Shown piece after piece: positions 1 to 64,000 of a stretch of 64,000 bases of DNA. Location of the stretch: positions 25,316 to 89,315 of the forward strand of contig JAAYOM010000059.1 of assembly GCA_012520315.1 (NCBI GenBank), in the 5' to 3' direction. Each line of letters begins with the position of its first letter. The first letter of the stretch is position 1. A model generated the notes under the pieces. The model had not been told where the DNA came from, did not search any database, and was given only the letters and a program-made list of their open reading frames with translations. The position numbers and the translations under genes were made by a program. This stretch comes from Bacillota bacterium. Its GTDB lineage: Bacteria; Bacillota; Limnochordia; Darwinibacteriales; Darwinibacteriaceae.

Positions 1-749
1 TGCGAATCATTTTTGAACTTAAAGTCAGTGTAAGGCCAGGCCACCGCAGCATCCAGTCCATGCTTAATGTAGCTTGGCGCAATGGAGTGGATCCTGCGTT
101 CCACAATCTCAAGTCCCGCCAGGCGCACTGCATTGTACAGTGTGGTGGAAGACTGACATATACCTCCTCCGACCCCTGGCACAACTGCCTCGCCTAGAAT
201 AATGGGAGCGTTACGATAACCCTTCTCTACCGTCCGCTCCCCCACCGTTCCATTAAAGGAAAACACCTCTCCAGGCAGCACTACTGAATTGTTGATGGCA
301 GCCAGGGAAAGGCGAATATTTTCAACTCGGCCGGGACTGCCAATGAGGGGAGTGGAAAAATCGCCCAGAACATCCACCAGCTCCTGCAGATGCTCCGTGC
401 GCACAAAGGGCACAACTTCAATCCCCTCCAGGGCTATGCGGCTTTTCGCCGGAGCGTTGATAACACTGTCAACAATAGCGTCCACATCAAAATAGAGTCC
501 GTTTACATGGGGAATAATCTCACCTGTAGCCTTCTCTAACGTTGCATTAGCGGGAAAGCGCATATTGGCACGGGCCATCTGCTCCACAATCACCCGCACT
601 TCGTTTGGGTAATAGTATTCCATGATTTGACCTGCTAAATAAACCTCCGAGCGCACTCCAAAAAACCTGCGGTGAATGGTGCGATACATCAGGGGCAAAC
701 CAAAGCCCAATGTAGAAATCAGGGCTGCCATAGCAATGATTCTTCGCAT
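1..749 (-). CDS. VanW-domain protein (C-terminal part runs off the left edge of the window)
   Basis: Own reverse translation from ATG at 749..747 (GGAGG about 10 nt upstream) gives MRRIIAMAALISTLGF... (N-terminal TM). It continues to ...GVGGGICQSSTTLYNAVRLAGLEIVERRIHS...GLDAAVAWPYTDFKFKNDS, the VanW-domain core. It is absent from the ORF track because there is no stop inside the window. Confidence 0.75.
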   Translation of the reverse strand, partial: MRRIIAMAALISTLGFGLPLMYRTIHRRFFGVRSEVYLAGQIMEYYYPNEVRVIVEQMARANMRFPANATLEKATGEIIPHVNGLYFDVDAIVDSVINAPAKSRIALEGIEVVPFVRTEHLQELVDVLGDFSTPLIGSPGRVENIRLSLAAINNSVVLPGEVFSFNGTVGERTVEKGYRNAPIILGEAVVPGVGGGICQSSTTLYNAVRLAGLEIVERRIHSIAPSYIKHGLDAAVAWPYTDFKFKNDS

Positions 750-801
750 AGTCACACTTCCTCCCTTCCCAGTCTATTCCGGAAAGGAGAGAAGTAAAAC
801 A

Positions 802-2103
802 TTAGACGACCCACTCACCGTTTTTATGTTTGCCATGGGCCCCAGCGAGAAACATGATCTCCTCCGCCAGTTTCTTGCTGTCATGGCGGACCAGATCCAT
901 GCGATCTAAGAGATCCCTTTGGTGTACCCGAACCCCCAGGGCCTCTAAAGCCCCTAGGTCAACTCGAACCGGATGGGCTCCCTGCCTGGCATACATCCTG
1001 GTCTGCGCTGCTGAAATCAAAGCCTGATTGACTAGCACATAATCAAAAATGTTTTTTCCGTCCACATGGGCTAAGATACCCTGCACGTGGTCGCTGGCTG
1101 TATACCCATCTGTCTCGCCGGGCTGGGTCATCGCGTTGCAGACATAGATGCGCAGGGCAGAAGTGTCTTCCAAAGCTTCCGTAATGCCGGGAATCAGTAA
1201 GTTTGGCATAATGCTTGTGTAAAGGCTCCCAGGTCCGATTACTACTACATCTGCATGTAAAATCGCCTGCACTGCCTCTGGCAAAGCCCTAGGGGCTCTT
1301 GGTTCCAAGAACACTTTATTGATCTTTTTGTTTTGCTGGGGCAGCAAACTCTCGCCCATCATGGTTGAACCATCTTCATAGACCGCTCCCAGGCGAACAG
1401 ACTCTAAAGTGGGAGGAAGCACCTTGCCCCGCACCGCCAAGACCTTGCTAAAAGCCCGTATTGATTCTTCAAAGTCGCCTGTTATGTCAGTCATGGCTGC
1501 TATAAACAAGTTGCCGAAACTATGCCCCTCCAGCCCTTCACCCCAGTTAAAGCGATACTGGAAGAGCTCTTCCATCAAAGGTTCGGTATCAGCCAGAGCA
1601 ACCAACGTATTGCGAACATCACCTGGAGGCAGAATGCCTAAATCGTCGCGGATACGCCCGGAACTTCCTCCGTCATCAGCTACAGTCACAATGGCTGTAA
1701 TATTTGCCGTATACTCCTTTAAACCCCTGAGCATAGTGGCAAGACCGGTTCCCCCGCCAATGGTCACGATATGCAGGCCCTTTTCAAGGTTGCGGGTCTT
1801 GTAGACATGTTCCACCAGGTTAGGCACATCGGCAGGCCGAATTGCCCCCACCACAGAACGGATGCCGTAGCGAACTGCTAAGCCAACAAAAAGGGCACCT
1901 AGGCCCACCAAGGCTGCACCCAGGTAAACGGGGTTAAATCTCCAGGTAGCTGCCCAAGCCAAAATCTTCTTTTCGTAAAGGGAAAACACTGGAGTGTTCA
2001 ACAGGATGATTATTCCGGTAGCAGCCAAAAAAATCCCCATCACTAATAGACCCAGCCAGCGTTTAACCCGCATGCCCGGGTACAGCCACTTCATTCTCTG
2101 CAT
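802..2103 (-). CDS. yvcK: YvcK/GlmR-family (CofD-like, UPF0052) protein with two N-terminal TM helices
   Basis: Motifs GGGTGLATMLRGLK and VTVADDGGSSGRIRDDLGILPPGDVRN are present. The N-terminus is hydrophobic (WLGLLVMGIFLAATGIIILL, LGAALVGLGALFVGLAV). I preferred the ATG at 2103 (AAGGGGGTGGG upstream) over the track start at 2124. Confidence 0.8.
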   Translation of the reverse strand: MQRMKWLYPGMRVKRWLGLLVMGIFLAATGIIILLNTPVFSLYEKKILAWAATWRFNPVYLGAALVGLGALFVGLAVRYGIRSVVGAIRPADVPNLVEHVYKTRNLEKGLHIVTIGGGTGLATMLRGLKEYTANITAIVTVADDGGSSGRIRDDLGILPPGDVRNTLVALADTEPLMEELFQYRFNWGEGLEGHSFGNLFIAAMTDITGDFEESIRAFSKVLAVRGKVLPPTLESVRLGAVYEDGSTMMGESLLPQQNKKINKVFLEPRAPRALPEAVQAILHADVVVIGPGSLYTSIMPNLLIPGITEALEDTSALRIYVCNAMTQPGETDGYTASDHVQGILAHVDGKNIFDYVLVNQALISAAQTRMYARQGAHPVRVDLGALEALGVRVHQRDLLDRMDLVRHDSKKLAEEIMFLAGAHGKHKNGEWVV

Positions 2104-2138
2104 CTTGCCCACCCCCTTAGGCAAAATTCAAGCGCATC

Positions 2139-2861
2139 TTACAGCTTGCTGCCGGCAGCCTGATCCACAACAAAAGTTACTGAGGGATGCAGCTGCAGAA
2201 CCGATGCAGGCACCTTGGGTGTCACCGGACCCCTTAAGGCAGCATAAATGGCCTCGGCCTTACTGCCGCCGTAAGCAATGAGCACTATGTTTTTGGCGCG
2301 CATAATGCTCTTGATGCCCATAGAGACCGCCTGTGTCGGCACTTCATCCGGGGATGCGAAAAAACGGGCATTGTCTTTAATGGTACTTTCAGTCAAATCT
2401 ACAACTTGTGTAGTGGAACCAAAGGGAGTGCCGGGCTCGTTAAAGCCGATATGGGCGTTTGAGCCAATGCCAAGCAGCTGCAGATCAATTCCCCCCACCT
2501 GCCTGATGGCCTGCTCATAGCGTTCACATTCTGCCTGCAGATCAGGGGCGGTGCCGCTGGGCACATGGGTGTTTTCTTTTCTCACATTCACTTTGGAAAA
2601 AAGATTTTCCTCCATATAATGCCTGTAACTTTGGGGATGAGCAGGCGCCAAGCCGACATACTCATCAAGATTGAAGGTAGTTACACTGCTAAAATCCACC
2701 CCGCGCTGATGGTATTCGGCCAGCAGCCGATAGACACCTAAAGGGGTGCTTCCGGTCGCTAAACCCAAAACGCTATTTGGCTTGCTTCTGATTTGTGCAA
2801 CCATCAATTTGGCTGCTTCTTCACTCATTCTGTCGAAATTGTTCACCACAACAACATTCAT
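2139..2861 (-). CDS. nagB: glucosamine-6-phosphate deaminase
   Basis: The 240-aa product has typical NagB sequence (LGLATGSTPLGVY, FNLDEY, LLGIGSNAHIGFNEPG). A GAGAGGTGA RBS lies 6 nt upstream. Confidence 0.9.
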   Translation of the reverse strand: MNVVVVNNFDRMSEEAAKLMVAQIRSKPNSVLGLATGSTPLGVYRLLAEYHQRGVDFSSVTTFNLDEYVGLAPAHPQSYRHYMEENLFSKVNVRKENTHVPSGTAPDLQAECERYEQAIRQVGGIDLQLLGIGSNAHIGFNEPGTPFGSTTQVVDLTESTIKDNARFFASPDEVPTQAVSMGIKSIMRAKNIVLIAYGGSKAEAIYAALRGPVTPKVPASVLQLHPSVTFVVDQAAGSKL

Positions 2862-2880
2862 TTCCGATCACCTCTCTTGC

Positions 2881-4062
2881 TTATTGGTCGCTATATGCCA
2901 CTTGGCCAGCGATAATTGTCTTTTGGACTGTAAAACTCTCGCTCAGGATCACAAAATCTGCACGATTCCCTTCCCTGATCCAGCCCCGATCCGCAAGTCC
3001 AAGGGACTGGGCTGGGTTAAGGCTGGCCATGCGGAGTGCATCTTGCAGGGAGATACCTACCTCTTGAACCATGTTTTTGACAGCCCGCAGCATAGTTAGG
3101 GTACTGCCTGCCAAGTTGCCTTCGGCTAGACGTGCTGCTCCATCCTTTACAAAGATTTGGTGATCCCCAAGCATGTACTCGCCATCAGGCAGGCCAGTAG
3201 CCTGTACAGCGTCTGAAATGAGTACAACGCGTTCCACACCTGCACTGCGCAAGAGCACCCTGATGGCTCCTGGATGCACATGCACCAAATCTGCAATAAG
3301 CTCGGCCCAGATGCCCGGCGTAGCCAAGACAGCCCCTAGCACTCCAGGTTCCCTATGATGCAGACCCCGCATGCCGTTATAGGTATGGGTCGCGTGGGTG
3401 ATGCCGGCTTCAAAGCCTTCCATAGCCTCTTCATAGGTTGCATCAGAATGGCCGATAGAGACATTGATTCCCCGCTCCTTAAGCCAGGCTATGGCATCTA
3501 GACTGCCTGGAACTTCCGGCGCCAGTGTAACTAAGCGGAGCTTATCCCCTAAAATGCTATATAGCTCCTCCAGCTCCCCTAAGTCAGCGGGTCTAATAGC
3601 TGGGCCATACTGGGCGCCTTTGTACTTCTCGTTAATGTATGGTCCTTCCAAGTGAACCCCCAGTACCTCCGCCTCATCGTTGGATCCGGCATAGTCTGCC
3701 ACCAGCTGAGCGACGGAACGAGTTTTCTCTGGGGCAGCAGTTACGGTACTGGGCAAAAATGCAACCGTACCCGATTTGGCCAAGAAGCGGGCCATAGTGC
3801 GTAAAGCTTCCTCTGTGCCGTCCATCAGTTCAAAGCCTGCAGAACCATGCATGTGTACATCAATCAACCCAGGTGCAATATATCCTCCTTGAGCATCAAT
3901 GATCTCAAAGACACCTGGAATAGCTGCATCTTTAATTCGGGCACCTTCTTCTTCGTCGCCCACATACATAATGCGGTCTCCTATGGTTACCACTGTACCG
4001 TTTGGGATCAGTTCATCAGCGACTACGGTGCCGTTTGTCAGGATCAAGTGCTTGTTTCTCAC
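2881..4062 (-). CDS. nagA: N-acetylglucosamine-6-phosphate deacetylase
   Basis: The 393-aa amidohydrolase has PGLIDVHMHG, HLEGPYIN, THTYNGM and ISDA motifs. The start is GTG. Confidence 0.9.
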   Translation of the reverse strand: MRNKHLILTNGTVVADELIPNGTVVTIGDRIMYVGDEEEGARIKDAAIPGVFEIIDAQGGYIAPGLIDVHMHGSAGFELMDGTEEALRTMARFLAKSGTVAFLPSTVTAAPEKTRSVAQLVADYAGSNDEAEVLGVHLEGPYINEKYKGAQYGPAIRPADLGELEELYSILGDKLRLVTLAPEVPGSLDAIAWLKERGINVSIGHSDATYEEAMEGFEAGITHATHTYNGMRGLHHREPGVLGAVLATPGIWAELIADLVHVHPGAIRVLLRSAGVERVVLISDAVQATGLPDGEYMLGDHQIFVKDGAARLAEGNLAGSTLTMLRAVKNMVQEVGISLQDALRMASLNPAQSLGLADRGWIREGNRADFVILSESFTVQKTIIAGQVAYSDQ

Positions 4063-4208
4063 TTTGCATCACATCCCTTTAGCATTCTCTCCCTAGCAAT
4101 TCTTCTATTGCAAATACTTTTCCTGCCTGCTCCCTAGTCTTGCAGACAGTCCTTGGTCAGAAAGATTTTCAACTAAACAAGTTAACCTGAAACAAATATT
4201 AATCTTAC

Positions 4209-4238
4209 TTGCATATTCATACAAACATGCTGTATAAT
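4209..4238 (+). promoter_or_regulatory. candidate sigma-A promoter for the amino-acid ABC genes
   Basis: TTGCAT (4209-4214), an 18-nt spacer and TATAAT (4233-4238), about 37 nt upstream of the ATG at 4275. Confidence 0.45.
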
Positions 4239-4274
4239 TAGCCCATTAACTGATGGAAGGATGTATTCTACTCT

Positions 4275-5042
4275 ATGAAAAAACTGGTTGTACTCATACT
4301 TACCGTCACCCTGTCCCTTGCTCTCCCTACCTTTGCCTTTGGCCAAGGGGTGCTGAGAGTTGCCACAGAAGCAGGTTTTATGCCCTTTGAATACGTGGGG
4401 GAAACTGGCCAACTTTTGGGTTTTGATATGGACTTGATCAGGGCTATCGGCCAGGTTCTCGGCCTAGAAGTCAAAATCGACAATATCAGCTGGGACGGAC
4501 TGATTCCTGCACTGTTAAATAACAACTACGATGCAGTAATTGCCGGTGTCACCATTACCCCTGAACGCCAAAACAGCGTAGACTTTTCCGATCCCTATTT
4601 CGAATCTGTACTCACCATTGTCACCAAGCAAGGTGCAGCTAGTTTGGCCAGTCTGGACAGCCTAACTGGAAAAGCTGCAGCAGTGCAAATCAGTACAACT
4701 GGAGACTTTACCGCAAGTGACCTCTATGATGAGGGAAAGCTAAAAAGTGTCTCCCGTTTTGATACTGTAGCCGATGCCATGCAGGCTGTTATCATTGGCG
4801 TGGCTGATGTAGTCATAGTTGACCTGCCTGTGGCCCAGGCCTACCTTGATGCCAATCCCCATGCCCCACTGATCGCTGCCGGAGCGGTAGCTGCCAATGA
4901 GTACTATGGCATTGCAGTGAACAAGAACAACCAGGAGCTCTTGGAGCAAATCAACTCAGCCCTAATTGAATTAGAAGAAAACGGCACCTATGCTGAAATC
5001 TACAATAAGTGGTTTGGTGCAGCTGCCCCACAAACTAACTAG
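4275..5042 (+). CDS. polar amino-acid ABC transporter substrate-binding protein (GlnH/ArtJ-like)
   Basis: A signal peptide (MKKLVVLILTVTLSLALPTFAFG) is followed by a family-3 SBP core (GFDMDLIRAI, WDGLIPALLNNNYDAVIAGVTITPER, VDFSDPY). Confidence 0.85.
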   Translation: MKKLVVLILTVTLSLALPTFAFGQGVLRVATEAGFMPFEYVGETGQLLGFDMDLIRAIGQVLGLEVKIDNISWDGLIPALLNNNYDAVIAGVTITPERQNSVDFSDPYFESVLTIVTKQGAASLASLDSLTGKAAAVQISTTGDFTASDLYDEGKLKSVSRFDTVADAMQAVIIGVADVVIVDLPVAQAYLDANPHAPLIAAGAVAANEYYGIAVNKNNQELLEQINSALIELEENGTYAEIYNKWFGAAAPQTN

Positions 5043-5083
5043 TCTTAGTCTTGTGTGGTTAGGCCGGAAAGGAGAATTCTAAC

Positions 5084-5740
5084 GTGGACTTTCGCTGGGA
5101 TCTAGTCTGGAGCTCACTGCCAACACTTTTGACAGGGGCTAAACTAACAGTACAACTAACTTCTATAGCGGTCTTCTTCGGCACCATCCTTGGTACTCTG
5201 GCTGGGATAGCCAGAATCTCAAGCGGGCTGTTTAAAGCAGTCTCTGCCGCATATATCGACGTAATCCGGGGAACACCGCTTCTTGTGCAAACATTCATAA
5301 TATTCTACGGATTGCCCAGCATTATTCAGCGCCCAATTCCGGCCTATGTGGCCGCAGTGTTAGCCCTCAGCATCAACAGCGGCGCCTACGTAGGAGAAAT
5401 TGTCCGGGCCGGAATCCAATCCATCGATCGGGGCCAGTGGGAAGCAGCAGCTTCCCTCGGACACTCTCGCTTGCAAACCATGGGTTATATCATCCTGCCC
5501 CAGGCCCTAAAAAGAACACTCCCGCCCTTGGGCAACGAGTTTATTGCGCTGTTAAAGGACTCTTCCTTAGTTTCCGTCATCGCCCTGGAAGAGCTCGTGC
5601 GCAAGGGGCAAATAATCATTGGGCGCACCTTTCGCCCCTTCGAGATTTGGCTGGCAGTAGCCATGATTTACTTTGTTATGACCTTTACCGTCTCCCGCTT
5701 CGTAAACCTGTTAGAACGCAAAATGGCGCCTGAGTCGTAA
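5084..5740 (+). CDS. polar amino-acid ABC transporter permease (His/Glu/Gln/Arg family)
   Basis: The 218-aa product is multi-TM and carries an EAA-loop-like segment (EAAASLGHSRLQTMGYIILPQALKRTLPPLGNEFIALLKDSSL). Confidence 0.85.
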   Translation: MDFRWDLVWSSLPTLLTGAKLTVQLTSIAVFFGTILGTLAGIARISSGLFKAVSAAYIDVIRGTPLLVQTFIIFYGLPSIIQRPIPAYVAAVLALSINSGAYVGEIVRAGIQSIDRGQWEAAASLGHSRLQTMGYIILPQALKRTLPPLGNEFIALLKDSSLVSVIALEELVRKGQIIIGRTFRPFEIWLAVAMIYFVMTFTVSRFVNLLERKMAPES

Positions 5741-5748
5741 AGCGGTTG

Positions 5749-6486
5749 TCAACGCCGACTTAAGCGCCAGTCAGGCCCCATTAGAAAAACATGTAAGTTG
5801 TGACCGACAATGCGCGAGGCTAAGCGCATGCCAACCCTAGCTTCAAAATCTTTGATTTCATAATTGGTCGTAAAAACAGTCGGCTTAAGATTGGACAGGC
5901 GAGTATCAACGATCAGCAGCAAACGCTCTACAGTCCAGGCGGTTTCCCGTTCACTGCCGATATCATCTAGAACCAAAAGATCTGCGGACAGCAATTCATC
6001 TACACTGACATTGCTTGTCCGCATTCTTTCTAGAAGCATGGGAACATTCGCAAACCAGACCGCATGTGTGTCTTTTAGCGCATTGACTATGGCGCAGGCC
6101 AGATGGGTTTTACCAGTTCCTGAGGGCCCCATGAGCAAAATACCCCGTCCTTGCGGAATTTTCGGGAATCTCCTCGCAAAGGTAAGGCAGTCGTTATAAG
6201 ATTTTCGATTCATAGCCGTGACCTGAAAGTTTTCAAAGGTACGATCCCTCAGGCCTATGGGCAGCGGTTCACGCGGACCGGGGCGAATCAACAGATTCTG
6301 CTGATTCAGGCGCACTTGGGTGCGCTCTTTTTTCACGCAAGTGCAATCGGACAGCAGCCAGTGCCCTGGAGCTAAGGGTGGCGGCACTGGAAAGGGGTGC
6401 CGGCGATAGATCTCAAGGCGCACCTCGCCGCACTCGGGGCAAAGCTTCCCCCCAAAAAAGGAACGCCTCAAACCAAGTTCACTCAT
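5749..6486 (-). CDS. DnaC/DnaI-like AAA+ helicase-loader ATPase with an N-terminal Cys-rich segment
   Basis: Walker A is GPSGTGKTHLACAI and Walker B is LLVLDDIG. An N-terminal CPEC...CTC motif is present. I placed the start at ATG 6486 (MSELGL), which gives an ATGAGTGA overlap with the upstream stop. The track ORF extends further upstream in a region that overlaps the neighbouring gene. Confidence 0.75.
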   Translation of the reverse strand: MSELGLRRSFFGGKLCPECGEVRLEIYRRHPFPVPPPLAPGHWLLSDCTCVKKERTQVRLNQQNLLIRPGPREPLPIGLRDRTFENFQVTAMNRKSYNDCLTFARRFPKIPQGRGILLMGPSGTGKTHLACAIVNALKDTHAVWFANVPMLLERMRTSNVSVDELLSADLLVLDDIGSERETAWTVERLLLIVDTRLSNLKPTVFTTNYEIKDFEARVGMRLASRIVGHNLHVFLMGPDWRLSRR

Positions 6487-6871
6487 CCAGCCACGTGAAG
6501 AGGCTGCGATCCTGCTTTGATTCCGTATAGGTGAAATCTTCCCTCCGGATTTTCTCCTTAGTCTGGACACTTCCTTCCCTCCCCGCACTGCTTTGATCTT
6601 CATTAAGGGCAGACCAATAGGCATAAAACTTATCGTCGGTAGTAATGCCATGATTGAGCCAATCTTGAATAATTGCATAGATATAATTAAAAGAAATCCG
6701 CTTCTCCCTGCCCTGCAGAAGGCTGAGGCGCTGCTGCTGTCTGGCCCTTAGTATAGCACAGCCAATCACAAAAGGAGTCATTCCTTCATCGTGGGCGGCC
6801 CAAAGCTTCTCTTTTTGGGCACTGGAGAGTAGGGCAATTTTCTTTTGATACAGCGAAAAAACATCCTCCAT
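6479..6871 (-). CDS. DnaD/DnaB_2-domain replication initiation protein
   Basis: The segment ISFNYIYAIIQDWLNHGITTDDKF and its preceding helices resemble the DnaD C-terminal domain. I chose the start at MEDVFSLYQ (6871), which is 8 nt after the upstream stop. Confidence 0.6.
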   Translation of the reverse strand: MEDVFSLYQKKIALLSSAQKEKLWAAHDEGMTPFVIGCAILRARQQQRLSLLQGREKRISFNYIYAIIQDWLNHGITTDDKFYAYWSALNEDQSSAGREGSVQTKEKIRREDFTYTESKQDRSLFTWLDE

Positions 6872-6878
6872 AGTCGGA

Positions 6879-7715
6879 TCAGCCACGTTGCCACCTCCAT
6901 ACGCAAAAGCTTCCCAAAGCAAAAACAACAACCAACAATCTCCAAAACCACTGTGGTGCAAGAGCTCTGCGACTAAAGACGGGATAGAGCACTCCCTTAC
7001 TCAACTGCACTTTTTGACTCCGAGTTCCCAAACGGGGGGCTAAGATGTCAAAGATGGGCAGCCCATCACCCCCAACCTGCCAAGGGCCTTCGCCCAGATC
7101 GCGCCAGAAGTCTTCTGCCAAGCCGTCAAAGGAACCAATAAGGACATAATAACCCCAGGCAGAGTTAGGCTGGGGCAGTACATCATCCCTGATTTGCAGG
7201 CGAACTGTTTTGTTGTCAGCCAAACAGAAGCTGGTTACTTCCTCTGAAAAAACTTGCACCCGATTGTCTTCCCCAATCACATAAAGTTTAGCTTCATCAA
7301 AGGGAGATATGCTTAAGCGCAAGTCCCAACCCAGCTCCGGGGCTGTCTGCAGATTATGGCTGCCGACCTTAAGTGCAGTGCGTCCAAGGCGCAATCCCGT
7401 GTGTATATAAACTTCGATACGTTGATGAAAGTACCCTTCCGGTGCTTGAAAAGGATTCGTTAACGCAGCAAACTGAAAGTCAAAATACACATTATCTTCG
7501 TCCTGGGACACCACAAATTCCAACAAGTCAAACAACCCCGGCACATACACCCTATGATCAGGGTAGAGAAGGTTGCCTGCCCCTGCATCATCGCCCTGGG
7601 CATCCCTAAATCTGGCAATCGGCTCCGCCCCAACCTGTCCGCGAGCAAGACCGGTTCTCAACAGCAGAGTAAACATAAGGCAAAGCAGCACTGCCCCTAA
7701 TCTTCGAAGATGCAT
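6879..7715 (-). CDS. secreted, C-terminally anchored protein with a glucodextranase-C-like (Glucodextran_C) domain
   Basis: It has a signal peptide (LGAVLLCLMFTLLLRTGLARG), the motif DAQGDDAGAGNLLYPDHRVYVPGLFDLLEFVV, and a C-terminal TM (WFWRLLVVVFALGSFCVW). Confidence 0.5.
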   Translation of the reverse strand: MHLRRLGAVLLCLMFTLLLRTGLARGQVGAEPIARFRDAQGDDAGAGNLLYPDHRVYVPGLFDLLEFVVSQDEDNVYFDFQFAALTNPFQAPEGYFHQRIEVYIHTGLRLGRTALKVGSHNLQTAPELGWDLRLSISPFDEAKLYVIGEDNRVQVFSEEVTSFCLADNKTVRLQIRDDVLPQPNSAWGYYVLIGSFDGLAEDFWRDLGEGPWQVGGDGLPIFDILAPRLGTRSQKVQLSKGVLYPVFSRRALAPQWFWRLLVVVFALGSFCVWRWQRG

Positions 7716-7757
7716 GGCAGATCCCCCCTAGGGGATCCTATGCGCTTAACCTTCCTT

Positions 7758-8870
7758 CTATTTATAAACTCGCTCAACGCGGCTGCTCAGCCTGGAAGTA
7801 ATTTCATAGTTGATGGTTCCCAGCAAATCTGCCCAGTCATGGGCATGAATATGATGCGTTCCGTCTGTGCCGAGCAAAATAACCTCATCACCGATGGAGA
7901 CCGGCATATCCCCAACGTCAATCAGGGTGTGATCCATGGTAATGGTTCCCACAATGGGACAGAGTGTTTCCTTAAGCAGAACCTTCCCCTTGTTGCTCAG
8001 TCCCCGGGACAATCCGTCAGCATAACCAATCGGCAGGACCGCAATGGATGTCTCCTTGTCTGTAACATAAGTGCTGTTATAACTTACAGCACTGCCTGCA
8101 GGAACCCTTTTTACGAAAGCCACTTTGGTTTTCAAGTTCATGGCAGGCCTAAGATCCAAAGGCCGGCGCCTATCTGGATACATGCCGTAAATGCCCAGCC
8201 CTACCCGGACCAAATCTAAGTGGGATTCTGGAAAAAACAATGTCGCTGCCGTATTTGCCGCGTGGGTATAGGGAATGGCAATTCCCCTGGCCTGAAGATC
8301 CTGGCGGACTTTCTGAAACCTCTCCCACTGCCACTTGGTATACTCTAGATCATCCTGTTCAGCCTGGGCAAAATGGGTAAAGACGCCTTGGATTTCTAAG
8401 CCGGGAAGGATTCTGACCAATTCAGCCAGATCTGCAAAGTCCTCGGGCAGAAGGCCCAGACGGCCCATGCCGGTATCTACTTTGATATGGACTTTGGCAG
8501 TTTTCTGTTGGTCTACTGCAGCCTTAGACAAAAGTCTGGCGATATGGGGTTCAAAAACTGTGACCACCAGATCCGCTGCGACACAGACATCCAACTCGTC
8601 GGCACCTACAGCCCCCAAAACAAGAATAGGAGCAGTAATTCCGCCCCGGCGAAGCCTGACTGCCTCCTCGGGAAGTGCTACCGCCAACCAGTTAGTGCCG
8701 TTGGCGATCATAGTATAGGCAGTTTCCAAGGCGCCGTGACCATAGCCATTGGCCTTGACAACGGCCATTAGCTCACAGTTAGGTCCGATATATTCGGTGA
8801 ACTGCCTAACATTATAAGCAATATTATCTAAACTGACTTCTGCCCAAACAGATCTAGTAAGTTTGCTCAT
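7758..8870 (-). CDS. alr: alanine racemase
   Basis: The PLP-Lys motif AVVKANGYGHG is present in a 370-aa product. There is a 4-nt overlap with the upstream gene. Confidence 0.9.
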   Translation of the reverse strand: MSKLTRSVWAEVSLDNIAYNVRQFTEYIGPNCELMAVVKANGYGHGALETAYTMIANGTNWLAVALPEEAVRLRRGGITAPILVLGAVGADELDVCVAADLVVTVFEPHIARLLSKAAVDQQKTAKVHIKVDTGMGRLGLLPEDFADLAELVRILPGLEIQGVFTHFAQAEQDDLEYTKWQWERFQKVRQDLQARGIAIPYTHAANTAATLFFPESHLDLVRVGLGIYGMYPDRRRPLDLRPAMNLKTKVAFVKRVPAGSAVSYNSTYVTDKETSIAVLPIGYADGLSRGLSNKGKVLLKETLCPIVGTITMDHTLIDVGDMPVSIGDEVILLGTDGTHHIHAHDWADLLGTINYEITSRLSSRVERVYK

Positions 8871-10381
8871 GATAGAATTTCCTGCATCCTAGTTAGAATA
8901 TCACCGGCACGCAGGCCGCGCTGGCCTTTTTGGCCGGCCAGATCCCCGGCCTTGCCATGGACATAAACCCCTAAGGCTGCTGCCTGCAGGGGCTCTAGAC
9001 CCTGGCTCAGCAGGGCTGCAATCAGCCCCGTTAAAACATCGCCGCTGCCGGCAGTGGCCATGCCCGGATTTCCAGAACTGTTGATATAGGTGTGCTCCCT
9101 GCTGGAAATGATGGTGGGAGCACCTTTGAGGACCACTGTCATATTCCATTTTCTTGCGTACTCATCCGCCATCTGCAAACGGTCAGCATTTACTTGGGCG
9201 GCATCGCTGCCTAGCAGGCGAGCCATTTCGCCAGGATGGGGAGTAATGATCCACCGGCTCCGTTTTCCATCACTGACAGACTCCAAGAAATCTCCATCTA
9301 AAGCCCCAAGACCATCTGCATCTATGACACAAGGACCATGCCACTTGCGCAAGATCTCCTGCACGACCTGGACAACTTCAGGCAGCCTGGTCAAACCAGG
9401 ACCTATCGCTAAGACATCTTTGCCCTCCAAGAGTTCAAGCAGTTCCTGGAGGCTCGGTACGCCAATGGTGCCGTTAGCTGTATCACCAACCGGAACCACA
9501 ATCAGTTCGTCGGGCCTAAAACGATCGTAGATGCTGTGGGGCACAGCTAAGGTTGCCAGACCCCCGCCGCCGCGCAAGACCGCCTGTCCACTGAGGGAAG
9601 CGGCTCCTGCGTATTCTCTGGAACCTGCCACAACCAGGGTGTGGCCAAAAGTCCCTTTGTGGCTCCAAGGCTTGCGCTCAGGCAGCCAGGCTAAACTATC
9701 ATCACTAAGCAGACGCCTCTTGCCTGGATGAACCAAAGGAAAGCCTAAATCCACGACTATGTTTCTGCCTGCATAAGCCTGGCCGGGATAAAGCACACAA
9801 CCTACCTTCAGGAAGCCTAGATTAATGGTTAAGTCTGCCTGCACAGCCACGGTGCCCACCTCGCCACTGGCGGCATTCACCCCCGTGGGACAGTCAATGG
9901 CTGCCAAAGGAGCTTTAACCTCGTTCACAACGTTCACTAAGGATTCCAGCTCCCCGCTCAGACTGCCAGAAAACCCCGTCCCGAAAATGGCATCGATGAT
10001 CAGATCTGCCAAACCCAAACTGAATCTAAGCTTGCCTATCTGGCCGCCTTTGACCGGCTGACAATCTGCCCCTAGTTTCCGCAGGATCTGCAAGTTTGCA
10101 GCATTTTCCGGAGTTAGTTTTTGCTGGTTGCCCACCAGGTAGACCTTTGTGCGTGCGCCAAGGGCAAGCAGCTGCCTGGCGGCGACCAGGCCGTCTCCGC
10201 CATTGTTTCCAGTACCTACAAGAATATGAACACGTTTGCCGCTGAGGCTGCCGTACTCTCTTGTCAGCACCTCAACAATGCGGCTGCCGGCATTTTCCAT
10301 CACCACTAAAGGAGAGAGACCCAATTTGGTAAAGGCCTCTTTTTCTATTAACTGCATTTCAGCCCCAGTGACTACCTGCAT
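8867..10381 (-). CDS. nnr: bifunctional NAD(P)H-hydrate epimerase / ADP-dependent dehydratase
   Basis: The YjeF-N part (GTGNNGGDGLVAAR) is followed by a carbohydrate-kinase part (GSGDVLTGLIAALL). I placed the start at ATG 10381 (MQVVTG), with GGGGAGGAA upstream. Confidence 0.9.
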   Translation of the reverse strand: MQVVTGAEMQLIEKEAFTKLGLSPLVVMENAGSRIVEVLTREYGSLSGKRVHILVGTGNNGGDGLVAARQLLALGARTKVYLVGNQQKLTPENAANLQILRKLGADCQPVKGGQIGKLRFSLGLADLIIDAIFGTGFSGSLSGELESLVNVVNEVKAPLAAIDCPTGVNAASGEVGTVAVQADLTINLGFLKVGCVLYPGQAYAGRNIVVDLGFPLVHPGKRRLLSDDSLAWLPERKPWSHKGTFGHTLVVAGSREYAGAASLSGQAVLRGGGGLATLAVPHSIYDRFRPDELIVVPVGDTANGTIGVPSLQELLELLEGKDVLAIGPGLTRLPEVVQVVQEILRKWHGPCVIDADGLGALDGDFLESVSDGKRSRWIITPHPGEMARLLGSDAAQVNADRLQMADEYARKWNMTVVLKGAPTIISSREHTYINSSGNPGMATAGSGDVLTGLIAALLSQGLEPLQAAALGVYVHGKAGDLAGQKGQRGLRAGDILTRMQEILS

Positions 10382-10385
10382 CGCT

Positions 10386-10769
10386 TCATTCCTCCCCAAG
10401 GGCAATGACATAAGCCATAGCCAGTTCTCTCGTATGTGACAAACTCAAGACAAAGCGAGTAATACCCCGATCAGCAGCTGCCTTTTGCGCAGGTTCCAAC
10501 AAACGAACCTGGGGCTGTCCCTTGGCATTTGTGTAAATTTCGACGGCCCCGAAAGGCACTCCCTGCTGCCAGCCTAGGCCAATCGCTTTCATCACAGCTT
10601 CCTTGGCCGCAAAGCGAGCTGCCCAAGACTGGACACCCTTACTGTGCAAAGTGTTCCTTTCGTACTCTGTATAGATTCGGTCTCGAAATTTCTGCCGCTG
10701 CAGCGCCTTAGCTATGCGGTCGATCTCTACCAGGTCAACTCCACAGCCCCTAACTGACACGGCTGCCAC
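10386..10769 (-). CDS. acpS: holo-[acyl-carrier-protein] synthase
   Basis: The 127-aa product has GCGVDLVEIDRI, FAAKEAVMKA and SLSHT motifs. The start is uncertain (10769 or GTG 10760). Confidence 0.85.
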   Translation of the reverse strand: MAAVSVRGCGVDLVEIDRIAKALQRQKFRDRIYTEYERNTLHSKGVQSWAARFAAKEAVMKAIGLGWQQGVPFGAVEIYTNAKGQPQVRLLEPAQKAAADRGITRFVLSLSHTRELAMAYVIALGEE

Positions 10770-12096
10770 CCTGTTCTTCCCGAATAGTACGCACTACCAG
10801 ATCAACACAGGTCTGGAGCACCGCCGCATCTGGATGCTCACCCAAGACACGAATCATGGGCTCTGTCCCCGAAGCGCGCACAAAAAGCCTGCCTAAGGGG
10901 GCCAATTCGCGCTCAGCCTGGCTGATCACCACTTGAATACGCTGGTTTTCTTGCCAGCCTTCCTTTTTTTCCACAGGGATGTTGACTAGGGTCTGGGGGA
11001 AAACCACCATAGCCTCGGCCAAAGCAGAAAGAGGTCTGCCTTGCAGCTGCCTCATTTCCAAAAGTTTCAAAGCAGAGAGTATACCATCGCCTGTAGTGGA
11101 GTTCTCCAGGAAGATGATATGCCCTGACTGCTCGCCCCCTAAGACACAGCCCGAACGCTGCATGCTTTCTAAGACGTAGCGGTCTCCCGGTTTGGCGTAA
11201 ATTACGTCGCCGCCGCTTTGCACAAATGCCTGGCGCAGACCTCCATTGGAATAGGCGGTTGCGATAACTTTTTGACCGGGCAGGCGATTCTGGCGCAGCA
11301 AGTTAAGGCCAATTATAGCTAGAATCTGATCGCCGTTGAGAATGCCCCCCCGTTCATCGATGGCTAAGATGCGGTCTCCGTCTCCATCAAAGGCAAATCC
11401 CAAGTCTGCCCCTGTTTTCTCCGTCAGACTTTGAATCTGATCGGGGAAAGTAGAACCGCAGCCATGATTAATATTCACGCCATTGGGCTGGTCAAAAAAC
11501 GACTCCACCTCAGCCCCTAAGTCTCGGAAAATTCTGGCGGCGAGGGAAGAAGTTGCCCCATTGGCGCAATCTACCGCTAAGCGCAGACCCCTGAGGTCAA
11601 CGGGGACCTGTTCTTTCAAATACTCTACATAGAGTTCGACCGCCCCATGCCGATCAGTAACTTTCCCTACACTTCCGCCTATGGGCCGGGGAACATCATC
11701 GTGATCTATGAAAGCTTCGATTTTTGCTTCTAATTCTTCAGAGAGCTTGAAACCATCGCAGCCGAAAACTTTGATGCCATTGTCCTGCAGAGGGTTGTGG
11801 GAAGCAGATATCATGATTCCGGCAGAACAGCCAAGTTCCTTGGTGAGATAAGCTACAGCCGGAGTTGGCACTACTCCAACTAAAATGACGTCCAGTCCCG
11901 TAGAGGTGACGCCCGCGACCAATGCTCCTTCCAACATTTGACCGGATAGACGCGGATCCCGCCCGATCAGGACTGTACCGCTATTTCCATTGCTCAAAAC
12001 CAGTGCTGCAGCCCGCCCAACCCGTAAAGCCAGTTCGGCCGTAAGCTCACTATTGGCTACACCACGTATACCATCTGTCCCGAAAAACTTCAGCAC
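10750..12096 (-). CDS. glmM: phosphoglucosamine mutase
   Basis: The sequence contains FGTDGIRG and the active-site motif SASHNP in a 448-aa product. It starts at GTG with GGGGAGGAA upstream. Confidence 0.95.
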   Translation of the reverse strand: MLKFFGTDGIRGVANSELTAELALRVGRAAALVLSNGNSGTVLIGRDPRLSGQMLEGALVAGVTSTGLDVILVGVVPTPAVAYLTKELGCSAGIMISASHNPLQDNGIKVFGCDGFKLSEELEAKIEAFIDHDDVPRPIGGSVGKVTDRHGAVELYVEYLKEQVPVDLRGLRLAVDCANGATSSLAARIFRDLGAEVESFFDQPNGVNINHGCGSTFPDQIQSLTEKTGADLGFAFDGDGDRILAIDERGGILNGDQILAIIGLNLLRQNRLPGQKVIATAYSNGGLRQAFVQSGGDVIYAKPGDRYVLESMQRSGCVLGGEQSGHIIFLENSTTGDGILSALKLLEMRQLQGRPLSALAEAMVVFPQTLVNIPVEKKEGWQENQRIQVVISQAERELAPLGRLFVRASGTEPMIRVLGEHPDAAVLQTCVDLVVRTIREEQGGSRVS

Positions 12097-12099
12097 GCA

Positions 12100-12771
12100 C
12101 TATTCCTCCCCTTCGTCAACGACTTCAATGACCCGGATCTCCGGAGGGTCAATCTCAAGCCCTTCAACGCTGCGCCCCTGGGCATCCAGGGCCTGCACCG
12201 GAAAGGACATTTCCTCATTCAGCATGCGATCTGTTCCTATGTAAGCAACCACATGATCTACTTCTTCTAGTATACTGCCGGCTCCCCTAATAGTGATTAC
12301 TGCAGGTGAAGGTCTGATATTTGCTGAGGCCCGAGAGCGATCAATGCCTAAGAAGACCAGGGTAACTGGAAATACTGATTCCGCCAAATCTTCAGTATAA
12401 ACACTGACCCACTGGGGAGTAACGCTGACAATGTTAATGCCTAAAGGTTCATCTACTTGAACACTGTATGTTTCAGTGCCTTCCTCTGCTCCACTTAAAT
12501 CGATAAAGGCCGACAGAGAACCTTCGCCCCGATTGATCAAAGGCGCTAAACCCCTGATTCTCACCCTGACCCTCTCCGGAGGATCAACCAACACCAATTG
12601 ATCGGGCATGTTCTGCACCTGGACCTCAAGGGTGACCGTCCGCTCTGTTTCAGCAAGTGTGCCTCCGCCGGTGGCCAACAGCCAGAAGATAACGGCTAAT
12701 GCCAGGGAGAAAAGGCGCCAGTAGACTTCCGGCTTTGTTAGAAAAGACCAGATTTTTCCGATGCGGCTCAT
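12100..12771 (-). CDS. cdaR: YbbR-domain protein, CdaA regulator
   Basis: It sits between cdaA and glmM, has an N-terminal TM and repeated YbbR-like beta-rich modules. There is an ATGA overlap with the cdaA stop. Confidence 0.8.
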   Translation of the reverse strand: MSRIGKIWSFLTKPEVYWRLFSLALAVIFWLLATGGGTLAETERTVTLEVQVQNMPDQLVLVDPPERVRVRIRGLAPLINRGEGSLSAFIDLSGAEEGTETYSVQVDEPLGINIVSVTPQWVSVYTEDLAESVFPVTLVFLGIDRSRASANIRPSPAVITIRGAGSILEEVDHVVAYIGTDRMLNEEMSFPVQALDAQGRSVEGLEIDPPEIRVIEVVDEGEE

Positions 12772-13523
12772 GAAGTTTCGCCCCCTCGCCAATGAAACTG
12801 GAGTTGTTCTCTGAGTCTGGCCTCAGTTAAGTATCTGCGCAAATGGCCTCCAACAGCAAGGGAAATCGTTCCGGTCTCTTCAGAAACAACTACGATCACA
12901 GCGTCTGTCTGCTCTGACATGCCCACAGCCGCCCGGTGCCTAGTACCTAGACCGCCCCGCAACCGACTGTCCGTGAGGGGCAAAACGCAGCCGGCACTGA
13001 CTATCCGGCCCTCAGAAATAATGACTGCACCATCATGGAGGGGACTATTGGGTTCAAAAATGTTCAGCAGCAGTTCGGTACTGATCAGAGCGTCCAGCCT
13101 CACACCTGTTTCTAAATACTCATGCAGGCCGGTTTGGCGCTGGAAGACAATGAGGGCGCCTGTCTTTTTCGAACTTAACACACCGCAGGCTTTCACCACT
13201 GAATCAAGGTCAAGGGTCTGCTGTCCGGCACCGCGGGGAGAGGACCAGCCAAAAAGCCGACCCCGCCCTAACTGCTCTAAACCTCTTCTCAATTCCGGAT
13301 AAAATACAACCGGCAAGGCGACCAGAAACAGGGTTATGGCCTGATCCAACAGCCAGCTCACAGTGCGCAGGCTAAGGGCACGAGCTACGACACTGCTGGC
13401 AAAGACTATGGCCAAGCCCTTGACAAGGGTGGTGGCCCTGGTTCCCTGAATAGAGTTAATCACCTTATAGACTACATAAGCGACAATCAGGATGTCTATC
13501 GCGTCTCGAATCGTGAACAGCAC
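12768..13523 (-). CDS. cdaA: diadenylate cyclase
   Basis: Three N-terminal TM helices precede a DAC domain (PLHDGAVII, GTRHRAAVGMSEQTDAVIVVVSEETG). Confidence 0.9.
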   Translation of the reverse strand: MLFTIRDAIDILIVAYVVYKVINSIQGTRATTLVKGLAIVFASSVVARALSLRTVSWLLDQAITLFLVALPVVFYPELRRGLEQLGRGRLFGWSSPRGAGQQTLDLDSVVKACGVLSSKKTGALIVFQRQTGLHEYLETGVRLDALISTELLLNIFEPNSPLHDGAVIISEGRIVSAGCVLPLTDSRLRGGLGTRHRAAVGMSEQTDAVIVVVSEETGTISLAVGGHLRRYLTEARLREQLQFHWRGGETS

Positions 13524-13550
13524 CGGGAGATCCCCCTTAGCAACTCTTTC

Positions 13551-14669
13551 TTATAAATCCATCACCTGCTGAGCGGCTTTTGTAGCCTCGCCATACTTTT
13601 TCATGTCCATTTCTAATACTGCTAACGCAGTCAGCACATCCAGGGGAGTAGCATAACCCATATGGCCCACTCTAAAGATATTGTCAGCATGGATGCCTTG
13701 TCCGCCGGCAAACTCTACTCCGTATCTTTCCCTAATGCGAGCCCTAAAGTTGTCAGCGTTAGGGTATTTGATTGCCGTTACGGTGGGAGATGCATCGTCA
13801 TCCTTAACAAGGAGCTCCAAACCAAGGGCTCTAGCCCCCGCCCGCATCATATTCCGCATGAGCAGGTGGCGGGCAAAGACATTCTCCAGACCCTCCGCCT
13901 CAATCATGTTCAATGCTTCCTCCAGGGCAAAGACATTATGAATATTTGGCGTAAAGGGAGTTTCCGATTTCTCCATATACTTATCATAGAGGCGCAAATC
14001 AAAATAATAGCGGCTGGCCTGGCAGTTTACAGAGTACTTTCTGGCCCTGTCAGAGAAAGCGATGAAGGCAGTTCCAGGAGGTGCCATCAGGCACTTTTGC
14101 GAGGCACTGACAACCACATCTAAACCCCATTCATCCATCTTGCAGGGGGTCCCGCCAAGGGCGCTCACTGCATCAACAACCAAAAGGGCACTGTGATTTT
14201 GGCGGACCTTAGAAATTGCTTCCACATCATTAAGGACTGCAGTGGAAGATTCGTTTTGCACCATAAAAATAAGTTCAATTTCCGGATGTTTCTTTAAGTA
14301 TTCACCAACCTGGCCAGCATCAATCCCGCCGTCCCAGGGGAACTCCAGTACATGCAGCTTTGCTCCGTAGGCCTGGCACAGCTCAACCCAGCGATTGCCG
14401 AAAAACCCTCCAACTAGGCATAAAACTGGGGTTTCGGGCGAGACTAAATTGGCGGCAGCAGCTTCCATACCTGATGTTCCAGACCCTGTAATCATATGGA
14501 TTTGGTTCTTGGTACCAAAGAGCGAGGCCAGCCGTTTCAAAACAGCGGGATAATGCTCCTTAAAGAGTGTACCCCTATGGTTAATCATAGGCTTGGCCAT
14601 CTGTAATGATACTTCGTTTGGTACTGGCACCGGTCCGGGGATGCGCAACACAGGTTTAAAACTGTACAT
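13551..14669 (-). CDS. class V aminotransferase (serine-pyruvate / alanine-glyoxylate type)
   Basis: A PLP-Lys context (SASQKCLMAPPG) occurs in a roughly 372-aa product. I moved the start to ATG 14669 (MYSFKPV), with GGGAGGG upstream. Confidence 0.8.
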   Translation of the reverse strand: MYSFKPVLRIPGPVPVPNEVSLQMAKPMINHRGTLFKEHYPAVLKRLASLFGTKNQIHMITGSGTSGMEAAAANLVSPETPVLCLVGGFFGNRWVELCQAYGAKLHVLEFPWDGGIDAGQVGEYLKKHPEIELIFMVQNESSTAVLNDVEAISKVRQNHSALLVVDAVSALGGTPCKMDEWGLDVVVSASQKCLMAPPGTAFIAFSDRARKYSVNCQASRYYFDLRLYDKYMEKSETPFTPNIHNVFALEEALNMIEAEGLENVFARHLLMRNMMRAGARALGLELLVKDDDASPTVTAIKYPNADNFRARIRERYGVEFAGGQGIHADNIFRVGHMGYATPLDVLTALAVLEMDMKKYGEATKAAQQVMDL

Positions 14670-14757
14670 TCTTTGAACCCTCCCTGTCTGTAATAGAAAA
14701 AACAATTCCCTAAGAAAGGCTGATAGCTCTTCCTTTGGGAAAATGCATTTCTAACAC

Positions 14758-15171
14758 CTAGAGTATACGCTGCAGACGCTTGGCTATTGTGGCAGCCTCC
14801 TGTTCTCGACTGATGGTGTCAAAGTCTTCTACAATAACACCCTGACGTTCTAGATGACTCATGAGAACCCGCAGTGCTTTACCGGAACCAAGCAGACCTG
14901 GACGGACAAATGCTCCACCCTTCTTGCCCTCCAAGCGCATGGTCTTTTTGATCAGGTTGTCCATCTCCGCAGTAATTTGCGGCTTCCACCAGCCTGTATA
15001 CCCTGTAATCACACATACCAGACCATAGGGTGCCGCGCTGACGGGAGAACCTGAAGCAGCCTTGGGCGACATTAGGTCAGCCCTTATCCCATCTTGTTCT
15101 AATGCCCTTTGCAGCGCTGCTGCAGACGTTTGAACCCTCTCATCGTCTGCGTGCAAAATCAAAACACGCAC
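14758..15171 (-). CDS. hypothetical protein, possibly flavodoxin-like fold
   Basis: This 137-aa ORF fits the operon spacing. It has a beta-alpha alternation starting MRVLILHADD. I recognised no diagnostic motif. Confidence 0.4.
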   Translation of the reverse strand: MRVLILHADDERVQTSAAALQRALEQDGIRADLMSPKAASGSPVSAAPYGLVCVITGYTGWWKPQITAEMDNLIKKTMRLEGKKGGAFVRPGLLGSGKALRVLMSHLERQGVIVEDFDTISREQEAATIAKRLQRIL

Positions 15172-15238
15172 ATTTATTGCCCCCTATCTCGTTGTATCTA
15201 CTCCTTGCTTATTTCTCTAAGCAGAGATTAAATCCTGT

Positions 15239-15952
15239 TTACTGGCTGTAATAACGCAGTAGGCCGGCAAAAATGGCGGAGGCCACTTTCTTCTGGTAGC
15301 CAGGTTCGCTAAGGAGCTGGGCCTCCCTAGGATTTGATAAAAACCCCACCTCAACCATGGCCGCAGGCATGGTAGTATCTCGCAAAACTCGAAAATCTCC
15401 AGGCCTGGCCAGACGGCTGTTGGGCCCGAGATGTCTCACCAATTCTGTCTGCAAAATTTCCGCTAAATGCTTGCCCTCCGGGCTTCCTTCGTAATAAAAC
15501 GTCTGGGCACCGAACCATCTCGGCCCCGGGAAGTAATTCGCATGAATGGAGATATATAAGTCGGCCTGTGCTTCTTCGGCGATCCTTACCCTGCGGCTCA
15601 AATCCTGGCGCTTGCGCTTCAAGAGGTCACTCTCACTGGAATCAGCCAGATCATAGTCGCCATGGCGCACCATGACAACGTAGACTGCGGCCCTGCTCAG
15701 CAACGTTTCGAGCTCATTGGCGATGGCCAAAGTGATCTCCTTTTCGAGCAGACCCCCTGCACTTACCGCTCCGGGGTCAATGCCGCCATGGCCTGCATCG
15801 AGCACAATTGTCCTTCCGGAAATGCCTGGGTAAGCATTGACCGCTGACGCCGGAAGATACACCTCTCCATAGGTACCCAGGAAGATGCCTAGGGCGAGGC
15901 AGGCAAATGCCCACCACAGGACTTGCCGCCCACTAAAAAACCAGACCCGCAT
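15239..15952 (-). CDS. cwlD: N-acetylmuramoyl-L-alanine amidase, CwlD-like (spore cortex)
   Basis: An Amidase_3 core is present (LDAGHGGIDPGA, ISIHAN, VEVGFLSNPRE). The single N-terminal TM and 237-aa length match CwlD architecture. Confidence 0.7.
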   Translation of the reverse strand: MRVWFFSGRQVLWWAFACLALGIFLGTYGEVYLPASAVNAYPGISGRTIVLDAGHGGIDPGAVSAGGLLEKEITLAIANELETLLSRAAVYVVMVRHGDYDLADSSESDLLKRKRQDLSRRVRIAEEAQADLYISIHANYFPGPRWFGAQTFYYEGSPEGKHLAEILQTELVRHLGPNSRLARPGDFRVLRDTTMPAAMVEVGFLSNPREAQLLSEPGYQKKVASAIFAGLLRYYSQ

Positions 15953-15978
15953 AAAAACACCTCCACACCCAAAGTTAT

Positions 15979-16593
15979 TCAGGTGTGGAGCGGTTTACAA
16001 CACTTTAGGACACGAAATCCCGCCTTCTTTGCAATGGTACCACATTCCCCTGCCAGTTCCCCCAGATAGGCTGCAAGACTTTTGGCCCCCTGTTTGGTGC
16101 GAATCACCACCATCAGGCAGCCCCCTGGTTTGAGACTGTGGTAAGCATCGGTTAAGAGAGAATAGACCACTGCCTTACCGGCTCTAATTGGGGGGTTAGA
16201 AAGCACCCAGTCAAACTGAAGGCCAGGCGGCAAAGCTTTCAGGCCATCACCCACCAGAACCTCACAATTGGCAATCCCATTTCTGTCTATATTCTCCTTG
16301 GCCAGTTCACAGGCCCTCTCATTCACGTCTATCATGTAAACATAACCGGAAGAACCGACAAGTCCGGCAGCTGCAATACCAATCGGACCATAACCGCAAC
16401 CCAAATCCAAAACCAGATCTCCGGCCTGCAAAGGGAGGGTGTCAATCAAGAGCTTACTGCCGTCATCCACTTCGTCCTTGGAGAAAACTCCCGCATCTGT
16501 TTGAAAGGAATAGGTCTTCCCCCTCAGCTCGGCTGTGAACACCTTTCGATCATGTTTTGCCCTCGGCTTACTGGTAAAATAGTGATCATTCAT
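15979..16593 (-). CDS. class I SAM-dependent methyltransferase (RsmC/YbxB-like small rRNA MTase)
   Basis: It carries a SAM motif (VLDLGCGYGPIG) and the N-methyltransferase motif NPPI. Confidence 0.8.
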   Translation of the reverse strand: MNDHYFTSKPRAKHDRKVFTAELRGKTYSFQTDAGVFSKDEVDDGSKLLIDTLPLQAGDLVLDLGCGYGPIGIAAAGLVGSSGYVYMIDVNERACELAKENIDRNGIANCEVLVGDGLKALPPGLQFDWVLSNPPIRAGKAVVYSLLTDAYHSLKPGGCLMVVIRTKQGAKSLAAYLGELAGECGTIAKKAGFRVLKCCKPLHT

Positions 16594-17794
16594 TCGCCGT
16601 ATCTCCCAAAGCCTCTAGCACCAAGTCCAAGTGGGCAGTAATTTCTTCTACAGCATCGTCTGGGGCTGTTTCCAGAGCTTCCAGAAAAAGTTCCCTAGCT
16701 TCTTCGTAACGTCCCACAAGATAATACCCGTAACCTAAGGTATCTAGGTAAATGTCTCTCCGTTCCAGCTCAACCGCGCGCTCTGCCATGTCCAGCGCTT
16801 TATCGATCTGGACTTCACGCAGAAAATAATGGTAAGCCAGGTTGTTGAGGGCCAAATGGTTATCCGGCTGACGCATTAGAACTTGCTGATAACTCTCAAC
16901 TACACCCAAAAAGTTGTCAAGTCCGTCATAGGCAAAAGCCCGATACAAATAGACCTGCCAAAATTGGGGCGCGAGCGTAAGCATTTGCTGGCTGGTTTCT
17001 AGCGCGGCTGCAAAGTTCTCTGCGTTGAACTCTTCCATAAAAAGTTCATTGAGACTGCTCAGTTCGGCCAGTCTTGGCAGGGGATTCTCCTCCCACTCTT
17101 CCCTAAACGACCAGTCGGAAAAGGAAATATGAACTTCTCCTGGAGGATCATGAATCTCCAGCCGAGATGGCACCCAGCCGACCGATTCAGGCCGCAAAGT
17201 GATTCGGGCTGGCCGAGGTCCAAAGAAAATATCCAGCTCAACCTCGACCAACTGACCCTCTTCCAAAAGGTAGGATGTTACAGTCAAAAGTGTTTGCTTG
17301 TTCCGCCTAATTAAAAGGGGCAAACCGCTCTCTTCATCAAACCACAAGAGGAACTGAGGATCATCTAGAGCAGTAAATCGCTTTGCTGCGCGCTCAGCCA
17401 CAGCTTCCCTTCCAGAAAACTCAAGGGGCAGCCGAGAATACTCCGCTAAGGCAAAAATATGATTTTTAAAATCTTCAAACAGCCAGTAGCGTTCATAGCC
17501 GTACTGGAAATCACTTCCCCTTTGCACCTCTAGAAAATCCGCCTGACTGGTAATGGTCACAGGCACGTCCCAGGCAGCATACTGAAGTTGAAAGCCCTCG
17601 GGGTAGGCAAACGTCAGATAGCCGTGCATGAGCAAGATCTTGTCATCGCCTTCAAGGGACTCGGCAACCACAATACTGCTCCCAAATCCATGGTCGAACC
17701 AGTCTACAGGCGCATCACCTGCCTGAACAAAGGCACTAAGTCCGCAAACAAGTGTCACAAGCAAAAGCACTAACCTGGATCTAAACGGGTTCAA
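16586..17794 (-). CDS. secreted protein with an N-terminal beta-rich domain and C-terminal TPR repeats
   Basis: A signal peptide (LVLLLVTLVCGLSAFVQAG) is followed by about 230 aa of an unassigned domain. The C-terminus has TPR-like repeats (AYDGLDNFLGVVESYQQVL, LNNLAYHYF, LGYGYYLVGRYEEARELFLEAL). Confidence 0.6.
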   Translation of the reverse strand: MNPFRSRLVLLLVTLVCGLSAFVQAGDAPVDWFDHGFGSSIVVAESLEGDDKILLMHGYLTFAYPEGFQLQYAAWDVPVTITSQADFLEVQRGSDFQYGYERYWLFEDFKNHIFALAEYSRLPLEFSGREAVAERAAKRFTALDDPQFLLWFDEESGLPLLIRRNKQTLLTVTSYLLEEGQLVEVELDIFFGPRPARITLRPESVGWVPSRLEIHDPPGEVHISFSDWSFREEWEENPLPRLAELSSLNELFMEEFNAENFAAALETSQQMLTLAPQFWQVYLYRAFAYDGLDNFLGVVESYQQVLMRQPDNHLALNNLAYHYFLREVQIDKALDMAERAVELERRDIYLDTLGYGYYLVGRYEEARELFLEALETAPDDAVEEITAHLDLVLEALGDTANE

Positions 17795-18576
17795 TAGTCG
17801 CTCTCCCCCCTTAAACCCTCCATAATAGCCACACCTGAACTGGCCCCTAGACGGTTTGCCCCGGCCTTAATCATCGCCAGAGCTGTCTCCACATCGCGTA
17901 TGCCTCCAGAAGCTTTCACGCCACAGTCGGCACCTACCACTTCCCGCATCAAGGCCACATCTTCTACTGTGGCACCGCCTGCTCCAAATCCAGTGGAAGT
18001 CTTGACAAAATCAGCACCGGCCATTTTAGCAAGGATACATCCTCTGACGATCTGCTCCTTACTTAGATATCCCGTCTCTAAAATCACCTTCAAAAGCTGT
18101 CCGGGCACTGCATCCCGAACCCCTTTGATATCCGAGTAAACCCTGGCATAATCTCCTTCAATAAGGGCGCCTATATTGACAACCATGTCAATTTCTTCTG
18201 CACCTCCGGCTACTGCATCCCGAGCCTCAAGAACCTTGCTCAGGGTTGTGGTTGCACCTAAGGGAAACCCGATCACAGTACAGACTTTGACATTGCTGCC
18301 ATCTAAAAGGCTTGCAGCAGCTGGAACGTGAACCGGGTTCACACACACAGATGCGAACTCATAATCAAGTGCCTCATGGCAAAGCTGCCTGATTTCCGAT
18401 TGGGAAGCGGTTGGTTTCAGTAAAGTATGATCGATAAAGGACGATAGAGAGCTGTCGTCAGCTGCAGCAGCACCCTTTCCGGCTTTATCTCCCACCGGCA
18501 CCACCAGACGAATTCCCTGTCTAGCCAAGGCCAGACCTACTTCCTCCCTTTGCTCTTCCAACCATTTGTAATCCAT
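17791..18576 (-). CDS. deoC: deoxyribose-phosphate aldolase (with about a 40-aa N-terminal extension if the track start is right)
   Basis: Motifs IDHTLLKP, VCTVIGFPLG and the Schiff-base Lys context FVKTSTGF are present. Confidence 0.9.
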   Translation of the reverse strand: MDYKWLEEQREEVGLALARQGIRLVVPVGDKAGKGAAAADDSSLSSFIDHTLLKPTASQSEIRQLCHEALDYEFASVCVNPVHVPAAASLLDGSNVKVCTVIGFPLGATTTLSKVLEARDAVAGGAEEIDMVVNIGALIEGDYARVYSDIKGVRDAVPGQLLKVILETGYLSKEQIVRGCILAKMAGADFVKTSTGFGAGGATVEDVALMREVVGADCGVKASGGIRDVETALAMIKAGANRLGASSGVAIMEGLRGESDY

Positions 18577-18579
18577 TAC

Positions 18580-19188
18580 CTACACCCTTTCGTAGTTCCA
18601 TAACTCGGATCGACTGGTTGAAACTGCCAAAACCGGAGGTTTTACAATTCGCTCCAGCTCATCCTTGGTTTCTACTAATCCTCCTGCAATCATGGGAGGC
18701 AGTTCGTGGGGGGAAAGGCGTTCCCGCACAGCAGGCAACACTAGAGCAGGCAAGATCTCAACTGCATCAGGCTGGCTGGATTGGATCATGCGCAGCCCTG
18801 TTTTCAATGCCTCAGAATCCAGCATGAACAGACGCTGAATGCCCAGCATACCCACTTTCTGCGCAGCTGTAACCAAGTATCCCTTGGTAGTCAGCACGCC
18901 GTCAATTCCCACCTCATTGGCTAATACCTCCATGCCTGGACCGTCTTTGGCAATTCCGCCAATCAGATCCACATGGGCAAAGAGCATTTGTCCCTGTTCT
19001 TTGCAGAGTTTGGCCAAACGTCTGAGTTCAAAGATATCACCGGTGAGATAGAAACAGACCTTAACTCCTGCCTCACGGGTGCGCAGAACCTCTTTTAAGC
19101 CCTTTAGCCCTGCAATAATGGGTTTTCTTGCTAAACCTTCCTTAAGGCTTTGCAGCCGCTTCTGGCGAACACTTCTATAATTAATCAT
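18580..19188 (-). CDS. glpP: glycerol-3-phosphate responsive antiterminator
   Basis: A G3P_antiterm pattern is visible (IIAGLK, HVDLIGGIAKD, IDGVLTTK, IQRLFMLDS, PDAVEILP). Confidence 0.8.
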   Translation of the reverse strand: MINYRSVRQKRLQSLKEGLARKPIIAGLKGLKEVLRTREAGVKVCFYLTGDIFELRRLAKLCKEQGQMLFAHVDLIGGIAKDGPGMEVLANEVGIDGVLTTKGYLVTAAQKVGMLGIQRLFMLDSEALKTGLRMIQSSQPDAVEILPALVLPAVRERLSPHELPPMIAGGLVETKDELERIVKPPVLAVSTSRSELWNYERV

Positions 19189-20683
19189 CGCTCACCCAAC
19201 TTTTGGCACTGGCAACTGCTTTATCCCAGCCTGCAGCAAGCCGCAAGCGCTGGGCCTGTCTCATCGCCGGCCGATAGACTTGATCAGCCTGCCAATACTT
19301 GCGAATTTCTTCTGGACTATCCCAAAAACCAACAGCCAGCCCCGCCAAGTAAGCAGCCCCAAGGGCAGTGGTCTCAAAGATACGGGGCCTTTGGACCTGG
19401 ATGTTAGTGAGATCAGCCAGAAACTGGCAGATGAAGTTGTTGACAGAGGCCCCTCCGTCCACCTTCAGCTCAGTGAGGGGAAGCTGTGCATCCGTTGCCA
19501 TGACATCTACTACATCTTTCGTCTGATAAACGATAGCTTCAAGGGTAGCTCTGGCTACATGGGCCTTAGTCACTCCTCTGGTAATGCCCATCATCATACC
19601 CCGCACATAGGGTTCCCAGTGGGGGGCTCCTAAGCCGACGAAACTAGGGACGAAATATACCCCATTGGTATCAGGCACAGATAAGGCCAGCTTTTCTGTA
19701 TCTGCTGCCCGTTCAATTAGTCCCAGTTCATCCCGGAGCCACTGGACCGCAGCCCCTGCCACAAACACACTGCCTTCCAAAGCATACTGGACTTTTCCGT
19801 CAACTCCCCAGGCAACCGTGGTTACCAGGCCATTATCTGAAGAGATGAGCTTTGAGCCTGTGTTCATCAGAATAAAGGCCCCTGTGCCAAAAGTTGCTTT
19901 AATAGTTCCAGGCTCAAAACAAGTCTGCCCAAACAGAGCTGCCTGCTGATCACCTGCTGCCCCGGCAATGGGTATACCTGCGGGGAGCTGTCCGAGCTTT
20001 ACCGTGTGCCCGTAGAGATCGCTTGAGGGAGCCACCTCAGGTAAAATCTCTTGAGGAATTTCCAGGGCATCCAAAAGGTCACAATCCCAAGTTAAATCTG
20101 CAATATTAAAGAGCAAAGTCCTGGAGGCATTACTGTAGTCGGTAATATGCCTTTGCCCTCCGGTAAGTTTGTAAATCAGCCAGGAATCAATTGTACCAAA
20201 TGCCAATTCTCCATTTTTTGCCCTCGCCAACAGTTCGGGGTGGTTGTCAAAAACCCATTTCAGCTTCGTTCCCGAAAAGTAGGCATCTAAAATCAGACCT
20301 GTCTTCTCTTTAAATAAAGGTTCTAAACCCTGTCTGCGCAGATCGTCGCAGATTCCAGCCGTTCTGCGGCACTGCCAGACAATGGCTCTGGTCACAGGCT
20401 CGCCTGTTTTGCGATCCCAGAGCACCATCGTCTCACGCTGATTAGTTACGCCAATGGCGGCCACATCTGCAGGATTCACTCCAGTTTCTTGAAAAATGCC
20501 ATCCAAAAGCTGTGTGGTACCAGCCCAGATCTCCAGGGCATCATGTTCCACCCAGCCTGGCTTGGGATAGTATTGGGTGAACTCCTGGTACACCTTCCCT
20601 ACAATTTCAGACTGATGATCAAAAAGAATGACTGTTGTCCCAGTCGTTCCTTGGTCGATTGCCAGCACATATTTACCGTGCAC
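19181..20683 (-). CDS. glpK: glycerol kinase
   Basis: The 500-aa FGGY kinase has AIDQGTTGTT, WPKPGWVEHD-like and GAAGDQQAALFGQ motifs. Confidence 0.95.
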   Translation of the reverse strand: MHGKYVLAIDQGTTGTTVILFDHQSEIVGKVYQEFTQYYPKPGWVEHDALEIWAGTTQLLDGIFQETGVNPADVAAIGVTNQRETMVLWDRKTGEPVTRAIVWQCRRTAGICDDLRRQGLEPLFKEKTGLILDAYFSGTKLKWVFDNHPELLARAKNGELAFGTIDSWLIYKLTGGQRHITDYSNASRTLLFNIADLTWDCDLLDALEIPQEILPEVAPSSDLYGHTVKLGQLPAGIPIAGAAGDQQAALFGQTCFEPGTIKATFGTGAFILMNTGSKLISSDNGLVTTVAWGVDGKVQYALEGSVFVAGAAVQWLRDELGLIERAADTEKLALSVPDTNGVYFVPSFVGLGAPHWEPYVRGMMMGITRGVTKAHVARATLEAIVYQTKDVVDVMATDAQLPLTELKVDGGASVNNFICQFLADLTNIQVQRPRIFETTALGAAYLAGLAVGFWDSPEEIRKYWQADQVYRPAMRQAQRLRLAAGWDKAVASAKSWVSDD

Positions 20684-20727
20684 CTTTAGACGCCTCCTTT
20701 TGCTACCCTAAATTCTGCAAAAGGAAC

Positions 20728-21291
20728 CTATTTCCTTCCAAACACACCTTCTTCAGAGACTAAGTGATCAACCGGGCGATCCCAAGGATCGACAGGCACA
20801 TCCCCTACAAAGGACTGATACACTAAGCCAACAGTTGCCGCAGGCGTCGATGCTAAAAAACGATCATAGTAGCCTCCCCCATAGCCAATCCGAAAGCCCT
20901 GATGTGAAAAGGCCAGACCGGGGACGATGACTAGATCAAGTTTTTCAGGTAGAATGGCGGGTGCTTCCGATCCAGGCTCCAGTATGCCGTAAACGGCTGG
21001 CGTCAAGGCCTCCCGGGATGTGTAGCGCCTCGCTGTTAGCCCCTTGGGATTGCTTTGCACTACTGGTACGTAGACTTCTTTGCCCTGACCGAGGGCATGT
21101 TCTACCAGGGACCAGGTATCTATTTCCCACCCAAAGGAGAGGTAGGTCATCAATTTATTGGCTTTTGTGTAGACTGGATGCTGCACAAGATGCTCGAAAA
21201 TGGCTTGGTTCCAGAGCTCCCGCTTACCCTTCGGCACTTGGCCCCTTTCCTTTTTGAGTTTTCTCCGTAAGTCACTCTTGCTCATGATCAT
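20728..21291 (-). CDS. 5-formyltetrahydrofolate cyclo-ligase
   Basis: The product is 187 aa and has the C-terminal motif VPGLAFSHQGFRIGYGGGYYDRFL. Confidence 0.8.
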   Translation of the reverse strand: MIMSKSDLRRKLKKERGQVPKGKRELWNQAIFEHLVQHPVYTKANKLMTYLSFGWEIDTWSLVEHALGQGKEVYVPVVQSNPKGLTARRYTSREALTPAVYGILEPGSEAPAILPEKLDLVIVPGLAFSHQGFRIGYGGGYYDRFLASTPAATVGLVYQSFVGDVPVDPWDRPVDHLVSEEGVFGRK

Positions 21292-22561
21292 TCACCGGCC
21301 TTATGATTGCTGTAGTGGATCGTTTCCAATCAAGCTGCTCTGTTAGGGCCTCTTGTACTTCCGCTGCGGTCACGCTCTGCAGAACATCCAGGAAGCTGTG
21401 ATAGGGGATCTTCCGGAAATAGCTGGAGATCAGGCGATTTGCACTGTACTCAAAGGAGTCATACGAAGCAAGGTGTGCTCCATAGAACTGTCTTTTCAGG
21501 CGTTCCACATCGCCCTCGGCCACTTTGCTCGCCTGCAGATCGTTAATTACCCCAGTTAAAGCTTCATGGAGCGCATCTGGGTCACGGGTTTCCGAGCCAA
21601 ACACCGAATAAGCATATCTGGGGTCTGCACTAAAATATGCCGAAAAAGAGTCTGTGATCAAGTCTTGCTCGTAAAGTTTTTCATAGTTCAAAGAGCTTCG
21701 CCCGGCAATCAGCCTCATGCCTAGAGACATGGCGATTTGCTGACGGAGAAGCTCCTTCCCTTCCCAGATCGGTTCGTGTTTGAAACCTAACAGATAGCGG
21801 GGCCGGGAAATAGGAAGCCTATCTTCCACCCAGCTTTGTTTAACTTCCCGCGGCTCTGTTGGATAAAAGCGTTCTATAGGCCCTGCCTCCTGCTCCCAGG
21901 CAGGATAGTTGTCCTCAATGAGCTGAAAAGTCTGCAGAGGGTCCACATCGCCGATCACCGCCAGCGCCATGTTTCCAGGCTGGTAAAAGGTGTTGTAGCA
22001 GCGCATCAGATCTTGAACAGTGGTCTGTTGCACTGATTCTTCTGTTCCGCCAATATCCAGCCTGATTGGGTGTTCGCTGTACATGTTTTCCAGCAGCAGG
22101 CTGTGAATTCTGTGGCTGGGATGATCTGCGTACATTTGCAGTTCTTGGATAATAATCCCCTTCTCTTTCTCTACGTTTTCCTCGGTTAAGAAGGGGTTGT
22201 TGACAAATTCCATCAGCAGGAGCAGGCAGTCTTCCCAGTTCTCTGTGGTCGAAAACAAGTAACTCGTTTGGGTATAACTTGTAAAGGCATTCACCGATGC
22301 GCCCCAGGCAGCAAAGCGCCCGAAAACATTGCCATCTTCTTCTTCAAAGAGCTTGTGCTCGAGGAAGTGGGCAATACCTGGCGGAACATCCACGGAGCCG
22401 GCACCGGGCACCCCAAATTTGGAGTCCAAAGAGCCGTAGTTCGTAGACAGCATTCCGTACGTTCTCAAAAATTGAGCCTTGGGGAGGACAAAACAGCATA
22501 GGCCGCTTGGCAGCGTCTTAGTATATACAGTTTCTCCTGTAGGGGTGCTAATTTTCTCCAT
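21272..22561 (-). CDS. M16 (pitrilysin) family zinc peptidase, catalytic-type subunit
   Basis: An intact inverted zinc motif HxxEH is present (GIAHFLEHKLFEE). Confidence 0.8.
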   Translation of the reverse strand: MEKISTPTGETVYTKTLPSGLCCFVLPKAQFLRTYGMLSTNYGSLDSKFGVPGAGSVDVPPGIAHFLEHKLFEEEDGNVFGRFAAWGASVNAFTSYTQTSYLFSTTENWEDCLLLLMEFVNNPFLTEENVEKEKGIIIQELQMYADHPSHRIHSLLLENMYSEHPIRLDIGGTEESVQQTTVQDLMRCYNTFYQPGNMALAVIGDVDPLQTFQLIEDNYPAWEQEAGPIERFYPTEPREVKQSWVEDRLPISRPRYLLGFKHEPIWEGKELLRQQIAMSLGMRLIAGRSSLNYEKLYEQDLITDSFSAYFSADPRYAYSVFGSETRDPDALHEALTGVINDLQASKVAEGDVERLKRQFYGAHLASYDSFEYSANRLISSYFRKIPYHSFLDVLQSVTAAEVQEALTEQLDWKRSTTAIIRPVNDHEQE

Positions 22562-23834
22562 GTCTGGCTCCTTCCTTTTGCTCGGGGCGAAGCAGATAGG
22601 TAGTATCGAGCTGGATTCCCTGCATCACTCGGACGCAGTCATCATGCCCTACCCTGCTGATAGCTTCTACGACTTGGTCAATCGAACGCAGTTCATCTTC
22701 GACAATGCCAATCACATTGCGATCGATTATGCCGGTGGGATTATCATGGATGCTGGTCATGGCACTAATCAGACCCCGTTTGGTCTGCTCCAGCTCCTCG
22801 TGGCTGATCTGCCCAGCTTGGATAGCCCTCACCTGTTCGTTGATGATCTCCGCCGCCTGCTCTCGCCTATCATCACTGATTCCTGCCGTAATCGTAAGCA
22901 GACCCTTACTGCCTTCAATGCTGGAACCCACAGAATATGCAAGGCTGGCCCTTTCGCGCACATTCATGAACAGCTTGGAATGGGGAAACCCGCCCAAAAC
23001 TCCGTTACCTACCAAGAGAGCATAGTAATCGTCATCACGATAGGTACGGTTTGTACGATAACCCATCACCAGGACAGTCTGGTTGAGATCCATAGTCTCC
23101 TCAACGACGTGCGCCTTGGCTACCCGGACCTGAACGGGCTTTTGCAGCTTGACACTCCGGTCAGCACTGGGGATGAGAGCCGCAAAGAGATTGGCCGCCT
23201 GATCAAGATTAGATCCAACGCAGAAAATGTCTAGGGGATGTTTCCACAAGAGATTCTGGTAATGGTCATAGACAGTTTTATTTTCCAGTTGCTGCAGAGT
23301 TTCTAAATCACCATATTTGTAAATCCTAAAAGGCTCTTCCGCGCACATGTGGGCTGTAAATCTGGCCAGGGCATAGGAACGCTTGTCATTGACCAGACCC
23401 TTTAAGTCCTGCTCAAGTGTGCGCTTTTCCTGCGTGAAATAAGAGTCGAGGAAGCGGTCACCTGGACCTTGAGGATTTGTGAAAATCTCCCAAAATGTCC
23501 TGAGGCTCCGTTCCAAAAGCTTCTCACCCTGGGGCAGCAGACTTGGATCAACCATTTGAAAGTAGAACTCAAGAATCTGCCTTTCGCCTACCTTCAAAAT
23601 GTCTGAACCGAACTCCGCCGCATAAAGATCTTCCGACTCTCGGGCAATATGCAATGTGGAAGGGAACTTCTGTGACCCCCGGCGCAGCAGGAGCGGCAAA
23701 AGAGCCGTGCTGGTCGCCTCCTTTTCCTTTAGATCCTGCTGGATAAAAACCTTGCAGGTCAAGGACTTAAACTTATCCGTTTCACAAAGGTGCAGACGTA
23801 CACCTTCGCTTAGTTCACACTGTGTGAATTTCAC
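22548..23834 (-). CDS. M16 family peptidase-like protein, non-catalytic type
   Basis: It has an M16 fold-type sequence but no HxxEH at the equivalent position (TSTALLPLLLRRGSQ). I placed the start at GTG 23834 (GGAGGAG 5 nt upstream), which forms a GTGA overlap with the addA stop. Confidence 0.75.
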   Translation of the reverse strand: MKFTQCELSEGVRLHLCETDKFKSLTCKVFIQQDLKEKEATSTALLPLLLRRGSQKFPSTLHIARESEDLYAAEFGSDILKVGERQILEFYFQMVDPSLLPQGEKLLERSLRTFWEIFTNPQGPGDRFLDSYFTQEKRTLEQDLKGLVNDKRSYALARFTAHMCAEEPFRIYKYGDLETLQQLENKTVYDHYQNLLWKHPLDIFCVGSNLDQAANLFAALIPSADRSVKLQKPVQVRVAKAHVVEETMDLNQTVLVMGYRTNRTYRDDDYYALLVGNGVLGGFPHSKLFMNVRERASLAYSVGSSIEGSKGLLTITAGISDDRREQAAEIINEQVRAIQAGQISHEELEQTKRGLISAMTSIHDNPTGIIDRNVIGIVEDELRSIDQVVEAISRVGHDDCVRVMQGIQLDTTYLLRPEQKEGARHGEN

Positions 23835-26800
23835 AATAACTCCTCCTTGGCCCATTCCATGTCAATACCTGTATTCTCCCCAAAAGAAGGAACATCATTA
23901 GAAGTTCTGCAATATGAGTTCTGCGGGCATAAACAACAGTCAGCCTTCACTGGAAAAGCCTGCATACCCTGCTCTGAACCTGCGATGATGTCTGCACAGG
24001 TTTTGGTCAGCCATTCTTCCGTTTGATCTACATCCAGCAGTCCATCCTCAAGGGTGTAGAGCCTGTTAGGAATCAGGAAGTACGCCTGGGAACTTAAGAC
24101 AGGCAAACCAAATTCCCTGGCCATAGCCCAGGCATAAAGGCGAAGCTGGACATCATAACTGGCACCGACTTCGGCCACTCTGTCCTGGGTGATCCAGTTT
24201 GATTTGAAGTCGATGATTTCAATACCTTGCTCGCCTATAAAAACCTGATCCACCAGACCATTTACATAAAAATCACCCGCGGGAACGATAAAGTCACGCT
24301 CTTGATAAACTCTCCCGCTTCCCGCCTGGACCCTCTGGAAGAACCCACTTTTCAAGTATGCTGTGATAACCTCTTCCAGCCCGGCTTTTTGCCGGCTGTC
24401 AAGTTCTACGCCTTCCATGGCCGCTGCCTGATCCAGCAGTTCCGGCAGTATACGGGGATCCTTGATTTGCTCTACCACCCTATGCACAATATTTCCGCGC
24501 TGGGTACCGCTTAACGTACCGCCGGATCCGGCTGTTCCTCCTTGGCCCTTAGCCTGCCTAAATTCAGGCACACCAAGGATGTAGCGGAGGTAATAGTAGC
24601 GAGGACAGCGGGCATAGTTCATCAAAGAGGTTACTGAAAAGGACACCTGATTATACTGGGGCACAAGGGGTTTGTAGTCTTGACGCTCCGGTTCAGCCAT
24701 CTCCTTGGCTGAAGACCTGATTTCAAGGCGAGGCAGCGTCCCTGTTTCTTCTTTGCAGAGATTGGGCGGAAGTAATTCCAGGCATGCCTGAAGCCACGAC
24801 CACCAGCTCTCTCTGGCGGTCTTACCATCCCGAGCGCACCAGTAAAACCTTTCTTCAGCCCGGGTCACCGCCACATACAGCAAACGTTTAGCTTCGCTGA
24901 TCTCTTCCTGCTTTTCGAGTTCTTTCAACTCTTCATAACTTGCCATGCCCCGGTAGGTTAAGCCAATCGCAGGATGATAGAGAATATCACCTCTCTGGCC
25001 TTGCACTACGCTGGCATTGGTATCAGGCAGAAACACTACCGGGAACTCCAAGCCTTTGGCGCCGTGAATAGTGCGCAACACCACCACATCGGCATGTTCT
25101 GCATCGAGGAGGGCCTCCCCTTCCTTTTGCCCCTCCTGTACCATGAGGCGGAGGAATCTCGCTTGTTCTGTAATTGTGTACACGTCTTTGGCGAAAAGAT
25201 CCCAGCTTTGTTCCAAAAACTTCTCGATATTTGCCACTTTTTGGGGCCCAAAGGGCAAACGCCAGGTCTTTTCTATATAGCGGGTCCGCCTAAGCAAGCT
25301 GGTAATAACCTCAGGTGCAGGTCCATGTTTGGCCTGCGATTTGAGAAACTCATAGTCTGCCTGTGATCTTTCACAAGCTGCCTGCTCGTCAGCACTCAGC
25401 CTGTCGGGGCGGCCCTGCCTGAGCCAGAATAAGCCTTCATCGGAAATCAGGTAGAAAGGAGAACGCAAAACGGCTAGATGGGCCACTTCGTCCTCAGGAT
25501 CTTCCAGCCAGCGGAAATAGTGCAGTACATCTTGGATTTCCTGTTTGGAATAGAAGCCGCGTCCACCTAAATTCACATAGGGGACCCCCGCTTCTTTGAG
25601 GGCTTTCTCGTAAATATGCACATTGGTCATGGCCCGGAACAAAATTGAGATGTGCTCATAGCGATATTCACCCCCGTCTACTAACTCCCGGATTTTGAGG
25701 GCGATCTGTTCTGCTTCCAGGGCCCTGGCCTCGTCAGAAAGCTTGTCTTGGGCAGGTGTACGCAAAATCGTCACGCAGGCTTCGCCAGCTTGTCCTTTCT
25801 TTGCCGCACTCTCTTCAAATCCTATGGCTTCACCTGCTAATAGTTCTCTAAAGAACGCATTGACAAAGCTGATTAATTCTGGACGGGAGCGAAAATTCTC
25901 CTCTAAAAAAACAGTCTCGCCGGCAGCTGCTATTTCGTCCTTAGTTTGTAGAAAAACGCCTACATCAGCGCCGCGAAAACGATAGATCGACTGTTTAGGA
26001 TCGCCAACCACAAAGAGTGTTGCTCCCCCGCTGACTAATGCGTCTACGATCTTTTTTTGCAGAGGGTTGGTATCTTGGAACTCATCCACACAAAGATGCT
26101 TAAAAGGATAATCGGCAAGTACACCAGGGTCTTGCAGCAGCTTGTAAGCTAAGTGCTCTAAGTCATTGTAATCTAAAACTCCCAAGAGCCTTTTCCGCTC
26201 ATCATAGAGCTGATGTACCCGCCCTAGGATCTCTCCAGCATAGGCTAAAATCACTCTGCCCCGCTGCTCCTTGATGTTTCCCTGGGCAGTTTCAATGAGT
26301 TCCCTGAGCTCCTGAGTTTGTTCGGCCAATTTGCCCCTGATTTTTTTAACTTGTTTCAGTAAGGCATCCAGCGCTTCCAGGCGCAGCTCATCATCGGGGA
26401 AACTTAAAAGATCAGCCAGGCTTGGCCATTCTTCTGCCAGCTCTGCTAAAACACGGGTCTGAACCTCAGTCGTAGGATCTAGGGCCAGCACCTGCTCCGC
26501 AGCGTGGCAGAGCTGAAAAAAGGGAAATTCAGCAGACTCGTCCTCTGCGAAGGGATAGTTGAAATCCAAGTCTCCTTGACCTGCCATTTTTTCATACAGC
26601 TGCAGGATCACAGCTACCACTTCAAAGGGACTGCCTAGCGCTTCAGGGGGTTCTGATTCTGCTACCACCTCTTCAATTATCTCGGTAAGGAGAACCCGCG
26701 TTTCCCACTCTTCCCCCACGCGGAAACGCGGATCAATCCTGGCCTGGAGAGGATGTTCCCTAATGATGCGCTGACAGAGGCTATGGATTGTTGAGATTTG

Positions 26801-27046
26801 GGCCTGCTCAAGGTTTTCGATTAAATCGGGCCGCTCGGCCCGTAGGCGATCCTTCATTTCTTGGGCTGCCTTTTTCGTAAAGGTAATGGCCGCTATTTCA
26901 TCTACTTGAACTCCTGCAGCAAGGAGGTGCAAGTAGCGTTCTACCAAAACTCGGGTCTTCCCTGAGCCTGCACCGGCTGTAACTGCCAAGGGACGGTCAA
27001 TAGTTGTAATAGCCTTCTTTTGGCTAGGCGTTGGATCAAAGGACAT
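23831..27046 (-). CDS. addA: ATP-dependent helicase/nuclease subunit A (UvrD-type SF1 helicase plus C-terminal PD-(D/E)XK nuclease)
   Basis: Walker A is TAGAGSGKT and VDEFQDTN is present. The C-terminal nuclease motif is GLVDQVF...IEIIDFKSN. The start ATG at 27046 overlaps the addB TAA stop by 1 nt, with AGGAGG upstream. Confidence 0.85.
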   Translation of the reverse strand: MSFDPTPSQKKAITTIDRPLAVTAGAGSGKTRVLVERYLHLLAAGVQVDEIAAITFTKKAAQEMKDRLRAERPDLIENLEQAQISTIHSLCQRIIREHPLQARIDPRFRVGEEWETRVLLTEIIEEVVAESEPPEALGSPFEVVAVILQLYEKMAGQGDLDFNYPFAEDESAEFPFFQLCHAAEQVLALDPTTEVQTRVLAELAEEWPSLADLLSFPDDELRLEALDALLKQVKKIRGKLAEQTQELRELIETAQGNIKEQRGRVILAYAGEILGRVHQLYDERKRLLGVLDYNDLEHLAYKLLQDPGVLADYPFKHLCVDEFQDTNPLQKKIVDALVSGGATLFVVGDPKQSIYRFRGADVGVFLQTKDEIAAAGETVFLEENFRSRPELISFVNAFFRELLAGEAIGFEESAAKKGQAGEACVTILRTPAQDKLSDEARALEAEQIALKIRELVDGGEYRYEHISILFRAMTNVHIYEKALKEAGVPYVNLGGRGFYSKQEIQDVLHYFRWLEDPEDEVAHLAVLRSPFYLISDEGLFWLRQGRPDRLSADEQAACERSQADYEFLKSQAKHGPAPEVITSLLRRTRYIEKTWRLPFGPQKVANIEKFLEQSWDLFAKDVYTITEQARFLRLMVQEGQKEGEALLDAEHADVVVLRTIHGAKGLEFPVVFLPDTNASVVQGQRGDILYHPAIGLTYRGMASYEELKELEKQEEISEAKRLLYVAVTRAEERFYWCARDGKTARESWWSWLQACLELLPPNLCKEETGTLPRLEIRSSAKEMAEPERQDYKPLVPQYNQVSFSVTSLMNYARCPRYYYLRYILGVPEFRQAKGQGGTAGSGGTLSGTQRGNIVHRVVEQIKDPRILPELLDQAAAMEGVELDSRQKAGLEEVITAYLKSGFFQRVQAGSGRVYQERDFIVPAGDFYVNGLVDQVFIGEQGIEIIDFKSNWITQDRVAEVGASYDVQLRLYAWAMAREFGLPVLSSQAYFLIPNRLYTLEDGLLDVDQTEEWLTKTCADIIAGSEQGMQAFPVKADCCLCPQNSYCRTSNDVPSFGENTGIDMEWAKEELL

Positions 27047-29493
27047 TAAAACCCCGCCTCCTTTCGGCAGATGCCCTGAAAGGCACAATAACTGCAGATT
27101 CTAGAACTAGCAGGTTCAATGGGGAAAGCTCCCTGCAAAATGCCTTGGGCTATATTCTGCAGAATTTCGGCAAATCTGTTGTTTTGATCAGCAAAACCCT
27201 CTTCATCCAGGACATTCTTGCCTTTTGTAACTCCGAGATCTTTGTAGTAGTCTGCATGGAAGATCCCTTTCCTGGATCGCTTGCCAATCAAATAATAGGC
27301 CGCGCCAACATTTGTACCCTGGGGAAGGATGTTTTGGGCCGCCAAGAGATAAGCCGCAATCTGCACGTCTTTCCCGGCTACCATTGCATTGATCTGGGGA
27401 GCTGATCCGGTTTTATAATCGTAGAGCACATATGCACCCTTGGCGTTGACGTCGACACGATCAATTCGTCCCCTGATTACTACAGATCCTAAGGGTGTTG
27501 TGATAGCCAGACCCTGAAACCATTTTTCCAGATACTTGGGGCGGAAACCCCGGTGTGCCCAGGTAAGGTCTGAACGGATAAAACTGCGCAGTTCTCTAAT
27601 CAGCCTGTTAGAAGGCTTGGCGCCTAGTTTGGCATATTCCTTTCTAAGCAGGCCTTCAATTCTAGCCTGCCCATCCTCTATGCTCGGAAGAGGCCCCGCT
27701 AAGTGTTCTTCCCAAAAGATCTGCAGCACACTGTGGACAAGATTGCCGTGATCCCGGGCATCAAGCTCTAATGACACCTCTTCATCGGGCACAAGCTGCA
27801 GGACATAGCTGCAAAAGAACTGATAGGGGCAGTTTGCATAGCGATTCAGCTGAGAAACAGATAGACCTTCCTTGAGTACCCGGTTCTGCAGCTCCGCGAG
27901 GAGCTCTTGATCTTCTAAGAAGCCTTTGCCCAAAAAGAGAGTCGGGTGATGAACTGCGTCTGCCTTGTTAGTCTTTGCTTCTTCTTCCACTCTTGGCAAA
28001 ATTGTAGCCGGCAAATTTAGTTTTCCATCCCGGTCTACCTCTGGATAGTACAAATTCACGCAGGATGCCGAACCAATCAAACGTTCATAGAGCTCTGTTC
28101 TAGCCAAGTGCGGCTTGATCTTGGTCAGCCAGTGGGCACCCTTGAGGGGCGGAAACTGCCCTTCAACCAAACCGCCCGCATAAAGTTGCTCATACATGTG
28201 CACTCCCAGCTGCTCGACGCTAATAATCTGCACCCGTTCTGAAAAAACCCGCCTGCCCTGAACCTGATAGCTGTCCAGCATGCTTTGGAGCAGCTGAACA
28301 AACTGCTCCGGGGTGATCAGCCAATCAAACTGGGAAAAGCCAAGGGCGATGCTGTGCATACCATCCCATGCTTTTACCAGCTCAGCCCAATTATCCAGGT
28401 CTTCTTCAGGTAAAATCCACTCTTCCGGTTGGAGCTTGTCCAATAAATTCCCTAATAAATCGCCATACTCCCCCAAAGGTCTAGTCGAAAGTTCCCTGCT
28501 AAGCTCACTTAGCGGTTCTAAGACTTTATCCCAACCAGGCTGGGACCCCAGATACTCGCGCCAGGCAGGAAAACCCTTCAGCGGCGGGGCTAGGCGCAGC
28601 AGACGCTGTTCTTCAGCTGTTAAGCCAAGGGGAAAGCCCCAGCCAGGTGCAGTAAGCAGTTCTAGGTGGTGTTTGTGCCATCCCTGCAGCTCTGCCAGGA
28701 AGGTTGTGAGCACTGTCTTCCCGACAGGGGTGTTGCGCAAGCTCACCTCAGGCACTCTCCAGGGGATTTTCAATTTATCAAAGACAGGGCGAATTATGGG
28801 CAGATACTGCCCGGGACTGGGAAAGGCAACTCCAAGTCTTTCCACCGGCACCCCTTGCTCAATTTGCCGACGCAGTGCTTCCCCGATCATCTCTACCTCT
28901 GCAATGGGATCGCTGGCTTTGTTGACTGTTATGACGGGCTCAGAAGCCTGTGATTGCATGAACTCTAACGACCTTCCCCGGGCAAAGCTTTCCATTAGTT
29001 CTTGTTCCAGGGGACGAAGGTCGCCCAGGCCCAAAAGCTTAATCTTCTGGGCCTCAGGCAGTATGATTCTTGCCTTGGCCAGCTCTATACTGCGTTTCAT
29101 CTGATCAGATGCATCCATAATGCCGTGTTCGCCTAAGATCTGCTTGTATCGGTTATGCAAAAGATACAGTTCAAACTGGCCCCTTTGGGGCATTGCTGTA
29201 AAGATTTCTTCACCAAAATCAGCTTGCCTAAATAACAGTTTGAGCTCCTCGATGAACCCGGGGTAATGGGCAATAGGCGCGAAAAAGCTAAGTTTTCCAG
29301 CATGTTCCTGTACACTCTGCCAAACAGCAATTTCCTCCAGCACCTTATCTTCCCTGTACGAAACCAGACCCTCCTTGAGAATCTGGGCAGCCAATCCAGG
29401 CAGCGTCATAACCAGAGAGGTATCGCCTTCCCTGATCAAGCGGCGCCTGAAACTGCGTATATAGCTGTTCGGAACCACATATAAGCAAGTCAC
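27046..29493 (-). CDS. addB: helicase/nuclease subunit B-like protein (PD-(D/E)XK nuclease with Fe-S Cys set)
   Basis: The nuclease motif is GRIDRVDV...YVLYDYKTGS. The Cys ligand pattern is CPYQFF...CSYCAFQGIC (C-x2-C-x5-C). It lies immediately upstream of addA. No P-loop is visible at the N-terminus. Confidence 0.7.
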   Translation of the reverse strand: MTCLYVVPNSYIRSFRRRLIREGDTSLVMTLPGLAAQILKEGLVSYREDKVLEEIAVWQSVQEHAGKLSFFAPIAHYPGFIEELKLLFRQADFGEEIFTAMPQRGQFELYLLHNRYKQILGEHGIMDASDQMKRSIELAKARIILPEAQKIKLLGLGDLRPLEQELMESFARGRSLEFMQSQASEPVITVNKASDPIAEVEMIGEALRRQIEQGVPVERLGVAFPSPGQYLPIIRPVFDKLKIPWRVPEVSLRNTPVGKTVLTTFLAELQGWHKHHLELLTAPGWGFPLGLTAEEQRLLRLAPPLKGFPAWREYLGSQPGWDKVLEPLSELSRELSTRPLGEYGDLLGNLLDKLQPEEWILPEEDLDNWAELVKAWDGMHSIALGFSQFDWLITPEQFVQLLQSMLDSYQVQGRRVFSERVQIISVEQLGVHMYEQLYAGGLVEGQFPPLKGAHWLTKIKPHLARTELYERLIGSASCVNLYYPEVDRDGKLNLPATILPRVEEEAKTNKADAVHHPTLFLGKGFLEDQELLAELQNRVLKEGLSVSQLNRYANCPYQFFCSYVLQLVPDEEVSLELDARDHGNLVHSVLQIFWEEHLAGPLPSIEDGQARIEGLLRKEYAKLGAKPSNRLIRELRSFIRSDLTWAHRGFRPKYLEKWFQGLAITTPLGSVVIRGRIDRVDVNAKGAYVLYDYKTGSAPQINAMVAGKDVQIAAYLLAAQNILPQGTNVGAAYYLIGKRSRKGIFHADYYKDLGVTKGKNVLDEEGFADQNNRFAEILQNIAQGILQGAFPIEPASSRICSYCAFQGICRKEAGF

Positions 29494-29504
29494 AGCCTAA
29501 CCCC

Positions 29505-30359
29505 CTAAGCCAAAAGCTCCTCAATAAATTGTGCTGCGCCATCCTCGTCACAGTGGGGAGCAATTCTTTTGGCCTTCTGCTTAAGCTCCTGGGAGCCATT
29601 TGCCATGGCCACTCCCAGGCCGGCCCAGGTAATCATCTCGATATCATTGACATTGTCACCAATCGCGACCACATGCTTTGCTTCCAGACCTAGCCGCTCT
29701 GCCGCCAAAGCAAGGCCAGTACCTTTATTGCAGTCTGCCGGAATGATCTCGATACCCTTCCAGGTATCGCCCTTGGATCCAAAGAGCATGCCGTTTACCT
29801 TTCCACCGAAGCTAGCGGCAAACTCCACATACAAAGCGTCTATCTTGTCCGCACGATCAATCAGCGAGATGCGCATAGGAGAAGCCTCCAAATTCACCTT
29901 TTCTAAAAACTCCGCTTCCTCACCCAAATAGTAGCCTAAGAGATTTTCTGGTTCATCCCAGCTGCCTTGGGCGGCGATTACCCTTTCGCCCGCGCTGTCC
30001 CCGGTGTATACGACATAATTAATGCCCAAAGAGTCTAGCTTGTCCACAATCTCCTGAGCAGCAGCAAGGTCGATGCCTCGCTGGATCAGGGTCCTTCCCG
30101 AAAAGAGATCATAAACCAATGCTCCATTATGCACGATAACAAGCTCGTCCAAGCCCAAGGCCTCTGCGAAAGGAAGGGTGCTCCCCAGTCTGCGCCCAGT
30201 TGCCAGGACAACTTTAAGACCTCTTTCCTTAGCAGAAAAAATCGCGGCCTTGGTGCGTGCTGTCAGCTCCGATTTGCTGTTTAACAATGTTCCGTCAATA
30301 TCTAAAGCAAGCAGCCTGTAATTCAAATTCAAATCTTGCACCTCATCTTCTAGAGCCAA
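29505..30359 (-). CDS. Cof-type HAD-IIB phosphatase
   Basis: Motifs LLALDIDGTLLNS, ATGR and GDNVNDIEM are present. The start codon is uncertain (TTG 30359 or GTG 30341). Confidence 0.8.
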   Translation of the reverse strand: MALEDEVQDLNLNYRLLALDIDGTLLNSKSELTARTKAAIFSAKERGLKVVLATGRRLGSTLPFAEALGLDELVIVHNGALVYDLFSGRTLIQRGIDLAAAQEIVDKLDSLGINYVVYTGDSAGERVIAAQGSWDEPENLLGYYLGEEAEFLEKVNLEASPMRISLIDRADKIDALYVEFAASFGGKVNGMLFGSKGDTWKGIEIIPADCNKGTGLALAAERLGLEAKHVVAIGDNVNDIEMITWAGLGVAMANGSQELKQKAKRIAPHCDEDGAAQFIEELLA

Positions 30360-32593
30360 ATTGAAACCTCGTCACGATCCATCAGCTCAATGCATTCCCG
30401 CAACTTGGCGTTAAGATGTGCGTCCTCTATTGTAGCATTGCGCACCTGCCTCAATAAATCGATGCCGCGCCTGAAGGCAAAGACCAAATCGCCCTCATCT
30501 ACCGAGGAGTCGTCTAAGAGATTTGTGAAACTTTCACCATTGCTCCAGCGGAAAGCTAGGGCTGCCACGTGATCGTTGAACTGCACGGTGGTGTAACCTA
30601 CCATCCTTTGTTCCATTTTGTTTAAAGAATGCCAGATGCGAATAATGGGCGAAAAGTCCAAGCGGTGCTTGATGCGGAATTCATTCTTCCTTGGTTCATA
30701 GCCCACCGAAACTAAAGCTGCATTGAGCTCGGCCGGCGGATAGGCATGGAAAAGCCCGTCCATGAACATCTCTGTAATCAAGAGTTCATTGCCGTGGATC
30801 TGGCTGGCCAAGAGTCCTGCTGTGGTCAGCTCATCATTTTCCAGATAGCCCAGTGCTTCTAAGAACGCTTTTTTATCAGTAAACTCCTGGATATACCGTT
30901 TGTGGGGATCGAGCGCCTCTTCCCGCAGCATTAAGCGTTCATACGCTGCAATTCTCCTCTTGAACCTCCTATGCTCCCGCCTTAAGGCCGAGCGCTGCTG
31001 CCCAGGATATTGCCGGAAAAATGCACTGTCAATGCGCTGGACTACTGAGCGGAGGTCGCGTTTGATGCCTTTTTTTGCCCGCCTGTTGTAGGTTGTGGCT
31101 AAACGACGTTCCAGTTCGCTTTTCTTGCGAATTAGACGGGCGAGGCCGCCTCTGCCCCTTAAGTTTTTCTCATAGGGCGCCAGCTCATCTTTGAGCATCT
31201 CAATTTGTACCAACACACCCTGGCGCTCTGCAGAAGCCTGGTAGGTGGCAAAATTCTGACCTAGGATGCGGTGAATATCCTGTTCGTTGTAGTTCTTCAC
31301 CAAGTTCAAAATGGAGTTGTATGTGAGGGCAAACTGGCTCTTCAGGGGCTCCACTTCATCCTCTTTCATACTTGGAAACTCACTTGGATCGAAGTAATTC
31401 AGATCGACGAGGGTAAAGACATAACCCACTTCATCAATGCCCCTCCGTCCTGCTCTGCCAGCCATCTGAAAGTATTCCCGGTTAGAAATTGCTCTAAAGC
31501 TGATTCCATCCCATTTGGTACTGGAATCAAAGCACACAGTCTTGCAGGGGAAGTTCAGGCCCACTGCAAAGGTTTCAGTACAATAGAGCACCGAAATCAG
31601 CCTCCGGGTGAACAGCTCCTCCACAATATCCTTTAAGACAGGCAGCATGCCGGCATGATGATAGGCTATTCCCTTCAAGAGAAGGCGCCTTAAGTGTGGC
31701 CAGCGCCCGCTTTCTACGTTAGGATAGCGCTGTAGCACCTCATCGATGATCGCTTGCACCTGAGCTTTTTGTGCCTTATCCAAAAAATCCTGTGCTTCAC
31801 CGAGTTCCATAGCGTTGCTTTCACACTTCCGCCGGCTGAAAGTAAAGAAAAGGCACGGGAGATACTGGTCTTTAATGGCCTCCACCAGCTCTAAATGGGT
31901 AGTCGTCGGCACATCGGGACGTCCGTCAATGCTTTCAGAGACAACCCTGCGATGCTTTTTCTGCACTCTGCCCATGGTTGTAACGCCTAGCGACCGTTCA
32001 TAAAGCGCGTGTTTAAGGGGGACAACCCGCTCTGCATGGGTGACCACTTCAACAGTTGAACCCTGCGCCTCCTCAATCCAGCTGGCCAGCTCATCTACAT
32101 TGGGAATGGTGGCGCTTAAGCCGAGAAAACGCATGGAAGGGGGCATGAAAATTAGACTCTCTTCCCATACGCTCCCCCGTTCGGGATCGTCAATGTAGTG
32201 AATTTCATCAAAAATCACGTAACGAACATCCTTAACACGCTCCGGATCTTCCTGCAGCATGTTCCGGAAAATCTCTGTTGTCATGATCAAAATGGGGGCA
32301 TCGGGATTAACAACAATATCGCCCGTCAAGATACCCATGGCGTCAGGGCCGACCAATGCTTTGAACTCCCGGTACTTTTGATTGCTCAGCGCTTTGATCG
32401 GGGCGGTATAAACCACCCGTCCCCCTTCTTCAAAGATCTTTTCGATAATATAGTCTGCAATCAAGGTTTTCCCCACTCCAGTTGGAGCAGCGACTAAGAC
32501 GGACTTGTTTTGGTCAATAAAGTCCACCGCCTGCTCTTGAAAAGGATCAAGGATGAAACCGCGATACGTTCTAGTTGATGGTTGCTTTGTCAC
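30350..32593 (-). CDS. Ski2/HelY-like SF2 DEAD/DEAH-box helicase with a DSHCT-like C-terminal domain
   Basis: Helicase motifs AAPTGVGKT, DEIHY, LSAT and AGRAGRRG are present. The C-terminal segment ELLITEMFMDGLFHAYPPAELNAALVSV resembles the DSHCT domain. I preferred the GTG start at 32593, with GGAGG 6 nt upstream. Confidence 0.8.
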   Translation of the reverse strand: MTKQPSTRTYRGFILDPFQEQAVDFIDQNKSVLVAAPTGVGKTLIADYIIEKIFEEGGRVVYTAPIKALSNQKYREFKALVGPDAMGILTGDIVVNPDAPILIMTTEIFRNMLQEDPERVKDVRYVIFDEIHYIDDPERGSVWEESLIFMPPSMRFLGLSATIPNVDELASWIEEAQGSTVEVVTHAERVVPLKHALYERSLGVTTMGRVQKKHRRVVSESIDGRPDVPTTTHLELVEAIKDQYLPCLFFTFSRRKCESNAMELGEAQDFLDKAQKAQVQAIIDEVLQRYPNVESGRWPHLRRLLLKGIAYHHAGMLPVLKDIVEELFTRRLISVLYCTETFAVGLNFPCKTVCFDSSTKWDGISFRAISNREYFQMAGRAGRRGIDEVGYVFTLVDLNYFDPSEFPSMKEDEVEPLKSQFALTYNSILNLVKNYNEQDIHRILGQNFATYQASAERQGVLVQIEMLKDELAPYEKNLRGRGGLARLIRKKSELERRLATTYNRRAKKGIKRDLRSVVQRIDSAFFRQYPGQQRSALRREHRRFKRRIAAYERLMLREEALDPHKRYIQEFTDKKAFLEALGYLENDELTTAGLLASQIHGNELLITEMFMDGLFHAYPPAELNAALVSVGYEPRKNEFRIKHRLDFSPIIRIWHSLNKMEQRMVGYTTVQFNDHVAALAFRWSNGESFTNLLDDSSVDEGDLVFAFRRGIDLLRQVRNATIEDAHLNAKLRECIELMDRDEVSIWL

Positions 32594-32728
32594 AGGCAAC
32601 CTCCTTTGTTTTCTATAGTTTGCCTATGCAGAAATCGCCTTTCTTTATGTATTCCCCATGTTCGGCAAAAAAGACAAGGCCATCGATCACTTGCAGTTAT
32701 CCTATACCTTTCGGGATCTGCTCGAAAC

Positions 32729-32761
32729 TTCCTGCACTGCCCGGTGTAACTGTGGTACAAT
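32729..32761 (+). promoter_or_regulatory. candidate extended -10 promoter for mntA
   Basis: TGgTACAAT lies at 32753-32761 with a weak -35 (TGCACT) 17 nt upstream, about 45 nt before the ATG at 32806. Confidence 0.3.
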
Positions 32762-32805
32762 AGGGTTGAAATCGAGAGACGCCCCCAAGGGAGGTGTGCT
32801 TTGAA

Positions 32806-33219
32806 ATGACTGTTCAGCCAGGACCGGAAAAGGTCAACGAGATCGCCACGCGCTATGGTCTAAAGCTGCTCATCTACTTTGGCAGCTATCAAACTGAGTA
32901 TTATAGCGCAAAAAGCGATATTGATATCGCTTACTTGGCCAAGCGCCCCTTAAGCACCCAAGCAAGGATTGGACTGCTAAACGATCTGATTCTAGCACAC
33001 CGCAAGAGTGAAATCGACCTAGTTGATCTTCAGACTGCAGAACCAATTCTGCGCTATGAAGTCGCCAGAAACGGAAGGGTGCTTTTCGAGGAAGAGGAGG
33101 GAATGTTCAGCCGTTACTCCCTTTATTACATTAAACGCATGTACGAACTGCAGCCAGTCATTAAAGAGAGGATGCGCATGCTTATGCAAGAGATAAAGGA
33201 GTTGAACATAGATGAGTGA
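32806..33219 (+). CDS. mntA: MNT-type nucleotidyltransferase, MntA-like (type VII TA antitoxin family)
   Basis: The motif is FGSYQTEYYSAKSDIDIAYL (GS-x9-11-D-x-D). GGGAGGTG lies 9 nt upstream of ATG 32806, whereas the track start at 32794 is GTG. Confidence 0.75.
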   Translation: MTVQPGPEKVNEIATRYGLKLLIYFGSYQTEYYSAKSDIDIAYLAKRPLSTQARIGLLNDLILAHRKSEIDLVDLQTAEPILRYEVARNGRVLFEEEEGMFSRYSLYYIKRMYELQPVIKERMRMLMQEIKELNIDE

Positions 33220-33451
33220 TGTCTTAGCGATTTGCAATAGTTAATTCCTTCGTTGATTTGGCGGAAATGGAGTCATTGAATTGGATTTTGCCTTAACGAT
33301 AGCTCCCTCAACTGGACTGAGGAACATCCTTGTTCATGAGTATGCGAAAATAGATGATACTATTGTTTACCACTCCATCGCAGACACCCTGAAGCATTAT
33401 GGCCGTTATGTCAAGGAAATTGCCGCCTACCTGGACTGTGAAATGGAATAG
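33212..33451 (+). pseudogene. hepT: decayed HepT/DUF86 (HEPN) toxin gene remnant
   Basis: ATG 33212 overlaps the mntA stop (ATGAGTGA), as in intact MNT-HEPN pairs. Reading in frame gives MSDVLAICNS, TAA (33242), 3 codons, TGA (33254), then FGGNGVIELDFALTIAPSTGLRNILVHEYAKIDDTIVYHSI...CEME stop. The R-x4-H HEPN motif is retained. The total is only 80 codons, with two in-frame stops. Confidence 0.6.
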
Positions 33452-33491
33452 GGCCTAATCTCTGCGGAATACTAAGCCTGGGAGGGACGAA

Positions 33492-34952
33492 ATGCAAAGT
33501 GACTTCGGCTTTAACTTAGACAACTCATACGCCCGCTTGCCTGAAATTCTGTTCTCCTTCCAAAATCCAACCCCTGTCCCTGCACCTGAGGCGGTTTTGA
33601 TCAATGCTAAGCTGGCTGAGTCTTTAGGTCTATCGCCCCAAGCGCTCAGAAGCAAAGCAGGAACAGCCATCTTGGCAGGCAATGAAAATCCACCGGGTGC
33701 CCTGCCCCTGGCCCAAGCCTATGCAGGCCATCAGTTTGGCCACTTCACGATGTTGGGTGACGGCAGGGCGATCCTGATCGGGGAGCAAATAACTCCTGCC
33801 GGCGAGCGCTTCGATCTCCAGTTGAAAGGCTCAGGCCGCACCCCCTACTCCCGAGGAGGCGATGGCAAAGCCCAACTAGGCCCAATGCTCAGAGAGTATA
33901 TTATCAGCGAAGCTATGCACGGCCTAAGAATTCCCACAACAAGAAGCCTGGCGGTGGTAACTACCGGAGAAAGAGTGCAGCGCGAGAGCCTTTTGCCAGG
34001 CGCTGTGTTAACTAGGACGGCCGCCAGTCACCTGCGTGTGGGTACCTTTCAATACGCCGCAGGACTTAGGGATGAAAAAGTGCTGAAGCTCCTTGCCGAT
34101 TACGCCATCGAACGCCATTACCCAGACCTCGCCCGGGAATCCAATAGATATTTAGGCCTCTTTAGGGAGACAATCCGGGCTCAGGCTTCCCTGATCGCCC
34201 AGTGGATGCTGGTTGGCTTTATTCACGGAGTAATGAACACTGATAACATGACAATCAGTGGCGAGACAATCGACTATGGCCCCTGCGCCTTTATGGATAC
34301 CTTTGATCCTGCCACAGTTTTCAGTTCCATCGATCACCACGGGCGCTATGCCTATGCCAATCAGCCGAAAATTGCTGCCTGGAATCTGGCTCGTTTCGGG
34401 GAGACGCTGCTTCCCCTCATCGATGTTGATCAGGAAAAAGCACGCACCCTGGCAGAGGATGAACTGAAGAACTTCTCCACTGAATACAACAAATATTTCC
34501 TGGACGGCATGGGCCGCAAACTGGGGCTGGCTGAACCAAGAAAAGACGACAAGGTGCTCGCAGGCGATCTATTGCAGCTTATGTATGAACATAAAGCCGA
34601 CTACACCAATACTTTTTTGGATTTAACCTTTCAGAGATTTGACCAAAGCGAGCTCTGCCGTTCAGAGGCCTTTTTAAGATGGCAAAGGCGCTGGCAAGAA
34701 CGGCTTAACGCAAACCAAGAACCCTGGGAGGAAACCCAAGATCGCATGAAACAAAGCAACCCTGCTGTGATTCCCCGCAATCACCGGGTGGAAGAAGTAC
34801 TGAGACTTGCGGTACAAGGGGGCGATTATGACCCACTAGGCAAACTGTTGCAGATCCTGGCAGCTCCCTTCGCCCATAGTCCTGAACAGGCCGAATTTGC
34901 AGCGCCTCCAGATCCAAATGCAGCTCCTTACCGCACATTTTGCGGGACTTAA
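33492..34952 (+). CDS. selO: protein adenylyltransferase SelO (YdiU/UPF0061)
   Basis: Motifs AGHQFGHFTMLGDGRAILIGE, LKGSGRTPYSRGGDGKA and HGVMNTDNMTISGETIDYGPCAFMD are present in a 486-aa product. Confidence 0.9.
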   Translation: MQSDFGFNLDNSYARLPEILFSFQNPTPVPAPEAVLINAKLAESLGLSPQALRSKAGTAILAGNENPPGALPLAQAYAGHQFGHFTMLGDGRAILIGEQITPAGERFDLQLKGSGRTPYSRGGDGKAQLGPMLREYIISEAMHGLRIPTTRSLAVVTTGERVQRESLLPGAVLTRTAASHLRVGTFQYAAGLRDEKVLKLLADYAIERHYPDLARESNRYLGLFRETIRAQASLIAQWMLVGFIHGVMNTDNMTISGETIDYGPCAFMDTFDPATVFSSIDHHGRYAYANQPKIAAWNLARFGETLLPLIDVDQEKARTLAEDELKNFSTEYNKYFLDGMGRKLGLAEPRKDDKVLAGDLLQLMYEHKADYTNTFLDLTFQRFDQSELCRSEAFLRWQRRWQERLNANQEPWEETQDRMKQSNPAVIPRNHRVEEVLRLAVQGGDYDPLGKLLQILAAPFAHSPEQAEFAAPPDPNAAPYRTFCGT

Positions 34953-35044
34953 CTCAAGTACATAATTCGTCATAGACAGCGTTAAACATAAGGTGTATAC
35001 TTAGATTTGTGGAGTAAGATTAAAAGCGCCAAGGAGGTGTCGAA

Positions 35045-35269
35045 ATGAAAGATCGAGTACAAGCGGTTTTAGATAAAATTCGTCCATCCCTTCAGGCCGA
35101 CGGCGGAGATGTAGAGTTGGTTGGGGTCAGCGAAGATAACGTAGTGACCGTCAGACTAACCGGTGCCTGTGTAGGATGTCCCATGTCTGAATTAACTCTC
35201 AAAGGCGGGATTGAAAGAATCCTCAAGCATGAAATTCCAGAAGTTGTTTCGGTAGAAGCAGCCCATTAA
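35045..35269 (+). CDS. NifU-like (Nfu C-terminal domain) Fe-S assembly protein
   Basis: The 74-aa product contains [13 protein letters not shown]...[11 protein letters not shown]. Confidence 0.8.
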
Positions 35270-35273
35270 GCGT

Positions 35274-35300
35274 AAGAGGAGCCCAAGTGCTCCTCTTTTT
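35274..35300 (+). terminator. rho-independent terminator after the nifU-like gene
   Basis: A 9-bp stem (AAGAGGAGC / GCTCCTCTT) with loop CCAAGT runs into a T tract. Confidence 0.6.
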
Positions 35301-35326
35301 CTATAAAGCGTGAAAGGAGCATCCCT

Positions 35327-36352
35327 TTGGACTTGCGGGAACTAGAACAAGCTATTTATAGGGCAGGTTTCGATGCCTTTGCCATAATGCCTGCCAAGCC
35401 AGTTAGATACATGCTTCCCATCCTCAGGGAAGCTCAAGCGGAAGATCGCTATCCTGATTTCGTGGATCCTAAGATCGACAGGCGCATCGATCCGAAAAAC
35501 CTGCAAAAGAGCGCTAAAAGCATCATCTCACTGGCCGTATCGTATTACACAGGGGACCCTGGCAACTGTCCTCCCCTCCAGGGAACCGTTTCGCGCTCAG
35601 CTTGGGGAGTTGATTACCATCAAGTTCTGGGCCAGGGCATGGACATGGTAATTGATTACCTCAGGCAGAATCTTGGTGCTGTAACCTGTACGAAGGCAGT
35701 TGATACCAGTTTTCTCATTGATCGGGCCCTGGCAGTCGAGGCTGGGCTTGGTTATCCTGGCAAGAACTGTGCCGTCTATGTGCCGCCCTTTGGGTCCTGG
35801 GTGTTCCTAGGGGAGATTCTGGCAGATGTGGATCTGCCCCCCACCAAAGGAGACGACCAGAATAATTGGGCGTGCCCAGCCGGCTGCGACCGATGCATCC
35901 GGGCCTGTCCCACAAAGGCACTTTTTGCGCCAGGGAAAATTCAGCCTAAACGCTGCATTTCCTATCTCACCCAGATGTCTGGACCGATCCCTCTCGACTT
36001 GCGGGAAAAAATCGGCAGCAAATTATGGGGTTGTGATATCTGCCAGCAGGTGTGTCCTATTAATCAAAAAGCAAGTCCCAGCCCACACAGGGAGTTTGAG
36101 CCTGTCATCGGCCCCCACGTCGGCTTGGTACCGCTCTTGGATCTTACGAAAAAAGAATTTGCCGAGCAGTTCGGTCAAACCAGCATGGCTTGGCGGGGCA
36201 AAAATGTACTGGCCCGCAATGCCTGCATCATCCTTGGCAATCAAGGCCGGACTGAAGTTTTGCCGTTGCTTGAAAAAACAGCCCGTGAGCATCCTAGCCC
36301 GATTGTCCAGGATGCTGCAGCCTGGGCCGTAGATAAACTTAGCAAAAACTAA
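35327..36352 (+). CDS. queG: tRNA epoxyqueuosine(34) reductase
   Basis: Two ferredoxin-type clusters are present (CDRCIRACP and CDICQQVCP). The C-terminus is HEAT-like. The start is TTG with GGAG upstream. Confidence 0.9.
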   Translation: MDLRELEQAIYRAGFDAFAIMPAKPVRYMLPILREAQAEDRYPDFVDPKIDRRIDPKNLQKSAKSIISLAVSYYTGDPGNCPPLQGTVSRSAWGVDYHQVLGQGMDMVIDYLRQNLGAVTCTKAVDTSFLIDRALAVEAGLGYPGKNCAVYVPPFGSWVFLGEILADVDLPPTKGDDQNNWACPAGCDRCIRACPTKALFAPGKIQPKRCISYLTQMSGPIPLDLREKIGSKLWGCDICQQVCPINQKASPSPHREFEPVIGPHVGLVPLLDLTKKEFAEQFGQTSMAWRGKNVLARNACIILGNQGRTEVLPLLEKTAREHPSPIVQDAAAWAVDKLSKN

Positions 36353-37689
36353 TTGATGCTCTGGCTCGCCCTTTCCAGGGCCCGTTTGAGGTGCTCACCA
36401 TAGGGACCGTTCCGCTGGGTCGTAGACTCCAGTGCCTGTTCCAGGAATGTTACCGCCTCTTCCCCGCCATAACGGCCAATGGAGATTGCCATTTGAGCCT
36501 TTTCCTCGTTCTCCTCGGGATAATGATCAAACATTTCCCTCAGCAGATTCCATCTTCGCTTCGCAGGAGGTCCATGGGATAAGAAGAGGGCTAGATACGG
36601 CAACAGGGGAGAATCGCGATTTGCCCGAACGAAACGCCGTATGGCCGGCAGCTCCTTGCCGCCAAAGGACTTCAGCAAGCTCCAGCACTCGAAGTACAAG
36701 GGATCATCTGGATCAAGGTCAGCTAGAATCTCCAGGATCAGATCGCTCACTTCCACAAGAACCCAGCGATGGCAATACACGAGCAACCGCATGAGAAAGC
36801 TTGGGTCAATATCCGGATTCACGGCCCGGGCCCCTAGGATCATCAGAATTAGATCGACTGCCTGATCATCTGGCTCGACATCTATGTGTTCGAAACTGGT
36901 AAAAAGGCTTTCGAAGAAATAGTCATACTTGTCCTTATCAAGTACAGTGTTGAAATCTGTGTAACCAGAGCCCCCCTGACGGAAGTTCCGAAAGACGCCA
37001 AGGTCTGATACTATGTTCCCCTTCACTATTGTCCGTTTTTGCCGTTCGGTAGCAAGATCCTCCAGCGGGAAATTGTAGTAGGGGGTGACCCTGAAGTTGT
37101 TCATTAATGTCTGCAAACCCTGCATGACCACCTGAATGCGGGGATGGCTGACCTTCAGCCACATAGGCCTTAGGCGTGCCCCCCGCAGCATTTTTGCTCC
37201 TGCGCGCCCCAGCATCAGGTTGAGTTTTCCTTCAACATCGATGTCCCTTTGCCTCAGAACCTGATGGGCTTTTTGCAAGATCGTGTCTAGATCCTCATCA
37301 ACAGAATCATTGGCAGCGCTGTAGCACCGCATCATCTGCCCATAGGCCTGCATGCGTAAACGCGTCTGCATTCCTGCTCCCTGTAGGAAGTGATCCACCA
37401 CATACTGAATATCCAGGGGAAATTGGTACTTATTTAAATCAGTAAAGAGTCCGTCCACCAAACGCTGTACTTCTGCATCTGCTTCCTCCAGTTCCCGTTC
37501 TCCTTTGAGGGCTGCACTAAGCATGGCCACAACCGCCAGTAACTCTAGGGATGCACTGTAGGCAGCCAGCATTAAATCCCTTTCATAGAAGAACATGCTC
37601 TCCTTGATCTCAAGGCAGGCCGCGACAAACCCGTCTACTGTGGTAATCTCTGTGATTTCTTCCGTAAGTTCTTCATAGTCCCTCAGCAA
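36349..37689 (-). CDS. uncharacterised 446-aa all-helical protein, C-terminal part HEAT-repeat-like
   Basis: The ORF is long with coding-like composition. It starts at TTG 8 nt after a GAGGTGGG that overlaps the rnhA stop. I recognised no family motif. The C-terminus (LLPYLALFL...AISIGRYGGEEAVTFLEQAL) looks HEAT-like. Confidence 0.5.
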   Translation of the reverse strand: MLRDYEELTEEITEITTVDGFVAACLEIKESMFFYERDLMLAAYSASLELLAVVAMLSAALKGERELEEADAEVQRLVDGLFTDLNKYQFPLDIQYVVDHFLQGAGMQTRLRMQAYGQMMRCYSAANDSVDEDLDTILQKAHQVLRQRDIDVEGKLNLMLGRAGAKMLRGARLRPMWLKVSHPRIQVVMQGLQTLMNNFRVTPYYNFPLEDLATERQKRTIVKGNIVSDLGVFRNFRQGGSGYTDFNTVLDKDKYDYFFESLFTSFEHIDVEPDDQAVDLILMILGARAVNPDIDPSFLMRLLVYCHRWVLVEVSDLILEILADLDPDDPLYFECWSLLKSFGGKELPAIRRFVRANRDSPLLPYLALFLSHGPPAKRRWNLLREMFDHYPEENEEKAQMAISIGRYGGEEAVTFLEQALESTTQRNGPYGEHLKRALERASQSIN

Positions 37690-37704
37690 TACAGCATCCC
37701 ACCT

Positions 37705-38145
37705 CTATCCTTTGGTTTCAATAGCACCCCGGGCCAGCGCATCGCAACGATTATTAAGCTTATTATCACTGTGGCCCTTAACTTTAATCCACTTAATATC
37801 ATGAACTTGGCTCAAATCGATTAACCTGCGCCAAAGATCAGCATTGCTCACCGGCTGTTTTCTCGCATTGAGCCAGCCGTTTCTTTCCCAATTTTCAATC
37901 CAGCCCTGGGTGAAAGCGTTGACTAAGTAGGCGCTGTCTGAGTGTAATTTCACTTTGCAGGGCTTCTTTAAGCTCGCAAGAGCCTCAATGGCTGCCAAGA
38001 GCTCCATGCGTTGGTTGGTGGTTTCCTCACTGAACCCGGACAGTTCCTTTTCATGCTTGCCATACATTAATATGGCTCCCCAGCCCCCTGGCCCAGGATT
38101 GCCGCTGCATGCTCCATCTGTGTAAATGGTCACTTCCGGTTTCAT
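37705..38145 (-). CDS. rnhA: ribonuclease HI
   Basis: Motifs IYTDGACSGNPGPGGWG, TNQRMELLAAIEAL and SDSAYLVN are present. I placed the start at ATG 38145 (MKPEVT); the track start is further upstream. Confidence 0.9.
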   Translation of the reverse strand: MKPEVTIYTDGACSGNPGPGGWGAILMYGKHEKELSGFSEETTNQRMELLAAIEALASLKKPCKVKLHSDSAYLVNAFTQGWIENWERNGWLNARKQPVSNADLWRRLIDLSQVHDIKWIKVKGHSDNKLNNRCDALARGAIETKG

Positions 38146-38187
38146 GTCCGTCACTGCCTTCCTGCTAACCCGCTGCAGCCCCTTTAT

Positions 38188-38216
38188 TTGGCACATTCGG
38201 GATAAAATGATACAAT
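38188..38216 (+). promoter_or_regulatory. candidate sigma-A promoter for the RING-like membrane protein gene
   Basis: TTGGCA (38188-38193), a 17-nt spacer ending in TGa, and TACAAT (38211-38216), 48 nt upstream of ATG 38264. Confidence 0.5.
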
Positions 38217-38263
38217 ATTAATCATATCATACTATACATTTTTCTGTATTTGGAGAGAGAATA

Positions 38264-39031
38264 ATGAAGGGTAATCTTGAAAAAATAACTAGAGGTACAG
38301 AACATCTTGGACAAAGCTGTGTTTTCTGTCAACAGGATATTCAGGCCGAAGATGAGGTCATAGCTTGTCCCCGCTGCCGCAGCCCACATCACGTTCATTG
38401 CTGGAAAGACAAGGGCGGATGCGGCAAGACGGGATGTCCCCAAGTGGCCCAGGCTGTTCGGGGCGAGCGTCCCCAAGGGGATGGTCCCCCTCCGCCTATC
38501 TCCAGGAAGGTAATTGCCCTGGGCGTTGTGGCCATAGCTGCTATTATTCTGGCCTTTATCTTCTGGCCAAAGCCCCCTGACCCCGCCATGGGCCGAGCCA
38601 AGGTCGTTTTTATGGGGGAGGCCTACTTTGAGCTGAGCGAAGCTTTGACCGAACTTGCAAAAGAGTATAATGCCACGAGTGAAACAACCTATATTGACTT
38701 GCAGCTGCTTCCGCCAGGGGCTATGGATACAAAACTGATCGTACTGATCGCTGCCAATGAAGCACCGGATGTCATGGCTATCGATGACGATCGCTTCGCC
38801 TACTTTCTTGAAAACGATGTACTGCTGCCCTTGGGCGAAGATGAATCCGGCGAACCAATTTACGGAATGCAGCATCCGGCCCAGCTGACCAAATTGGTAG
38901 TGTGGAGTGACACTGACCATCCGCAGCAGGCATTAGAAGTATTACACTATTTCGTGGATCACATTCCCCCTCTGGATCTGAATCTGCTCAGGGAACTGGA
39001 AAGCCAGCCCTGGCCCTTCGGGATAGAGTAA
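38264..39031 (+). CDS. membrane protein: N-terminal prokaryotic RING-like zinc finger, one TM, short solute-binding-protein-like ectodomain
   Basis: The Cys/His pattern is CVFCQQDIQAEDEVIACPRCRSPHHVHCWKDKGGCGKTGC. The TM is VIALGVVAIAAIILAFIFW. The ectodomain (KVVFMGEAY...LIAANEAPDVMAIDDDRFAYFLENDVLLPL) resembles the first lobe of a family-1 SBP. A GGAGAGAG RBS is present. Confidence 0.55.
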   Translation: MKGNLEKITRGTEHLGQSCVFCQQDIQAEDEVIACPRCRSPHHVHCWKDKGGCGKTGCPQVAQAVRGERPQGDGPPPPISRKVIALGVVAIAAIILAFIFWPKPPDPAMGRAKVVFMGEAYFELSEALTELAKEYNATSETTYIDLQLLPPGAMDTKLIVLIAANEAPDVMAIDDDRFAYFLENDVLLPLGEDESGEPIYGMQHPAQLTKLVVWSDTDHPQQALEVLHYFVDHIPPLDLNLLRELESQPWPFGIE

Positions 39032-39036
39032 GATCC

Positions 39037-39068
39037 AAAAGAAGCCTTGGTCTAAGGCTTCTTTTTTG
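39037..39068. terminator. bidirectional rho-independent terminator between the convergent RING-like gene and lemA
   Basis: A 12-bp stem (AAAAGAAGCCTT / AAGGCTTCTTTT) with a 5-nt loop has T runs on both strands. Confidence 0.6.
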
Positions 39069-39091
39069 TCAGTCTACTTCCATTGGGGGAG

Positions 39092-39655
39092 CTAAAATTC
39101 AACCTGCGGTACTTCCCTAGCTCCAGGGGCTACCTCAAAGAACGACTTGGTCTCGAAACCCATCAGGCCCGCGAATAATCTGGTAGGGAACTGTCTAATT
39201 GTGGTATTCCAGCTTTGCACAGACTGGTTAAAACGCATCCGCTCAGTCGCGATCCGGTTTTCTGTCCCTGCCAGCTCATCCTGGAGTCGGATAAAGCTTG
39301 TGTCTGCTTTAAGCTCAGGATAGGCTTCGCTGATGGCCAGGAGCCTGCCTAGGGCTGAGTCCAGTCCCTGGTTGGCCTCCATCTGTGCCTCAGGGGTTCT
39401 GGCCCCAAGCAGACGGGAACGTGCCTCAGCTACATCGGCAAACACTTGTTCTTCATGGCTGGCGTAGCCTCTCACCGTGTTGACCAAGTTTGGAATTAAG
39501 TCTGCCCTTCTTTGCAGCTGGTTTTCAACTTGCGCCCAATTGCCTTCTACGGTTTGCTCCAGTGCTATGAGCTGGTTGTAACGTTTGACCACACTGCTGC
39601 CCAAAAGTAAGATGATTACTGCAACAACAATTAGAACTACGGTGCCTCTTTTCAT
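39092..39655 (-). CDS. lemA: LemA family protein
   Basis: The 187-aa product has an N-terminal TM and typical LemA sequence (YNQLIALEQTVEGNWAQVENQLQRRADLIPNLV, AGTENRIATERMRFN). Confidence 0.9.
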   Translation of the reverse strand: MKRGTVVLIVVAVIILLLGSSVVKRYNQLIALEQTVEGNWAQVENQLQRRADLIPNLVNTVRGYASHEEQVFADVAEARSRLLGARTPEAQMEANQGLDSALGRLLAISEAYPELKADTSFIRLQDELAGTENRIATERMRFNQSVQSWNTTIRQFPTRLFAGLMGFETKSFFEVAPGAREVPQVEF

Positions 39656-39676
39656 TCCTTCACGCTCCTTTTCAGT

Positions 39677-40444
39677 TTAAAACCGTCGGCCTGCCCCTCC
39701 GCCGCCGCTGCGTCCTCCGCCAAAACCGCCGGAAGGTCTCGAACCGCCGCCTATTCCACCACCAAAGCCGCCGCCTCGTGGCATGCGAGTGACTATAACC
39801 GGACCGCGCCGTGAACCTCCGCCGCCTACACCACCGGACCCACCTGGCGGGTACCGCCTGCCTCTGCGCATTAAGACAATAATCAAGACAAAGATAGCAA
39901 AGGAAAGGAACCAACCGGAACCTGGCTCCTTCTCTTCTACTATTTCATACTTCTCGCCAGCCAAGATATTTGCATAGGCCACAGCCATAGCCGACAATCC
40001 AGCTCCATACTCCTTGTTGCGAAAATGGGGCAGCCCCTCCTGGTCAATTACCGCACCAACCAGTCCATCCGGTAAGACTCCCTCCAGGCCATAGCCTGGT
40101 TCAACTTCGATGGCGCCTTCCGCTACTGCCAGGAGCATCAAAAGCCCGCTGTCCTCCGGCCCGCCCACCCCCCATTCATTAAAGAGGGCTGTTGTATATT
40201 CCTTAGGCTCCATGGGTTCAGTTGTTGGTACCGTGACCACAGCTAAACCAATGCCCTGCTCTTTCCATAACTTTTCCCCGAGGAGCTGCATCTCAGCTTT
40301 ACTGCGCTGATCCAAGACATTGGCAAAATCATTGACAAAACCCTGATGGGCTGGGAAAGCTGCAGCTGCTTGACCGGTTAAGAGCAATAACAGAGCAAAA
40401 ATAACACTCATTCCAAGATATCTTCGACTGTGTTGCATAGACAA
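39677..40444 (-). CDS. TPM-domain (YgcG-like) protein with TM and Gly/Arg-rich tail
   Basis: A signal peptide precedes the TPM motif GFVNDFANVL...LAVVTVP. A TM follows, then the tail GGSGGVGGGGSRRG...GGFGGGRSGGGGAGRRF. Confidence 0.8.
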   Translation of the reverse strand: MSMQHSRRYLGMSVIFALLLLLTGQAAAAFPAHQGFVNDFANVLDQRSKAEMQLLGEKLWKEQGIGLAVVTVPTTEPMEPKEYTTALFNEWGVGGPEDSGLLMLLAVAEGAIEVEPGYGLEGVLPDGLVGAVIDQEGLPHFRNKEYGAGLSAMAVAYANILAGEKYEIVEEKEPGSGWFLSFAIFVLIIVLMRRGRRYPPGGSGGVGGGGSRRGPVIVTRMPRGGGFGGGIGGGSRPSGGFGGGRSGGGGAGRRF

Positions 40445-40449
40445 TTAGT

Positions 40450-41019
40450 TCACCTCATTCGACGGAGCGATTCACCGTGGCGCCCGAGAAACTCCCCAAG
40501 GCCGTAGTAGCTGCCAAAGCCATAGACTATGGGATCAGCTGCCGCTAGGTCAAAACGGCCGTCCACTGTAAATTCTTCGCTGTAATGCACCCAGACAACC
40601 TCTCCCAAAAACAAGTCATGGCTCCCTAAAGGAATAACTTGCAGGACGCGGCATTCGATATTAACAGGGCATTCAGCAATCAGGGGGGCCCGGATCAGAT
40701 TGCCAGGCAAAGCCGTAAATCCGCACTCGTTAAACTTATCATATTCTCGACCGCTAATTGTACCACAGGTATCAACGAGCTCCATTTGGCTAGCCGTGGG
40801 TACGTTTACTACAAATCCGCCCGATTCTTTAATTATATCATAGGAATAACGCGCTGGACGAATTCCCAGGCTAATAATTGCCGGATCTGAACAGGCAATG
40901 CCAGCCCACGCCAGGGTGATGATGTTGGCGGAACCCGTACTTTGACAGCTCACCAAGACCGGGGGTACAGGATAAAGCCATGTGCCAGGCGGTCTGGTTA
41001 TTTTCATGGTCACAGTCAC
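40450..41019 (-). CDS. flavin reductase-like (FMN-binding split barrel) protein
   Basis: The 189-aa product contains NIITLAWAGIA...GIRPARYSYDIIKESGGFVVNVP. Confidence 0.8.
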   Translation of the reverse strand: MTVTMKITRPPGTWLYPVPPVLVSCQSTGSANIITLAWAGIACSDPAIISLGIRPARYSYDIIKESGGFVVNVPTASQMELVDTCGTISGREYDKFNECGFTALPGNLIRAPLIAECPVNIECRVLQVIPLGSHDLFLGEVVWVHYSEEFTVDGRFDLAAADPIVYGFGSYYGLGEFLGRHGESLRRMR

Positions 41020-41654
41020 TCCCTATCTGCAATCGCATGATAAACTTCTTCTCCATCGGCCCAGATGAATTCATTGGCCGTATACTCTTGAACATTTTGG
41101 CGCAGTACGTCAACCTCGTCCGGAAAGGCCAAGATATTGAAGGTTACCTGCTCCAGATATTCTATATCAACAATCTTTATGCCTTGCGTAAGCAGTTCAT
41201 TTTGAATCTTGCCTGAATGATTATAATCAACCGTAATCCCAATTTTCCTGGCCGGAACCATGCACACAATACCTGCTGCCCGCAACGCCTCGCGCACTGC
41301 TCCACCGTAAGCGCGAATCAAGCCGCCTCGTCCCAAAAGGGTGCCTCCAAAATACCGGGTGACCACTGCCACACAGTCAACCACCTCATGGTTTTTTAGG
41401 GCTTCCAGCATGGGAAGGCCTGCAGTACCGCTTGGTTCGTTATCATCACTATATTTCTGAACCTCTTGATTAATACCAATGATATAGGCGGGAACGTTGT
41501 GGGTGGCATTCCAATGTTTCTTGCGGATCTCTTCAATAAAAGCCTCCGCTTCTTCCTGGGTCTGTACAGGTTTAATGCGTGCTATGAACTTAGACTTTTT
41601 CTCAATCAGCGTAATCTCCGCTTCTTTCGCAACTGTCTTGTACTCAACAAGCAT
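41016..41654 (-). CDS. yigZ: YigZ / IMPACT-family protein (UPF0029)
   Basis: Motifs KSKFIARI, ATHNVPAYIIG and SDDNEPSGTAGLPML are present. Confidence 0.85.
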   Translation of the reverse strand: MLVEYKTVAKEAEITLIEKKSKFIARIKPVQTQEEAEAFIEEIRKKHWNATHNVPAYIIGINQEVQKYSDDNEPSGTAGLPMLEALKNHEVVDCVAVVTRYFGGTLLGRGGLIRAYGGAVREALRAAGIVCMVPARKIGITVDYNHSGKIQNELLTQGIKIVDIEYLEQVTFNILAFPDEVDVLRQNVQEYTANEFIWADGEEVYHAIADRE

Positions 41655-41737
41655 TCTACCACCTCGAGATAGTGTTCCACATCCTTTTGCATCTTCCTTC
41701 CCTTTCTGCTATTCTAATCTAGAAGAGGAGGATCTGC

Positions 41738-43897
41738 ATGGACATATTCAAACAAATTGCTGCGGAATTAGGCATCAGGCCTCATCAGGTTGAACAAACG
41801 GTAGCGCTGCTCGATGAAGGCAATACCATACCTTTTATTGCCCGCTACCGTAAGGAGGCCACCGGAGAGCTCGACGAGACGGTAATTAGAGACTTGGCAG
41901 AACGCCTTACCTACCTGCGCAACCTAGAGGAACGCAAAGCCGAGGTCACCAGGCTGATCGATGCCCAGGACAAACTGACGCCAGAACTTACGACAGCCAT
42001 TCTCAGCGCTGCCACACTGCAGGAACTGGATGATCTCTATCGTCCTTACCGGCCTAAGAGAAGAACGAGGGCATCAATTGCGAAAGACAAAGGCTTAGAG
42101 CCTCTAGCCCTCAAACTCTTGGAACAAGGTGCTGAAGACCCAGAAACACTGGCCAAAGCATTTTTGGGTGAAGATGTGCCGACTGCCGAAGGTGCTCTCC
42201 AGGGAGCCCAGGATATTCTGGCGGAACAGTTCACAGATGATCCGGCCAATCGGGCGAGAATCCGCAAGTTTACATATGATACAGGACTGTTGGTGAGCGA
42301 AAAAGCAGATGAAGAAGTGCCGGAAGCCAAGGAGTTTCAAATGTACTTCGATTATTTTGAAGATGTAGCAAAGATTCCGCCCCACCGCATCCTAGCGATC
42401 AATCGCGGTGAGCGTTTGAATGCATTGAAAGTGAAAATTCAGGTAGATGCGGACAAGGTCTATGCCCTTTTAAGTGAGGAAATCATCAAGGATAGTACTT
42501 CTCCTGCACTGCCCTACCTTCGGGAGGCTATCACTGATGGCTACAGCAGATTATTGGCCCCCAGCTTAGAACGGGACATTCGCCGCACCCTGACTGAGAA
42601 AGCAGAAGAGCATGCCATCCAGATCTTCGCTAAGAATCTGCGGGACCTGCTGATGCAAAGTCCAGTTCGTGGCCACCGGGTTCTAGGCATCGATCCAGCG
42701 TTTCGCACAGGCTGCAAGGTTGTGGCGGTCAGTGAGTTTGGCGATCTCTTAGAGCATACCACAATCTATCCCCATGAACCCCAGAAACGCTGGGACGAAG
42801 CCCTCAAAACACTGAAGTCTCTGGTGGATAAGTACAGCCTGTCGCTGATCACCATCGGCAACGGAACAGCTAGCCGCGAAACAGAACAGCTGGCAGCGGA
42901 ACTGATCAGGGAACACAAACCCAAGCTGCAGTACCTGGTTATCAATGAAGCAGGCGCCTCGGTTTATTCTGCCTCGGATCTGGCCAGAGAGGAGTTTCCT
43001 AATTTGGACGTATCCATACGGGGGGCAGTTTCCATCGCCCGCAGAGTGCAGGATCCACTGGCAGAGCTGGTGAAAATAGATCCAAAATCAATTGGCGTAG
43101 GGCAGTATCAGCATGATGTGAACCAAAAGGAGCTGGCCAATACTCTGGACCAGGTGGTAGAAAGCTGCGTAAACCACGTTGGGGTAGAACTTAACACTGC
43201 CTCTGGCGCACTGCTTAGTCATGTCTCCGGCCTGTCCGCCAGGGTGGCAAATAACATTGTCGACTACCGGAGTACGAACGGAATCTTCAAGACCCGTTCT
43301 GAACTGAAAAACGTCAAGGGATTAGGGCCTAAGTCATTTGAACAGGCTGCAGGCTTTCTGCGGATCGCCAATGGTTCCCGTCCGCTGGACAACACAGCAG
43401 TCCATCCCGAATCCTATCCTCTAGCGCAGATGATTCTGGCCCAAATCGGTTACAGCGAACAGGATCTAGCAGACCGAGACACACTAGTCCAAATTCGGGA
43501 GCGGCTGAAAACCCTCAACGCCAAACAGGTAGCCGAAAACCTGGAGGCTGGGGAACCGACGGTGCGGGACATTATCGATTCCCTCAGCCAGCCGGGCAGA
43601 GATCCCAGGGATGAACTTCCCCCGCCGCTCTTTAGAGCAGACGTGCTTAGCATGGAAGATTTAAGACCCGGAATGATCTTAAAGGGAACAGTACAAAATG
43701 TAGTGGATTTTGGAGCTTTTGTGGATATAGGGGTAAAGAAGGCAGGCCTCGTGCATATTTCACAGCTCAGTGACCGTTATGTTCGCCACCCTACCGATGT
43801 TGTCCAGGTAGGTGACATTGTCACAGTACGCATTTTAAACGTAGAGCCAACACTGGAAAGAATCAGCCTAAGCATGAAGACAGAGCAGTCACATTAA
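41738..43897 (+). CDS. tex: Tex-like transcription accessory protein with C-terminal S1 domain
   Basis: The 719-aa product has IPFIARYRKE, a YqgF-like centre and a C-terminal S1 domain (GTVQNVVDFGAFVDIGVKKAGLVHISQL). Confidence 0.9.
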   Translation: MDIFKQIAAELGIRPHQVEQTVALLDEGNTIPFIARYRKEATGELDETVIRDLAERLTYLRNLEERKAEVTRLIDAQDKLTPELTTAILSAATLQELDDLYRPYRPKRRTRASIAKDKGLEPLALKLLEQGAEDPETLAKAFLGEDVPTAEGALQGAQDILAEQFTDDPANRARIRKFTYDTGLLVSEKADEEVPEAKEFQMYFDYFEDVAKIPPHRILAINRGERLNALKVKIQVDADKVYALLSEEIIKDSTSPALPYLREAITDGYSRLLAPSLERDIRRTLTEKAEEHAIQIFAKNLRDLLMQSPVRGHRVLGIDPAFRTGCKVVAVSEFGDLLEHTTIYPHEPQKRWDEALKTLKSLVDKYSLSLITIGNGTASRETEQLAAELIREHKPKLQYLVINEAGASVYSASDLAREEFPNLDVSIRGAVSIARRVQDPLAELVKIDPKSIGVGQYQHDVNQKELANTLDQVVESCVNHVGVELNTASGALLSHVSGLSARVANNIVDYRSTNGIFKTRSELKNVKGLGPKSFEQAAGFLRIANGSRPLDNTAVHPESYPLAQMILAQIGYSEQDLADRDTLVQIRERLKTLNAKQVAENLEAGEPTVRDIIDSLSQPGRDPRDELPPPLFRADVLSMEDLRPGMILKGTVQNVVDFGAFVDIGVKKAGLVHISQLSDRYVRHPTDVVQVGDIVTVRILNVEPTLERISLSMKTEQSH

Positions 43898-43901
43898 GCA
43901 A

Positions 43902-43955
43902 AAGGGCTGCTGCATCAGAACGAAGTATGTTCTGCCTGCAGCAGCCCCTTTTTCT
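43902..43955. terminator. bidirectional terminator between the convergent tex and nfnB genes
   Basis: An 11-bp stem (GGGCTGCTGCA / TGCAGCAGCCC) is flanked by AAAA on the left and CTTTTTCT on the right. Confidence 0.65.
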
Positions 43956-43976
43956 AGCATGTCAAATGACTACCTG

Positions 43977-45401
43977 TTACGCTTGTTCCCGTTTCTCTGT
44001 CAGCCATTGGTGAATGCCAAGGGCCGCACGCTTACCGGCACCCATGGCACTGATTACGGTTGAAGCACCGGTGGTAATATCACCGCCGGCCCAAACACCT
44101 GGAATGCTGGTGGCACCGCATTCGTCAAAGGTAGCAATATTGCCCCACTTGTTTAACTCCAATCCGTCCACTCTGGTGGTCAGCATGGGGTTTGCTCCTT
44201 GCCCGACAGCCACGATAACGGTATCAACGTCCATCGTAAATAAGGAACCAGGAATCTCAACCGGTCTTCTGCGGCCGCTGCTGTCAGGTTCACCAAGCTG
44301 CATCCTTACGCATTCCATGGCCCGAACACAGAACCTATCGTCCCCGAGAATGCGGGCAGGGTTGGTGAGGAGCTGGAGCTTGATTCCTTCTTCCTCAGCG
44401 TTTTCGATCTCCTCGATACGGGCAGGCATCTCTTCACGGCTCCGCCGGTAGACAATGCTCACCTCTTCCGCCCCTAGCCTTAGGGCAACTCGAGCTGCAT
44501 CCATGGCAACGTTGCCAGCCCCTATGACCGCAACACGGCGACCTACTTTAATCGGCGTATCATATTCAGGGAAGAGATACGCTTTCATGAGGTTGGCCCT
44601 GGTCAAAAACTCATTGGCGCTGTATACGCCGTTGAGGTTTTCGCCGGGAATGTTTAAGAAATAGGGCAGACCCGCACCTGTACCAATGAAGGCAGCAGCG
44701 TACTTGCCTGAAGACAGCATTTCATTGAAATCTAATGTGAGCCCCACTGCCACATTAGTAAATATATTGACTCCCAACGATTTTACATACTCTACCTCTT
44801 CATCTACAATCGACTTGGGCAGACGGAATTCGGGGATTCCATAGCGCAAAACTCCCCCTGTATCATGGAGTGCTTCAAAGATATCTACTCCATAGCCATA
44901 GCCTGCCAGATCGGCAGCACAGGTTAATCCAGCAGGGCCTGAGCCGATTATGGCAATGCGCTCTTTATATTTTGGTTTAGCCTGCTGCCCATCTGCTGCT
45001 TCGCCCCGTGCCTTTTTTGCTGCACTGGCCTGGTCAGCAACAAAGCGCTCCAACATTCCGATCGCTATGGGCTGTCCCCTTCTGGCCAATACGCAGACCT
45101 GCTCACACTGGGTCTCCTGGGGACACACCCGACCGCAAACCGCCGGCAGGCTGTTCTTCTCTTTGATCTTGGCGTCTGCAGCTTCAAAGTCTCCTTTGAG
45201 TATCAACTGAATGAACTCCGGGATAGGAACTTCTACAGGGCACCCGCTGACGCATGGCTTGTGCCTGCAGTTCAAGCAACGTTCCGCCTCGGCAATAGCC
45301 AGTTCCGGCTCAAGTCCCAGGGCAACTTCTTTAAAATCAGTACCGCGCTCTTTTGGATCACGCCTGGGCATTTCAACTCGGGTCTTACTTGCTCTTGTCA
45401 T
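43977..45401 (-). CDS. nfnB: NADH-dependent reduced-ferredoxin:NADP+ oxidoreductase large subunit (GltD/SudA-like)
   Basis: N-terminal Fe-S Cys motifs (CLNCRHKPCVSGCP) and the FAD/NAD motif IAIIGSGPAGLTCA are present in a 474-aa product. It is paired with a PyrK-like subunit. Confidence 0.8.
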   Translation of the reverse strand: MTRASKTRVEMPRRDPKERGTDFKEVALGLEPELAIAEAERCLNCRHKPCVSGCPVEVPIPEFIQLILKGDFEAADAKIKEKNSLPAVCGRVCPQETQCEQVCVLARRGQPIAIGMLERFVADQASAAKKARGEAADGQQAKPKYKERIAIIGSGPAGLTCAADLAGYGYGVDIFEALHDTGGVLRYGIPEFRLPKSIVDEEVEYVKSLGVNIFTNVAVGLTLDFNEMLSSGKYAAAFIGTGAGLPYFLNIPGENLNGVYSANEFLTRANLMKAYLFPEYDTPIKVGRRVAVIGAGNVAMDAARVALRLGAEEVSIVYRRSREEMPARIEEIENAEEEGIKLQLLTNPARILGDDRFCVRAMECVRMQLGEPDSSGRRRPVEIPGSLFTMDVDTVIVAVGQGANPMLTTRVDGLELNKWGNIATFDECGATSIPGVWAGGDITTGASTVISAMGAGKRAALGIHQWLTEKREQA

Positions 45402-45407
45402 CGCTGC

Positions 45408-46241
45408 TTATTCCCTCCCAAAAGTCTGACACGTCTCTGCATGTTCTTCTTGATCCCTGTAATATCCTTGTCTCAGCACCAACTCGTTAAAGTCCACCGC
45501 ATGCCCATCGAAGTCAGGCCCGTCTACACAGGCAAACTTGGTCTCACCATTAATGGAAACCCGGCAGCCGCCACACATTCCAGTTCCATCGATCATAATG
45601 GAATTTAGGCTGACTAATGTGGGCAGATCGAACTCCTTCGTAACCTGACAGGAGGCCTGCATCATCCGGGCAGGTCCTATCGCAATGGCTAAATCGAACT
45701 TTTCGCCCTGTTCCAGCATGCGACGCAGGGGGTCTGTAACAAGACCCTTCTCTCCATCACTTCCATCGTCTGTCATAATAATCACTTCGTCGCTTAAGTC
45801 CTCGACTTCATCACGCAAAATCAGAAGTTCCTTTGAACGGGCTCCCAAGATGGAAACGATCTCTGCACCCGCCTTGCGGTAGGCACGCAAAAGCGGCAGC
45901 ATCGGTGCGACACCTATGCCGCCCATTACTGCCACAACTCTCTTTACATCCGGGTTGATTTCTGTCGCAGTACCCAAGGGCCCGAGGACATCTCTCAGAT
46001 TATCCCCTGATTCGAGTTGAACTAGATCCCTTGTACTTTTCCCAACCGCTTGAATGATCAGGGTAAGAGTGCCGCGCTCAGCGTCGCTGTTGCTAATGGT
46101 CAAAGGGATTCTTTCGCCGACCTCTGACACTCGAACAATCACAAAATTGCCTGCCCTGGCCTTGGCAGCCACGAGGGGGGCTTCAATTACCATCCGGTAA
46201 ATATTTTCAGCTAACAGGTCCTTTTCAAGCACCTTAAACAT
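45408..46241 (-). CDS. nfnA: NfnA / SudB-like ferredoxin-NADP reductase-type subunit
   Basis: The fold is PyrK-like, with a C-terminal 2Fe-2S motif (DGTGMCGGCRVSINGETKFACVDGP). I placed the start at ATG 46241, with GGAGG upstream. Confidence 0.8.
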   Translation of the reverse strand: MFKVLEKDLLAENIYRMVIEAPLVAAKARAGNFVIVRVSEVGERIPLTISNSDAERGTLTLIIQAVGKSTRDLVQLESGDNLRDVLGPLGTATEINPDVKRVVAVMGGIGVAPMLPLLRAYRKAGAEIVSILGARSKELLILRDEVEDLSDEVIIMTDDGSDGEKGLVTDPLRRMLEQGEKFDLAIAIGPARMMQASCQVTKEFDLPTLVSLNSIMIDGTGMCGGCRVSINGETKFACVDGPDFDGHAVDFNELVLRQGYYRDQEEHAETCQTFGRE

Positions 46242-46332
46242 TACATCGCCTCCTACTTCCGCAGCTCCCATCGCCAGCACCATTATTGCTGGGCAGCCTC
46301 AGAAGTTTACTCAATAAATATGTCCTGATAAC

Positions 46333-46362
46333 ATTATATTGCATTATGCAGGAGGACTGCAA
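46333..46362 (-). promoter_or_regulatory. candidate sigma-A promoter for nfnAB
   Basis: On the minus strand: TTGCAG (46362-46357), an 18-nt spacer and TATAAT (46338-46333), giving a leader of about 90 nt. Confidence 0.45.
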
Positions 46363-46402
46363 CCCTAGAATGGACACTAAGGGTTCAAGCCCAGCCTGGA
46401 GC

Positions 46403-46434
46403 ATAATAAAGCCTCCCACCTGACGGTGGGAGGC
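46403..46434 (-). terminator. rho-independent terminator after potD
   Basis: A perfect 10-bp stem (GCCTCCCACC / GGTGGGAGGC) with a 4-nt loop is followed on the minus strand by TTTATTAT. Confidence 0.65.
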
Positions 46435-46451
46435 CGCGCTTCTATTCAATC

Positions 46452-47525
46452 CTATCTAAGTTTGAACTCCAAGTAGATGTGTTCGTACTCATCTAATACC
46501 TTGTCTACAGCAATGTAGAAGCTGGTGTTTTCCAAAACTTCGTCCGCTAGATTGAGCATAGGATTGTTCTTGAAATCTTCTGGCAAGAACTCTTCAGCAG
46601 CCTTGTTGGGGCTGGTGAACTTGGTCAAGTCAGCAATTCGGGCTGCGATCTCCGGCCTCATGATGAAGTTTAGGAACTGGTAGGCGCCCTCCTTGTTTGG
46701 TGCCTCCTTAGACATTACCCAGGAATCAATGAAAATGGGCATACCTTCAACTGGAAATACCGGGGCAAGATCCGGACGAGCCTGAACGCCCTTAACTGCC
46801 TGGTTGGAATACATAAACCCAGCGACTGCCTCGCCGTTAACCAGAGAATCTTCTGGCGTGTTGGTCTCAAAACGGACAATATTGGGTTTGAGGGCAAAGA
46901 GCTTCTCCCTTGCTTTTGCAACTTTCTCCGGATCAGTCTCGTTATACTCATAGCCTAGAGCTTTCAGCGCCACTCCCATAATCTCTACTGACCAGTCAAC
47001 AACAACTACATTGTTAACCAGTTCTTTCTGCCATAAATCATTGTAACCGGTAATGGGTTGTGCCCCTAAAGACTCCACAGCTGCGGGGTTAACCAACAAC
47101 AGGGAAGTGGAGACTGCATAGGGTATGGAATACTCGTCTGTCGGATCATAATAAGGCCCATGGTAGACTGGGTTGATATTGGCATAATTCGGCAGCTGAT
47201 CTTTGTCCAGAACTCCCAGCATATTGGTCTGCCTGAGGATATCCACCATGTAGTCGGTAACCACTGCCAAATCGTATTGATCAGGATTTGCTTCGAGCAA
47301 CGACTGCATATCTTCGTTTGACGTAACCTCTTTGTAATGGACTTTAATACCTGTTTCTGCTTCGAACTCGTTAATGATCTCTCTGGGGATAAAATCTCCG
47401 CCCCAAGTCATGAGGTTGATTTCACCTGCGGCTGCAACTGCTTGTTCCACGGAAAGTACCAATGTCACCGCCAGCAAAGCGACCATTAACATGCCAACGA
47501 CCTGACTGAATCTTTGGTTTTTCAT
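46452..47525 (-). CDS. potD: spermidine/putrescine ABC transporter substrate-binding protein
   Basis: It has a signal peptide and a 357-aa PotD-like SBP sequence (INLMTWGGDFIP, YDLAVVTDYMV). It is the last gene of a potABCD-order operon. Confidence 0.85.
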   Translation of the reverse strand: MKNQRFSQVVGMLMVALLAVTLVLSVEQAVAAAGEINLMTWGGDFIPREIINEFEAETGIKVHYKEVTSNEDMQSLLEANPDQYDLAVVTDYMVDILRQTNMLGVLDKDQLPNYANINPVYHGPYYDPTDEYSIPYAVSTSLLLVNPAAVESLGAQPITGYNDLWQKELVNNVVVVDWSVEIMGVALKALGYEYNETDPEKVAKAREKLFALKPNIVRFETNTPEDSLVNGEAVAGFMYSNQAVKGVQARPDLAPVFPVEGMPIFIDSWVMSKEAPNKEGAYQFLNFIMRPEIAARIADLTKFTSPNKAAEEFLPEDFKNNPMLNLADEVLENTSFYIAVDKVLDEYEHIYLEFKLR

Positions 47526-48314
47526 TTACAAATCCTCCTTATGTCGTTTCTTAGTGAACAATTGACTCAAGCCAACTACAAAAAACATTCCAACCAAAAT
47601 CAGTGTGCAGAGCGCATTGACCTTGGGTGTAACTCCAACGCGCATCATTGAGAAAATGTGAACGGGCAGTGTAGTCGTTCTAGGACCAGACATATATGTG
47701 GAGATTATCACATCGTCCAGGGACATAGCCAGTGCCAGGAGCGATGCGGTGATGATTGAAGGTGTCACCAAGGGCAAGATAATCGTCCGGGTGGCCTGCC
47801 ACCTCGTAGCTCCCAAATCTCTAGCCGATTCTAAAATGGAGCGGTCGATTTCTTTCAGCCTTAGCTGCACCATGATATACACATAGGGCACACAGAACAA
47901 GGAGTGGGATGCAACCAGCGTGAAATGTCCAAAAGGCAGGTTCAAGAGGTTGAAGAAAATGAGGAGTGCAATTCCTAGAGCAACCTCCGGAATCAGCAAA
48001 GGAAGGATCATTACTCCCTGGATTGCCCTCTTCATCCCAGCTGTCGACCGCATAGCCACAACTGCACTGGCAGTACCCAGTATTGCCGAGACAATAGATG
48101 TGATTACTGCCACTTCCATGCTTATGCGAAAGGATGCTGCGATAACCCGATCCTCAAACAGTGTCCGGTACCAGTCTAAAGTAAATCCTGTCCACTGTGC
48201 CGTTGAGGGGCTGGCATTGAACGAATACAGGATCACACTTAAAACTGGCAAATACAAAATTACAAAGAACAGCGACAGATAAAAAGTGCCAAATCTGCTT
48301 GTTTTCATCCTCAT
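47526..48314 (-). CDS. potC: spermidine/putrescine ABC transporter permease
   Basis: The 262-aa six-TM permease has an EAA loop (ESARDLGATRWQATRTIILP). Confidence 0.85.
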   Translation of the reverse strand: MRMKTSRFGTFYLSLFFVILYLPVLSVILYSFNASPSTAQWTGFTLDWYRTLFEDRVIAASFRISMEVAVITSIVSAILGTASAVVAMRSTAGMKRAIQGVMILPLLIPEVALGIALLIFFNLLNLPFGHFTLVASHSLFCVPYVYIMVQLRLKEIDRSILESARDLGATRWQATRTIILPLVTPSIITASLLALAMSLDDVIISTYMSGPRTTTLPVHIFSMMRVGVTPKVNALCTLILVGMFFVVGLSQLFTKKRHKEDL

Positions 48315-49159
48315 AGGAATAATCCTTCCGCATCGTCTTTCGCTACTTTTCCATAAATGGAAATAACCAGCAAGACGACAATAATCATGGCAATAGAAAA
48401 GGCTGCGGCTAGCGGTCTGTTTCTGCCCCTGGTCACCTGTGTGTTGATTAGGTTCCCCAAAAAGATGGTATTGCCGCCGCCAAGCAGATCAGAGACGTAG
48501 AACAAACCGAGGGCGGGAATAAAAACCAGGGTAAACCCCCCTGCGATGCCGGGCAGTGTCAGGGGAAGCGTAATATTGAAAAAGGTCTGGCGCCTGTTCG
48601 CCCCCAGATCATAGGACGCTTCCAGCAATGATCTGTCCAATTTGTCCACAGAGTTGAAAATGGCCACGATAGCAAAGGGAATCAGCATATAGGCGGTACC
48701 CACAAGGGTGGTGCCAAATTTGTACATCATGGGCAGCGGCTTATCTATAATGCCTAGGCCAAGCAAGATATTGTTTACTATCCCAGCATTGCCAAGGAGG
48801 ATCATCCAGCCGTAAGTCCTCAGCAGGCTGGAAATCCAAAACGGAAGCATAATCAAACCGATGGACAGTGCACGCTTCTTGGGCTCTAAATTCGCGGTAA
48901 TATACGCTACTGGGTAACCCACCACGATCGTAACTAGGCCTGTCAAAAAAGCCAAAAGCAGTGAGTTGCGGAAGACTCTCAAATAAATGGGATCGAGCAC
49001 TCTTTGCCAGTTCTCAAGAGTAAACTGAAAAACGATTGTTCCCAAAGAGTCCCGGGACAAAAAGCTGAGGACAAACACAAAAACCAAAGGTATGCCCACT
49101 AAAAGGCCAAGCCAGACCAGAATCGGCACGGCTAAAAGGTTCCGTTTCAGCGTCTGCAT
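48311..49159 (-). CDS. potB: spermidine/putrescine ABC transporter permease
   Basis: An EAA loop is present (EASYDLGANRRQTFFNITLP). I placed the start at ATG 49159 (MQTLKRN), with GGGGGAGG upstream and 1 nt after the potA stop. Confidence 0.85.
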   Translation of the reverse strand: MQTLKRNLLAVPILVWLGLLVGIPLVFVFVLSFLSRDSLGTIVFQFTLENWQRVLDPIYLRVFRNSLLLAFLTGLVTIVVGYPVAYITANLEPKKRALSIGLIMLPFWISSLLRTYGWMILLGNAGIVNNILLGLGIIDKPLPMMYKFGTTLVGTAYMLIPFAIVAIFNSVDKLDRSLLEASYDLGANRRQTFFNITLPLTLPGIAGGFTLVFIPALGLFYVSDLLGGGNTIFLGNLINTQVTRGRNRPLAAAFSIAMIIVVLLVISIYGKVAKDDAEGLFL

Positions 49160-49160
49160 C

Positions 49161-50261
49161 CTAGACCTCCCCCTCTGCCCAGCCATCTTCGGGAGGAAGT
49201 AAAGTGGCCCCATGGTCTTCCCAGGTTACATAAACCTGATCGCCTGCCTCACAGTCACAGTCAATTTTTTGGTATTCCACAACAGTAATTGACTTATTGC
49301 CAACTTTGATCCGAATGCGGATCTGTGACCCTGCATAGTGAACTGATAAGACTTCGCCAACAAATGCATTGGCTGTCTGTTCACAGGAGACACGCATCTT
49401 ATCCATATGAACTGCCAAGATGGCAGTCTGGCCTTCTTCTATGCGGTGCTGCCCGGAATTTCTGATTGTCACCACATGCTCGCCAAACTGAACCTGTGCA
49501 TGGGTCTCAGAGGTTTCCACAACTTTGACCTGCAAAATATTGCGATCACCGATAAAGGTAGTGACAAAATAGTTGACGGGATTATTATAAATATCCCGTG
49601 GACTGCCTAGCTGCTGCACCACGCCCTGATCCATAACTACTATACGGTCAGACATATTCAGGGCTTCCTCCTGGTCATGGGTGACATAGACAAATGTAGT
49701 GCCTGTTTTTTTCTGCAGCTGAGATAATTCGGTCTGCATGTGCTTCCTCAGTTTTAGATCCAAAGCCCCTAAAGGTTCGTCTAAAAGCAAAATAGCAGGC
49801 TCATTGATTAGCGCCCTGGCAATGGCAATCCTTTGCCTTTGCCCGCCGGACAATTGATGGGGCATGCGTTTTTCATAGCCAAGCATCTGCACAAGTTCTA
49901 AAACATCTGCAACCTTGCCCTTGAGCTCCCCTTCGCCCATGGACTTTTTGACCCTAGGGCCGTAGGCAATATTATCATAGACATTGAGGTGAGGAAACAA
50001 GGCATAGTTTTGAAATACAGTGTTCACGTTGCGCTTGTTTGGTGCCATGCCCCTTATGGAGCTGCCGTTTAAGAGGATGTCTCCCGAATGGACGCTCTCC
50101 AAGCCGGCAATGCATCTCAAGAGGGTTGTCTTGCCGCATCCGGAAGGTCCCAGCAGCGTCAGAAATTCCCCCTGTCTTATGTCAAACGAGATGTCTTTCA
50201 ACACATGAAAATCACCGAAAAACTTATTAATGTTGACTAGAGAAAGCAGTGGCTGTTTCAC
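49161..50261 (-). CDS. potA: spermidine/putrescine ABC transporter ATP-binding protein
   Basis: Walker A (GPSGCGKTT), the signature LSGGQRQR, Walker B (LLLDEP) and a C-terminal TOBE-like domain are present. I moved the start to GTG 50261 (GGAAAGGGG 6 nt upstream) because a strong promoter lies inside the longer track ORF. Confidence 0.8.
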   Translation of the reverse strand: MKQPLLSLVNINKFFGDFHVLKDISFDIRQGEFLTLLGPSGCGKTTLLRCIAGLESVHSGDILLNGSSIRGMAPNKRNVNTVFQNYALFPHLNVYDNIAYGPRVKKSMGEGELKGKVADVLELVQMLGYEKRMPHQLSGGQRQRIAIARALINEPAILLLDEPLGALDLKLRKHMQTELSQLQKKTGTTFVYVTHDQEEALNMSDRIVVMDQGVVQQLGSPRDIYNNPVNYFVTTFIGDRNILQVKVVETSETHAQVQFGEHVVTIRNSGQHRIEEGQTAILAVHMDKMRVSCEQTANAFVGEVLSVHYAGSQIRIRIKVGNKSITVVEYQKIDCDCEAGDQVYVTWEDHGATLLPPEDGWAEGEV

Positions 50262-50306
50262 AAAGAGCCCCTTTCCAGCTTGCGCAACTATTGTGGTTGT
50301 AAAATT

Positions 50307-50335
50307 AGTATAGTTTAACAAATATTGTCTGTCAA
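50307..50335 (-). promoter_or_regulatory. candidate sigma-A promoter of potABCD
   Basis: On the minus strand: TTGACA (50335-50330), a 17-nt spacer and TATACT (50312-50307). Confidence 0.55.
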
Positions 50336-50340
50336 AGTGT

Positions 50341-50898
50341 TCATTGAGCTGCCAGCGGCGACACCCTCTCATAAACTCCGCTTTTTCTTGCCAGAAGGCT
50401 AAACTCAACTAGATCTTTGCGGATCGTGCAAAAGTCATCATGAAAATCGGCAATGATGAGATTGACTTCCTTTTCGGTGTAAGTTCGCCCCTTGTCAAAG
50501 CTTTCAGCGATTTTTTCCAACACAATGCGCCTCTTCATCTTCTGGACAGGTAGACACTGAAGTTTACCAGCTTTGAAACAGGAGGCTATCACCTGTTCAC
50601 GATATTCATCCTCCCTTTGGGCTGGAAGGTGATCCCCGAGACAACCTGCCTGAACTAGTTCGCCGAGGGTGAGCTGGAATACATCTTCGTTGAGGCTGTA
50701 GATGGTGTAATACTGTTCTTTTCGGGAAGACACTATCTTCGCTTCCATCAGCTTTTTCAAATGGAAACAGACAGTGGATTTGGACAAATCCAGCCTTTCA
50801 GCTAGCAGTTCAACGTACATTGCCTCGATCATCAGGCTGTTTACTATGCGCAATCTGGAGTTATCTGAAAGGCACTTGAAAATTTCTGTTGGATTCAT
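50341..50898 (-). CDS. ArsR-family HTH regulator fused to a DUF2087 domain
   Basis: The N-terminus (FKCLSDNSRLRIVNSLM...STVCFHLKKL) is an ArsR-type winged helix. The C-terminus (GRTYTEKEVNLIIADFHDDFCTIRKDLVEFSLLAR) matches the DUF2087 pattern. Confidence 0.7.
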   Translation of the reverse strand: MNPTEIFKCLSDNSRLRIVNSLMIEAMYVELLAERLDLSKSTVCFHLKKLMEAKIVSSRKEQYYTIYSLNEDVFQLTLGELVQAGCLGDHLPAQREDEYREQVIASCFKAGKLQCLPVQKMKRRIVLEKIAESFDKGRTYTEKEVNLIIADFHDDFCTIRKDLVEFSLLARKSGVYERVSPLAAQ

Positions 50899-51070
50899 GC
50901 ACACACTTGATCAACGCCCATTTCACAAAGTAATTTTGCTAACGGCTTTATCCAGCCGCATTGATTATTCTATACTAGATTGCTCTTTATTTCAACATGC
51001 ATATACTTATATTATCAAATCTAATTCGACATAGGCTGATGTAGATTTGTGCAGATGTGTCCTCGACGCG

Positions 51071-51095
51071 AAAAAGGTCAGGCCTTCGCCTGACC
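51071..51095 (-). terminator. rho-independent terminator ending the ABC/TolC-like operon
   Basis: An 8-bp stem (GGTCAGGC / GCCTGACC) with a 4-nt loop is followed by TTTTT on the minus strand, 12 nt after the stop at 51108. Confidence 0.65.
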
Positions 51096-51107
51096 GCTTT
51101 CTCCAGT

Positions 51108-52370
51108 CTAGCTTTCCCTCAAAGCCTCTACAGGGGGAAGCTTTGAGGCCTGCAGGGCGGGGTAAAAGCCAAAGACTTGCCCCATCGCAACTGCCATGGC
51201 AAAAGATATCAAGGCTGCTGCAGGATGCAGCCCCCCTATATTGTTCAGTCTTGGATAGGTAATCTCCTGGACCAGCATATTAATGAGGCGATCAGCGGTA
51301 AAGTAGGCTGCAGCTAGACCGCAGGCCGCACCCAGTACCGAAAAGACCAGGGACTCGTTGAGAATCTGCCTGACAATGACTCCCTTTGATGCCCCTAAAG
51401 CCTTTCTTAAGCCGATTTCCCTTGTCCGTTCCACCACACTGACCAGCATGATGCTCAAAATGCCAATTGCGCTAATCAAGATGGAAATAAAGGCAAAAGC
51501 ACCCAAAAAGAGGGTGATAGTACGAATCTGGTCCCGGAAGAAGCGGGTGGACTCTGCGAAGTATTCACCCCGAACTTCCATCTCACCTAAAGAACGATCA
51601 GCCAGCAGCACCTGGGCTTCTTCCACAGCTTCATACACCATATTTGGTTTAGCTCTAATAATGATCTCGTGGTACAAAGGTTCATGATCCATCTCTGCCA
51701 TCCAGGCGGGCTGGGCGGCCCCTAGGGGGAAAATCAGATGAGCCTGGGAGATAAAAAACTCCAGAAGCGGCGATTGGAGTTTGTAGACCCCAATTACCCT
51801 AAACTCCGTACTAGCTTCTCCGTAGTTCCCCAGGTAAATAGACTTTCCCAGGGCAGACTGCTTTGGAAAAAGCTGCTCAGCAATGACCTCTGAAACCAGG
51901 ACAACCTTGTTCTTCTGCTCCTGATCAGCTTCAGTAAAAAACTGCCCCTCTACAAGCTCCAAACCCATGGTCTGTGCATAACCTGAGGTTGCTTCCGCCG
52001 TGCTGAACACACTATAGCCCACACCGTCTACCACAATACTCCGTTCCCATTGGCTTTGAAAGATAAAGGCAGAATCAATATACTCACTTGCTTCAAGCCT
52101 GGCTAAATCGCTGAAACGCAAATTACTGGTGGAACTGACCATCATTCCTCCATCCTCGAACTCTTCGTACTGAGCAACGCTAATTTTCGCCAAAGTGCTG
52201 CCCAGAGTTTCGGTTAGTGTGTCCATTGTGCCGGTAGCTTGCAGATTCAGGGACAAAATGATTGCCACAATCCAAACTCCCAAACCCATCTGGAGGATGG
52301 TCAAAAAAGAGCGCAGCGGTCTTTTAGCCATAACCCTTGCCGTAAACTTAAAAGTTTCCAACTCCATCAC
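51108..52370 (-). CDS. MacB/FtsX-type ABC permease (permease 2)
   Basis: The 420-aa product has TM1, a large extracytoplasmic domain and a C-terminal FtsX three-TM module (REIGLRKALGASKGVIVRQILNESL, PPVEALRES). Confidence 0.85.
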   Translation of the reverse strand: MMELETFKFTARVMAKRPLRSFLTILQMGLGVWIVAIILSLNLQATGTMDTLTETLGSTLAKISVAQYEEFEDGGMMVSSTSNLRFSDLARLEASEYIDSAFIFQSQWERSIVVDGVGYSVFSTAEATSGYAQTMGLELVEGQFFTEADQEQKNKVVLVSEVIAEQLFPKQSALGKSIYLGNYGEASTEFRVIGVYKLQSPLLEFFISQAHLIFPLGAAQPAWMAEMDHEPLYHEIIIRAKPNMVYEAVEEAQVLLADRSLGEMEVRGEYFAESTRFFRDQIRTITLFLGAFAFISILISAIGILSIMLVSVVERTREIGLRKALGASKGVIVRQILNESLVFSVLGAACGLAAAYFTADRLINMLVQEITYPRLNNIGGLHPAAALISFAMAVAMGQVFGFYPALQASKLPPVEALRES

Positions 52371-52375
52371 TCCCT

Positions 52376-53683
52376 TTAGTCAGTACGCAAGGCGTCTACC
52401 GGATTGGTTCTAGATCCAAGGTAAGCTGGGTAAACTCCAAAGAGGAGGCTCACTATTAGTCCCAGGGCAAAGCCAAGAAATATGCGTGTTCCCAGCATAC
52501 CTGTGTCGAAAAAGGCGCCAAGTGCCCTTTGCAACACATTAACCAACGCAAAGGACAGGAAAATACCGAAGATCGACCCGACAAGCCCGAGGGTGATCGC
52601 CTCCAGCATAAACTGTCTGAACACCATGTGCCGAGAACTGCCCAGGGCCATAGACAGGCCAATGGATTTTGTTCGTTTCAAAACCCTAGCAAGCATCAAG
52701 TTTAGAATATTGATCACCGCAATAACCAACCCTACAGAGGCTAGGACTCCAATCAGCAAAGCATAGCGCTGCATTTGCTTTTGCGACTCCCTGAACTCCA
52801 AGAGGGAGCTGCGCACCGCAATTAGATCCCCCCAGATTAAGCGGGCTTCACCCTCCACCGTCTCTGTTGCCGCGGCGATGTCAACACCTACATCAAGGCC
52901 AATAGAGACATTGGAAAACTGCGTCTGCCCACCTTCTCTGAAATAATCATAGGGCGAGCTTGTAACAGGGGCGTAAGCCATGCGCGGATCTCGATAAACG
53001 GTTAGTCCCCCTTCCGTGTCAGGTGGAGATTCAAGAACTCCAATTACAGTATAATCCAGGGTTTCCTCACCGCCGTGGACCGCCAAAGGAACTACCTGGC
53101 CTATGGGGTCATCTGAACCAAAGAGCTCTGCAGCTAAACTGTCCGGCAAGATAAGTACCCGGCTTTGGTTTTTCAGATCGTCAGCCACAAAGAAGTTGCC
53201 CCTTTGCAGCATTGCACCGCTGAAGGCAAAGTAACCCGGTGTGGTTCCCGTCACAAAAATGCGGTTTGCACCGTAAAATCTTGCAGCCATGGACATGTCA
53301 TCAGAGTCTTCTTCCGGGAGGAGGGGTGTTTCTGCCAGCCAGAAGCTTTCTACATAGGCGTGCATATTTGCAGGCAAGTGCCTGTGCAGCTCTTCCACTT
53401 CCTCCAGATTTGCACTCCAGTCTCCGCTCTCGGTTTCGGAACCAAGCAGCACCAGCGGGGCGCCGTCGCGCCTGCTGGATTCGGCCTTCCCTATAATTTC
53501 CAAAGTTCTAAAGTGCAGAGCCTCTTCATTGCCGCGCAGCTGCTGGCCCACAGATAAGAGCATGGCCAGGACAGTGATGATTACACCTACCCCCAGAGTG
53601 ATAGCTGTCACTACAAGCAAGGACTCCAGGAGCTGTTTTTTCGAATGTCGAACCGACCACTTAAACTGGTCCCATAGTGGCAA
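52376..53683 (-). CDS. MacB/FtsX-type ABC permease (permease 1)
   Basis: The 435-aa product has the same topology (KSIGLSMALGSSRHMVFRQFMLEAI, NPVDALRTD). Confidence 0.85.
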   Translation of the reverse strand: MPLWDQFKWSVRHSKKQLLESLLVVTAITLGVGVIITVLAMLLSVGQQLRGNEEALHFRTLEIIGKAESSRRDGAPLVLLGSETESGDWSANLEEVEELHRHLPANMHAYVESFWLAETPLLPEEDSDDMSMAARFYGANRIFVTGTTPGYFAFSGAMLQRGNFFVADDLKNQSRVLILPDSLAAELFGSDDPIGQVVPLAVHGGEETLDYTVIGVLESPPDTEGGLTVYRDPRMAYAPVTSSPYDYFREGGQTQFSNVSIGLDVGVDIAAATETVEGEARLIWGDLIAVRSSLLEFRESQKQMQRYALLIGVLASVGLVIAVINILNLMLARVLKRTKSIGLSMALGSSRHMVFRQFMLEAITLGLVGSIFGIFLSFALVNVLQRALGAFFDTGMLGTRIFLGFALGLIVSLLFGVYPAYLGSRTNPVDALRTD

Positions 53684-53695
53684 CGCTATCCCCTC

Positions 53696-55039
53696 CTAGT
53701 TAATTACAGCAAAAACCAGGCTTCGCAAATCCCGACCGCACAAGTTCCAGAGGTCAAGGAGTCTTTGGGCGTAGTCCATTTTGCTGTGGGCATGATCGTC
53801 CGCTGCCCTTTGCAGAGCCAAGGCGGTTTCCTGGACCTGAAGTTCTGTTACCAGGCCTGCTTCATACTGCCTGTGGCGAAGCTTAAGGTCAGCTTGTGCC
53901 TCCGCAAGATGCTCAGACTTTAGCTGAACCATCGCACGAGCCGACCTGACCCCTTGCACCGCGGAGCGCAGTTGGGCCAGCAAAGCACTTTCCTGCATTT
54001 CCAGGTCATGTTCGGCCTGGGCTGCCGCCAATTCCAGTTCTTCCAGCACAATGTTCCTCGGGTAGAGAGTTTTGGTAGCTGTCAGACTCATTTTCCAGTT
54101 CACAGGTTGGGAACTGGCTGGATCAGGACCAGACTGGTTAAGATTCAAATCGCCGCTGGCCTTAAGATCCCAGCCTCTGGTTTTTCGCTCCAAATCTAAC
54201 TCCTGCTGGGCCCGGGTCAGGCGGGCCTTTGCCTCCTGCAGCTGAGGGCTTGAGGCGAAGACTTCTTCTTTAAGCTCCTCTTCGGCCAGGTCCAACTCCA
54301 GAACATCGGTACTAATCTGCGGATCGTAAAGCGCACCTTCAGACTCACCCAGGAAAGCTCCGAGCTGAAGCTGCAGTTGCTGCAACTCTTTTTGTATGTC
54401 GGCTAATGTTTCTGCTTGCTTTCTTAGATCTTTCCTCAGATCCAAATCATCGTAATTGGGCGTCAGTCTTGCCGCCTCAAGGGAGGCCTCTAAATACTTA
54501 AGGTGTGCCTCTTCTTGTTTGCTAAGATCAAGTTTTTTCTTCAGCTGCACAAGCTGGCCCACCGTCTGGAGAACTAAGGTGTTGACCTGGGCCTGTCTTT
54601 GCTGCTGGGCAAGGCGCTCACTGGTTTCGGTTTCAGGCAGGGCGAAAAAATTATAGTTCAACGTAAGGCTGCCAGTTGGCTTAACGTCCAGTCTTTTTTC
54701 ATCAAATCCAACTCGAATGGTGCCGTCAAGTTCAAAGTACTGGCCTAAAGGCACATTTAGGCTAATGCTTCCCTCCGGCCCTGCAAACTTGCCGTTTCTA
54801 ACGCCTGCCGGTTCTGTCCTTGCTGTTATCTTAGGGTGCTTTTCTAAAGCTTCTCTTTTTTCGAGAAGCTCCTGTTCCCATAAAAACAGGGCGTGGCTGG
54901 TATTTTGCTCAAAGACCAGATCCAAGGCTTCTGCTAGAGTAATCGGTTTTAGCTCCGCTGCTCGGCTCAGTTTTGGGCACCCGGAGCAGATGACGATAAG
55001 CAGCCCTACGGTGAGTGCCTTAAGGACTCTATTTTTCAT
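53696..55039 (-). CDS. TolC/OEP-family outer-membrane-factor-like protein with recognisable beta-hairpin segments
   Basis: A signal peptide is present. There are two OEP-type repeats, each opening with a helix (ITLAEALDLVFEQN). Alternating-pattern strand segments follow (GSISLNVPLGQYFELDGTIRVGF, TGSLTLNYNFF; WDLKASGDLNLN, WKMSLTATKTLY), then long coiled coils. I preferred the ATG start at 55039, with AGGTGAG upstream. Confidence 0.7.
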   Translation of the reverse strand: MKNRVLKALTVGLLIVICSGCPKLSRAAELKPITLAEALDLVFEQNTSHALFLWEQELLEKREALEKHPKITARTEPAGVRNGKFAGPEGSISLNVPLGQYFELDGTIRVGFDEKRLDVKPTGSLTLNYNFFALPETETSERLAQQQRQAQVNTLVLQTVGQLVQLKKKLDLSKQEEAHLKYLEASLEAARLTPNYDDLDLRKDLRKQAETLADIQKELQQLQLQLGAFLGESEGALYDPQISTDVLELDLAEEELKEEVFASSPQLQEAKARLTRAQQELDLERKTRGWDLKASGDLNLNQSGPDPASSQPVNWKMSLTATKTLYPRNIVLEELELAAAQAEHDLEMQESALLAQLRSAVQGVRSARAMVQLKSEHLAEAQADLKLRHRQYEAGLVTELQVQETALALQRAADDHAHSKMDYAQRLLDLWNLCGRDLRSLVFAVIN

Positions 55040-56120
55040 GGTTCTCACCTGATTCTTCATACTTGCCGATCGTCTGCAAAAGCTTAATCCGAGCCTGGGT
55101 ATAGTTAGATAAAGCTACATGGTATTGTTCTTCCAGGCTGGCAAGCTTTTCTTGCTGGGCCACAATTTGGGCATTGCTTAACACACCGGCAGCATACTTG
55201 CTTTCTTCAGCCAGCAGAGCCTGCCTCTCCAACTTAATGTTACGTTCGTCCATTTCCAGATTATGCACCTGATCCTGCAGGGCGTAGTATTCTCCCCGAA
55301 TTCTGAAATAGAGGGACTGTTCCGCTTGCTGAAGGTTAATCTTGGCTTTTTCCTCCTGAACTAAAGCCTGTTCCAGCTCCACCCTGGGTGTAAAGGGGCT
55401 TTGGGCAATTAGCACTGCTTCCCGGGCTTTTTGCAGGCTCTCCCTGGCTGCCAGGACCTCTGAATCAAGTTCCAGGGCCAGTTCGTAACAGGTTTCCAGG
55501 CTATAGGTAAAGGGAACAAAATCAAGCAGAAGCCGTTCCGTCAAAGCTACCTCCTGATCATGGGGCAGCCCTAAAATACTGTTAAACTGCATGCGCTCGG
55601 TTTCCAAGTCAATGATTGCTTTCTGATAGCGATGTTCAGCGTCATACAGGCTGTTTTGGGCCCGTTCAATATCCAGGGTAGATAAAAGACCGGCCTTATA
55701 TTTGTTCTCATCTATGCCCAGCTGGTTTTCGGCCCGTTCTTTGGCTTCCCTGGCGTTTTCTACCATGGCTTCCTTTTCTAAAAATTGCTGGTAGCGGGTG
55801 CGGATTTGATCTTGGAGTTCTCTGCGCTTTTCTGCGTAGATTTCTTGGGCCTTGTCCCACTCCTGCTCTGCTTCGATCAGCATTTCTTCATCACCGACAA
55901 TCTGGGCCCTTTCCAGTTTAGCCTGGGCCTGCTGCCAATCTAAGGTGGCAATTTGGAAGTTGAGATTGCTTTCATAGGCCAGATCTACTGCATCCTTAAC
56001 GGTAAGTTCCAGAACCTGTGCACCGGCCAGTGCGGAAAAGCACGTTATAAACAAGCAGGCCAGGGCGGCCAGGAACATAGGCTGCACGCTTCTTGGCACA
56101 TTGGCTTTTACCTTAAGCAT
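55029..56120 (-). CDS. TolC/OEP-like protein, short form that appears purely helical
   Basis: It has a signal peptide (MFLAALACLFITCFSALAGA) and OEP repeat openers (LTVKDAVDLAYESNLNFQIA; SLETCYELALELDSEVLAA...SPFTPRVEL). The sequence runs straight into coiled coil where TolC proteins have strand hairpins. Confidence 0.6.
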   Translation of the reverse strand: MLKVKANVPRSVQPMFLAALACLFITCFSALAGAQVLELTVKDAVDLAYESNLNFQIATLDWQQAQAKLERAQIVGDEEMLIEAEQEWDKAQEIYAEKRRELQDQIRTRYQQFLEKEAMVENAREAKERAENQLGIDENKYKAGLLSTLDIERAQNSLYDAEHRYQKAIIDLETERMQFNSILGLPHDQEVALTERLLLDFVPFTYSLETCYELALELDSEVLAARESLQKAREAVLIAQSPFTPRVELEQALVQEEKAKINLQQAEQSLYFRIRGEYYALQDQVHNLEMDERNIKLERQALLAEESKYAAGVLSNAQIVAQQEKLASLEEQYHVALSNYTQARIKLLQTIGKYEESGENHEK

Positions 56121-56808
56121 CTTTTTCCATTCCCTTCGTTGCTCGATCTTCTACAATGGTTCCATCCCGCAGTGCAACCAAGCGTTTTCCGTAGGTGCTT
56201 ATGTGTGAGTCATGGGTAACAATCACGATGGTGGTTCCCTGCTCATTCAGCCTTTGCAGAATGCCCATGATTTCTGCTCCTTGATCAGTGGCCAGATTGC
56301 CGGTGGGTTCATCTGCTAAAATGAGTGTAGGATTGTTGGCCAATGCTCTGGCAATAGCCACCCTTTGCTGTTCACCGCCGGAGAGTTGGGTGGGAAGGTG
56401 ACGAAGGCGATGCTCCATCCCTACACTGGCCAAAAGGCTCTCAGCCTTCACTAATCTTTCCCGCTTCGGCTTGCCTGCGTACATCAGGGGAACCATCACA
56501 TTTTCCAGCGCGCTTAGTTCTGGAAAGAGGTTGTAGCTCTGAAAAATGAAACCGAAGTGGCGATTGCGAATCTGGGCAAGTTCTCGGTCTTTAAGGCGGG
56601 TGATATCCACATCTTCCAAAAAGTAAGTACCGGAGCTGGGCTGATCGAGTACTCCCAAGACATTCAACAAGGTGGACTTGCCTGATCCAGAAGGACCCAT
56701 AATCGATAAAAACTCGCCCCTCTGAATAGTAAGGTTGATCCGATCCAGGGCTCGAATTTCCACATCTCCCATGTAATATTCCTTGCTGATTCCCTCTAAC
56801 CTAATCAC
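56113..56808 (-). CDS. MacB/LolD-type ABC transporter ATP-binding protein (stand-alone)
   Basis: Walker A (GPSGSGKST), the signature LSGGEQQR, Walker B ([10 protein letters not shown]) and a Q-loop context (FIFQSYNL) are present in a 231-aa product. Confidence 0.9.
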
Positions 56809-58112
56809 AACTCATGTCCCCCCTCGGGCAGAATTTGGATCTCATCTAGATGGCGGAAAGCGTCATAGGAACTGATAATGACCTGTTCTCCCAGCTCCAG
56901 GCCACGCACAATCTGCACTGCATTGCCCTGCAGAAGGCCAAACTGCACATCGCGCTTGCGGGCCCTATCACCATCGATTACATATACGAAAAGCTGCTGG
57001 CCGCTGGTCAGGTAAGCCCCGCGGGGAAGAAACAGGCTGTCTTCATGCAGCTGCAGATGAATATTAGCCGTCACTTGACTGTTAGGCCTCAGGTGCGACA
57101 CCTCGCCCAAAAAATCTACTCTGACCAGCACTGTTGAGCCGTCTGTACCCTGCTTCGCCTGGGGCGCAATATAGGAGACCTCACCTTTATACGTGGTTTG
57201 TCCGAGAGTGATATCGACCTCGGTTCCAATGCCAAAGCGTTCTGTCTGACCGGGAGAAACCTGGAGTTCTACCACCTGGCTGCTTAAATCAGCCAGTTCT
57301 CCAAGTTCTTGGTGGGCGGTGACAATACGATTAGCAGGGATTTTCAAGGAGAGAATTCTTCCTGTATAGCCTGCTGTTATCACAAAGTTATCAATCTTTT
57401 CCTGGGCCTTGGCCAGCTTTTCTTCTGCCATAGCAATTGTCTTGCCCAGGGCCGCTTGATCCGCCTCGTGCTTGCGGGTCAAAAGTTCAAGTTCCCGTTC
57501 ACTTTGGACAATTCTGCGCTTGGCTGCTTCTACATTCTGCTCTGCCTTCTCAAGGTCAACTCGGGGAATGGAACCATAGCCAAAGAGTATCTCTTGAAGT
57601 TCTAGATCGCTTTCTGCTTGGCGCAGCTGTTCCTTGGCATCGAGAACTTTGACACGTTCTGCTTCCATCTCCAACTCTTGATCAATCCCTAACTGGGCAA
57701 GTTTTGTCCTGGCCTCTGCCAGTTCAGTTTCGGCAGCATTGCGCTCTGCAACTGCTTCAGCACTGTAGAGGCGCATTAGGGGCTGGCCTTCCACTACATC
57801 CTGGCCCTCCTGGATCAAAATCTCCTCAATTGTACCGGCAATTTTTGGTTCGAGCACTACAATTTGTTTAGGAATAATCGTGCCCCGTACCTGGAGGGTT
57901 TCTAGAAAATCCTGTGTCCCCACTGAGGCATAAGTATAAAAATTTAGGATGAAGTTGTCCTGTTTAGGCATAAAAAAGTAATAGGCGCCGTAGGCAATGA
58001 GGCCAATGGTAATAATGGTGAAGATAATTAGACTGAGCTGTTTGTTAGCACTCGATTGCTTATGCTTTTTCTGCTGCTTGCGAAGCCGTTCTGGTACGAT
58101 AGGTTCGTTCAT
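56805..58112 (-). CDS. HlyD/MacA-type membrane-fusion (periplasmic adaptor) protein
   Basis: An N-terminal TM is followed by a lipoyl-like motif (GTIEEILIQEGQDVVEGQPLMRL), a long coiled-coil hairpin and a beta-barrel C-terminus. I placed the start at ATG 58112 (MNEPIV), with CAGGGAGG upstream. Confidence 0.8.
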   Translation of the reverse strand: MNEPIVPERLRKQQKKHKQSSANKQLSLIIFTIITIGLIAYGAYYFFMPKQDNFILNFYTYASVGTQDFLETLQVRGTIIPKQIVVLEPKIAGTIEEILIQEGQDVVEGQPLMRLYSAEAVAERNAAETELAEARTKLAQLGIDQELEMEAERVKVLDAKEQLRQAESDLELQEILFGYGSIPRVDLEKAEQNVEAAKRRIVQSERELELLTRKHEADQAALGKTIAMAEEKLAKAQEKIDNFVITAGYTGRILSLKIPANRIVTAHQELGELADLSSQVVELQVSPGQTERFGIGTEVDITLGQTTYKGEVSYIAPQAKQGTDGSTVLVRVDFLGEVSHLRPNSQVTANIHLQLHEDSLFLPRGAYLTSGQQLFVYVIDGDRARKRDVQFGLLQGNAVQIVRGLELGEQVIISSYDAFRHLDEIQILPEGGHEL

Positions 58113-58391
58113 GTCTTGACCTCCCTGGTTCACGTCATCTAGCAAGCCTTTCCTTCCCAAGTGTTTTCTCTAAAGGATGGACCTTTCCTGTTGTGAATTG
58201 TTGGATAGGAAGATATTGCCTTTTATTACCATTCAACGGCATGGGGTTCTTTCCTGCATAATCCGGGATTCTCTAGCGCCTAAAGTGTAGATTGCCTCTA
58301 AACCCTTGTTCCAACAGGACCCAGATAGGATCGGCGAAGCCCACTTCCCCAATTTCTCCAGCCCAATTGTTCCTCAAGGGCATCCAACGCG

Positions 58392-58422
58392 AAAAAGAGA
58401 CAGAACACAGGGTCCTGTCTCT
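58392..58422 (-). terminator. rho-independent terminator after the aldo/keto reductase gene
   Basis: An 8-bp stem (AGAGACAG / CTGTCTCT) is followed by TTTTCG on the minus strand. Confidence 0.65.
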
Positions 58423-58436
58423 CCATTTCGTTAATT

Positions 58437-59414
58437 TTAGGCTAGAATCTCTTCGATTTTCTCAAATGTCTCTGGACTTAACTCAACATCGACTGCCTTG
58501 ACGTTTGCTTCAATCTGATCCGGACGAGACGCACCAACTAAGGCACTTGCCACATTAGGCTGGCGCAGAATCCAGGCCAAAGCCATTTCCACAAAGGTTA
58601 TGCCCAGTTCTCCTGCTAAATCTTCCAGAGCATCCACTTTGGCCATTACGCCGGATGCGATTAGCTCTTTAATCCATGCATTGATCTCGGGATTGGAGGC
58701 CCTTGTTCCTGCAGGGATCTGACCGCCCCGGTACTTGCCCGTCAAGAGCCCTTGGGCTAGTGGTGAGAAAACAATCTGGCCAATCCCGTATTTTTCGCTA
58801 ACGGGAATGATCTCCGGCTCAATGTAGCGGTTCAGCATATTGTACACCGGCTGGTTCACCACAATACGATCGAGCAGATAGCGATCGGCTACAGCAACTG
58901 CTTCTTCGATCTGGGCTGCAGTCCACTCGCTTACTCCCGCATAGAGCACCTTGCCTTGGCGAATCAGATCGTCAATCGTGCGCAGAGTCTCTTCCACTGG
59001 AGCTTCCGGATCATAGCGATGGCAGTAGAAGATATCGACATAATCCAGTTCCATCCGCTTTAAGCTGGCATGGAGCTGCTCAAAGACATGTTTGCGAGAC
59101 AGGCCCCGATCATTTGGTCCGTCCCCCATGGGCCAGAAGGCCTTGGTGGTAATTACATAGGACTCCCTTGGAAATACGCTCAGCGCTTTGGCCATTACCT
59201 TTTCGCCCTGGCCCTGCTCATAAACATTGGCAGAATCAAATGAGTTGATTCCCAGTTCATAGGCCCGACGAATGGTCTTGATGGCGATATCATCTTCCAC
59301 AGACTTTCCATAGGTCAGCCAGCTGCCTAATGAGATCTCGCTGACTTTCAGGCCTGAGTTACCTAATCTACGATACTTCACGTTCTCATCTCCTTTTCTC
59401 TCAACTTTCTGCAA
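58437..59414 (-). CDS. aldo/keto reductase (Kv-beta / YajO-like)
   Basis: The 325-aa product contains [31 protein letters not shown] and NQPVYN. Confidence 0.9.
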
Positions 59415-62400
59415 AAGCCGCCGACAACATTAATTTGATCCTGTTGAGCTGATTAACTTCACTTGCCCCAGGGTCATAGTCTATTGGGATAATATTACTA
59501 TGTGGGTAAACTTTTTTCAAGCCCCGCAACATTCCCTTGCCCACCACATGGTTTGGCAAACAGGCAAAGGGTTGCATACAGACAATATTGTTCACGCCGC
59601 TTTCAATTAACTCCACCATTTCACCAGTGAGGAACCAGCCTTCCCCGGTCTGATGACCCAAAGAAATTACTTTAGAAGCATTTTTGGCCACTTCTTGAAT
59701 CAGTTTCGGCGGGCTGAACCTCTTGCTCGCTGCCAGTGCTTTTCTATAGGTTCCACGGTAAAATTCCATAATCTCGATCAGGGCATTACAGGCCGCCTTT
59801 TCAATTCTGCTGCCCGCTAAATACCTGTACTTGAAATCAAAGCCCAGGAGGGAGTACAGAAAGAAGTCCACAAGTTCAGGCACAACCGCTTCGGCACCTT
59901 CCGCTTCGACCAAGCCCACCACGTCGTTGTTGGCAGTAGGGTGATACTTGACCAGAATTTCACCAACTAAGCCTACCTTAGGCTTGGTCGCTTCTACGGT
60001 CTCCAAGGCATCAAACTCTGCTACTATGCCTAGGATGTTGTCCCTAAACTTCCTAGGCGAATAAGAGGACATAGACTCCTCGCAAATTTTCGCCCATTTC
60101 TCATAAAGTGCATTGGCAGAACCGGAAATTCTTTCATAGGGCCTCACCCGATAGAGGCATTTCATGAGCAGATCCCCATAGACTAGGGCAACCATGGCCC
60201 TGTGCAGCAGGGGAATAGTTATTTTGAACCCAGGATTCTTTTCAAAACCTTGAATGCTTAAAGAAAGAACCGGCACTTGGGGGTAACCTGCATCCTTCAG
60301 CGCTTTGCGCAAAAAGCCGATGTAGTTTGTAGCCCGGCAGCCTCCGCCCGTTTGGCTGATAACCACGGAGGTGTTGTCTGGATCATACTCGCCAGAGTTC
60401 AATACTTTCAGCAGCTGCCCGACAACAATGATTGCAGGGTAGCAGGCATCGTTATTCACATACTTGAGGCCTACTTCCACCGCATCTTTATCCATGGCGG
60501 GACAAATCACAACATTATACCCTGACAAAGCCATCGCCTTCTCCAGGAACCGGAAATGGATGGGGGCCATTTGCGGTACGATGATCGTATGCTCCTTCTT
60601 CATTTCCTTGGTGAAAATTTTTCTTCTGTAGCCTGGCTGCGGGTCCTTCGGCTGATGTCCTTGCTTATCACGTTCGGCCATGGCCGCCTGCAAGGAACGA
60701 ATTCTAATTCTGGCCGACCCTAAATTGTTCACTTCATCAATCTTCAAACAAGTATACATCTTAGAACGGGCGGAGAGAATTTCTTCCACCTGATCGGTGG
60801 TCACCGCATCAAGTCCGCAGCCAAAGGAGTTTAGCTGCACCAATTCAAGGTTCTTTTCTCCGGCGACAAAACTTGCAGCAGCATAGAGACGGGAGTGATA
60901 TGCCCACTGATCCACAACGCGCAAAGGCCTAGCCACTTCGCCTAAGTGGGCTACGGAATCTTCAGTTAAGACCGCCATGCCCAAATCATTGATCATTTCA
61001 GGAATGCCGTGGTTGATCTCTGGGTCAAGATGATAAGGCCTCCCCGCCAGGACAATTCCTTTCAGGCTTTGTTCAGCGAGATAAGCAAGGGTTTCCTCTC
61101 CCTTATTTCCCATATCTGCCTTGTACTTCTTCAATTCAGCCCAGGCCTTATCCACAGCACTTGTTACTTCCTCAGCCCCGACACCCAGCTGCGCCAGTTC
61201 TTCAGTCAAACGTTCTGTCAGCCTTGCTTTGTGATCAAAGGGCAGGAAGGGGTACATAAACTTGATGCCTGCCTCATGCACCTGGATCACATTGTTTTTG
61301 ATAACTTCCGGGTACGAAATCACAATGGGGCAGTTGAAGTGATTATCTGCCTCTTTTTGTTCTCGTTGATCATGGGTCAGGCAGGGGTAGAAAATCAGAT
61401 CCACACCTTTTTCCACTAAATCAACTACATGGCCGTGGGCAATTTTTCCTGGATAACAAACGGATTCTGACGGTATGGTCTCCATTCCTTTTTCATAAAT
61501 CTCTTTAGTTGAACGGGCTGAGAGTACCACAGAAAAGCCCAGTTCGGTAAAGAGAGTGAACCAGAACGGATAATTTTCATACATGTTTAAAACCCTAGGG
61601 ATACCGATCCGTCCCCTTTTGGCCTCTTCTGGATCCAGGGGTTTATAGGCGAAAAGTCTTTTGTAGGAATAGTCAAAGAGGTTGGGTAAATCTTGCTTGG
61701 TCTTCTTGACCCCCGCGCCTTTGCTGCAGCGATTGCCTGATATATGCCTCTGTCCTTGGCCAAAGTGGTTAATGGTCAACAAACAGTGATTGGAGCAGCC
61801 CTTGCATCTAGTGAGCTTGGTTTCGACAGACAGATTCTCCAAGGCATCCCGTTCAAGCAAGGTAGACGCATAGCCTTCTACATGGCGTTCCCGGGCTATC
61901 AGTGCCGCCCCGAATGCACCCATGATACCGGAAATATCCGGCCGGACAACTTTCACATCTGCTAAAAGTTCAAAGGCCCTTAAAACAGCATCGTTATGGA
62001 ATGTTCCTCCCTGTACAACTACCTTCTCGCCCAATTCTTCCTTGCTTCTCAATTTAATTACTTTGTAAAGTGCGTTCTTAACTACAGAGTAAGCCAGTCC
62101 GGCAGAAATCTCACCGACAGTGGCACCTTCCTTTTGTGCCTGCTTAACCCTGGAGTTCATAAATACAGTGCAGCGAGAACCTAAGTCAACTGGGTTTGGG
62201 GCAAGCAAAGCTGCTTCAGTAAACTCCTGAATACTTAAATTAAGGGAAAAGGCAAAGGTTTCCAGAAAAGATCCGCAGCCTGAAGAACAGGCCTCATTTA
62301 AAAGAATATTGTCAATGGCCCCATCCTTGATATGCAGGCACTTCATGTCCTGACCGCCTATATCCAAGATAAAGTCTACACCGGGCCGGAAAAACTCGGC

Positions 62401-63636
62401 CGCCTTGTAGTGGGCTACTGTTTCTATTTCGCCAATATCCACTTTCAGTGCGGCTTTTATCAAGCCTTCACCATATCCTGTAACCACTGAATTGGCGATC
62501 TTGGCACCCTTAGGCAAGGCCTTATACATTTCCAGCACTGCTCCTCGCACAGACTCCAAGGGTTTTCCTTCATTGCTGCCGTAGTAGCTGTGCAAAATTG
62601 CCCCGTCTTCATCTATAAGGGCTGCTTTTGTTGTGGTTGAACCCACATCGAGACCTAAGAAGCACTTACCTTCATAACCTTCTAGATCCCTCCTGGCAAC
62701 AGAATGCTTATTATGCCTGGCGCGAAAATCATCTAACTCCTGCTCATTGTAAAACAGAGGACGGAGCCTGATTGTCGGCTCAATAGATACATCCTGCAGC
62801 CCATTAATTCTGTCCATAAGCTCAGAAAAAGCAATTGATTCGCTGTCCCTGGCACTTAATGCTGCTCCGATGGCAATATATAGCTGCGGGTTTTCTGGAA
62901 AGATCACCTGATGATCCTTTAGTTCCAAAGTTTCAATAAACCGTTGCCTAAGCTCAGACAGGAAGTAAAGCGGTCCGCCCAAAAACGCCACATTCCCTTT
63001 AATCGTTCTGCCGCAGGCTAAACCGCTGACTGTTTGCACCACTACAGATTGGAAAATAGAAGCTGCCACATCTTCTCTGGCTGCCCCGTCATTTAATAGG
63101 GGTTGAATATCTGACTTGGCAAAGACACCGCAGCGGGCGGCTATGGGGTAAATTGTGGTATAACCCTTGGCAAGCTCATTTAGGCCAGCAGCATCTGTCC
63201 TTAAAAGAACCGCCATCTGATCTATAAAAGAGCCTGTCCCGCCGGCACAGATGCCATTCATCCTTTGCTCGATGCCGTCCTGGAAAAACGTGATTTTGGC
63301 ATCTTCTCCCCCTAGTTCAATGACAACATCGGTTTCGGGAAAGAAAGTCTGAATCGCCTTGGTCCCCGCGATCACTTCCTGCACAAAATCCACTTGCAGC
63401 AGTTCTGCTGCGGCAATGCCGCCGGAACCTGTGATGTTTAAAGTTATCGGATGATCGCCAAGCTTTTCATAGGCTTGTGTTATCAGGCTCACAACAGATT
63501 CTTTGATATCAGAGTAGTGCCTTTCATATTTAGAGAAAATCACTTCCAGCTGCTCATTTAAAATCACAATTTTTGCTGTTGTTGAGCCAACATCAATTCC
63601 CATGTGTACGAGCGTATTCAAAAAAAGATCCTCCAT
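59401..63636 (-). CDS. fused BadF/BcrA/HgdC-type double ATPase (activase) plus DUF2229-type C-terminal half; BCR/2-hydroxyacyl-CoA dehydratase superfamily, substrate unknown
   Basis: There are two acetate/sugar-kinase-type phosphate-1 motifs ([14 protein letters not shown] near aa 13 and [14 protein letters not shown] near aa 330). A Cys cluster ([10 protein letters not shown]...CSKG) and about 750 aa of C-terminal region follow. The total is 1411 aa. Confidence 0.8.
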
Positions 63637-63891
63637 TTCCTAAAGATCACTATTACTATATATTAGCTATCTCAACATAATTCCCTTGTTACCTCATAAT
63701 AAACCCTGCGTAGCTGGTTTAGGCAAGCTTGCCCCTTACCCCCGGGCCGTACCTAGAACTGACAGGAAGACAAGTACACGGGATAATAGACGCCTCGTTT
63801 TTCCTCCTTTGGCACTGCGGCACAAACAGTCATTGTTCTTTCATTATGCCTAAGGGACGATTTCCCTGCCAAATCTCTGCAATCGGGCACA

Positions 63892-63927
63892 AGAAAAGGA
63901 GCCGATGCAGTAAGAAACCGCATCAGC
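63892..63927 (-). terminator. probable terminator of the gene entering from the right edge
   Basis: On the minus strand, GCTGATGC, an 11-nt loop and GCATCGGC (8 bp with one G-U pair) are followed by TCCTTTTCTT. Confidence 0.5.
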
Positions 63928-63943
63928 CCCTTGGCATTGCACA

Positions 63944-64000
63944 CTACTTCGCATAGGCTGTAATCGCATCCCGCAAAAACTGTGCAGCGCCCTTTTTGTG
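63944..64000 (-). CDS. last 18 codons of an unidentified gene entering from the right edge
   Basis: Own translation of the minus strand gives ...HKKGAAQFLRDAITAYAK then TAG (63946-63944). It is too short to assign. Confidence 0.3.
   Translation of the reverse strand, partial: HKKGAAQFLRDAITAYAK

Follow-up and report, generated by a model that had tools for sequence, protein, structure and literature searches.

Six adjacent genes in the window (the whole 64-kb stretch of DNA that was analysed) may encode an export pump of the MacAB-TolC-like (type VII ABC) kind that spans the envelope, in which the permease is a heterodimer and the exit duct consists of two components in series, a reading to which we assign a probability of about 0.45. 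Tripartite pumps are understood almost wholly from Proteobacteria, in which three copies of one TolC-type protein make up the duct and form a 12-strand barrel. The operon described here carries two TolC-family paralogs, OEP-A and OEP-B; if the reading is true, a conserved and translationally coupled pair in the duct, of which one member lacks any membrane part and the other has 50% more strands, would represent a new way to span the envelope and the first division of labour between paralogs within an exit duct.

The six-gene unit and its inner-membrane components

All six ORFs lie on the minus strand in the order adaptor, ATPase, OEP-A, OEP-B, permease 1 and permease 2, as a first-pass annotation of this DNA had listed them, coordinates included (Table 1). 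In transcription order the first three junctions are overlaps of 4 nt (adaptor/ATPase), 8 nt and 11 nt (OEP-A/OEP-B), and the last two are gaps of 12 and 5 nt, which agrees with the overlaps and the 5-12-nt gaps described in that annotation. The terminator that it had noted after the last gene is real (a stem of 8 pairs, 6 of them G-C, GGTCAGGC-gaag-GCCTGACC, then TTTTT). At the 5' end, GAGACAG (58421-58415) and CTGTCTC (58403-58397) enclose an 11-nt loop and are followed by TTTTT; this hairpin was read directly from the sequence, because its loop is too long for the hairpin scan (limit 8 nt). A hairpin thus flanks the unit at each end, and the six genes are predicted from the overlaps, the small gaps and the flanking hairpins to be one compact operon. 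No regulator was said to be adjacent; an ArsR/HTH_5-DUF2087 gene does lie directly downstream (50341-50904), but it is placed beyond the terminator and overlaps the next, pot-like operon. No cargo, LolA-like or lipoprotein gene was found near the unit in the annotated neighbourhood, and no LolA-like gene anywhere in the 64-kb window.

Table 1. Genes of the six-gene unit and the hairpins that bound it
Feature	Position	Strand	Remark
Adaptor gene	56805-58112	minus	435 aa counted from ATG at 58112
ATPase gene	56113-56808	minus	231 aa
OEP-A gene	55029-56120	minus	363 aa
OEP-B gene	53696-55039	minus	447 aa
Permease 1 gene	52376-53683	minus	435 aa
Permease 2 gene	51108-52370	minus	420 aa
Intrinsic terminator	51076..51095	minus	13 nt past permease 2 stop codon
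Terminator-like hairpin, 5' boundary of unit	about 58392..58423	minus	after upstream aldo-keto reductase gene

A Pfam search of the six proteins recovered every domain expected from the first-pass annotation. The adaptor matched HlyD_D23 (5e-17) and HlyD_3, with precomputed matches to BSH_YknX and YknX_C, and it scored 127.3 bits against TIGR01730 (cutoff 94.9), which places it in the membrane fusion protein family. Among solved structures it is closest to MacA and a MexC-like adaptor, GGGAGG stands 7 nt upstream of its ATG, and a hydrophobic helix is visible at its N-terminus; it is predicted to be a membrane-anchored periplasmic MacA/YknX-like membrane fusion protein. The stand-alone ATPase (ABC_tran, 3.9e-35) gave its best NCBIfam matches, all full-length, to the MacB NBD (260 bits), DarD (244), LolD (233) and FtsE (218), the alignments to the first three beginning at residue 1-2. 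It remains below every equivalog cutoff (for LolD, TIGR02211, 233 bits vs 307.75) and is placed by these scores in the MacB/LolD/FtsE clade, at clade level only.

Both permeases exceed the Pfam cutoffs for MacB_PCD and FtsX (3.2e-21 and 2.3e-15 for permease 1, 2e-22 and 1e-19 for permease 2), and they share 26% identity (BLASTP). Their scores to MacB structures are 85-96 bits, compared with 22-28 bits to LolC/LolF: permease 1 reaches 85 bits to 5gko vs 28 bits to LolC, and permease 2 reaches 95.7 bits to 5nik, with 89 bits to 5xu1, a permease of the Spr0695 type. By these matches both are MacB-type, carrying the MacB periplasmic core domain and, C-terminally, the four-TM FtsX domain. The MacB equivalog model NF007826 gave 90-125 bits (cutoff 966), and in place of a homodimeric, NBD-fused permease we found two permease genes and a separately encoded ATPase. 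A LolC/LolE identity for the permeases is not supported, since they fall far under the Lol cutoff (25.5 and 28.9 bits against TIGR02212, lolCE, cutoff 362.45) and are nearer to MacB structures; the adaptor and the two OEP genes within the operon, and the absence of a LolA-like gene from the 64-kb window, speak against a LolCDE identity for the whole. The first-pass annotation had combined Lol-like with MacAB-TolC-like logic. Its two non-identical permeases and separate ATPase stand, but the likeness to Lol is one of gene count only; the MacAB-TolC-like arrangement is upheld by the adaptor, the MacB-type permeases and the OEP proteins found with Pfam.

A survey of gene neighbourhoods, as that annotation had suggested, found the six-gene order wherever the locus was long enough for it to be seen, among 26 species-level genomes and with identities as low as 44% for OEP-A and 29% for OEP-B, so that the arrangement is not due to chance. 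A second, very divergent pump (L031/L033) has its own pair of a barrel-less and a barrel-bearing OEP protein. In L033 this sister pump carries the same kind of OEP pair with a single permease, which indicates that the two oddities, paired permeases and paired OEP proteins, are independent of each other.

Two TolC-family proteins of different architecture

The assignment of both middle genes to the OEP family is confirmed by Pfam (OEP, 1.2e-21 for OEP-A and 1.3e-14 for OEP-B); against NCBIfam, OEP-A/OEP-B scored 40.8 for TolC (cutoff 225) and 18.8 for NodT (cutoff 210). The top Foldseek matches of both are TolC/OprM/CusC. Both contain the duplicated OEP repeat of the alpha-helical tunnel, and their long helices are equal in length (65-66 residues, TolC-like). 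Neither has one beta-hairpin per repeat, as needed for a 12-strand trimer barrel: OEP-A has 0 strands and OEP-B 4 + 2. The two had been described as duplicated TolC-like genes; there are indeed two OEP genes, but the word duplication is misleading, as they share 21% identity over one repeat and are ancient, very distant paralogs with different architectures. The absence of the barrel in OEP-A together with the six strands of OEP-B is the main point of the present analysis and was missing from the first-pass annotation.

The AF2 model of OEP-A (pLDDT 89.4) is helical throughout; tight turns (76-77 and 240-245) take the place of the TolC beta-hairpins, and its Foldseek matches at E<=0.001 are outer-membrane factors only. 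Throughout its family the barrel positions are without inserts, and the same is seen in about 100 of 150 remote representatives. Residues 12-30 are hydrophobic and followed by AGA/Q, which reads as a signal peptide, and the model suggests a secreted TolC alpha-tunnel protomer from which the beta-barrel is absent. The distal turns are conserved (R71, A72, V75, G76 and A239, P242, F243, P245), and the two tips, K-A-G-L-L-S (143-147) and A-A-G-V-L-S (311-315), are both canonical adaptor-docking motifs. That OEP-A is a decaying, non-functional TolC duplicate which has lost its barrel might be supposed from the missing region, the one that defines an outer-membrane channel, but this is scarcely credible: the reading frame is intact, the length is constant at about 355 aa in >70 clusters, the alignment holds 51 invariant columns with conservation above that of OEP-B and of either permease, and the architecture is shared by those roughly 100 remote cluster representatives. 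Decay is thus in effect already refuted by the conservation data.

In the AF2 model of OEP-B (pLDDT 81.5), strands fall within 70-130 and 290-323, and the predicted 4 + 2 give six per protomer, vs four in TolC, which the model matches in Foldseek (5.7e-17, TM 0.60). Across 27 sequences the hydrophobic/polar alternation of the strands is conserved without gaps, and on their outward face 97% of the residues are hydrophobic and 0% charged (a partly circular figure, as the registers were picked by hydrophobicity); with a Trp/Tyr/Phe girdle, these features indicate strands that face lipid. The repeat-1 tip is atypical (L-T-P-N-Y-D-D). Of the six proteins OEP-B evolves fastest (mean identity 45% vs 62% for OEP-A), and its identity is the lowest in 11 of the 13 genomes, which fits a surface-exposed part. 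The OEP-A and OEP-B genes co-occur almost without exception; in the L030/L034 lineage OEP-A is retained and the cognate OEP-B has been lost, and the only such protein nearby is the divergent OEPb'. The divergent second pair is also 0 + (4+2), the strands of OEPb' having been counted by eye only.

Host envelope, proposed assembly and rival readings

The named relatives are digester MAGs labelled Limnochordia or unclassified Bacillota. Limnochordia are reported to be diderm (PMC11456536; PMC11448272), and the placement of the clade is disputed, being Clostridia in the Darwinibacteriales paper (PMC12663870) vs Limnochordia in GTDB/SILVA. Taxonomy and OEP-B itself point to an uncultured Firmicute with an outer membrane; no BamA, Lpx or OmpM marker was found within the 64-kb window. 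A CwlD-like gene had been reported there and is present (219.5 bits against TIGR02883, cutoff 221.55, full length). This agrees with the spore-forming host that had been deduced from it, but the Limnochordia-labelled relatives and the lipid-facing OEP-B do not suggest an ordinary monoderm. The window also encodes an SLH-like Glucodextran_C protein (6879-7715). [quoted passage not shown] The exit duct would consist of two non-equivalent TolC paralogs acting together: OEP-B as the outer-membrane channel (six strands per protomer in a trimer, giving an 18-strand barrel) and OEP-A as a soluble periplasmic alpha-tunnel without the membrane part. In the arrangement that we prefer, OEP-A would trimerise into a separate tube, docked tip-to-tip on the hexameric adaptor, and the OEP-B trimer would continue this tube in series from its own periplasmic end, so that the stack would reach further through a periplasm that is wide or filled with wall. 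Other MacB-family pumps suggest, by analogy, that the substrate may be picked up in the periplasm or from the inner membrane's outer leaflet. We infer the stoichiometries, the contact between OEP-A and OEP-B and the serial arrangement. A separate OEP-A trimer with a small, tip-type interface to OEP-B is suggested by the L030/L034 lineage, which keeps OEP-A without its cognate OEP-B, and by the strong conservation of both distal turns; reduced-barrel TolC-like proteins, moreover, apparently work without an outer-membrane partner in monoderms (PMC8809574). The stack adds about 100 Å to the conduit, which counts against the serial model, as does its leaving the two extra strands of OEP-B without explanation; no measurement of the periplasm width of these organisms was found in the literature searched.

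Those extra strands are accounted for, together with the missing barrel, if one OEP-A and two OEP-B pack side by side in a single TolC-like trimer, with a 12-helix alpha-barrel from all three and a 12-strand beta-barrel from the OEP-B pair only (2 x 6 + 0 = 12, the TolC number). The matching helix lengths, the 11-nt overlap and near-constant co-occurrence of the genes, and the recurrence of 0 + (4+2) in the divergent pair (by eye for OEPb') fit such a mixed heterotrimer, in which lateral packing would secure an OEP-A that has no anchor of its own. We nevertheless consider it unlikely: by our reasoning each OEP-B would have to cover 180 degrees of the barrel from a 120-degree helix sector, and the helix-strand linkers, which are very short, would have to bridge the resulting 60-degree offset; the retention of OEP-A without its cognate OEP-B in L030/L034 is hard to square with a broad lateral interface shaped by co-evolution; and no heteromeric outer-membrane factor was described in the literature searched. 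Somewhat less probable still is that OEP-A trimers and OEP-B trimers dock separately on the adaptor as alternative ends, OEP-B serving outer-membrane export. The two canonical docking tips of OEP-A beside the atypical one of OEP-B would agree with this, as would the presence of OEP-A and not OEP-B in L030/L034, the CwlD-like gene of the host and the fact that a Lol system and outer-membrane lipoproteins are unidentified in the diderm Firmicute V. parvula (PMC10665443); but the strict adjacency and translational coupling of OEP-A and OEP-B suggest equimolar joint use, the genes for cargo, LolA-like proteins and lipoproteins are absent nearby, and the idea is speculative as to substrate.

It is improbable that the host is effectively monoderm, with both OEP proteins in the cell wall or S-layer and no lipid outer membrane. 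The occurrence of TolC-like proteins in pump operons of 12 monoderm Firmicutes (PMC8809574), the assignment of the clade to Clostridia (PMC12663870), the Glucodextran_C protein and the Syntrophomonadaceae label would all be in keeping with it. The hydrophobic, uncharged outward face and aromatic girdle of OEP-B argue against it, and the published C. difficile TolC-like model is reported as hydrophilic, unlike OEP-B (PMC8809574).

For the serial duct, or the 1:2 heterotrimer in its place, a wider reading is offered tentatively, as a conjecture that we hold possible and not probable: Limnochordia-type Firmicutes would possess an undescribed two-piece duct, in which a soluble, free-standing OEP-A alpha-tunnel links the adaptor sleeve to an 18-strand OEP-B, and the barrel-less piece would be the evolutionary source of the TolC-like proteins that monoderm Firmicutes still have after losing the outer membrane. 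The L030/L034 lineage, having dropped one OEP-B, could be an intermediate. The pair sits in a Firmicutes lineage that, unlike most, keeps an outer membrane, and it bears on how envelope-spanning machines adapted in the diderm-to-monoderm transition, as well as on why BAM-less monoderm Firmicutes retain TolC-like proteins (a question from PMC8809574). The carriers (MBA03/DTU010 relatives) are abundant in anaerobic digesters, and the pump may matter to their ecology.

Comparison with known systems

The operon resembles MacAB-TolC (E. coli; PDB 5NIK) in its MacB-type permease, MacB/LolD-clade ATPase, MacA-like adaptor and TolC-family exit protein, and the mechanism is probably the same, namely mechanotransmission with the substrate expelled from the periplasmic side. 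It differs in the separate ATPase gene, in two different permeases, which imply a heterodimer, and in two TolC paralogs within the operon, one barrel-less and one six-stranded. In E. coli tolC is unlinked and its product is a homotrimer with four strands per protomer. With LolCDE it shares two non-identical MacB-superfamily permeases and a separate LolD-like ATPase, whereas the permeases score 25-29 bits vs the 362 cutoff and are nearer to MacB. The Lol system has no adaptor and no outer-membrane factor and works with LolA/LolB; in V. parvula, a diderm Firmicute, no Lol system was identified (PMC10665443). A YknX-type adaptor and separate genes for the ATPase and the MacB-type permease are also found in YknWXYZ (B. 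subtilis) and Spr0693-0694-0695 (S. pneumoniae), but those pumps use only one type of permease and lack an OEP component.

Two adaptors act in one tripartite pump in TriABC-OpmH. MdtBC is a heterotrimeric RND transporter (Chem Rev review PMC8277102). Both are precedents for two paralogs in one structural role, the pairing being in the adaptor or the inner-membrane transporter; no description of a pairing of exit-duct paralogs was found in the literature searched, nor was a characterised pump of this composition, as the first-pass annotation had supposed.

Among earlier studies, the nearest to this operon is that of Stubenrauch et al. (2022, PMC8809574) on TolC-like proteins in monoderm Firmicutes. 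These were found in 12 such organisms in pump operons, one of which carries two TolC-like genes; that of C. difficile has a reduced barrel and a model reported as hydrophilic. The authors modelled individual monoderm proteins by homology and proposed an S-layer location. The present proteins likewise belong to the OEP family of Firmicutes and are encoded with an adaptor and an inner-membrane transporter, and OEP-A shows the reduced or omitted barrel of that group. A hydrophilic barrel and a host with no outer membrane would not apply here, given the outward face of OEP-B and the Limnochordia-labelled relatives, and neither the OEP pairing nor a six-strand partner is described in PMC8809574. 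What sets the operon apart from those monoderm proteins is a fully barrel-less paralog that is systematically paired with an expanded, lipid-facing barrel in a reportedly diderm lineage.

The operon and its neighbours

Six minus-strand genes were found with the boundaries and junctions that the first-pass annotation had described (in gene order, overlaps of 4, 8 and 11 nt and then gaps of 12 and 5 nt), and Pfam agreed with the proposed family for every product, including OEP for both middle genes, i.e., the barrel-less paralog OEP-A and the barrel-bearing paralog OEP-B. The adaptor start is preceded by GGGAGG, 7 nt before the ATG at 58112. The clean terminator claimed after the last gene is present as a strong intrinsic terminator whose stem is followed by TTTTT, and a terminator-like hairpin lies 3' of the upstream aldo-keto reductase gene. 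Hairpins on both sides thus delimit the six genes as one unit, whose anatomy suggests co-transcription. The two hairpins share an identical terminal TTTTTCGCG tail. Matches to internal promoters and terminators within the operon were weak and their total count was no higher than in shuffled sequence, so they were not taken as evidence of sub-operons; no Rfam match was obtained in the window at gathering thresholds.

Features of the pump operon, of other genes in the window and of related loci (locus handles precede the positions outside the window)
Feature	Position	Strand	Remarks
Adaptor	56805-58112	-	Pfam HlyD_D23/HlyD_3, above curated cutoff
ATPase	56113-56808	-	Pfam ABC_tran, above curated cutoff
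OEP-A	55029-56120	-	Pfam OEP, 1.2e-21, above curated cutoff
OEP-B	53696-55039	-	Pfam OEP, 1.3e-14, above curated cutoff
Permease 1	52376-53683	-	Pfam MacB_PCD and FtsX, above curated cutoffs
Permease 2	51108-52370	-	Pfam MacB_PCD and FtsX, above curated cutoffs
Terminator stem after permease 2	51095-51076		
Hairpin 3' of aldo-keto reductase gene	~58423-58392		Terminator-like
Aldo-keto reductase and BcrAD_BadFG-DUF2229 fusion	58437-63636	-	Fusion 1411 aa
ArsR-type HTH_5 + DUF2087 regulator	50341-50904	-	
potA-like ATPase ORF	49161-50408		
ORF without family match	36349-37689	-	446 aa
ORF without family match	38222-38920	-	232 aa
IstB_IS21-like protein	5749-6678	-	309 aa, 1.4e-11
Glucodextran_C protein	6879-7715	-	278 aa, 2e-41
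Extra permease pair	L008:1768-4231; L029:2244-4711		MacB-type
Split adaptor and OEP-B matches (UBA5493)	L029:4838-6290 and 8052-9499		Two pieces each
Second pump	L033:7001-12405; L031:4263-6721		
OEP0'	Second pump, L031/L033		352 aa, 24% identity to OEP-A; aligns colinearly with the barrel-less profile
OEPb'	Second pump, L031/L033		467 aa, repeat-1 beta-region ~70 residues, judged by eye
Adaptor'	Second pump, L031/L033		347 aa (short)
ATPase' and single permease'	Second pump, L031/L033		
First pump without OEP-B, and divergent OEP pair	L030:1547-6256; L034:7-5744		Pair just downstream of permeases

Upstream of the pump, the aldo-keto reductase gene is accompanied by a fusion of BcrAD_BadFG and DUF2229 that resembles a 2-hydroxyacyl-CoA dehydratase-type activase. 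Most related genomes and loci show synteny of the reductase with the pump, but it was rejected as a pump component because the terminator-like hairpin stands between them. On the other side, just past the pump terminator, the ArsR/DUF2087 gene overlaps the start of the potA-like ORF and probably heads the downstream spermidine/putrescine-type (pot-like) ABC importer operon rather than belonging to the pump's. The earlier statement that no regulator is adjacent needs amending; no precursor or immunity gene adjoins the pump, as had been noted, nor does a cargo gene. Elsewhere in the window, two ORFs gave no Pfam or NCBIfam match, and the shorter is of uncertain reality, since an ORF of 255 aa on the other strand overlaps it. 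The weak match to an IstB_IS21-type ATPase, for which no IstA partner was obvious among the window's large ORFs, could represent a DnaC-like helicase loader or an IS21 remnant.

By sequence comparison, both permeases are of the MacB type: they scored 85-96 bits against MacB structures and 22-28 bits against LolC/LolF, up to 89 bits against the pneumococcal Spr0695-type permease, and 25-29 bits with the lolCE model (cutoff 362). An identity of only 26% between the two suggests that they pair as a heterodimer. The ATPase falls in the MacB/LolD/FtsE clade without reaching an equivalog cutoff, and the adaptor scores above the cutoff of the MFP subfamily model, contains domains of the YknX type and has MacA as its nearest solved structure. 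In V. parvula, a diderm Firmicute, neither a Lol system nor outer-membrane lipoproteins have been identified (PMC10665443), and the "Lol-like logic" proposed for the operon therefore comes down to a likeness in gene count. We conclude with good confidence that the operon encodes a MacAB-TolC-like trans-envelope exporter with a heterodimeric permease, a separate ATPase and a MacA/YknX-like adaptor.

Two TolC-like proteins of different architecture

The AlphaFold2 model of OEP-A (alignment of 28 sequences, pLDDT 89.4) is an entirely helical protomer in which two helices of 65 residues (78-142, 246-310), together with their partners, match the alpha-tunnel of TolC, and short turns (2 residues at 76-77, 6 residues at 240-245) stand at the positions of TolC's two beta-hairpins. 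Every Foldseek match at E<=0.001 was an outer-membrane factor. Since its N-terminus reads as a hydrophobic stretch followed by AGA|Q and contains no lipobox, mature OEP-A is expected to be a soluble periplasmic protein. On conservation, the reading of OEP-A as a pseudogene or as an artefact of truncation was rejected, all family members being ~355 aa long with 51 invariant columns. When 1.84 billion representatives were searched exhaustively by profile, 1435 proteins were returned at E<=1e-10, and about 100 of the best 150 were full-length (346-400 aa) and lacked an insert at both barrel positions. The named remote relatives are MAGs of Limnochordia or Firmicutes, apart from one short-insert subfamily with a Syntrophomonadaceae label (P0173, P0189, P0196, P0228, P0232 and P0243; 362-390 aa, one member so labelled). 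In these short TolC-like proteins the first barrel position has an insert of just 10-25 residues and the second has none; since that length falls short of a transmembrane hairpin, they may be intermediate forms. A further homolog search with the barrel-less profile A3 recovered mainly the close family again, and no usable distant barrel-less matches on long contigs.

OEP-B is modelled as a TolC fold with strands (AlphaFold2, pLDDT 81.5; Foldseek against TolC 5.7e-17, TM 0.60). Across 27 family members its repeat-1 beta-region (~70-131) is gap-free, about double the usual length and composed of four amphipathic strands, whereas repeat 2 has the usual two, giving six strands per protomer versus four in TolC. 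In these sequences one strand face is 97% hydrophobic, with 0 charged residues and Trp/Tyr/Phe at the ends, and the opposite face is polar (27% charged). The strict alternation in all six segments has the look of a lipid-embedded barrel, in a test that is partly circular because the strand registers were picked from the hydrophobicity pattern itself. Among the six proteins OEP-B evolves fastest: its mean identity is 45%, that of OEP-A 62%, and it ranks lowest in 11 of the 13 genomes. Such a rate fits surface exposure. "Duplicated", the term first used for the two genes, overstates their relationship: a profile-profile comparison of the families gave 91% probability and 21% identity, over one repeat only.

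Conservation of the locus and a second pump

Scanning one genome per GTDB species yielded 26 loci, all from uncultured MAGs and mostly from biogas or digester assemblies. The order adaptor-ATPase-OEP-A-OEP-B-permease 1-permease 2 is kept wherever locus length suffices, down to 44% (OEP-A) and 29% (OEP-B) identity, and the single exception is a lineage of two loci (L030 and L034) without OEP-B. Two UBA genomes have an extra permease gene pair directly upstream of the adaptor, 33-35% identical to the window's pair. In one, UBA5493, the adaptor and OEP-B matches each fall in two pieces, which could reflect frameshifts, assembly gaps or pseudogenisation.

A second, divergent pump directly follows the six genes in two other loci (L031 and L033), making eleven co-directional genes in L033. 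A pair of barrel-less and barrel-bearing proteins thus travels with MacB-type pumps of one or two permeases alike, and paired OEPs and paired permeases are therefore independent features. In L030/L034 the first pump keeps OEP-A, the OEP-B gene is absent between OEP-A and permease 1, and a divergent pair of both kinds lies just downstream of the permeases. The lineage may represent a natural example of a partner being shared or lost. A single-protein metagenome scan with OEP0' found 2 loci only.

Host envelope, exit duct and known systems

OEP-A has an exact database match, NLL42775.1 ("MAG: TolC family protein [Firmicutes bacterium]"), and near-identical copies of the locus occur in several biogas and anaerobic-digester metagenomes. 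Homologs of OEP-A and OEP-B form narrow families, with named members from Limnochordia, unclassified Bacillota and "Ca. Darwinibacter acetoxidans" MAGs. The window also contains cdaA-ybbR-glmM and the CwlD-like amidase already noticed (219.5 bits, just under the cutoff of 221.55), which are consistent with a spore-forming Firmicute. Limnochordia have been reported as diderm (PMC11456536; PMC11448272). Sources differ on the class to which the digester clade MBA03/DTU010 belongs (Limnochordia in GTDB and SILVA, Clostridia according to PMC12663870). Four Pfam batches gave housekeeping genes and no outer-membrane marker in the window, and no usable figure for periplasm width in diderm Firmicutes was obtained from the OmpM paper. 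The Glucodextran_C match, an SLH-like cell-surface binding module, may be relevant to the type of host surface layer.

We assign OEP-B as the outer-membrane channel and OEP-A as an accessory periplasmic tunnel protein with good confidence. A monoderm host with the OEP proteins in an S-layer or wall is less likely, given lipid-facing strands in OEP-B, and a scheme in which trimers of OEP-A and of OEP-B dock separately, as alternative ducts of one pump, is also less likely. As to how the two combine, we tentatively favour a serial arrangement (probability about 0.4), in which OEP-A would form its own trimer, dock on the adaptor hexamer via its two canonical x-A-G-[LV] tips and join an OEP-B trimer in series. 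It is favoured because all components would keep C3/C6 symmetry, because the distal turns of OEP-A are strongly conserved, because L030/L034 manage without a cognate OEP-B, suggesting a small, exchangeable interface, and because reduced-barrel TolC-like proteins apparently work alone in monoderm Firmicutes (PMC8809574). The main rival, a heterotrimer of one OEP-A and two OEP-B protomers, would neatly account for the extra hairpin of OEP-B, since two six-strand protomers give exactly TolC's 12 strands while OEP-A contributes helices only; it imposes, however, a 60-degree mismatch between two identical OEP-B protomers, and we consider it unlikely.

Our literature search, which covered few subscription journals (absence is thus no proof), found no description of a fully barrel-less TolC paralog forming a large family, of such a protein being systematically paired with a lipid-facing paralog of six strands, or of a heteromeric or two-tier exit duct of any kind. 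Pseudomonas PltIJKNOP was considered as a precedent (adaptor, ATPase, two permeases and OMF) and rejected, because the published system has one permease and two CcdA/LysE-like proteins. Reduced-barrel TolC-like proteins in Firmicutes are as such not new: the closest prior art is Stubenrauch et al. 2022 (PMC8809574), who described TolC-like proteins encoded alongside pump components in operons of 12 monoderm Firmicutes.

Follow-up and report, generated by a model that had tools for sequence, protein, structure and literature searches.

Every solved OMF matched by the proteins described here is a homotrimer that has four strands per protomer and spans the periplasm and the outer membrane. Adaptors dock tip-to-tip on an OMF through six hairpin turns on a 12-helix barrel. 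A reduced type of TolC-like protein has been described from monoderm Firmicutes (Stubenrauch et al. 2022, PMC8809574). A homology model in that paper has an 'omission' in the beta-barrel domain and a hydrophilic surface. Each of these proteins is the lone duct of a host that lacks an outer membrane, and a location in the S-layer was proposed for them. The paper also mentions an operon in L. gingivalis with two TolC-like genes, and pairing of a short with a long form is not analysed in its available text.

We analysed a 64,000-nucleotide stretch of DNA (the window) and found an operon that encodes two TolC homologues of different kinds. One, called S here, has the tunnel and no barrel; the other, L, bears the barrel. 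In diderm Firmicutes, an S-type protein is almost always encoded together with a second, barrel-bearing TolC homologue. The operon is made up of the following features.

56805 to 58160, minus strand: membrane fusion protein (MFP, the periplasmic adaptor), 451 aa (Pfam HlyD_D23, HlyD_3 and Biotin_lipoyl_2)
56113 to 56808, minus strand: ABC ATPase of the MacB/LolD/DevA type, 231 aa (Pfam ABC_tran, 3.9e-35)
55029 to 56120, minus strand: S, a barrel-less TolC/OEP-family protein, 363 aa (Pfam OEP, AlphaFold2, Foldseek and homologue clusters)
53696 to 55039, minus strand: L, the barrel-bearing OEP-family partner, 447 aa (Pfam OEP, 54.8 bits, second repeat only)
52376 to 53683, minus strand: MacB-type permease 1, 435 aa, MacB_PCD and FtsX (Pfam; NCBIfam MacB and ADOP)
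51108 to 52370, minus strand: MacB-type permease 2, 420 aa, MacB_PCD and FtsX (Pfam; NCBIfam MacB and ADOP)
51076 to 51095, minus strand: terminator-like stem-loop with an 8-bp stem, 6 GC pairs and a T-run, 13 nt past the last permease gene

The order MFP-ABC-S-L-FtsX-FtsX was found in every locus of the window family long enough to display it, and L came directly after S in most of the scanned genome loci (20/22). Successive genes from MFP to L overlap by 4, 8 and 11 nt, the ATPase gene sharing 4 nt with the MFP gene and 8 nt with the S gene (junction sequence ATGCTTAA). At the third junction, the start of L lies within the last 11 nt of S and has AGGTGA upstream. This Shine-Dalgarno site and agreement with homologues make the ATG at 55039, rather than the one at 55060, the most likely true start of L. 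The overlapping S and L genes are probably translationally coupled. The stem-loop is likely the end of the six-gene operon; it comes from a consensus scan alone, in which the number of sites was not above the shuffled expectation.

The remaining genes encode a recognizable pump. The MFP scored 127 bits against NCBIfam RND_mfp (cutoff 94.9), and its orthologues have YknX_C. It has an N-terminal TM helix, a hairpin region of ~120 residues by sequence reading, and a tip motif, GSIPRVDLEKAE, that is kept in 20 loci. The best NCBIfam matches of the ATPase were MacB NBD, DarD and LolD. All parts of a MacB-type exporter (MacB_PCD + FtsX permease, MacB-like ATPase, HlyD-family adaptor and OMF) are present in this one system and are kept in related loci. 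The MacB_PCD + FtsX permeases, the MacB/LolD/DevA-like ATPase and the HlyD/YknX-like adaptor are shared with MacAB-TolC, DevBCA-HgdD and YknXYZ-type exporters. In contrast to MacAB-TolC-type systems, the window has the ATPase as a separate gene and two distinct permease genes, a LolCDE-like layout, rather than a fused MacB homodimer. It also has two duct proteins rather than one: instead of three components with one OMF, two OEP genes are conserved together.

S matched Pfam OEP (PF02321) in two stretches (E 1.2e-21; 77.9 bits, cutoff 22), and the two tandem OEP repeats of the TolC/OMF family are detectable in its sequence. Its scores were well below the NCBIfam cutoffs for TolC (TIGR01844, 40.8 bits vs 225) and NodT (TIGR01845, 32.7 bits vs 210). 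We read S as a Sec signal-peptide protein because its N-terminus is a hydrophobic helix that ends in ALA-G and has no conserved lipobox cysteine. The signal-peptide cysteines of S and L are not conserved among homologues, so we treat both proteins as putative SPase I substrates; lipoprotein anchoring of either was rejected on the same grounds. The parts of S that are discussed below are as follows.

56022 to 56120, minus strand: signal peptide, aa 1-33 (sequence; helix 12-31 in the AlphaFold2 model; AxA-type cleavage motif, putative site)
55881 to 55910, minus strand: top turn 1, aa 71-80, RAQIVGDEEM (AlphaFold2; direct H2-H3 join in place of TolC strands S1-S2)
55662 to 55703, minus strand: periplasmic tip 1, aa 140-153, KYKAGLLSTLDIER (canonical OMF hairpin-tip motif by motif scan; conservation 0.79)
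55371 to 55406, minus strand: top turn 2, aa 239-250, AQSPFTPRVELE (AlphaFold2; direct H6-H7 join in place of TolC strands S4-S5)
55158 to 55199, minus strand: periplasmic tip 2, aa 308-321, KYAAGVLSNAQIVA (canonical OMF hairpin-tip motif by motif scan)

The AlphaFold2 monomer model of S (29 homologues) had a mean pLDDT of 86.5, with 91-96 over both turn regions. Helix 53-75 leads through a 2-residue turn (GD, 76-77) into helix 78-142, and helix 220-239 leads through a 6-residue loop (SPFTPR, 240-245) into helix 246-310. No barrel strands were found in the model at either hairpin position, where the turns have pLDDT >90. The model has the order of the OMF alpha-tunnel, with long H3 and H7, half-length H2, H4, H6 and H8, and an equatorial domain. 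The top 44 Foldseek matches of S in the PDB were all OMFs, OprM, TolC and CusC among them, with query-normalised TM-scores of 0.45-0.67. According to the model, both beta-hairpins are replaced by tight helix-helix turns, and S would have no membrane-embedded part.

A profile alignment placed 'SPFTPRVEL' of S on 'SPLLPQLGL' of TolC, the start of TolC strand S1. After that point the alignment picks up at TolC residue 92 and, in the second repeat, at residue 302, indicating that ~40-50 residues are missing from S at each hairpin position. Top turn 2 aligns to TolC 'ARSPLLPQLGL' and 'AQDGHLPTLDL' and is the remnant of a strand's start; conservation of this region is 0.78. In top turn 1, R71, A72, V75 and G76 are invariant or almost so, and conservation of the region is 0.75, compared to a protein mean of 0.72. 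At the other end of the tunnel, tip 1 aligns to the TolC tip 'FNVGLVAITDVQ', and conservation of tip 2 (0.87) is the highest of the whole protein. Both tips (KYKAGLLSTLDI and KYAAGVLSNAQI) align to TolC tips and match the motif scan.

As a TolC-family protomer, S is Sec-exported and non-lipidated, and it retains all of the alpha-helical tunnel (H2-H4, H6-H8) together with the equatorial domain and the two canonical tips. Like the members of the TolC/OMF family (E. coli TolC, 1EK9; OprM, 1WP1; CusC, 3PIK), it has two OEP repeats and the helix order H2-H3-H4/equatorial/H6-H7-H8, and its gene lies with those for an adaptor and an inner-membrane transporter. Unlike them, it has neither the S1-S2 nor the S4-S5 hairpin, and so not the four strands per protomer of a 12-stranded barrel, and it is accompanied by a second OMF homologue. 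A preliminary description of this DNA had proposed a secreted TolC protein with the tunnel domain only, next to a barrel-containing homologue and without hairpins after both OEP openers. Pfam, the AlphaFold2 models of both proteins and Foldseek bear this out, with S made up of tunnel and equatorial parts: in place of four normal barrel strands, the S model has none, and the profile alignment is short of TolC at both sites. The same description put S at about 100 residues shorter than a normal TolC protomer; S is 84 aa shorter than its neighbor L.

The AlphaFold2 monomer model of L (pLDDT 82.9) has barrel strands at residues 70-130 and 290-323, with alternating hydropathy, as had been expected for both positions. 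L matched TolC 9tg4 in Foldseek (E 1.3e-17), and its homologues formed 40 clusters. Its barrel is contributed by two segments.

54623 to 54841, minus strand: enlarged barrel segment of repeat 1, aa 67-139 (73 residues; four amphipathic strand segments vs two in TolC)
54059 to 54178, minus strand: barrel hairpin of repeat 2, aa 288-327, two strands (DSSP 290-300 and 314-323; alternating hydropathy)

We found that L is not the ordinary barrel-containing neighbor it had been taken for. The window L has six strand-like amphipathic segments per protomer, four in repeat 1 and two in repeat 2, rather than four in all. The DSSP strands of repeat 1 are at 70-76, 79-81, 84-86, 89-97, 102-112 and 122-130, the family-mean hydropathy alternates at 71-80, 92-98, 102-112 and 125-134, and profile positions 120-130 align with the end of TolC strand S2. 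The strands are of the lipid type, with an alternating hydrophobic pattern across the family. The first tip of L is non-canonical ('LTPNYDDL', T and P invariant), and most L partners retain only one canonical tip. An enlarged barrel segment was found in every L partner, in repeat 1 (second pair of L025, L026, L030 and L032) or in repeat 2 (L035 and L036); beyond the window L, the strand counts were read from sequence rather than from models, and long extracellular loops could account for part of the extra length.

S and L are very distant from each other. Alignment with hhalign covered 112 columns, with 21% identity, and the possibility that S is a recent tandem duplicate of L was rejected on this basis. 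The preliminary description had treated S as a local paralog that recently lost its hairpins. This distance speaks against that view, as does the membership of S in a large, old barrel-less clade. When the 142 best representatives at 50% identity were compared, 106 had no hairpins. Homologues of S formed ~70 clusters (90% identity) that are 44-81% identical to the window S and 344-363 aa long, all without hairpins, and S is conserved in 22 species-level genomes. The corresponding identities for L are 27-68%, and S was the less divergent of the two in every locus compared. The closest named relatives of the window S are Limnochordia and Ca. Darwinibacter MAGs; named barrel-less relatives also include Calderihabitans and Clostridia MAGs. 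A profile search with diverse barrel-less sequences brought back mainly canonical TolCs, an effect of its word filter, and a narrower metagenome scan for the barrel-less form gave one marginal locus.

In six lineages S and L are direct neighbors, and in a seventh they lie within one operon, usually alongside MacB-type pump genes. These lineages include Limnochordia-like MAGs, Natronospora (Halanaerobiales) and others. Distant loci (L026, the second pair of L025, Natronospora L030, L032, L035 and L036) have a rearranged gene order or a different pump; the pair in L032 stands alone, without pump genes, and that in L036 is with an RND pump. At L023, there is no L between S and the permeases, and a second barrel-less gene is present there, before the contig end. 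In Calderihabitans and two other loci, a barrel-less relative is alone after MFP-RND genes, in the arrangement MFP-RND-OEP-TetR beside SLH-domain proteins. These S-type proteins have no L and presumably homotrimerise. Their turn 1 is a polar loop of 10-25 residues, in contrast to the tight turns of the window S.

The single forms from Calderihabitans and the two other loci are of the same broad clade as the monoderm Firmicutes TolC-like proteins (PMC8809574). The window S is also alike in being a Firmicutes OEP homologue in a pump operon, with a barrel region that is reduced or absent and non-hydrophobic. It differs in its tight turns, its relatives from a reportedly diderm class, its barrel-bearing partner and its mostly MacB-type operons. 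Nor would the window S be the sole duct of a single-membrane host: L, with lipid-type strands, is co-encoded, and the closest named relatives of S include Limnochordia, the class of the host lineage, reported to be diderm (PMC11456536), the envelope of the host being judged from relatives and genes. The preliminary description regarded none of its three suggested arrangements as established. Some precedent exists in the barrel-reduced TolC-like proteins reported from monoderms (PMC8809574). For S paired with L no paper turned up: searching the literature for TolC proteins that are barrel-less or heteromeric surfaced only Stubenrauch et al. 2022.

Our best reading of these results is a two-tier duct, in which S forms a soluble, open-ended tube on the adaptor and is joined to L. 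We infer this quaternary arrangement and put its chance of being correct somewhat below even. Three S protomers would form a 12-helix tube, open at both ends. Through the six canonical tips at its lower end, the tube would dock tip-to-tip on the hexameric adaptor that serves the MacB-type ABC exporter of this operon. The upper end, with six conserved helical turns, would meet a trimer of the co-translated L at the periplasmic end of that trimer, and L would be the sole supplier of the membrane barrel. The whole machine would consist of the adaptor, the ATPase, two permeases and the two duct proteins, S and L making up the two-tier exit duct. The related Clostridia are monoderm. There, the lone barrel-less homologue after MFP-RND genes presumably takes the duct through the wall, which suggests that S is a module able to work without an outer membrane.

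Several properties of the two proteins point to a two-tier duct. The two tips of S have the canonical motif and show the highest conservation within the protein (0.79 and 0.87). Conservation of the upper turns (0.75 and 0.78) is on a par with that of the tips, which would be expected of an interface. The first tip of L is non-canonical, and most L partners have only one canonical tip. Lastly, a diderm envelope has been reported for the host lineage (PMC11456536), and the amphipathic strands of L are of the lipid type. The top of an S trimer would resemble the hexameric alpha-hairpin barrel of adaptors (MacA, AcrA), being a 12-helix barrel that ends in six helical hairpin turns; this is a functional analogy, without homology to S. 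Turn 2 of S ('TPRVELEQA') resembles the tip of the adaptor from the same operon ('IPRVDLEKA'). Mimicry of the adaptor tip was set aside as a weak lead, as the match ('PRVELEQA' vs 'PRVDLEKA') is kept in the close family and not in the distant L026 pair. The resemblance may reflect only helix capping.

Some observations count against a two-tier duct. The stacked duct would be ~10 nm longer than MacAB-TolC, going by the helix lengths in the S model. The upper turns of S (net charges -2.9 and -1.2) and the tips of L (-0.7 and -2.9) are both acidic; simple charge complementarity between the top of S and the tips of L was not found, which is mildly against simple docking. Stacking also leaves the enlarged barrel segment of every L partner unexplained, and L023 has S without an L before the permeases.

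The main rival is a mixed heterotrimer, with two L and one S in one exit-duct trimer. We consider it unlikely. Two L protomers with six strands each would close a TolC-sized barrel of 12 strands, and three protomers with four helices each would form the usual 12-helix tunnel, the extra hairpin of L compensating for S. The four strand segments in repeat 1 and two in repeat 2 of the window L are consistent with this. So is the presence of one enlarged segment per L partner, in one repeat or the other depending on the locus, an apparent case of one need being solved independently more than once. Each of the long helices of S, like H7 of L, has ~65 residues, and the overlapping, probably coupled genes also agree with a mixed trimer. 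However, the solved OMFs that were matched are all homotrimers with four strands per protomer, and a two-fold barrel over a three-fold tunnel would require strained linkers. Only 112 columns of S and L can be aligned, at ~21% identity, S-type proteins in Calderihabitans and the two other loci have no L at all, and extracellular loops might explain part of the length that was read as strands outside the window.

Alternatively, S and L might form independent ducts, a trimer of S capping the adaptor and releasing substrate into the periplasm or peptidoglycan layer, and a trimer of L serving as a separate, co-regulated outer-membrane channel. Barrel-less relatives without L exist, those of Clostridia seem to cap an adaptor alone, L023 has no adjacent L, and the top of S and the tips of L are not complementary in charge. 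We nevertheless find independent ducts improbable. Six independent lineages have S and L side by side and a seventh has them within one operon, and at one of these loci the pair stands without pump genes. The upper turns of S show strong conservation, and it is not obvious what use a diderm cell would have for a sealed tunnel ending in the periplasm.

It is more doubtful still that S is a plug, regulator or assembly factor, one of the options in the preliminary description. In that role S would bind either the adaptor or L at its periplasmic entrance, and would gate the duct or chaperone the assembly of L without conducting substrate. S is soluble, and its OMF-like tips could compete with L for the adaptor. 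However, a full-length tunnel and equatorial domain under strong conservation are more than a plug would need, and single S-type proteins occupy the OMF position in MFP-RND operons. The data favor an extension or a heterotrimer over a plug. That S is a decayed or truncated, functionless copy of a TolC gene, for which its shorter length and nothing else speaks, has next to no chance of being right, given the intact frame, the uniform 344-363 aa and strong conservation across ~70 clusters and 22 species genomes, the confident model, and lower divergence than L in each compared locus; the truncated pseudogene that the preliminary description had itself raised is ruled out on these grounds.

The recurrence of S with L points to a two-protein exit duct not previously described. 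We judge the chances evenly balanced that S and L form an obligate duct of this kind, either as stacked trimers or as two L and one S with a 12-strand barrel made entirely by two six-strand protomers, and that a barrel-less subunit let pumps keep working after outer-membrane loss in monoderm Firmicutes. An obligate duct of either form would be an undescribed trans-envelope pump architecture. A conserved division of labor between a soluble protein that has only the tunnel and a protein with a six-strand barrel would amount to a new design for efflux or secretion ducts. It would bear on the assembly of tripartite pumps in diderm Firmicutes, and on how the TolC-like proteins of single-membrane Firmicutes assemble and work without Bam/Tam or a membrane in which to reside. 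For the transition from diderm to monoderm, the S/L pairs offer a model that is concrete and can be tested, in which the tunnel module may persist and the barrel module be lost.

At least 106 clusters (50% identity) look barrel-less, and their members with visible names are labelled 'TolC family protein' or 'outer membrane protein TolC'. Such labels on barrel-less members mislead the inference of envelope type from genomes.

We found that S, the short OEP-family (Pfam PF02321) protein of the window, is a soluble, tunnel-only homologue of outer membrane factors (OMFs). Its gene is part of a six-gene operon on the minus strand.

Operon containing S (window coordinates, strand, product)
56805-58160, minus, membrane fusion protein (MFP, the periplasmic adaptor), 451 aa
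56113-56808, minus, MacB/LolD-type ABC ATPase, 231 aa
55029-56120, minus, S, short OEP protein, 363 aa
53696-55039, minus, L, longer OEP protein, 447 aa
52376-53683, minus, MacB_PCD/FtsX permease 1, 435 aa
51108-52370, minus, MacB_PCD/FtsX permease 2, 420 aa
51095-51076, minus, terminator-like hairpin 3' of permease 2, the last operon gene

The first four genes overlap at their junctions, by 4, 8, and 11 nt; L lies 12 nt from permease 1, and the two permease genes are 5 nt apart. Taken mechanically, the ORF of L opens at 55060 and would encode 454 aa. The likely true start is the ATG at 55039 (447 aa), which agrees with the homologues, is preceded by an AGGTGA Shine-Dalgarno site, and gives the 11-nt overlap with the end of S.

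S matched Pfam OEP in two stretches (77.9 bits). We predicted its structure from an alignment with 29 homologues (mean pLDDT 86.5; critical regions 91-96). In the model, a signal-peptide helix and a short N-terminal strand precede repeat 1, in which H1 and H2 (53-75) are followed by a two-residue turn (G76-D77) and a 65-residue H3 (78-142). After H4 (148-183) and equatorial elements, repeat 2 consists of H5, H6 (220-239), a six-residue SPFTPR loop, a 65-residue H7 (246-310), and H8 (316-350). The helix order of TolC is kept, with nothing at the positions of barrel strands S1-S2 and S4-S5. The best 44 Foldseek matches in the PDB were all OMFs. In a sequence alignment, 'AQSPFTPRVEL' of S fell on 'ARSPLLPQLGL' and 'AQDGHLPTLDL' of TolC, the ends of the helices that run into each hairpin's first strand. 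The alignment resumed at TolC residues 92 and 302, and therefore approximately 40-50 residues are missing at each hairpin site. The preliminary description had proposed that S lacks the barrel hairpins and that its neighbour L keeps them; model, structural matches, and alignment bear out the first point, and the second held as well (see below). S belongs to the OEP superfamily by fold and repeats, but it lacks the family's defining membrane barrel and scores below both the NCBIfam TolC and NodT cutoffs. The label 'outer membrane protein' is therefore wrong for S.

S is under purifying selection. Approximately 70 clusters (90% identity) were 44-81% identical to S, and every one was 344-363 aa long. 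Among species-representative genomes we found 22 S loci, every one in a MAG assigned to Bacillota, Limnochordia, or Ca. Darwinibacter; anaerobic digesters were the source of most. The order MFP-ABC-S-L-FtsX-FtsX, with L directly after S, was kept in 20 of the 22; in Ca. Darwinibacter the flanking genes also match those of the window. This conservation rules out a relic and argues against the truncated pseudogene that the preliminary description had considered. Nor is S a recent paralogue of L: only 112 columns could be aligned, with 21% identity, indicating distant relatives. S has diverged less (44-81% identity to the window protein, versus 27-68% for L) in every locus compared.

Searching 1.84 billion representatives with an S profile (E up to 1e-3) gave 8573 matches and revealed a large barrel-less clade. 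Its named members include Limnochordia MAGs, Natronospora cellulosivora (Halanaerobiales, which are diderm Firmicutes), Calderihabitans maritimus (Neomoorellales), and Clostridia MAGs. Of the top 150 matches, 142 were full-length, and we re-aligned these to the profile. Both barrel positions were short, as in S, in 82/142 (class I). Another 24/142 (class II) had a polar loop of 10-25 residues at turn 1 and nothing at turn 2, and 36/142 had barrel hairpins or an unclear alignment. Genomic context also tells the two classes apart.

Contexts of related loci outside the window
L026, class I: S-L-FtsX-FtsX-MFP-ABC
L030 (Natronospora), class I: S-L-FtsX-FtsX-MFP-ABC, as in L026
L032, class I: S-L, pump genes not nearby
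L035, class I: L-MFP-ABC-FtsX-S
L036, class I: RND-S-L-TetR
L025, 1-6718, class I: S-L-FtsX-FtsX, then another S-L pair (352 aa and 467 aa)
L023, 1547-6256, operon variant: MFP-ABC-S-FtsX-FtsX, then another barrel-less OEP, distantly related (350 aa)
L031 (3612-11619), L033 (3724-9762), L034 (749-9826), class II cassettes (Calderihabitans maritimus and two other loci): MFP-RND-OEP-TetR beside SLH-domain proteins or SLH-peptidases

A barrel-bearing partner is encoded alongside class I in L025, L026, L030, L032, L035, and L036. Co-inheritance of S and L spans deeply diverged lineages and different pump types. Class II stands without a partner: S relatives alone hold the OMF position in Calderihabitans and two other loci. 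L023 has no L before the contig end.

L has an enlarged barrel segment. A model built on 30 homologues (pLDDT 82.9) contained barrel strands, and the best PDB matches were TolC structures (E 1e-17). The H2-H3 interval is 73 residues long (54623-54841), with four strand segments in the model and four stretches of alternating hydropathy family-wide; only the last segment aligns to TolC S2. With the ordinary pair of strands in repeat 2, L reaches six per protomer, in contrast to four in the solved OMFs matched here. Each of the other L partners also has one enlarged segment, in repeat 1 (~70-90 residues; L025 pair 2, L026, L030, L032) or repeat 2 (~72-90 residues; L035, L036). Strand counts for these partners were read from sequence rather than models, and part of the extra length could be long loops.

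We tentatively favor a two-tier duct. The S trimer would form a 12-helix tube open at both ends. The two tips of S, which are canonical and its most conserved parts, would dock on the adaptor hexamer, and its conserved upper turns would contact an L trimer from below. The first tip of L, 'LTPNYDDL' in the window (T and P invariant), is non-canonical in most S/L pairs. However, a two-tier duct leaves the extra L hairpin unexplained, both faces of the putative S-L interface are acidic, and stacking would require a wide periplasm. The extra hairpin is neatly accounted for by the main rival, a 2L:1S heterotrimer in which all 12 strands would come from two six-strand protomers. We consider it less likely, and it calls for a mismatch of symmetry that no OMF has shown. 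Independent function of S and L is more doubtful still, and a plug or regulator is the least probable role for S; both accord less well with the tight co-inheritance and with a tunnel that is conserved in full.

The adaptor hairpin tip 'IPRVDLEKA' (57540-57570, MFP aa 198-206) is nearly identical in motif to 'TPRVELEQA' (55371-55406), the upper turn 2 of S. Close family members conserve both motifs, but the match does not extend to the distant L026 pair. The likeness could be mimicry of an adaptor tip or just a shared helix-capping sequence.

Barrel-reduced TolC-like proteins of monoderm Firmicutes are already published: Stubenrauch et al. 2022 (PMC8809574) describe 'TolC-like proteins of monoderm Firmicutes', with a barrel 'omission' in a homology model, and propose an S-layer location. 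As described there, these proteins correspond to class II, and the SLH neighbours of class II fit the idea of ducts ending at the S-layer. For Limnochordia, PMC11456536 (citing Taib et al. 2020) reports an outer membrane from genomic markers and electron microscopy. Our literature search found no paper on a form wholly without the barrel in reportedly diderm lineages, on near-obligate pairing of S with an enlarged-barrel partner, or on the size of the barrel-less clade.

The remaining window is ordinary chromosome, with AddAB-like nuclease, Tex, GlmM-like, and SelO genes; a 446-aa ORF (36349-37689, minus strand) had no match in Pfam at E up to 1e-5. An ArsR-HTH and DUF2087 regulator gene (50341-50904) follows shortly after the operon terminator and has its own promoter-like site (50995-50967). 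Because it is absent from the corresponding position in Ca. Darwinibacter loci, it is probably outside the conserved module. Upstream of the operon are a 1411-aa BcrAD_BadFG and DUF2229 fusion (activator plus dehydratase-like; 59401-63636) and an aldo-keto reductase (58437-59414), a synteny also found in Ca. Darwinibacter acetoxidans (L001-L003).
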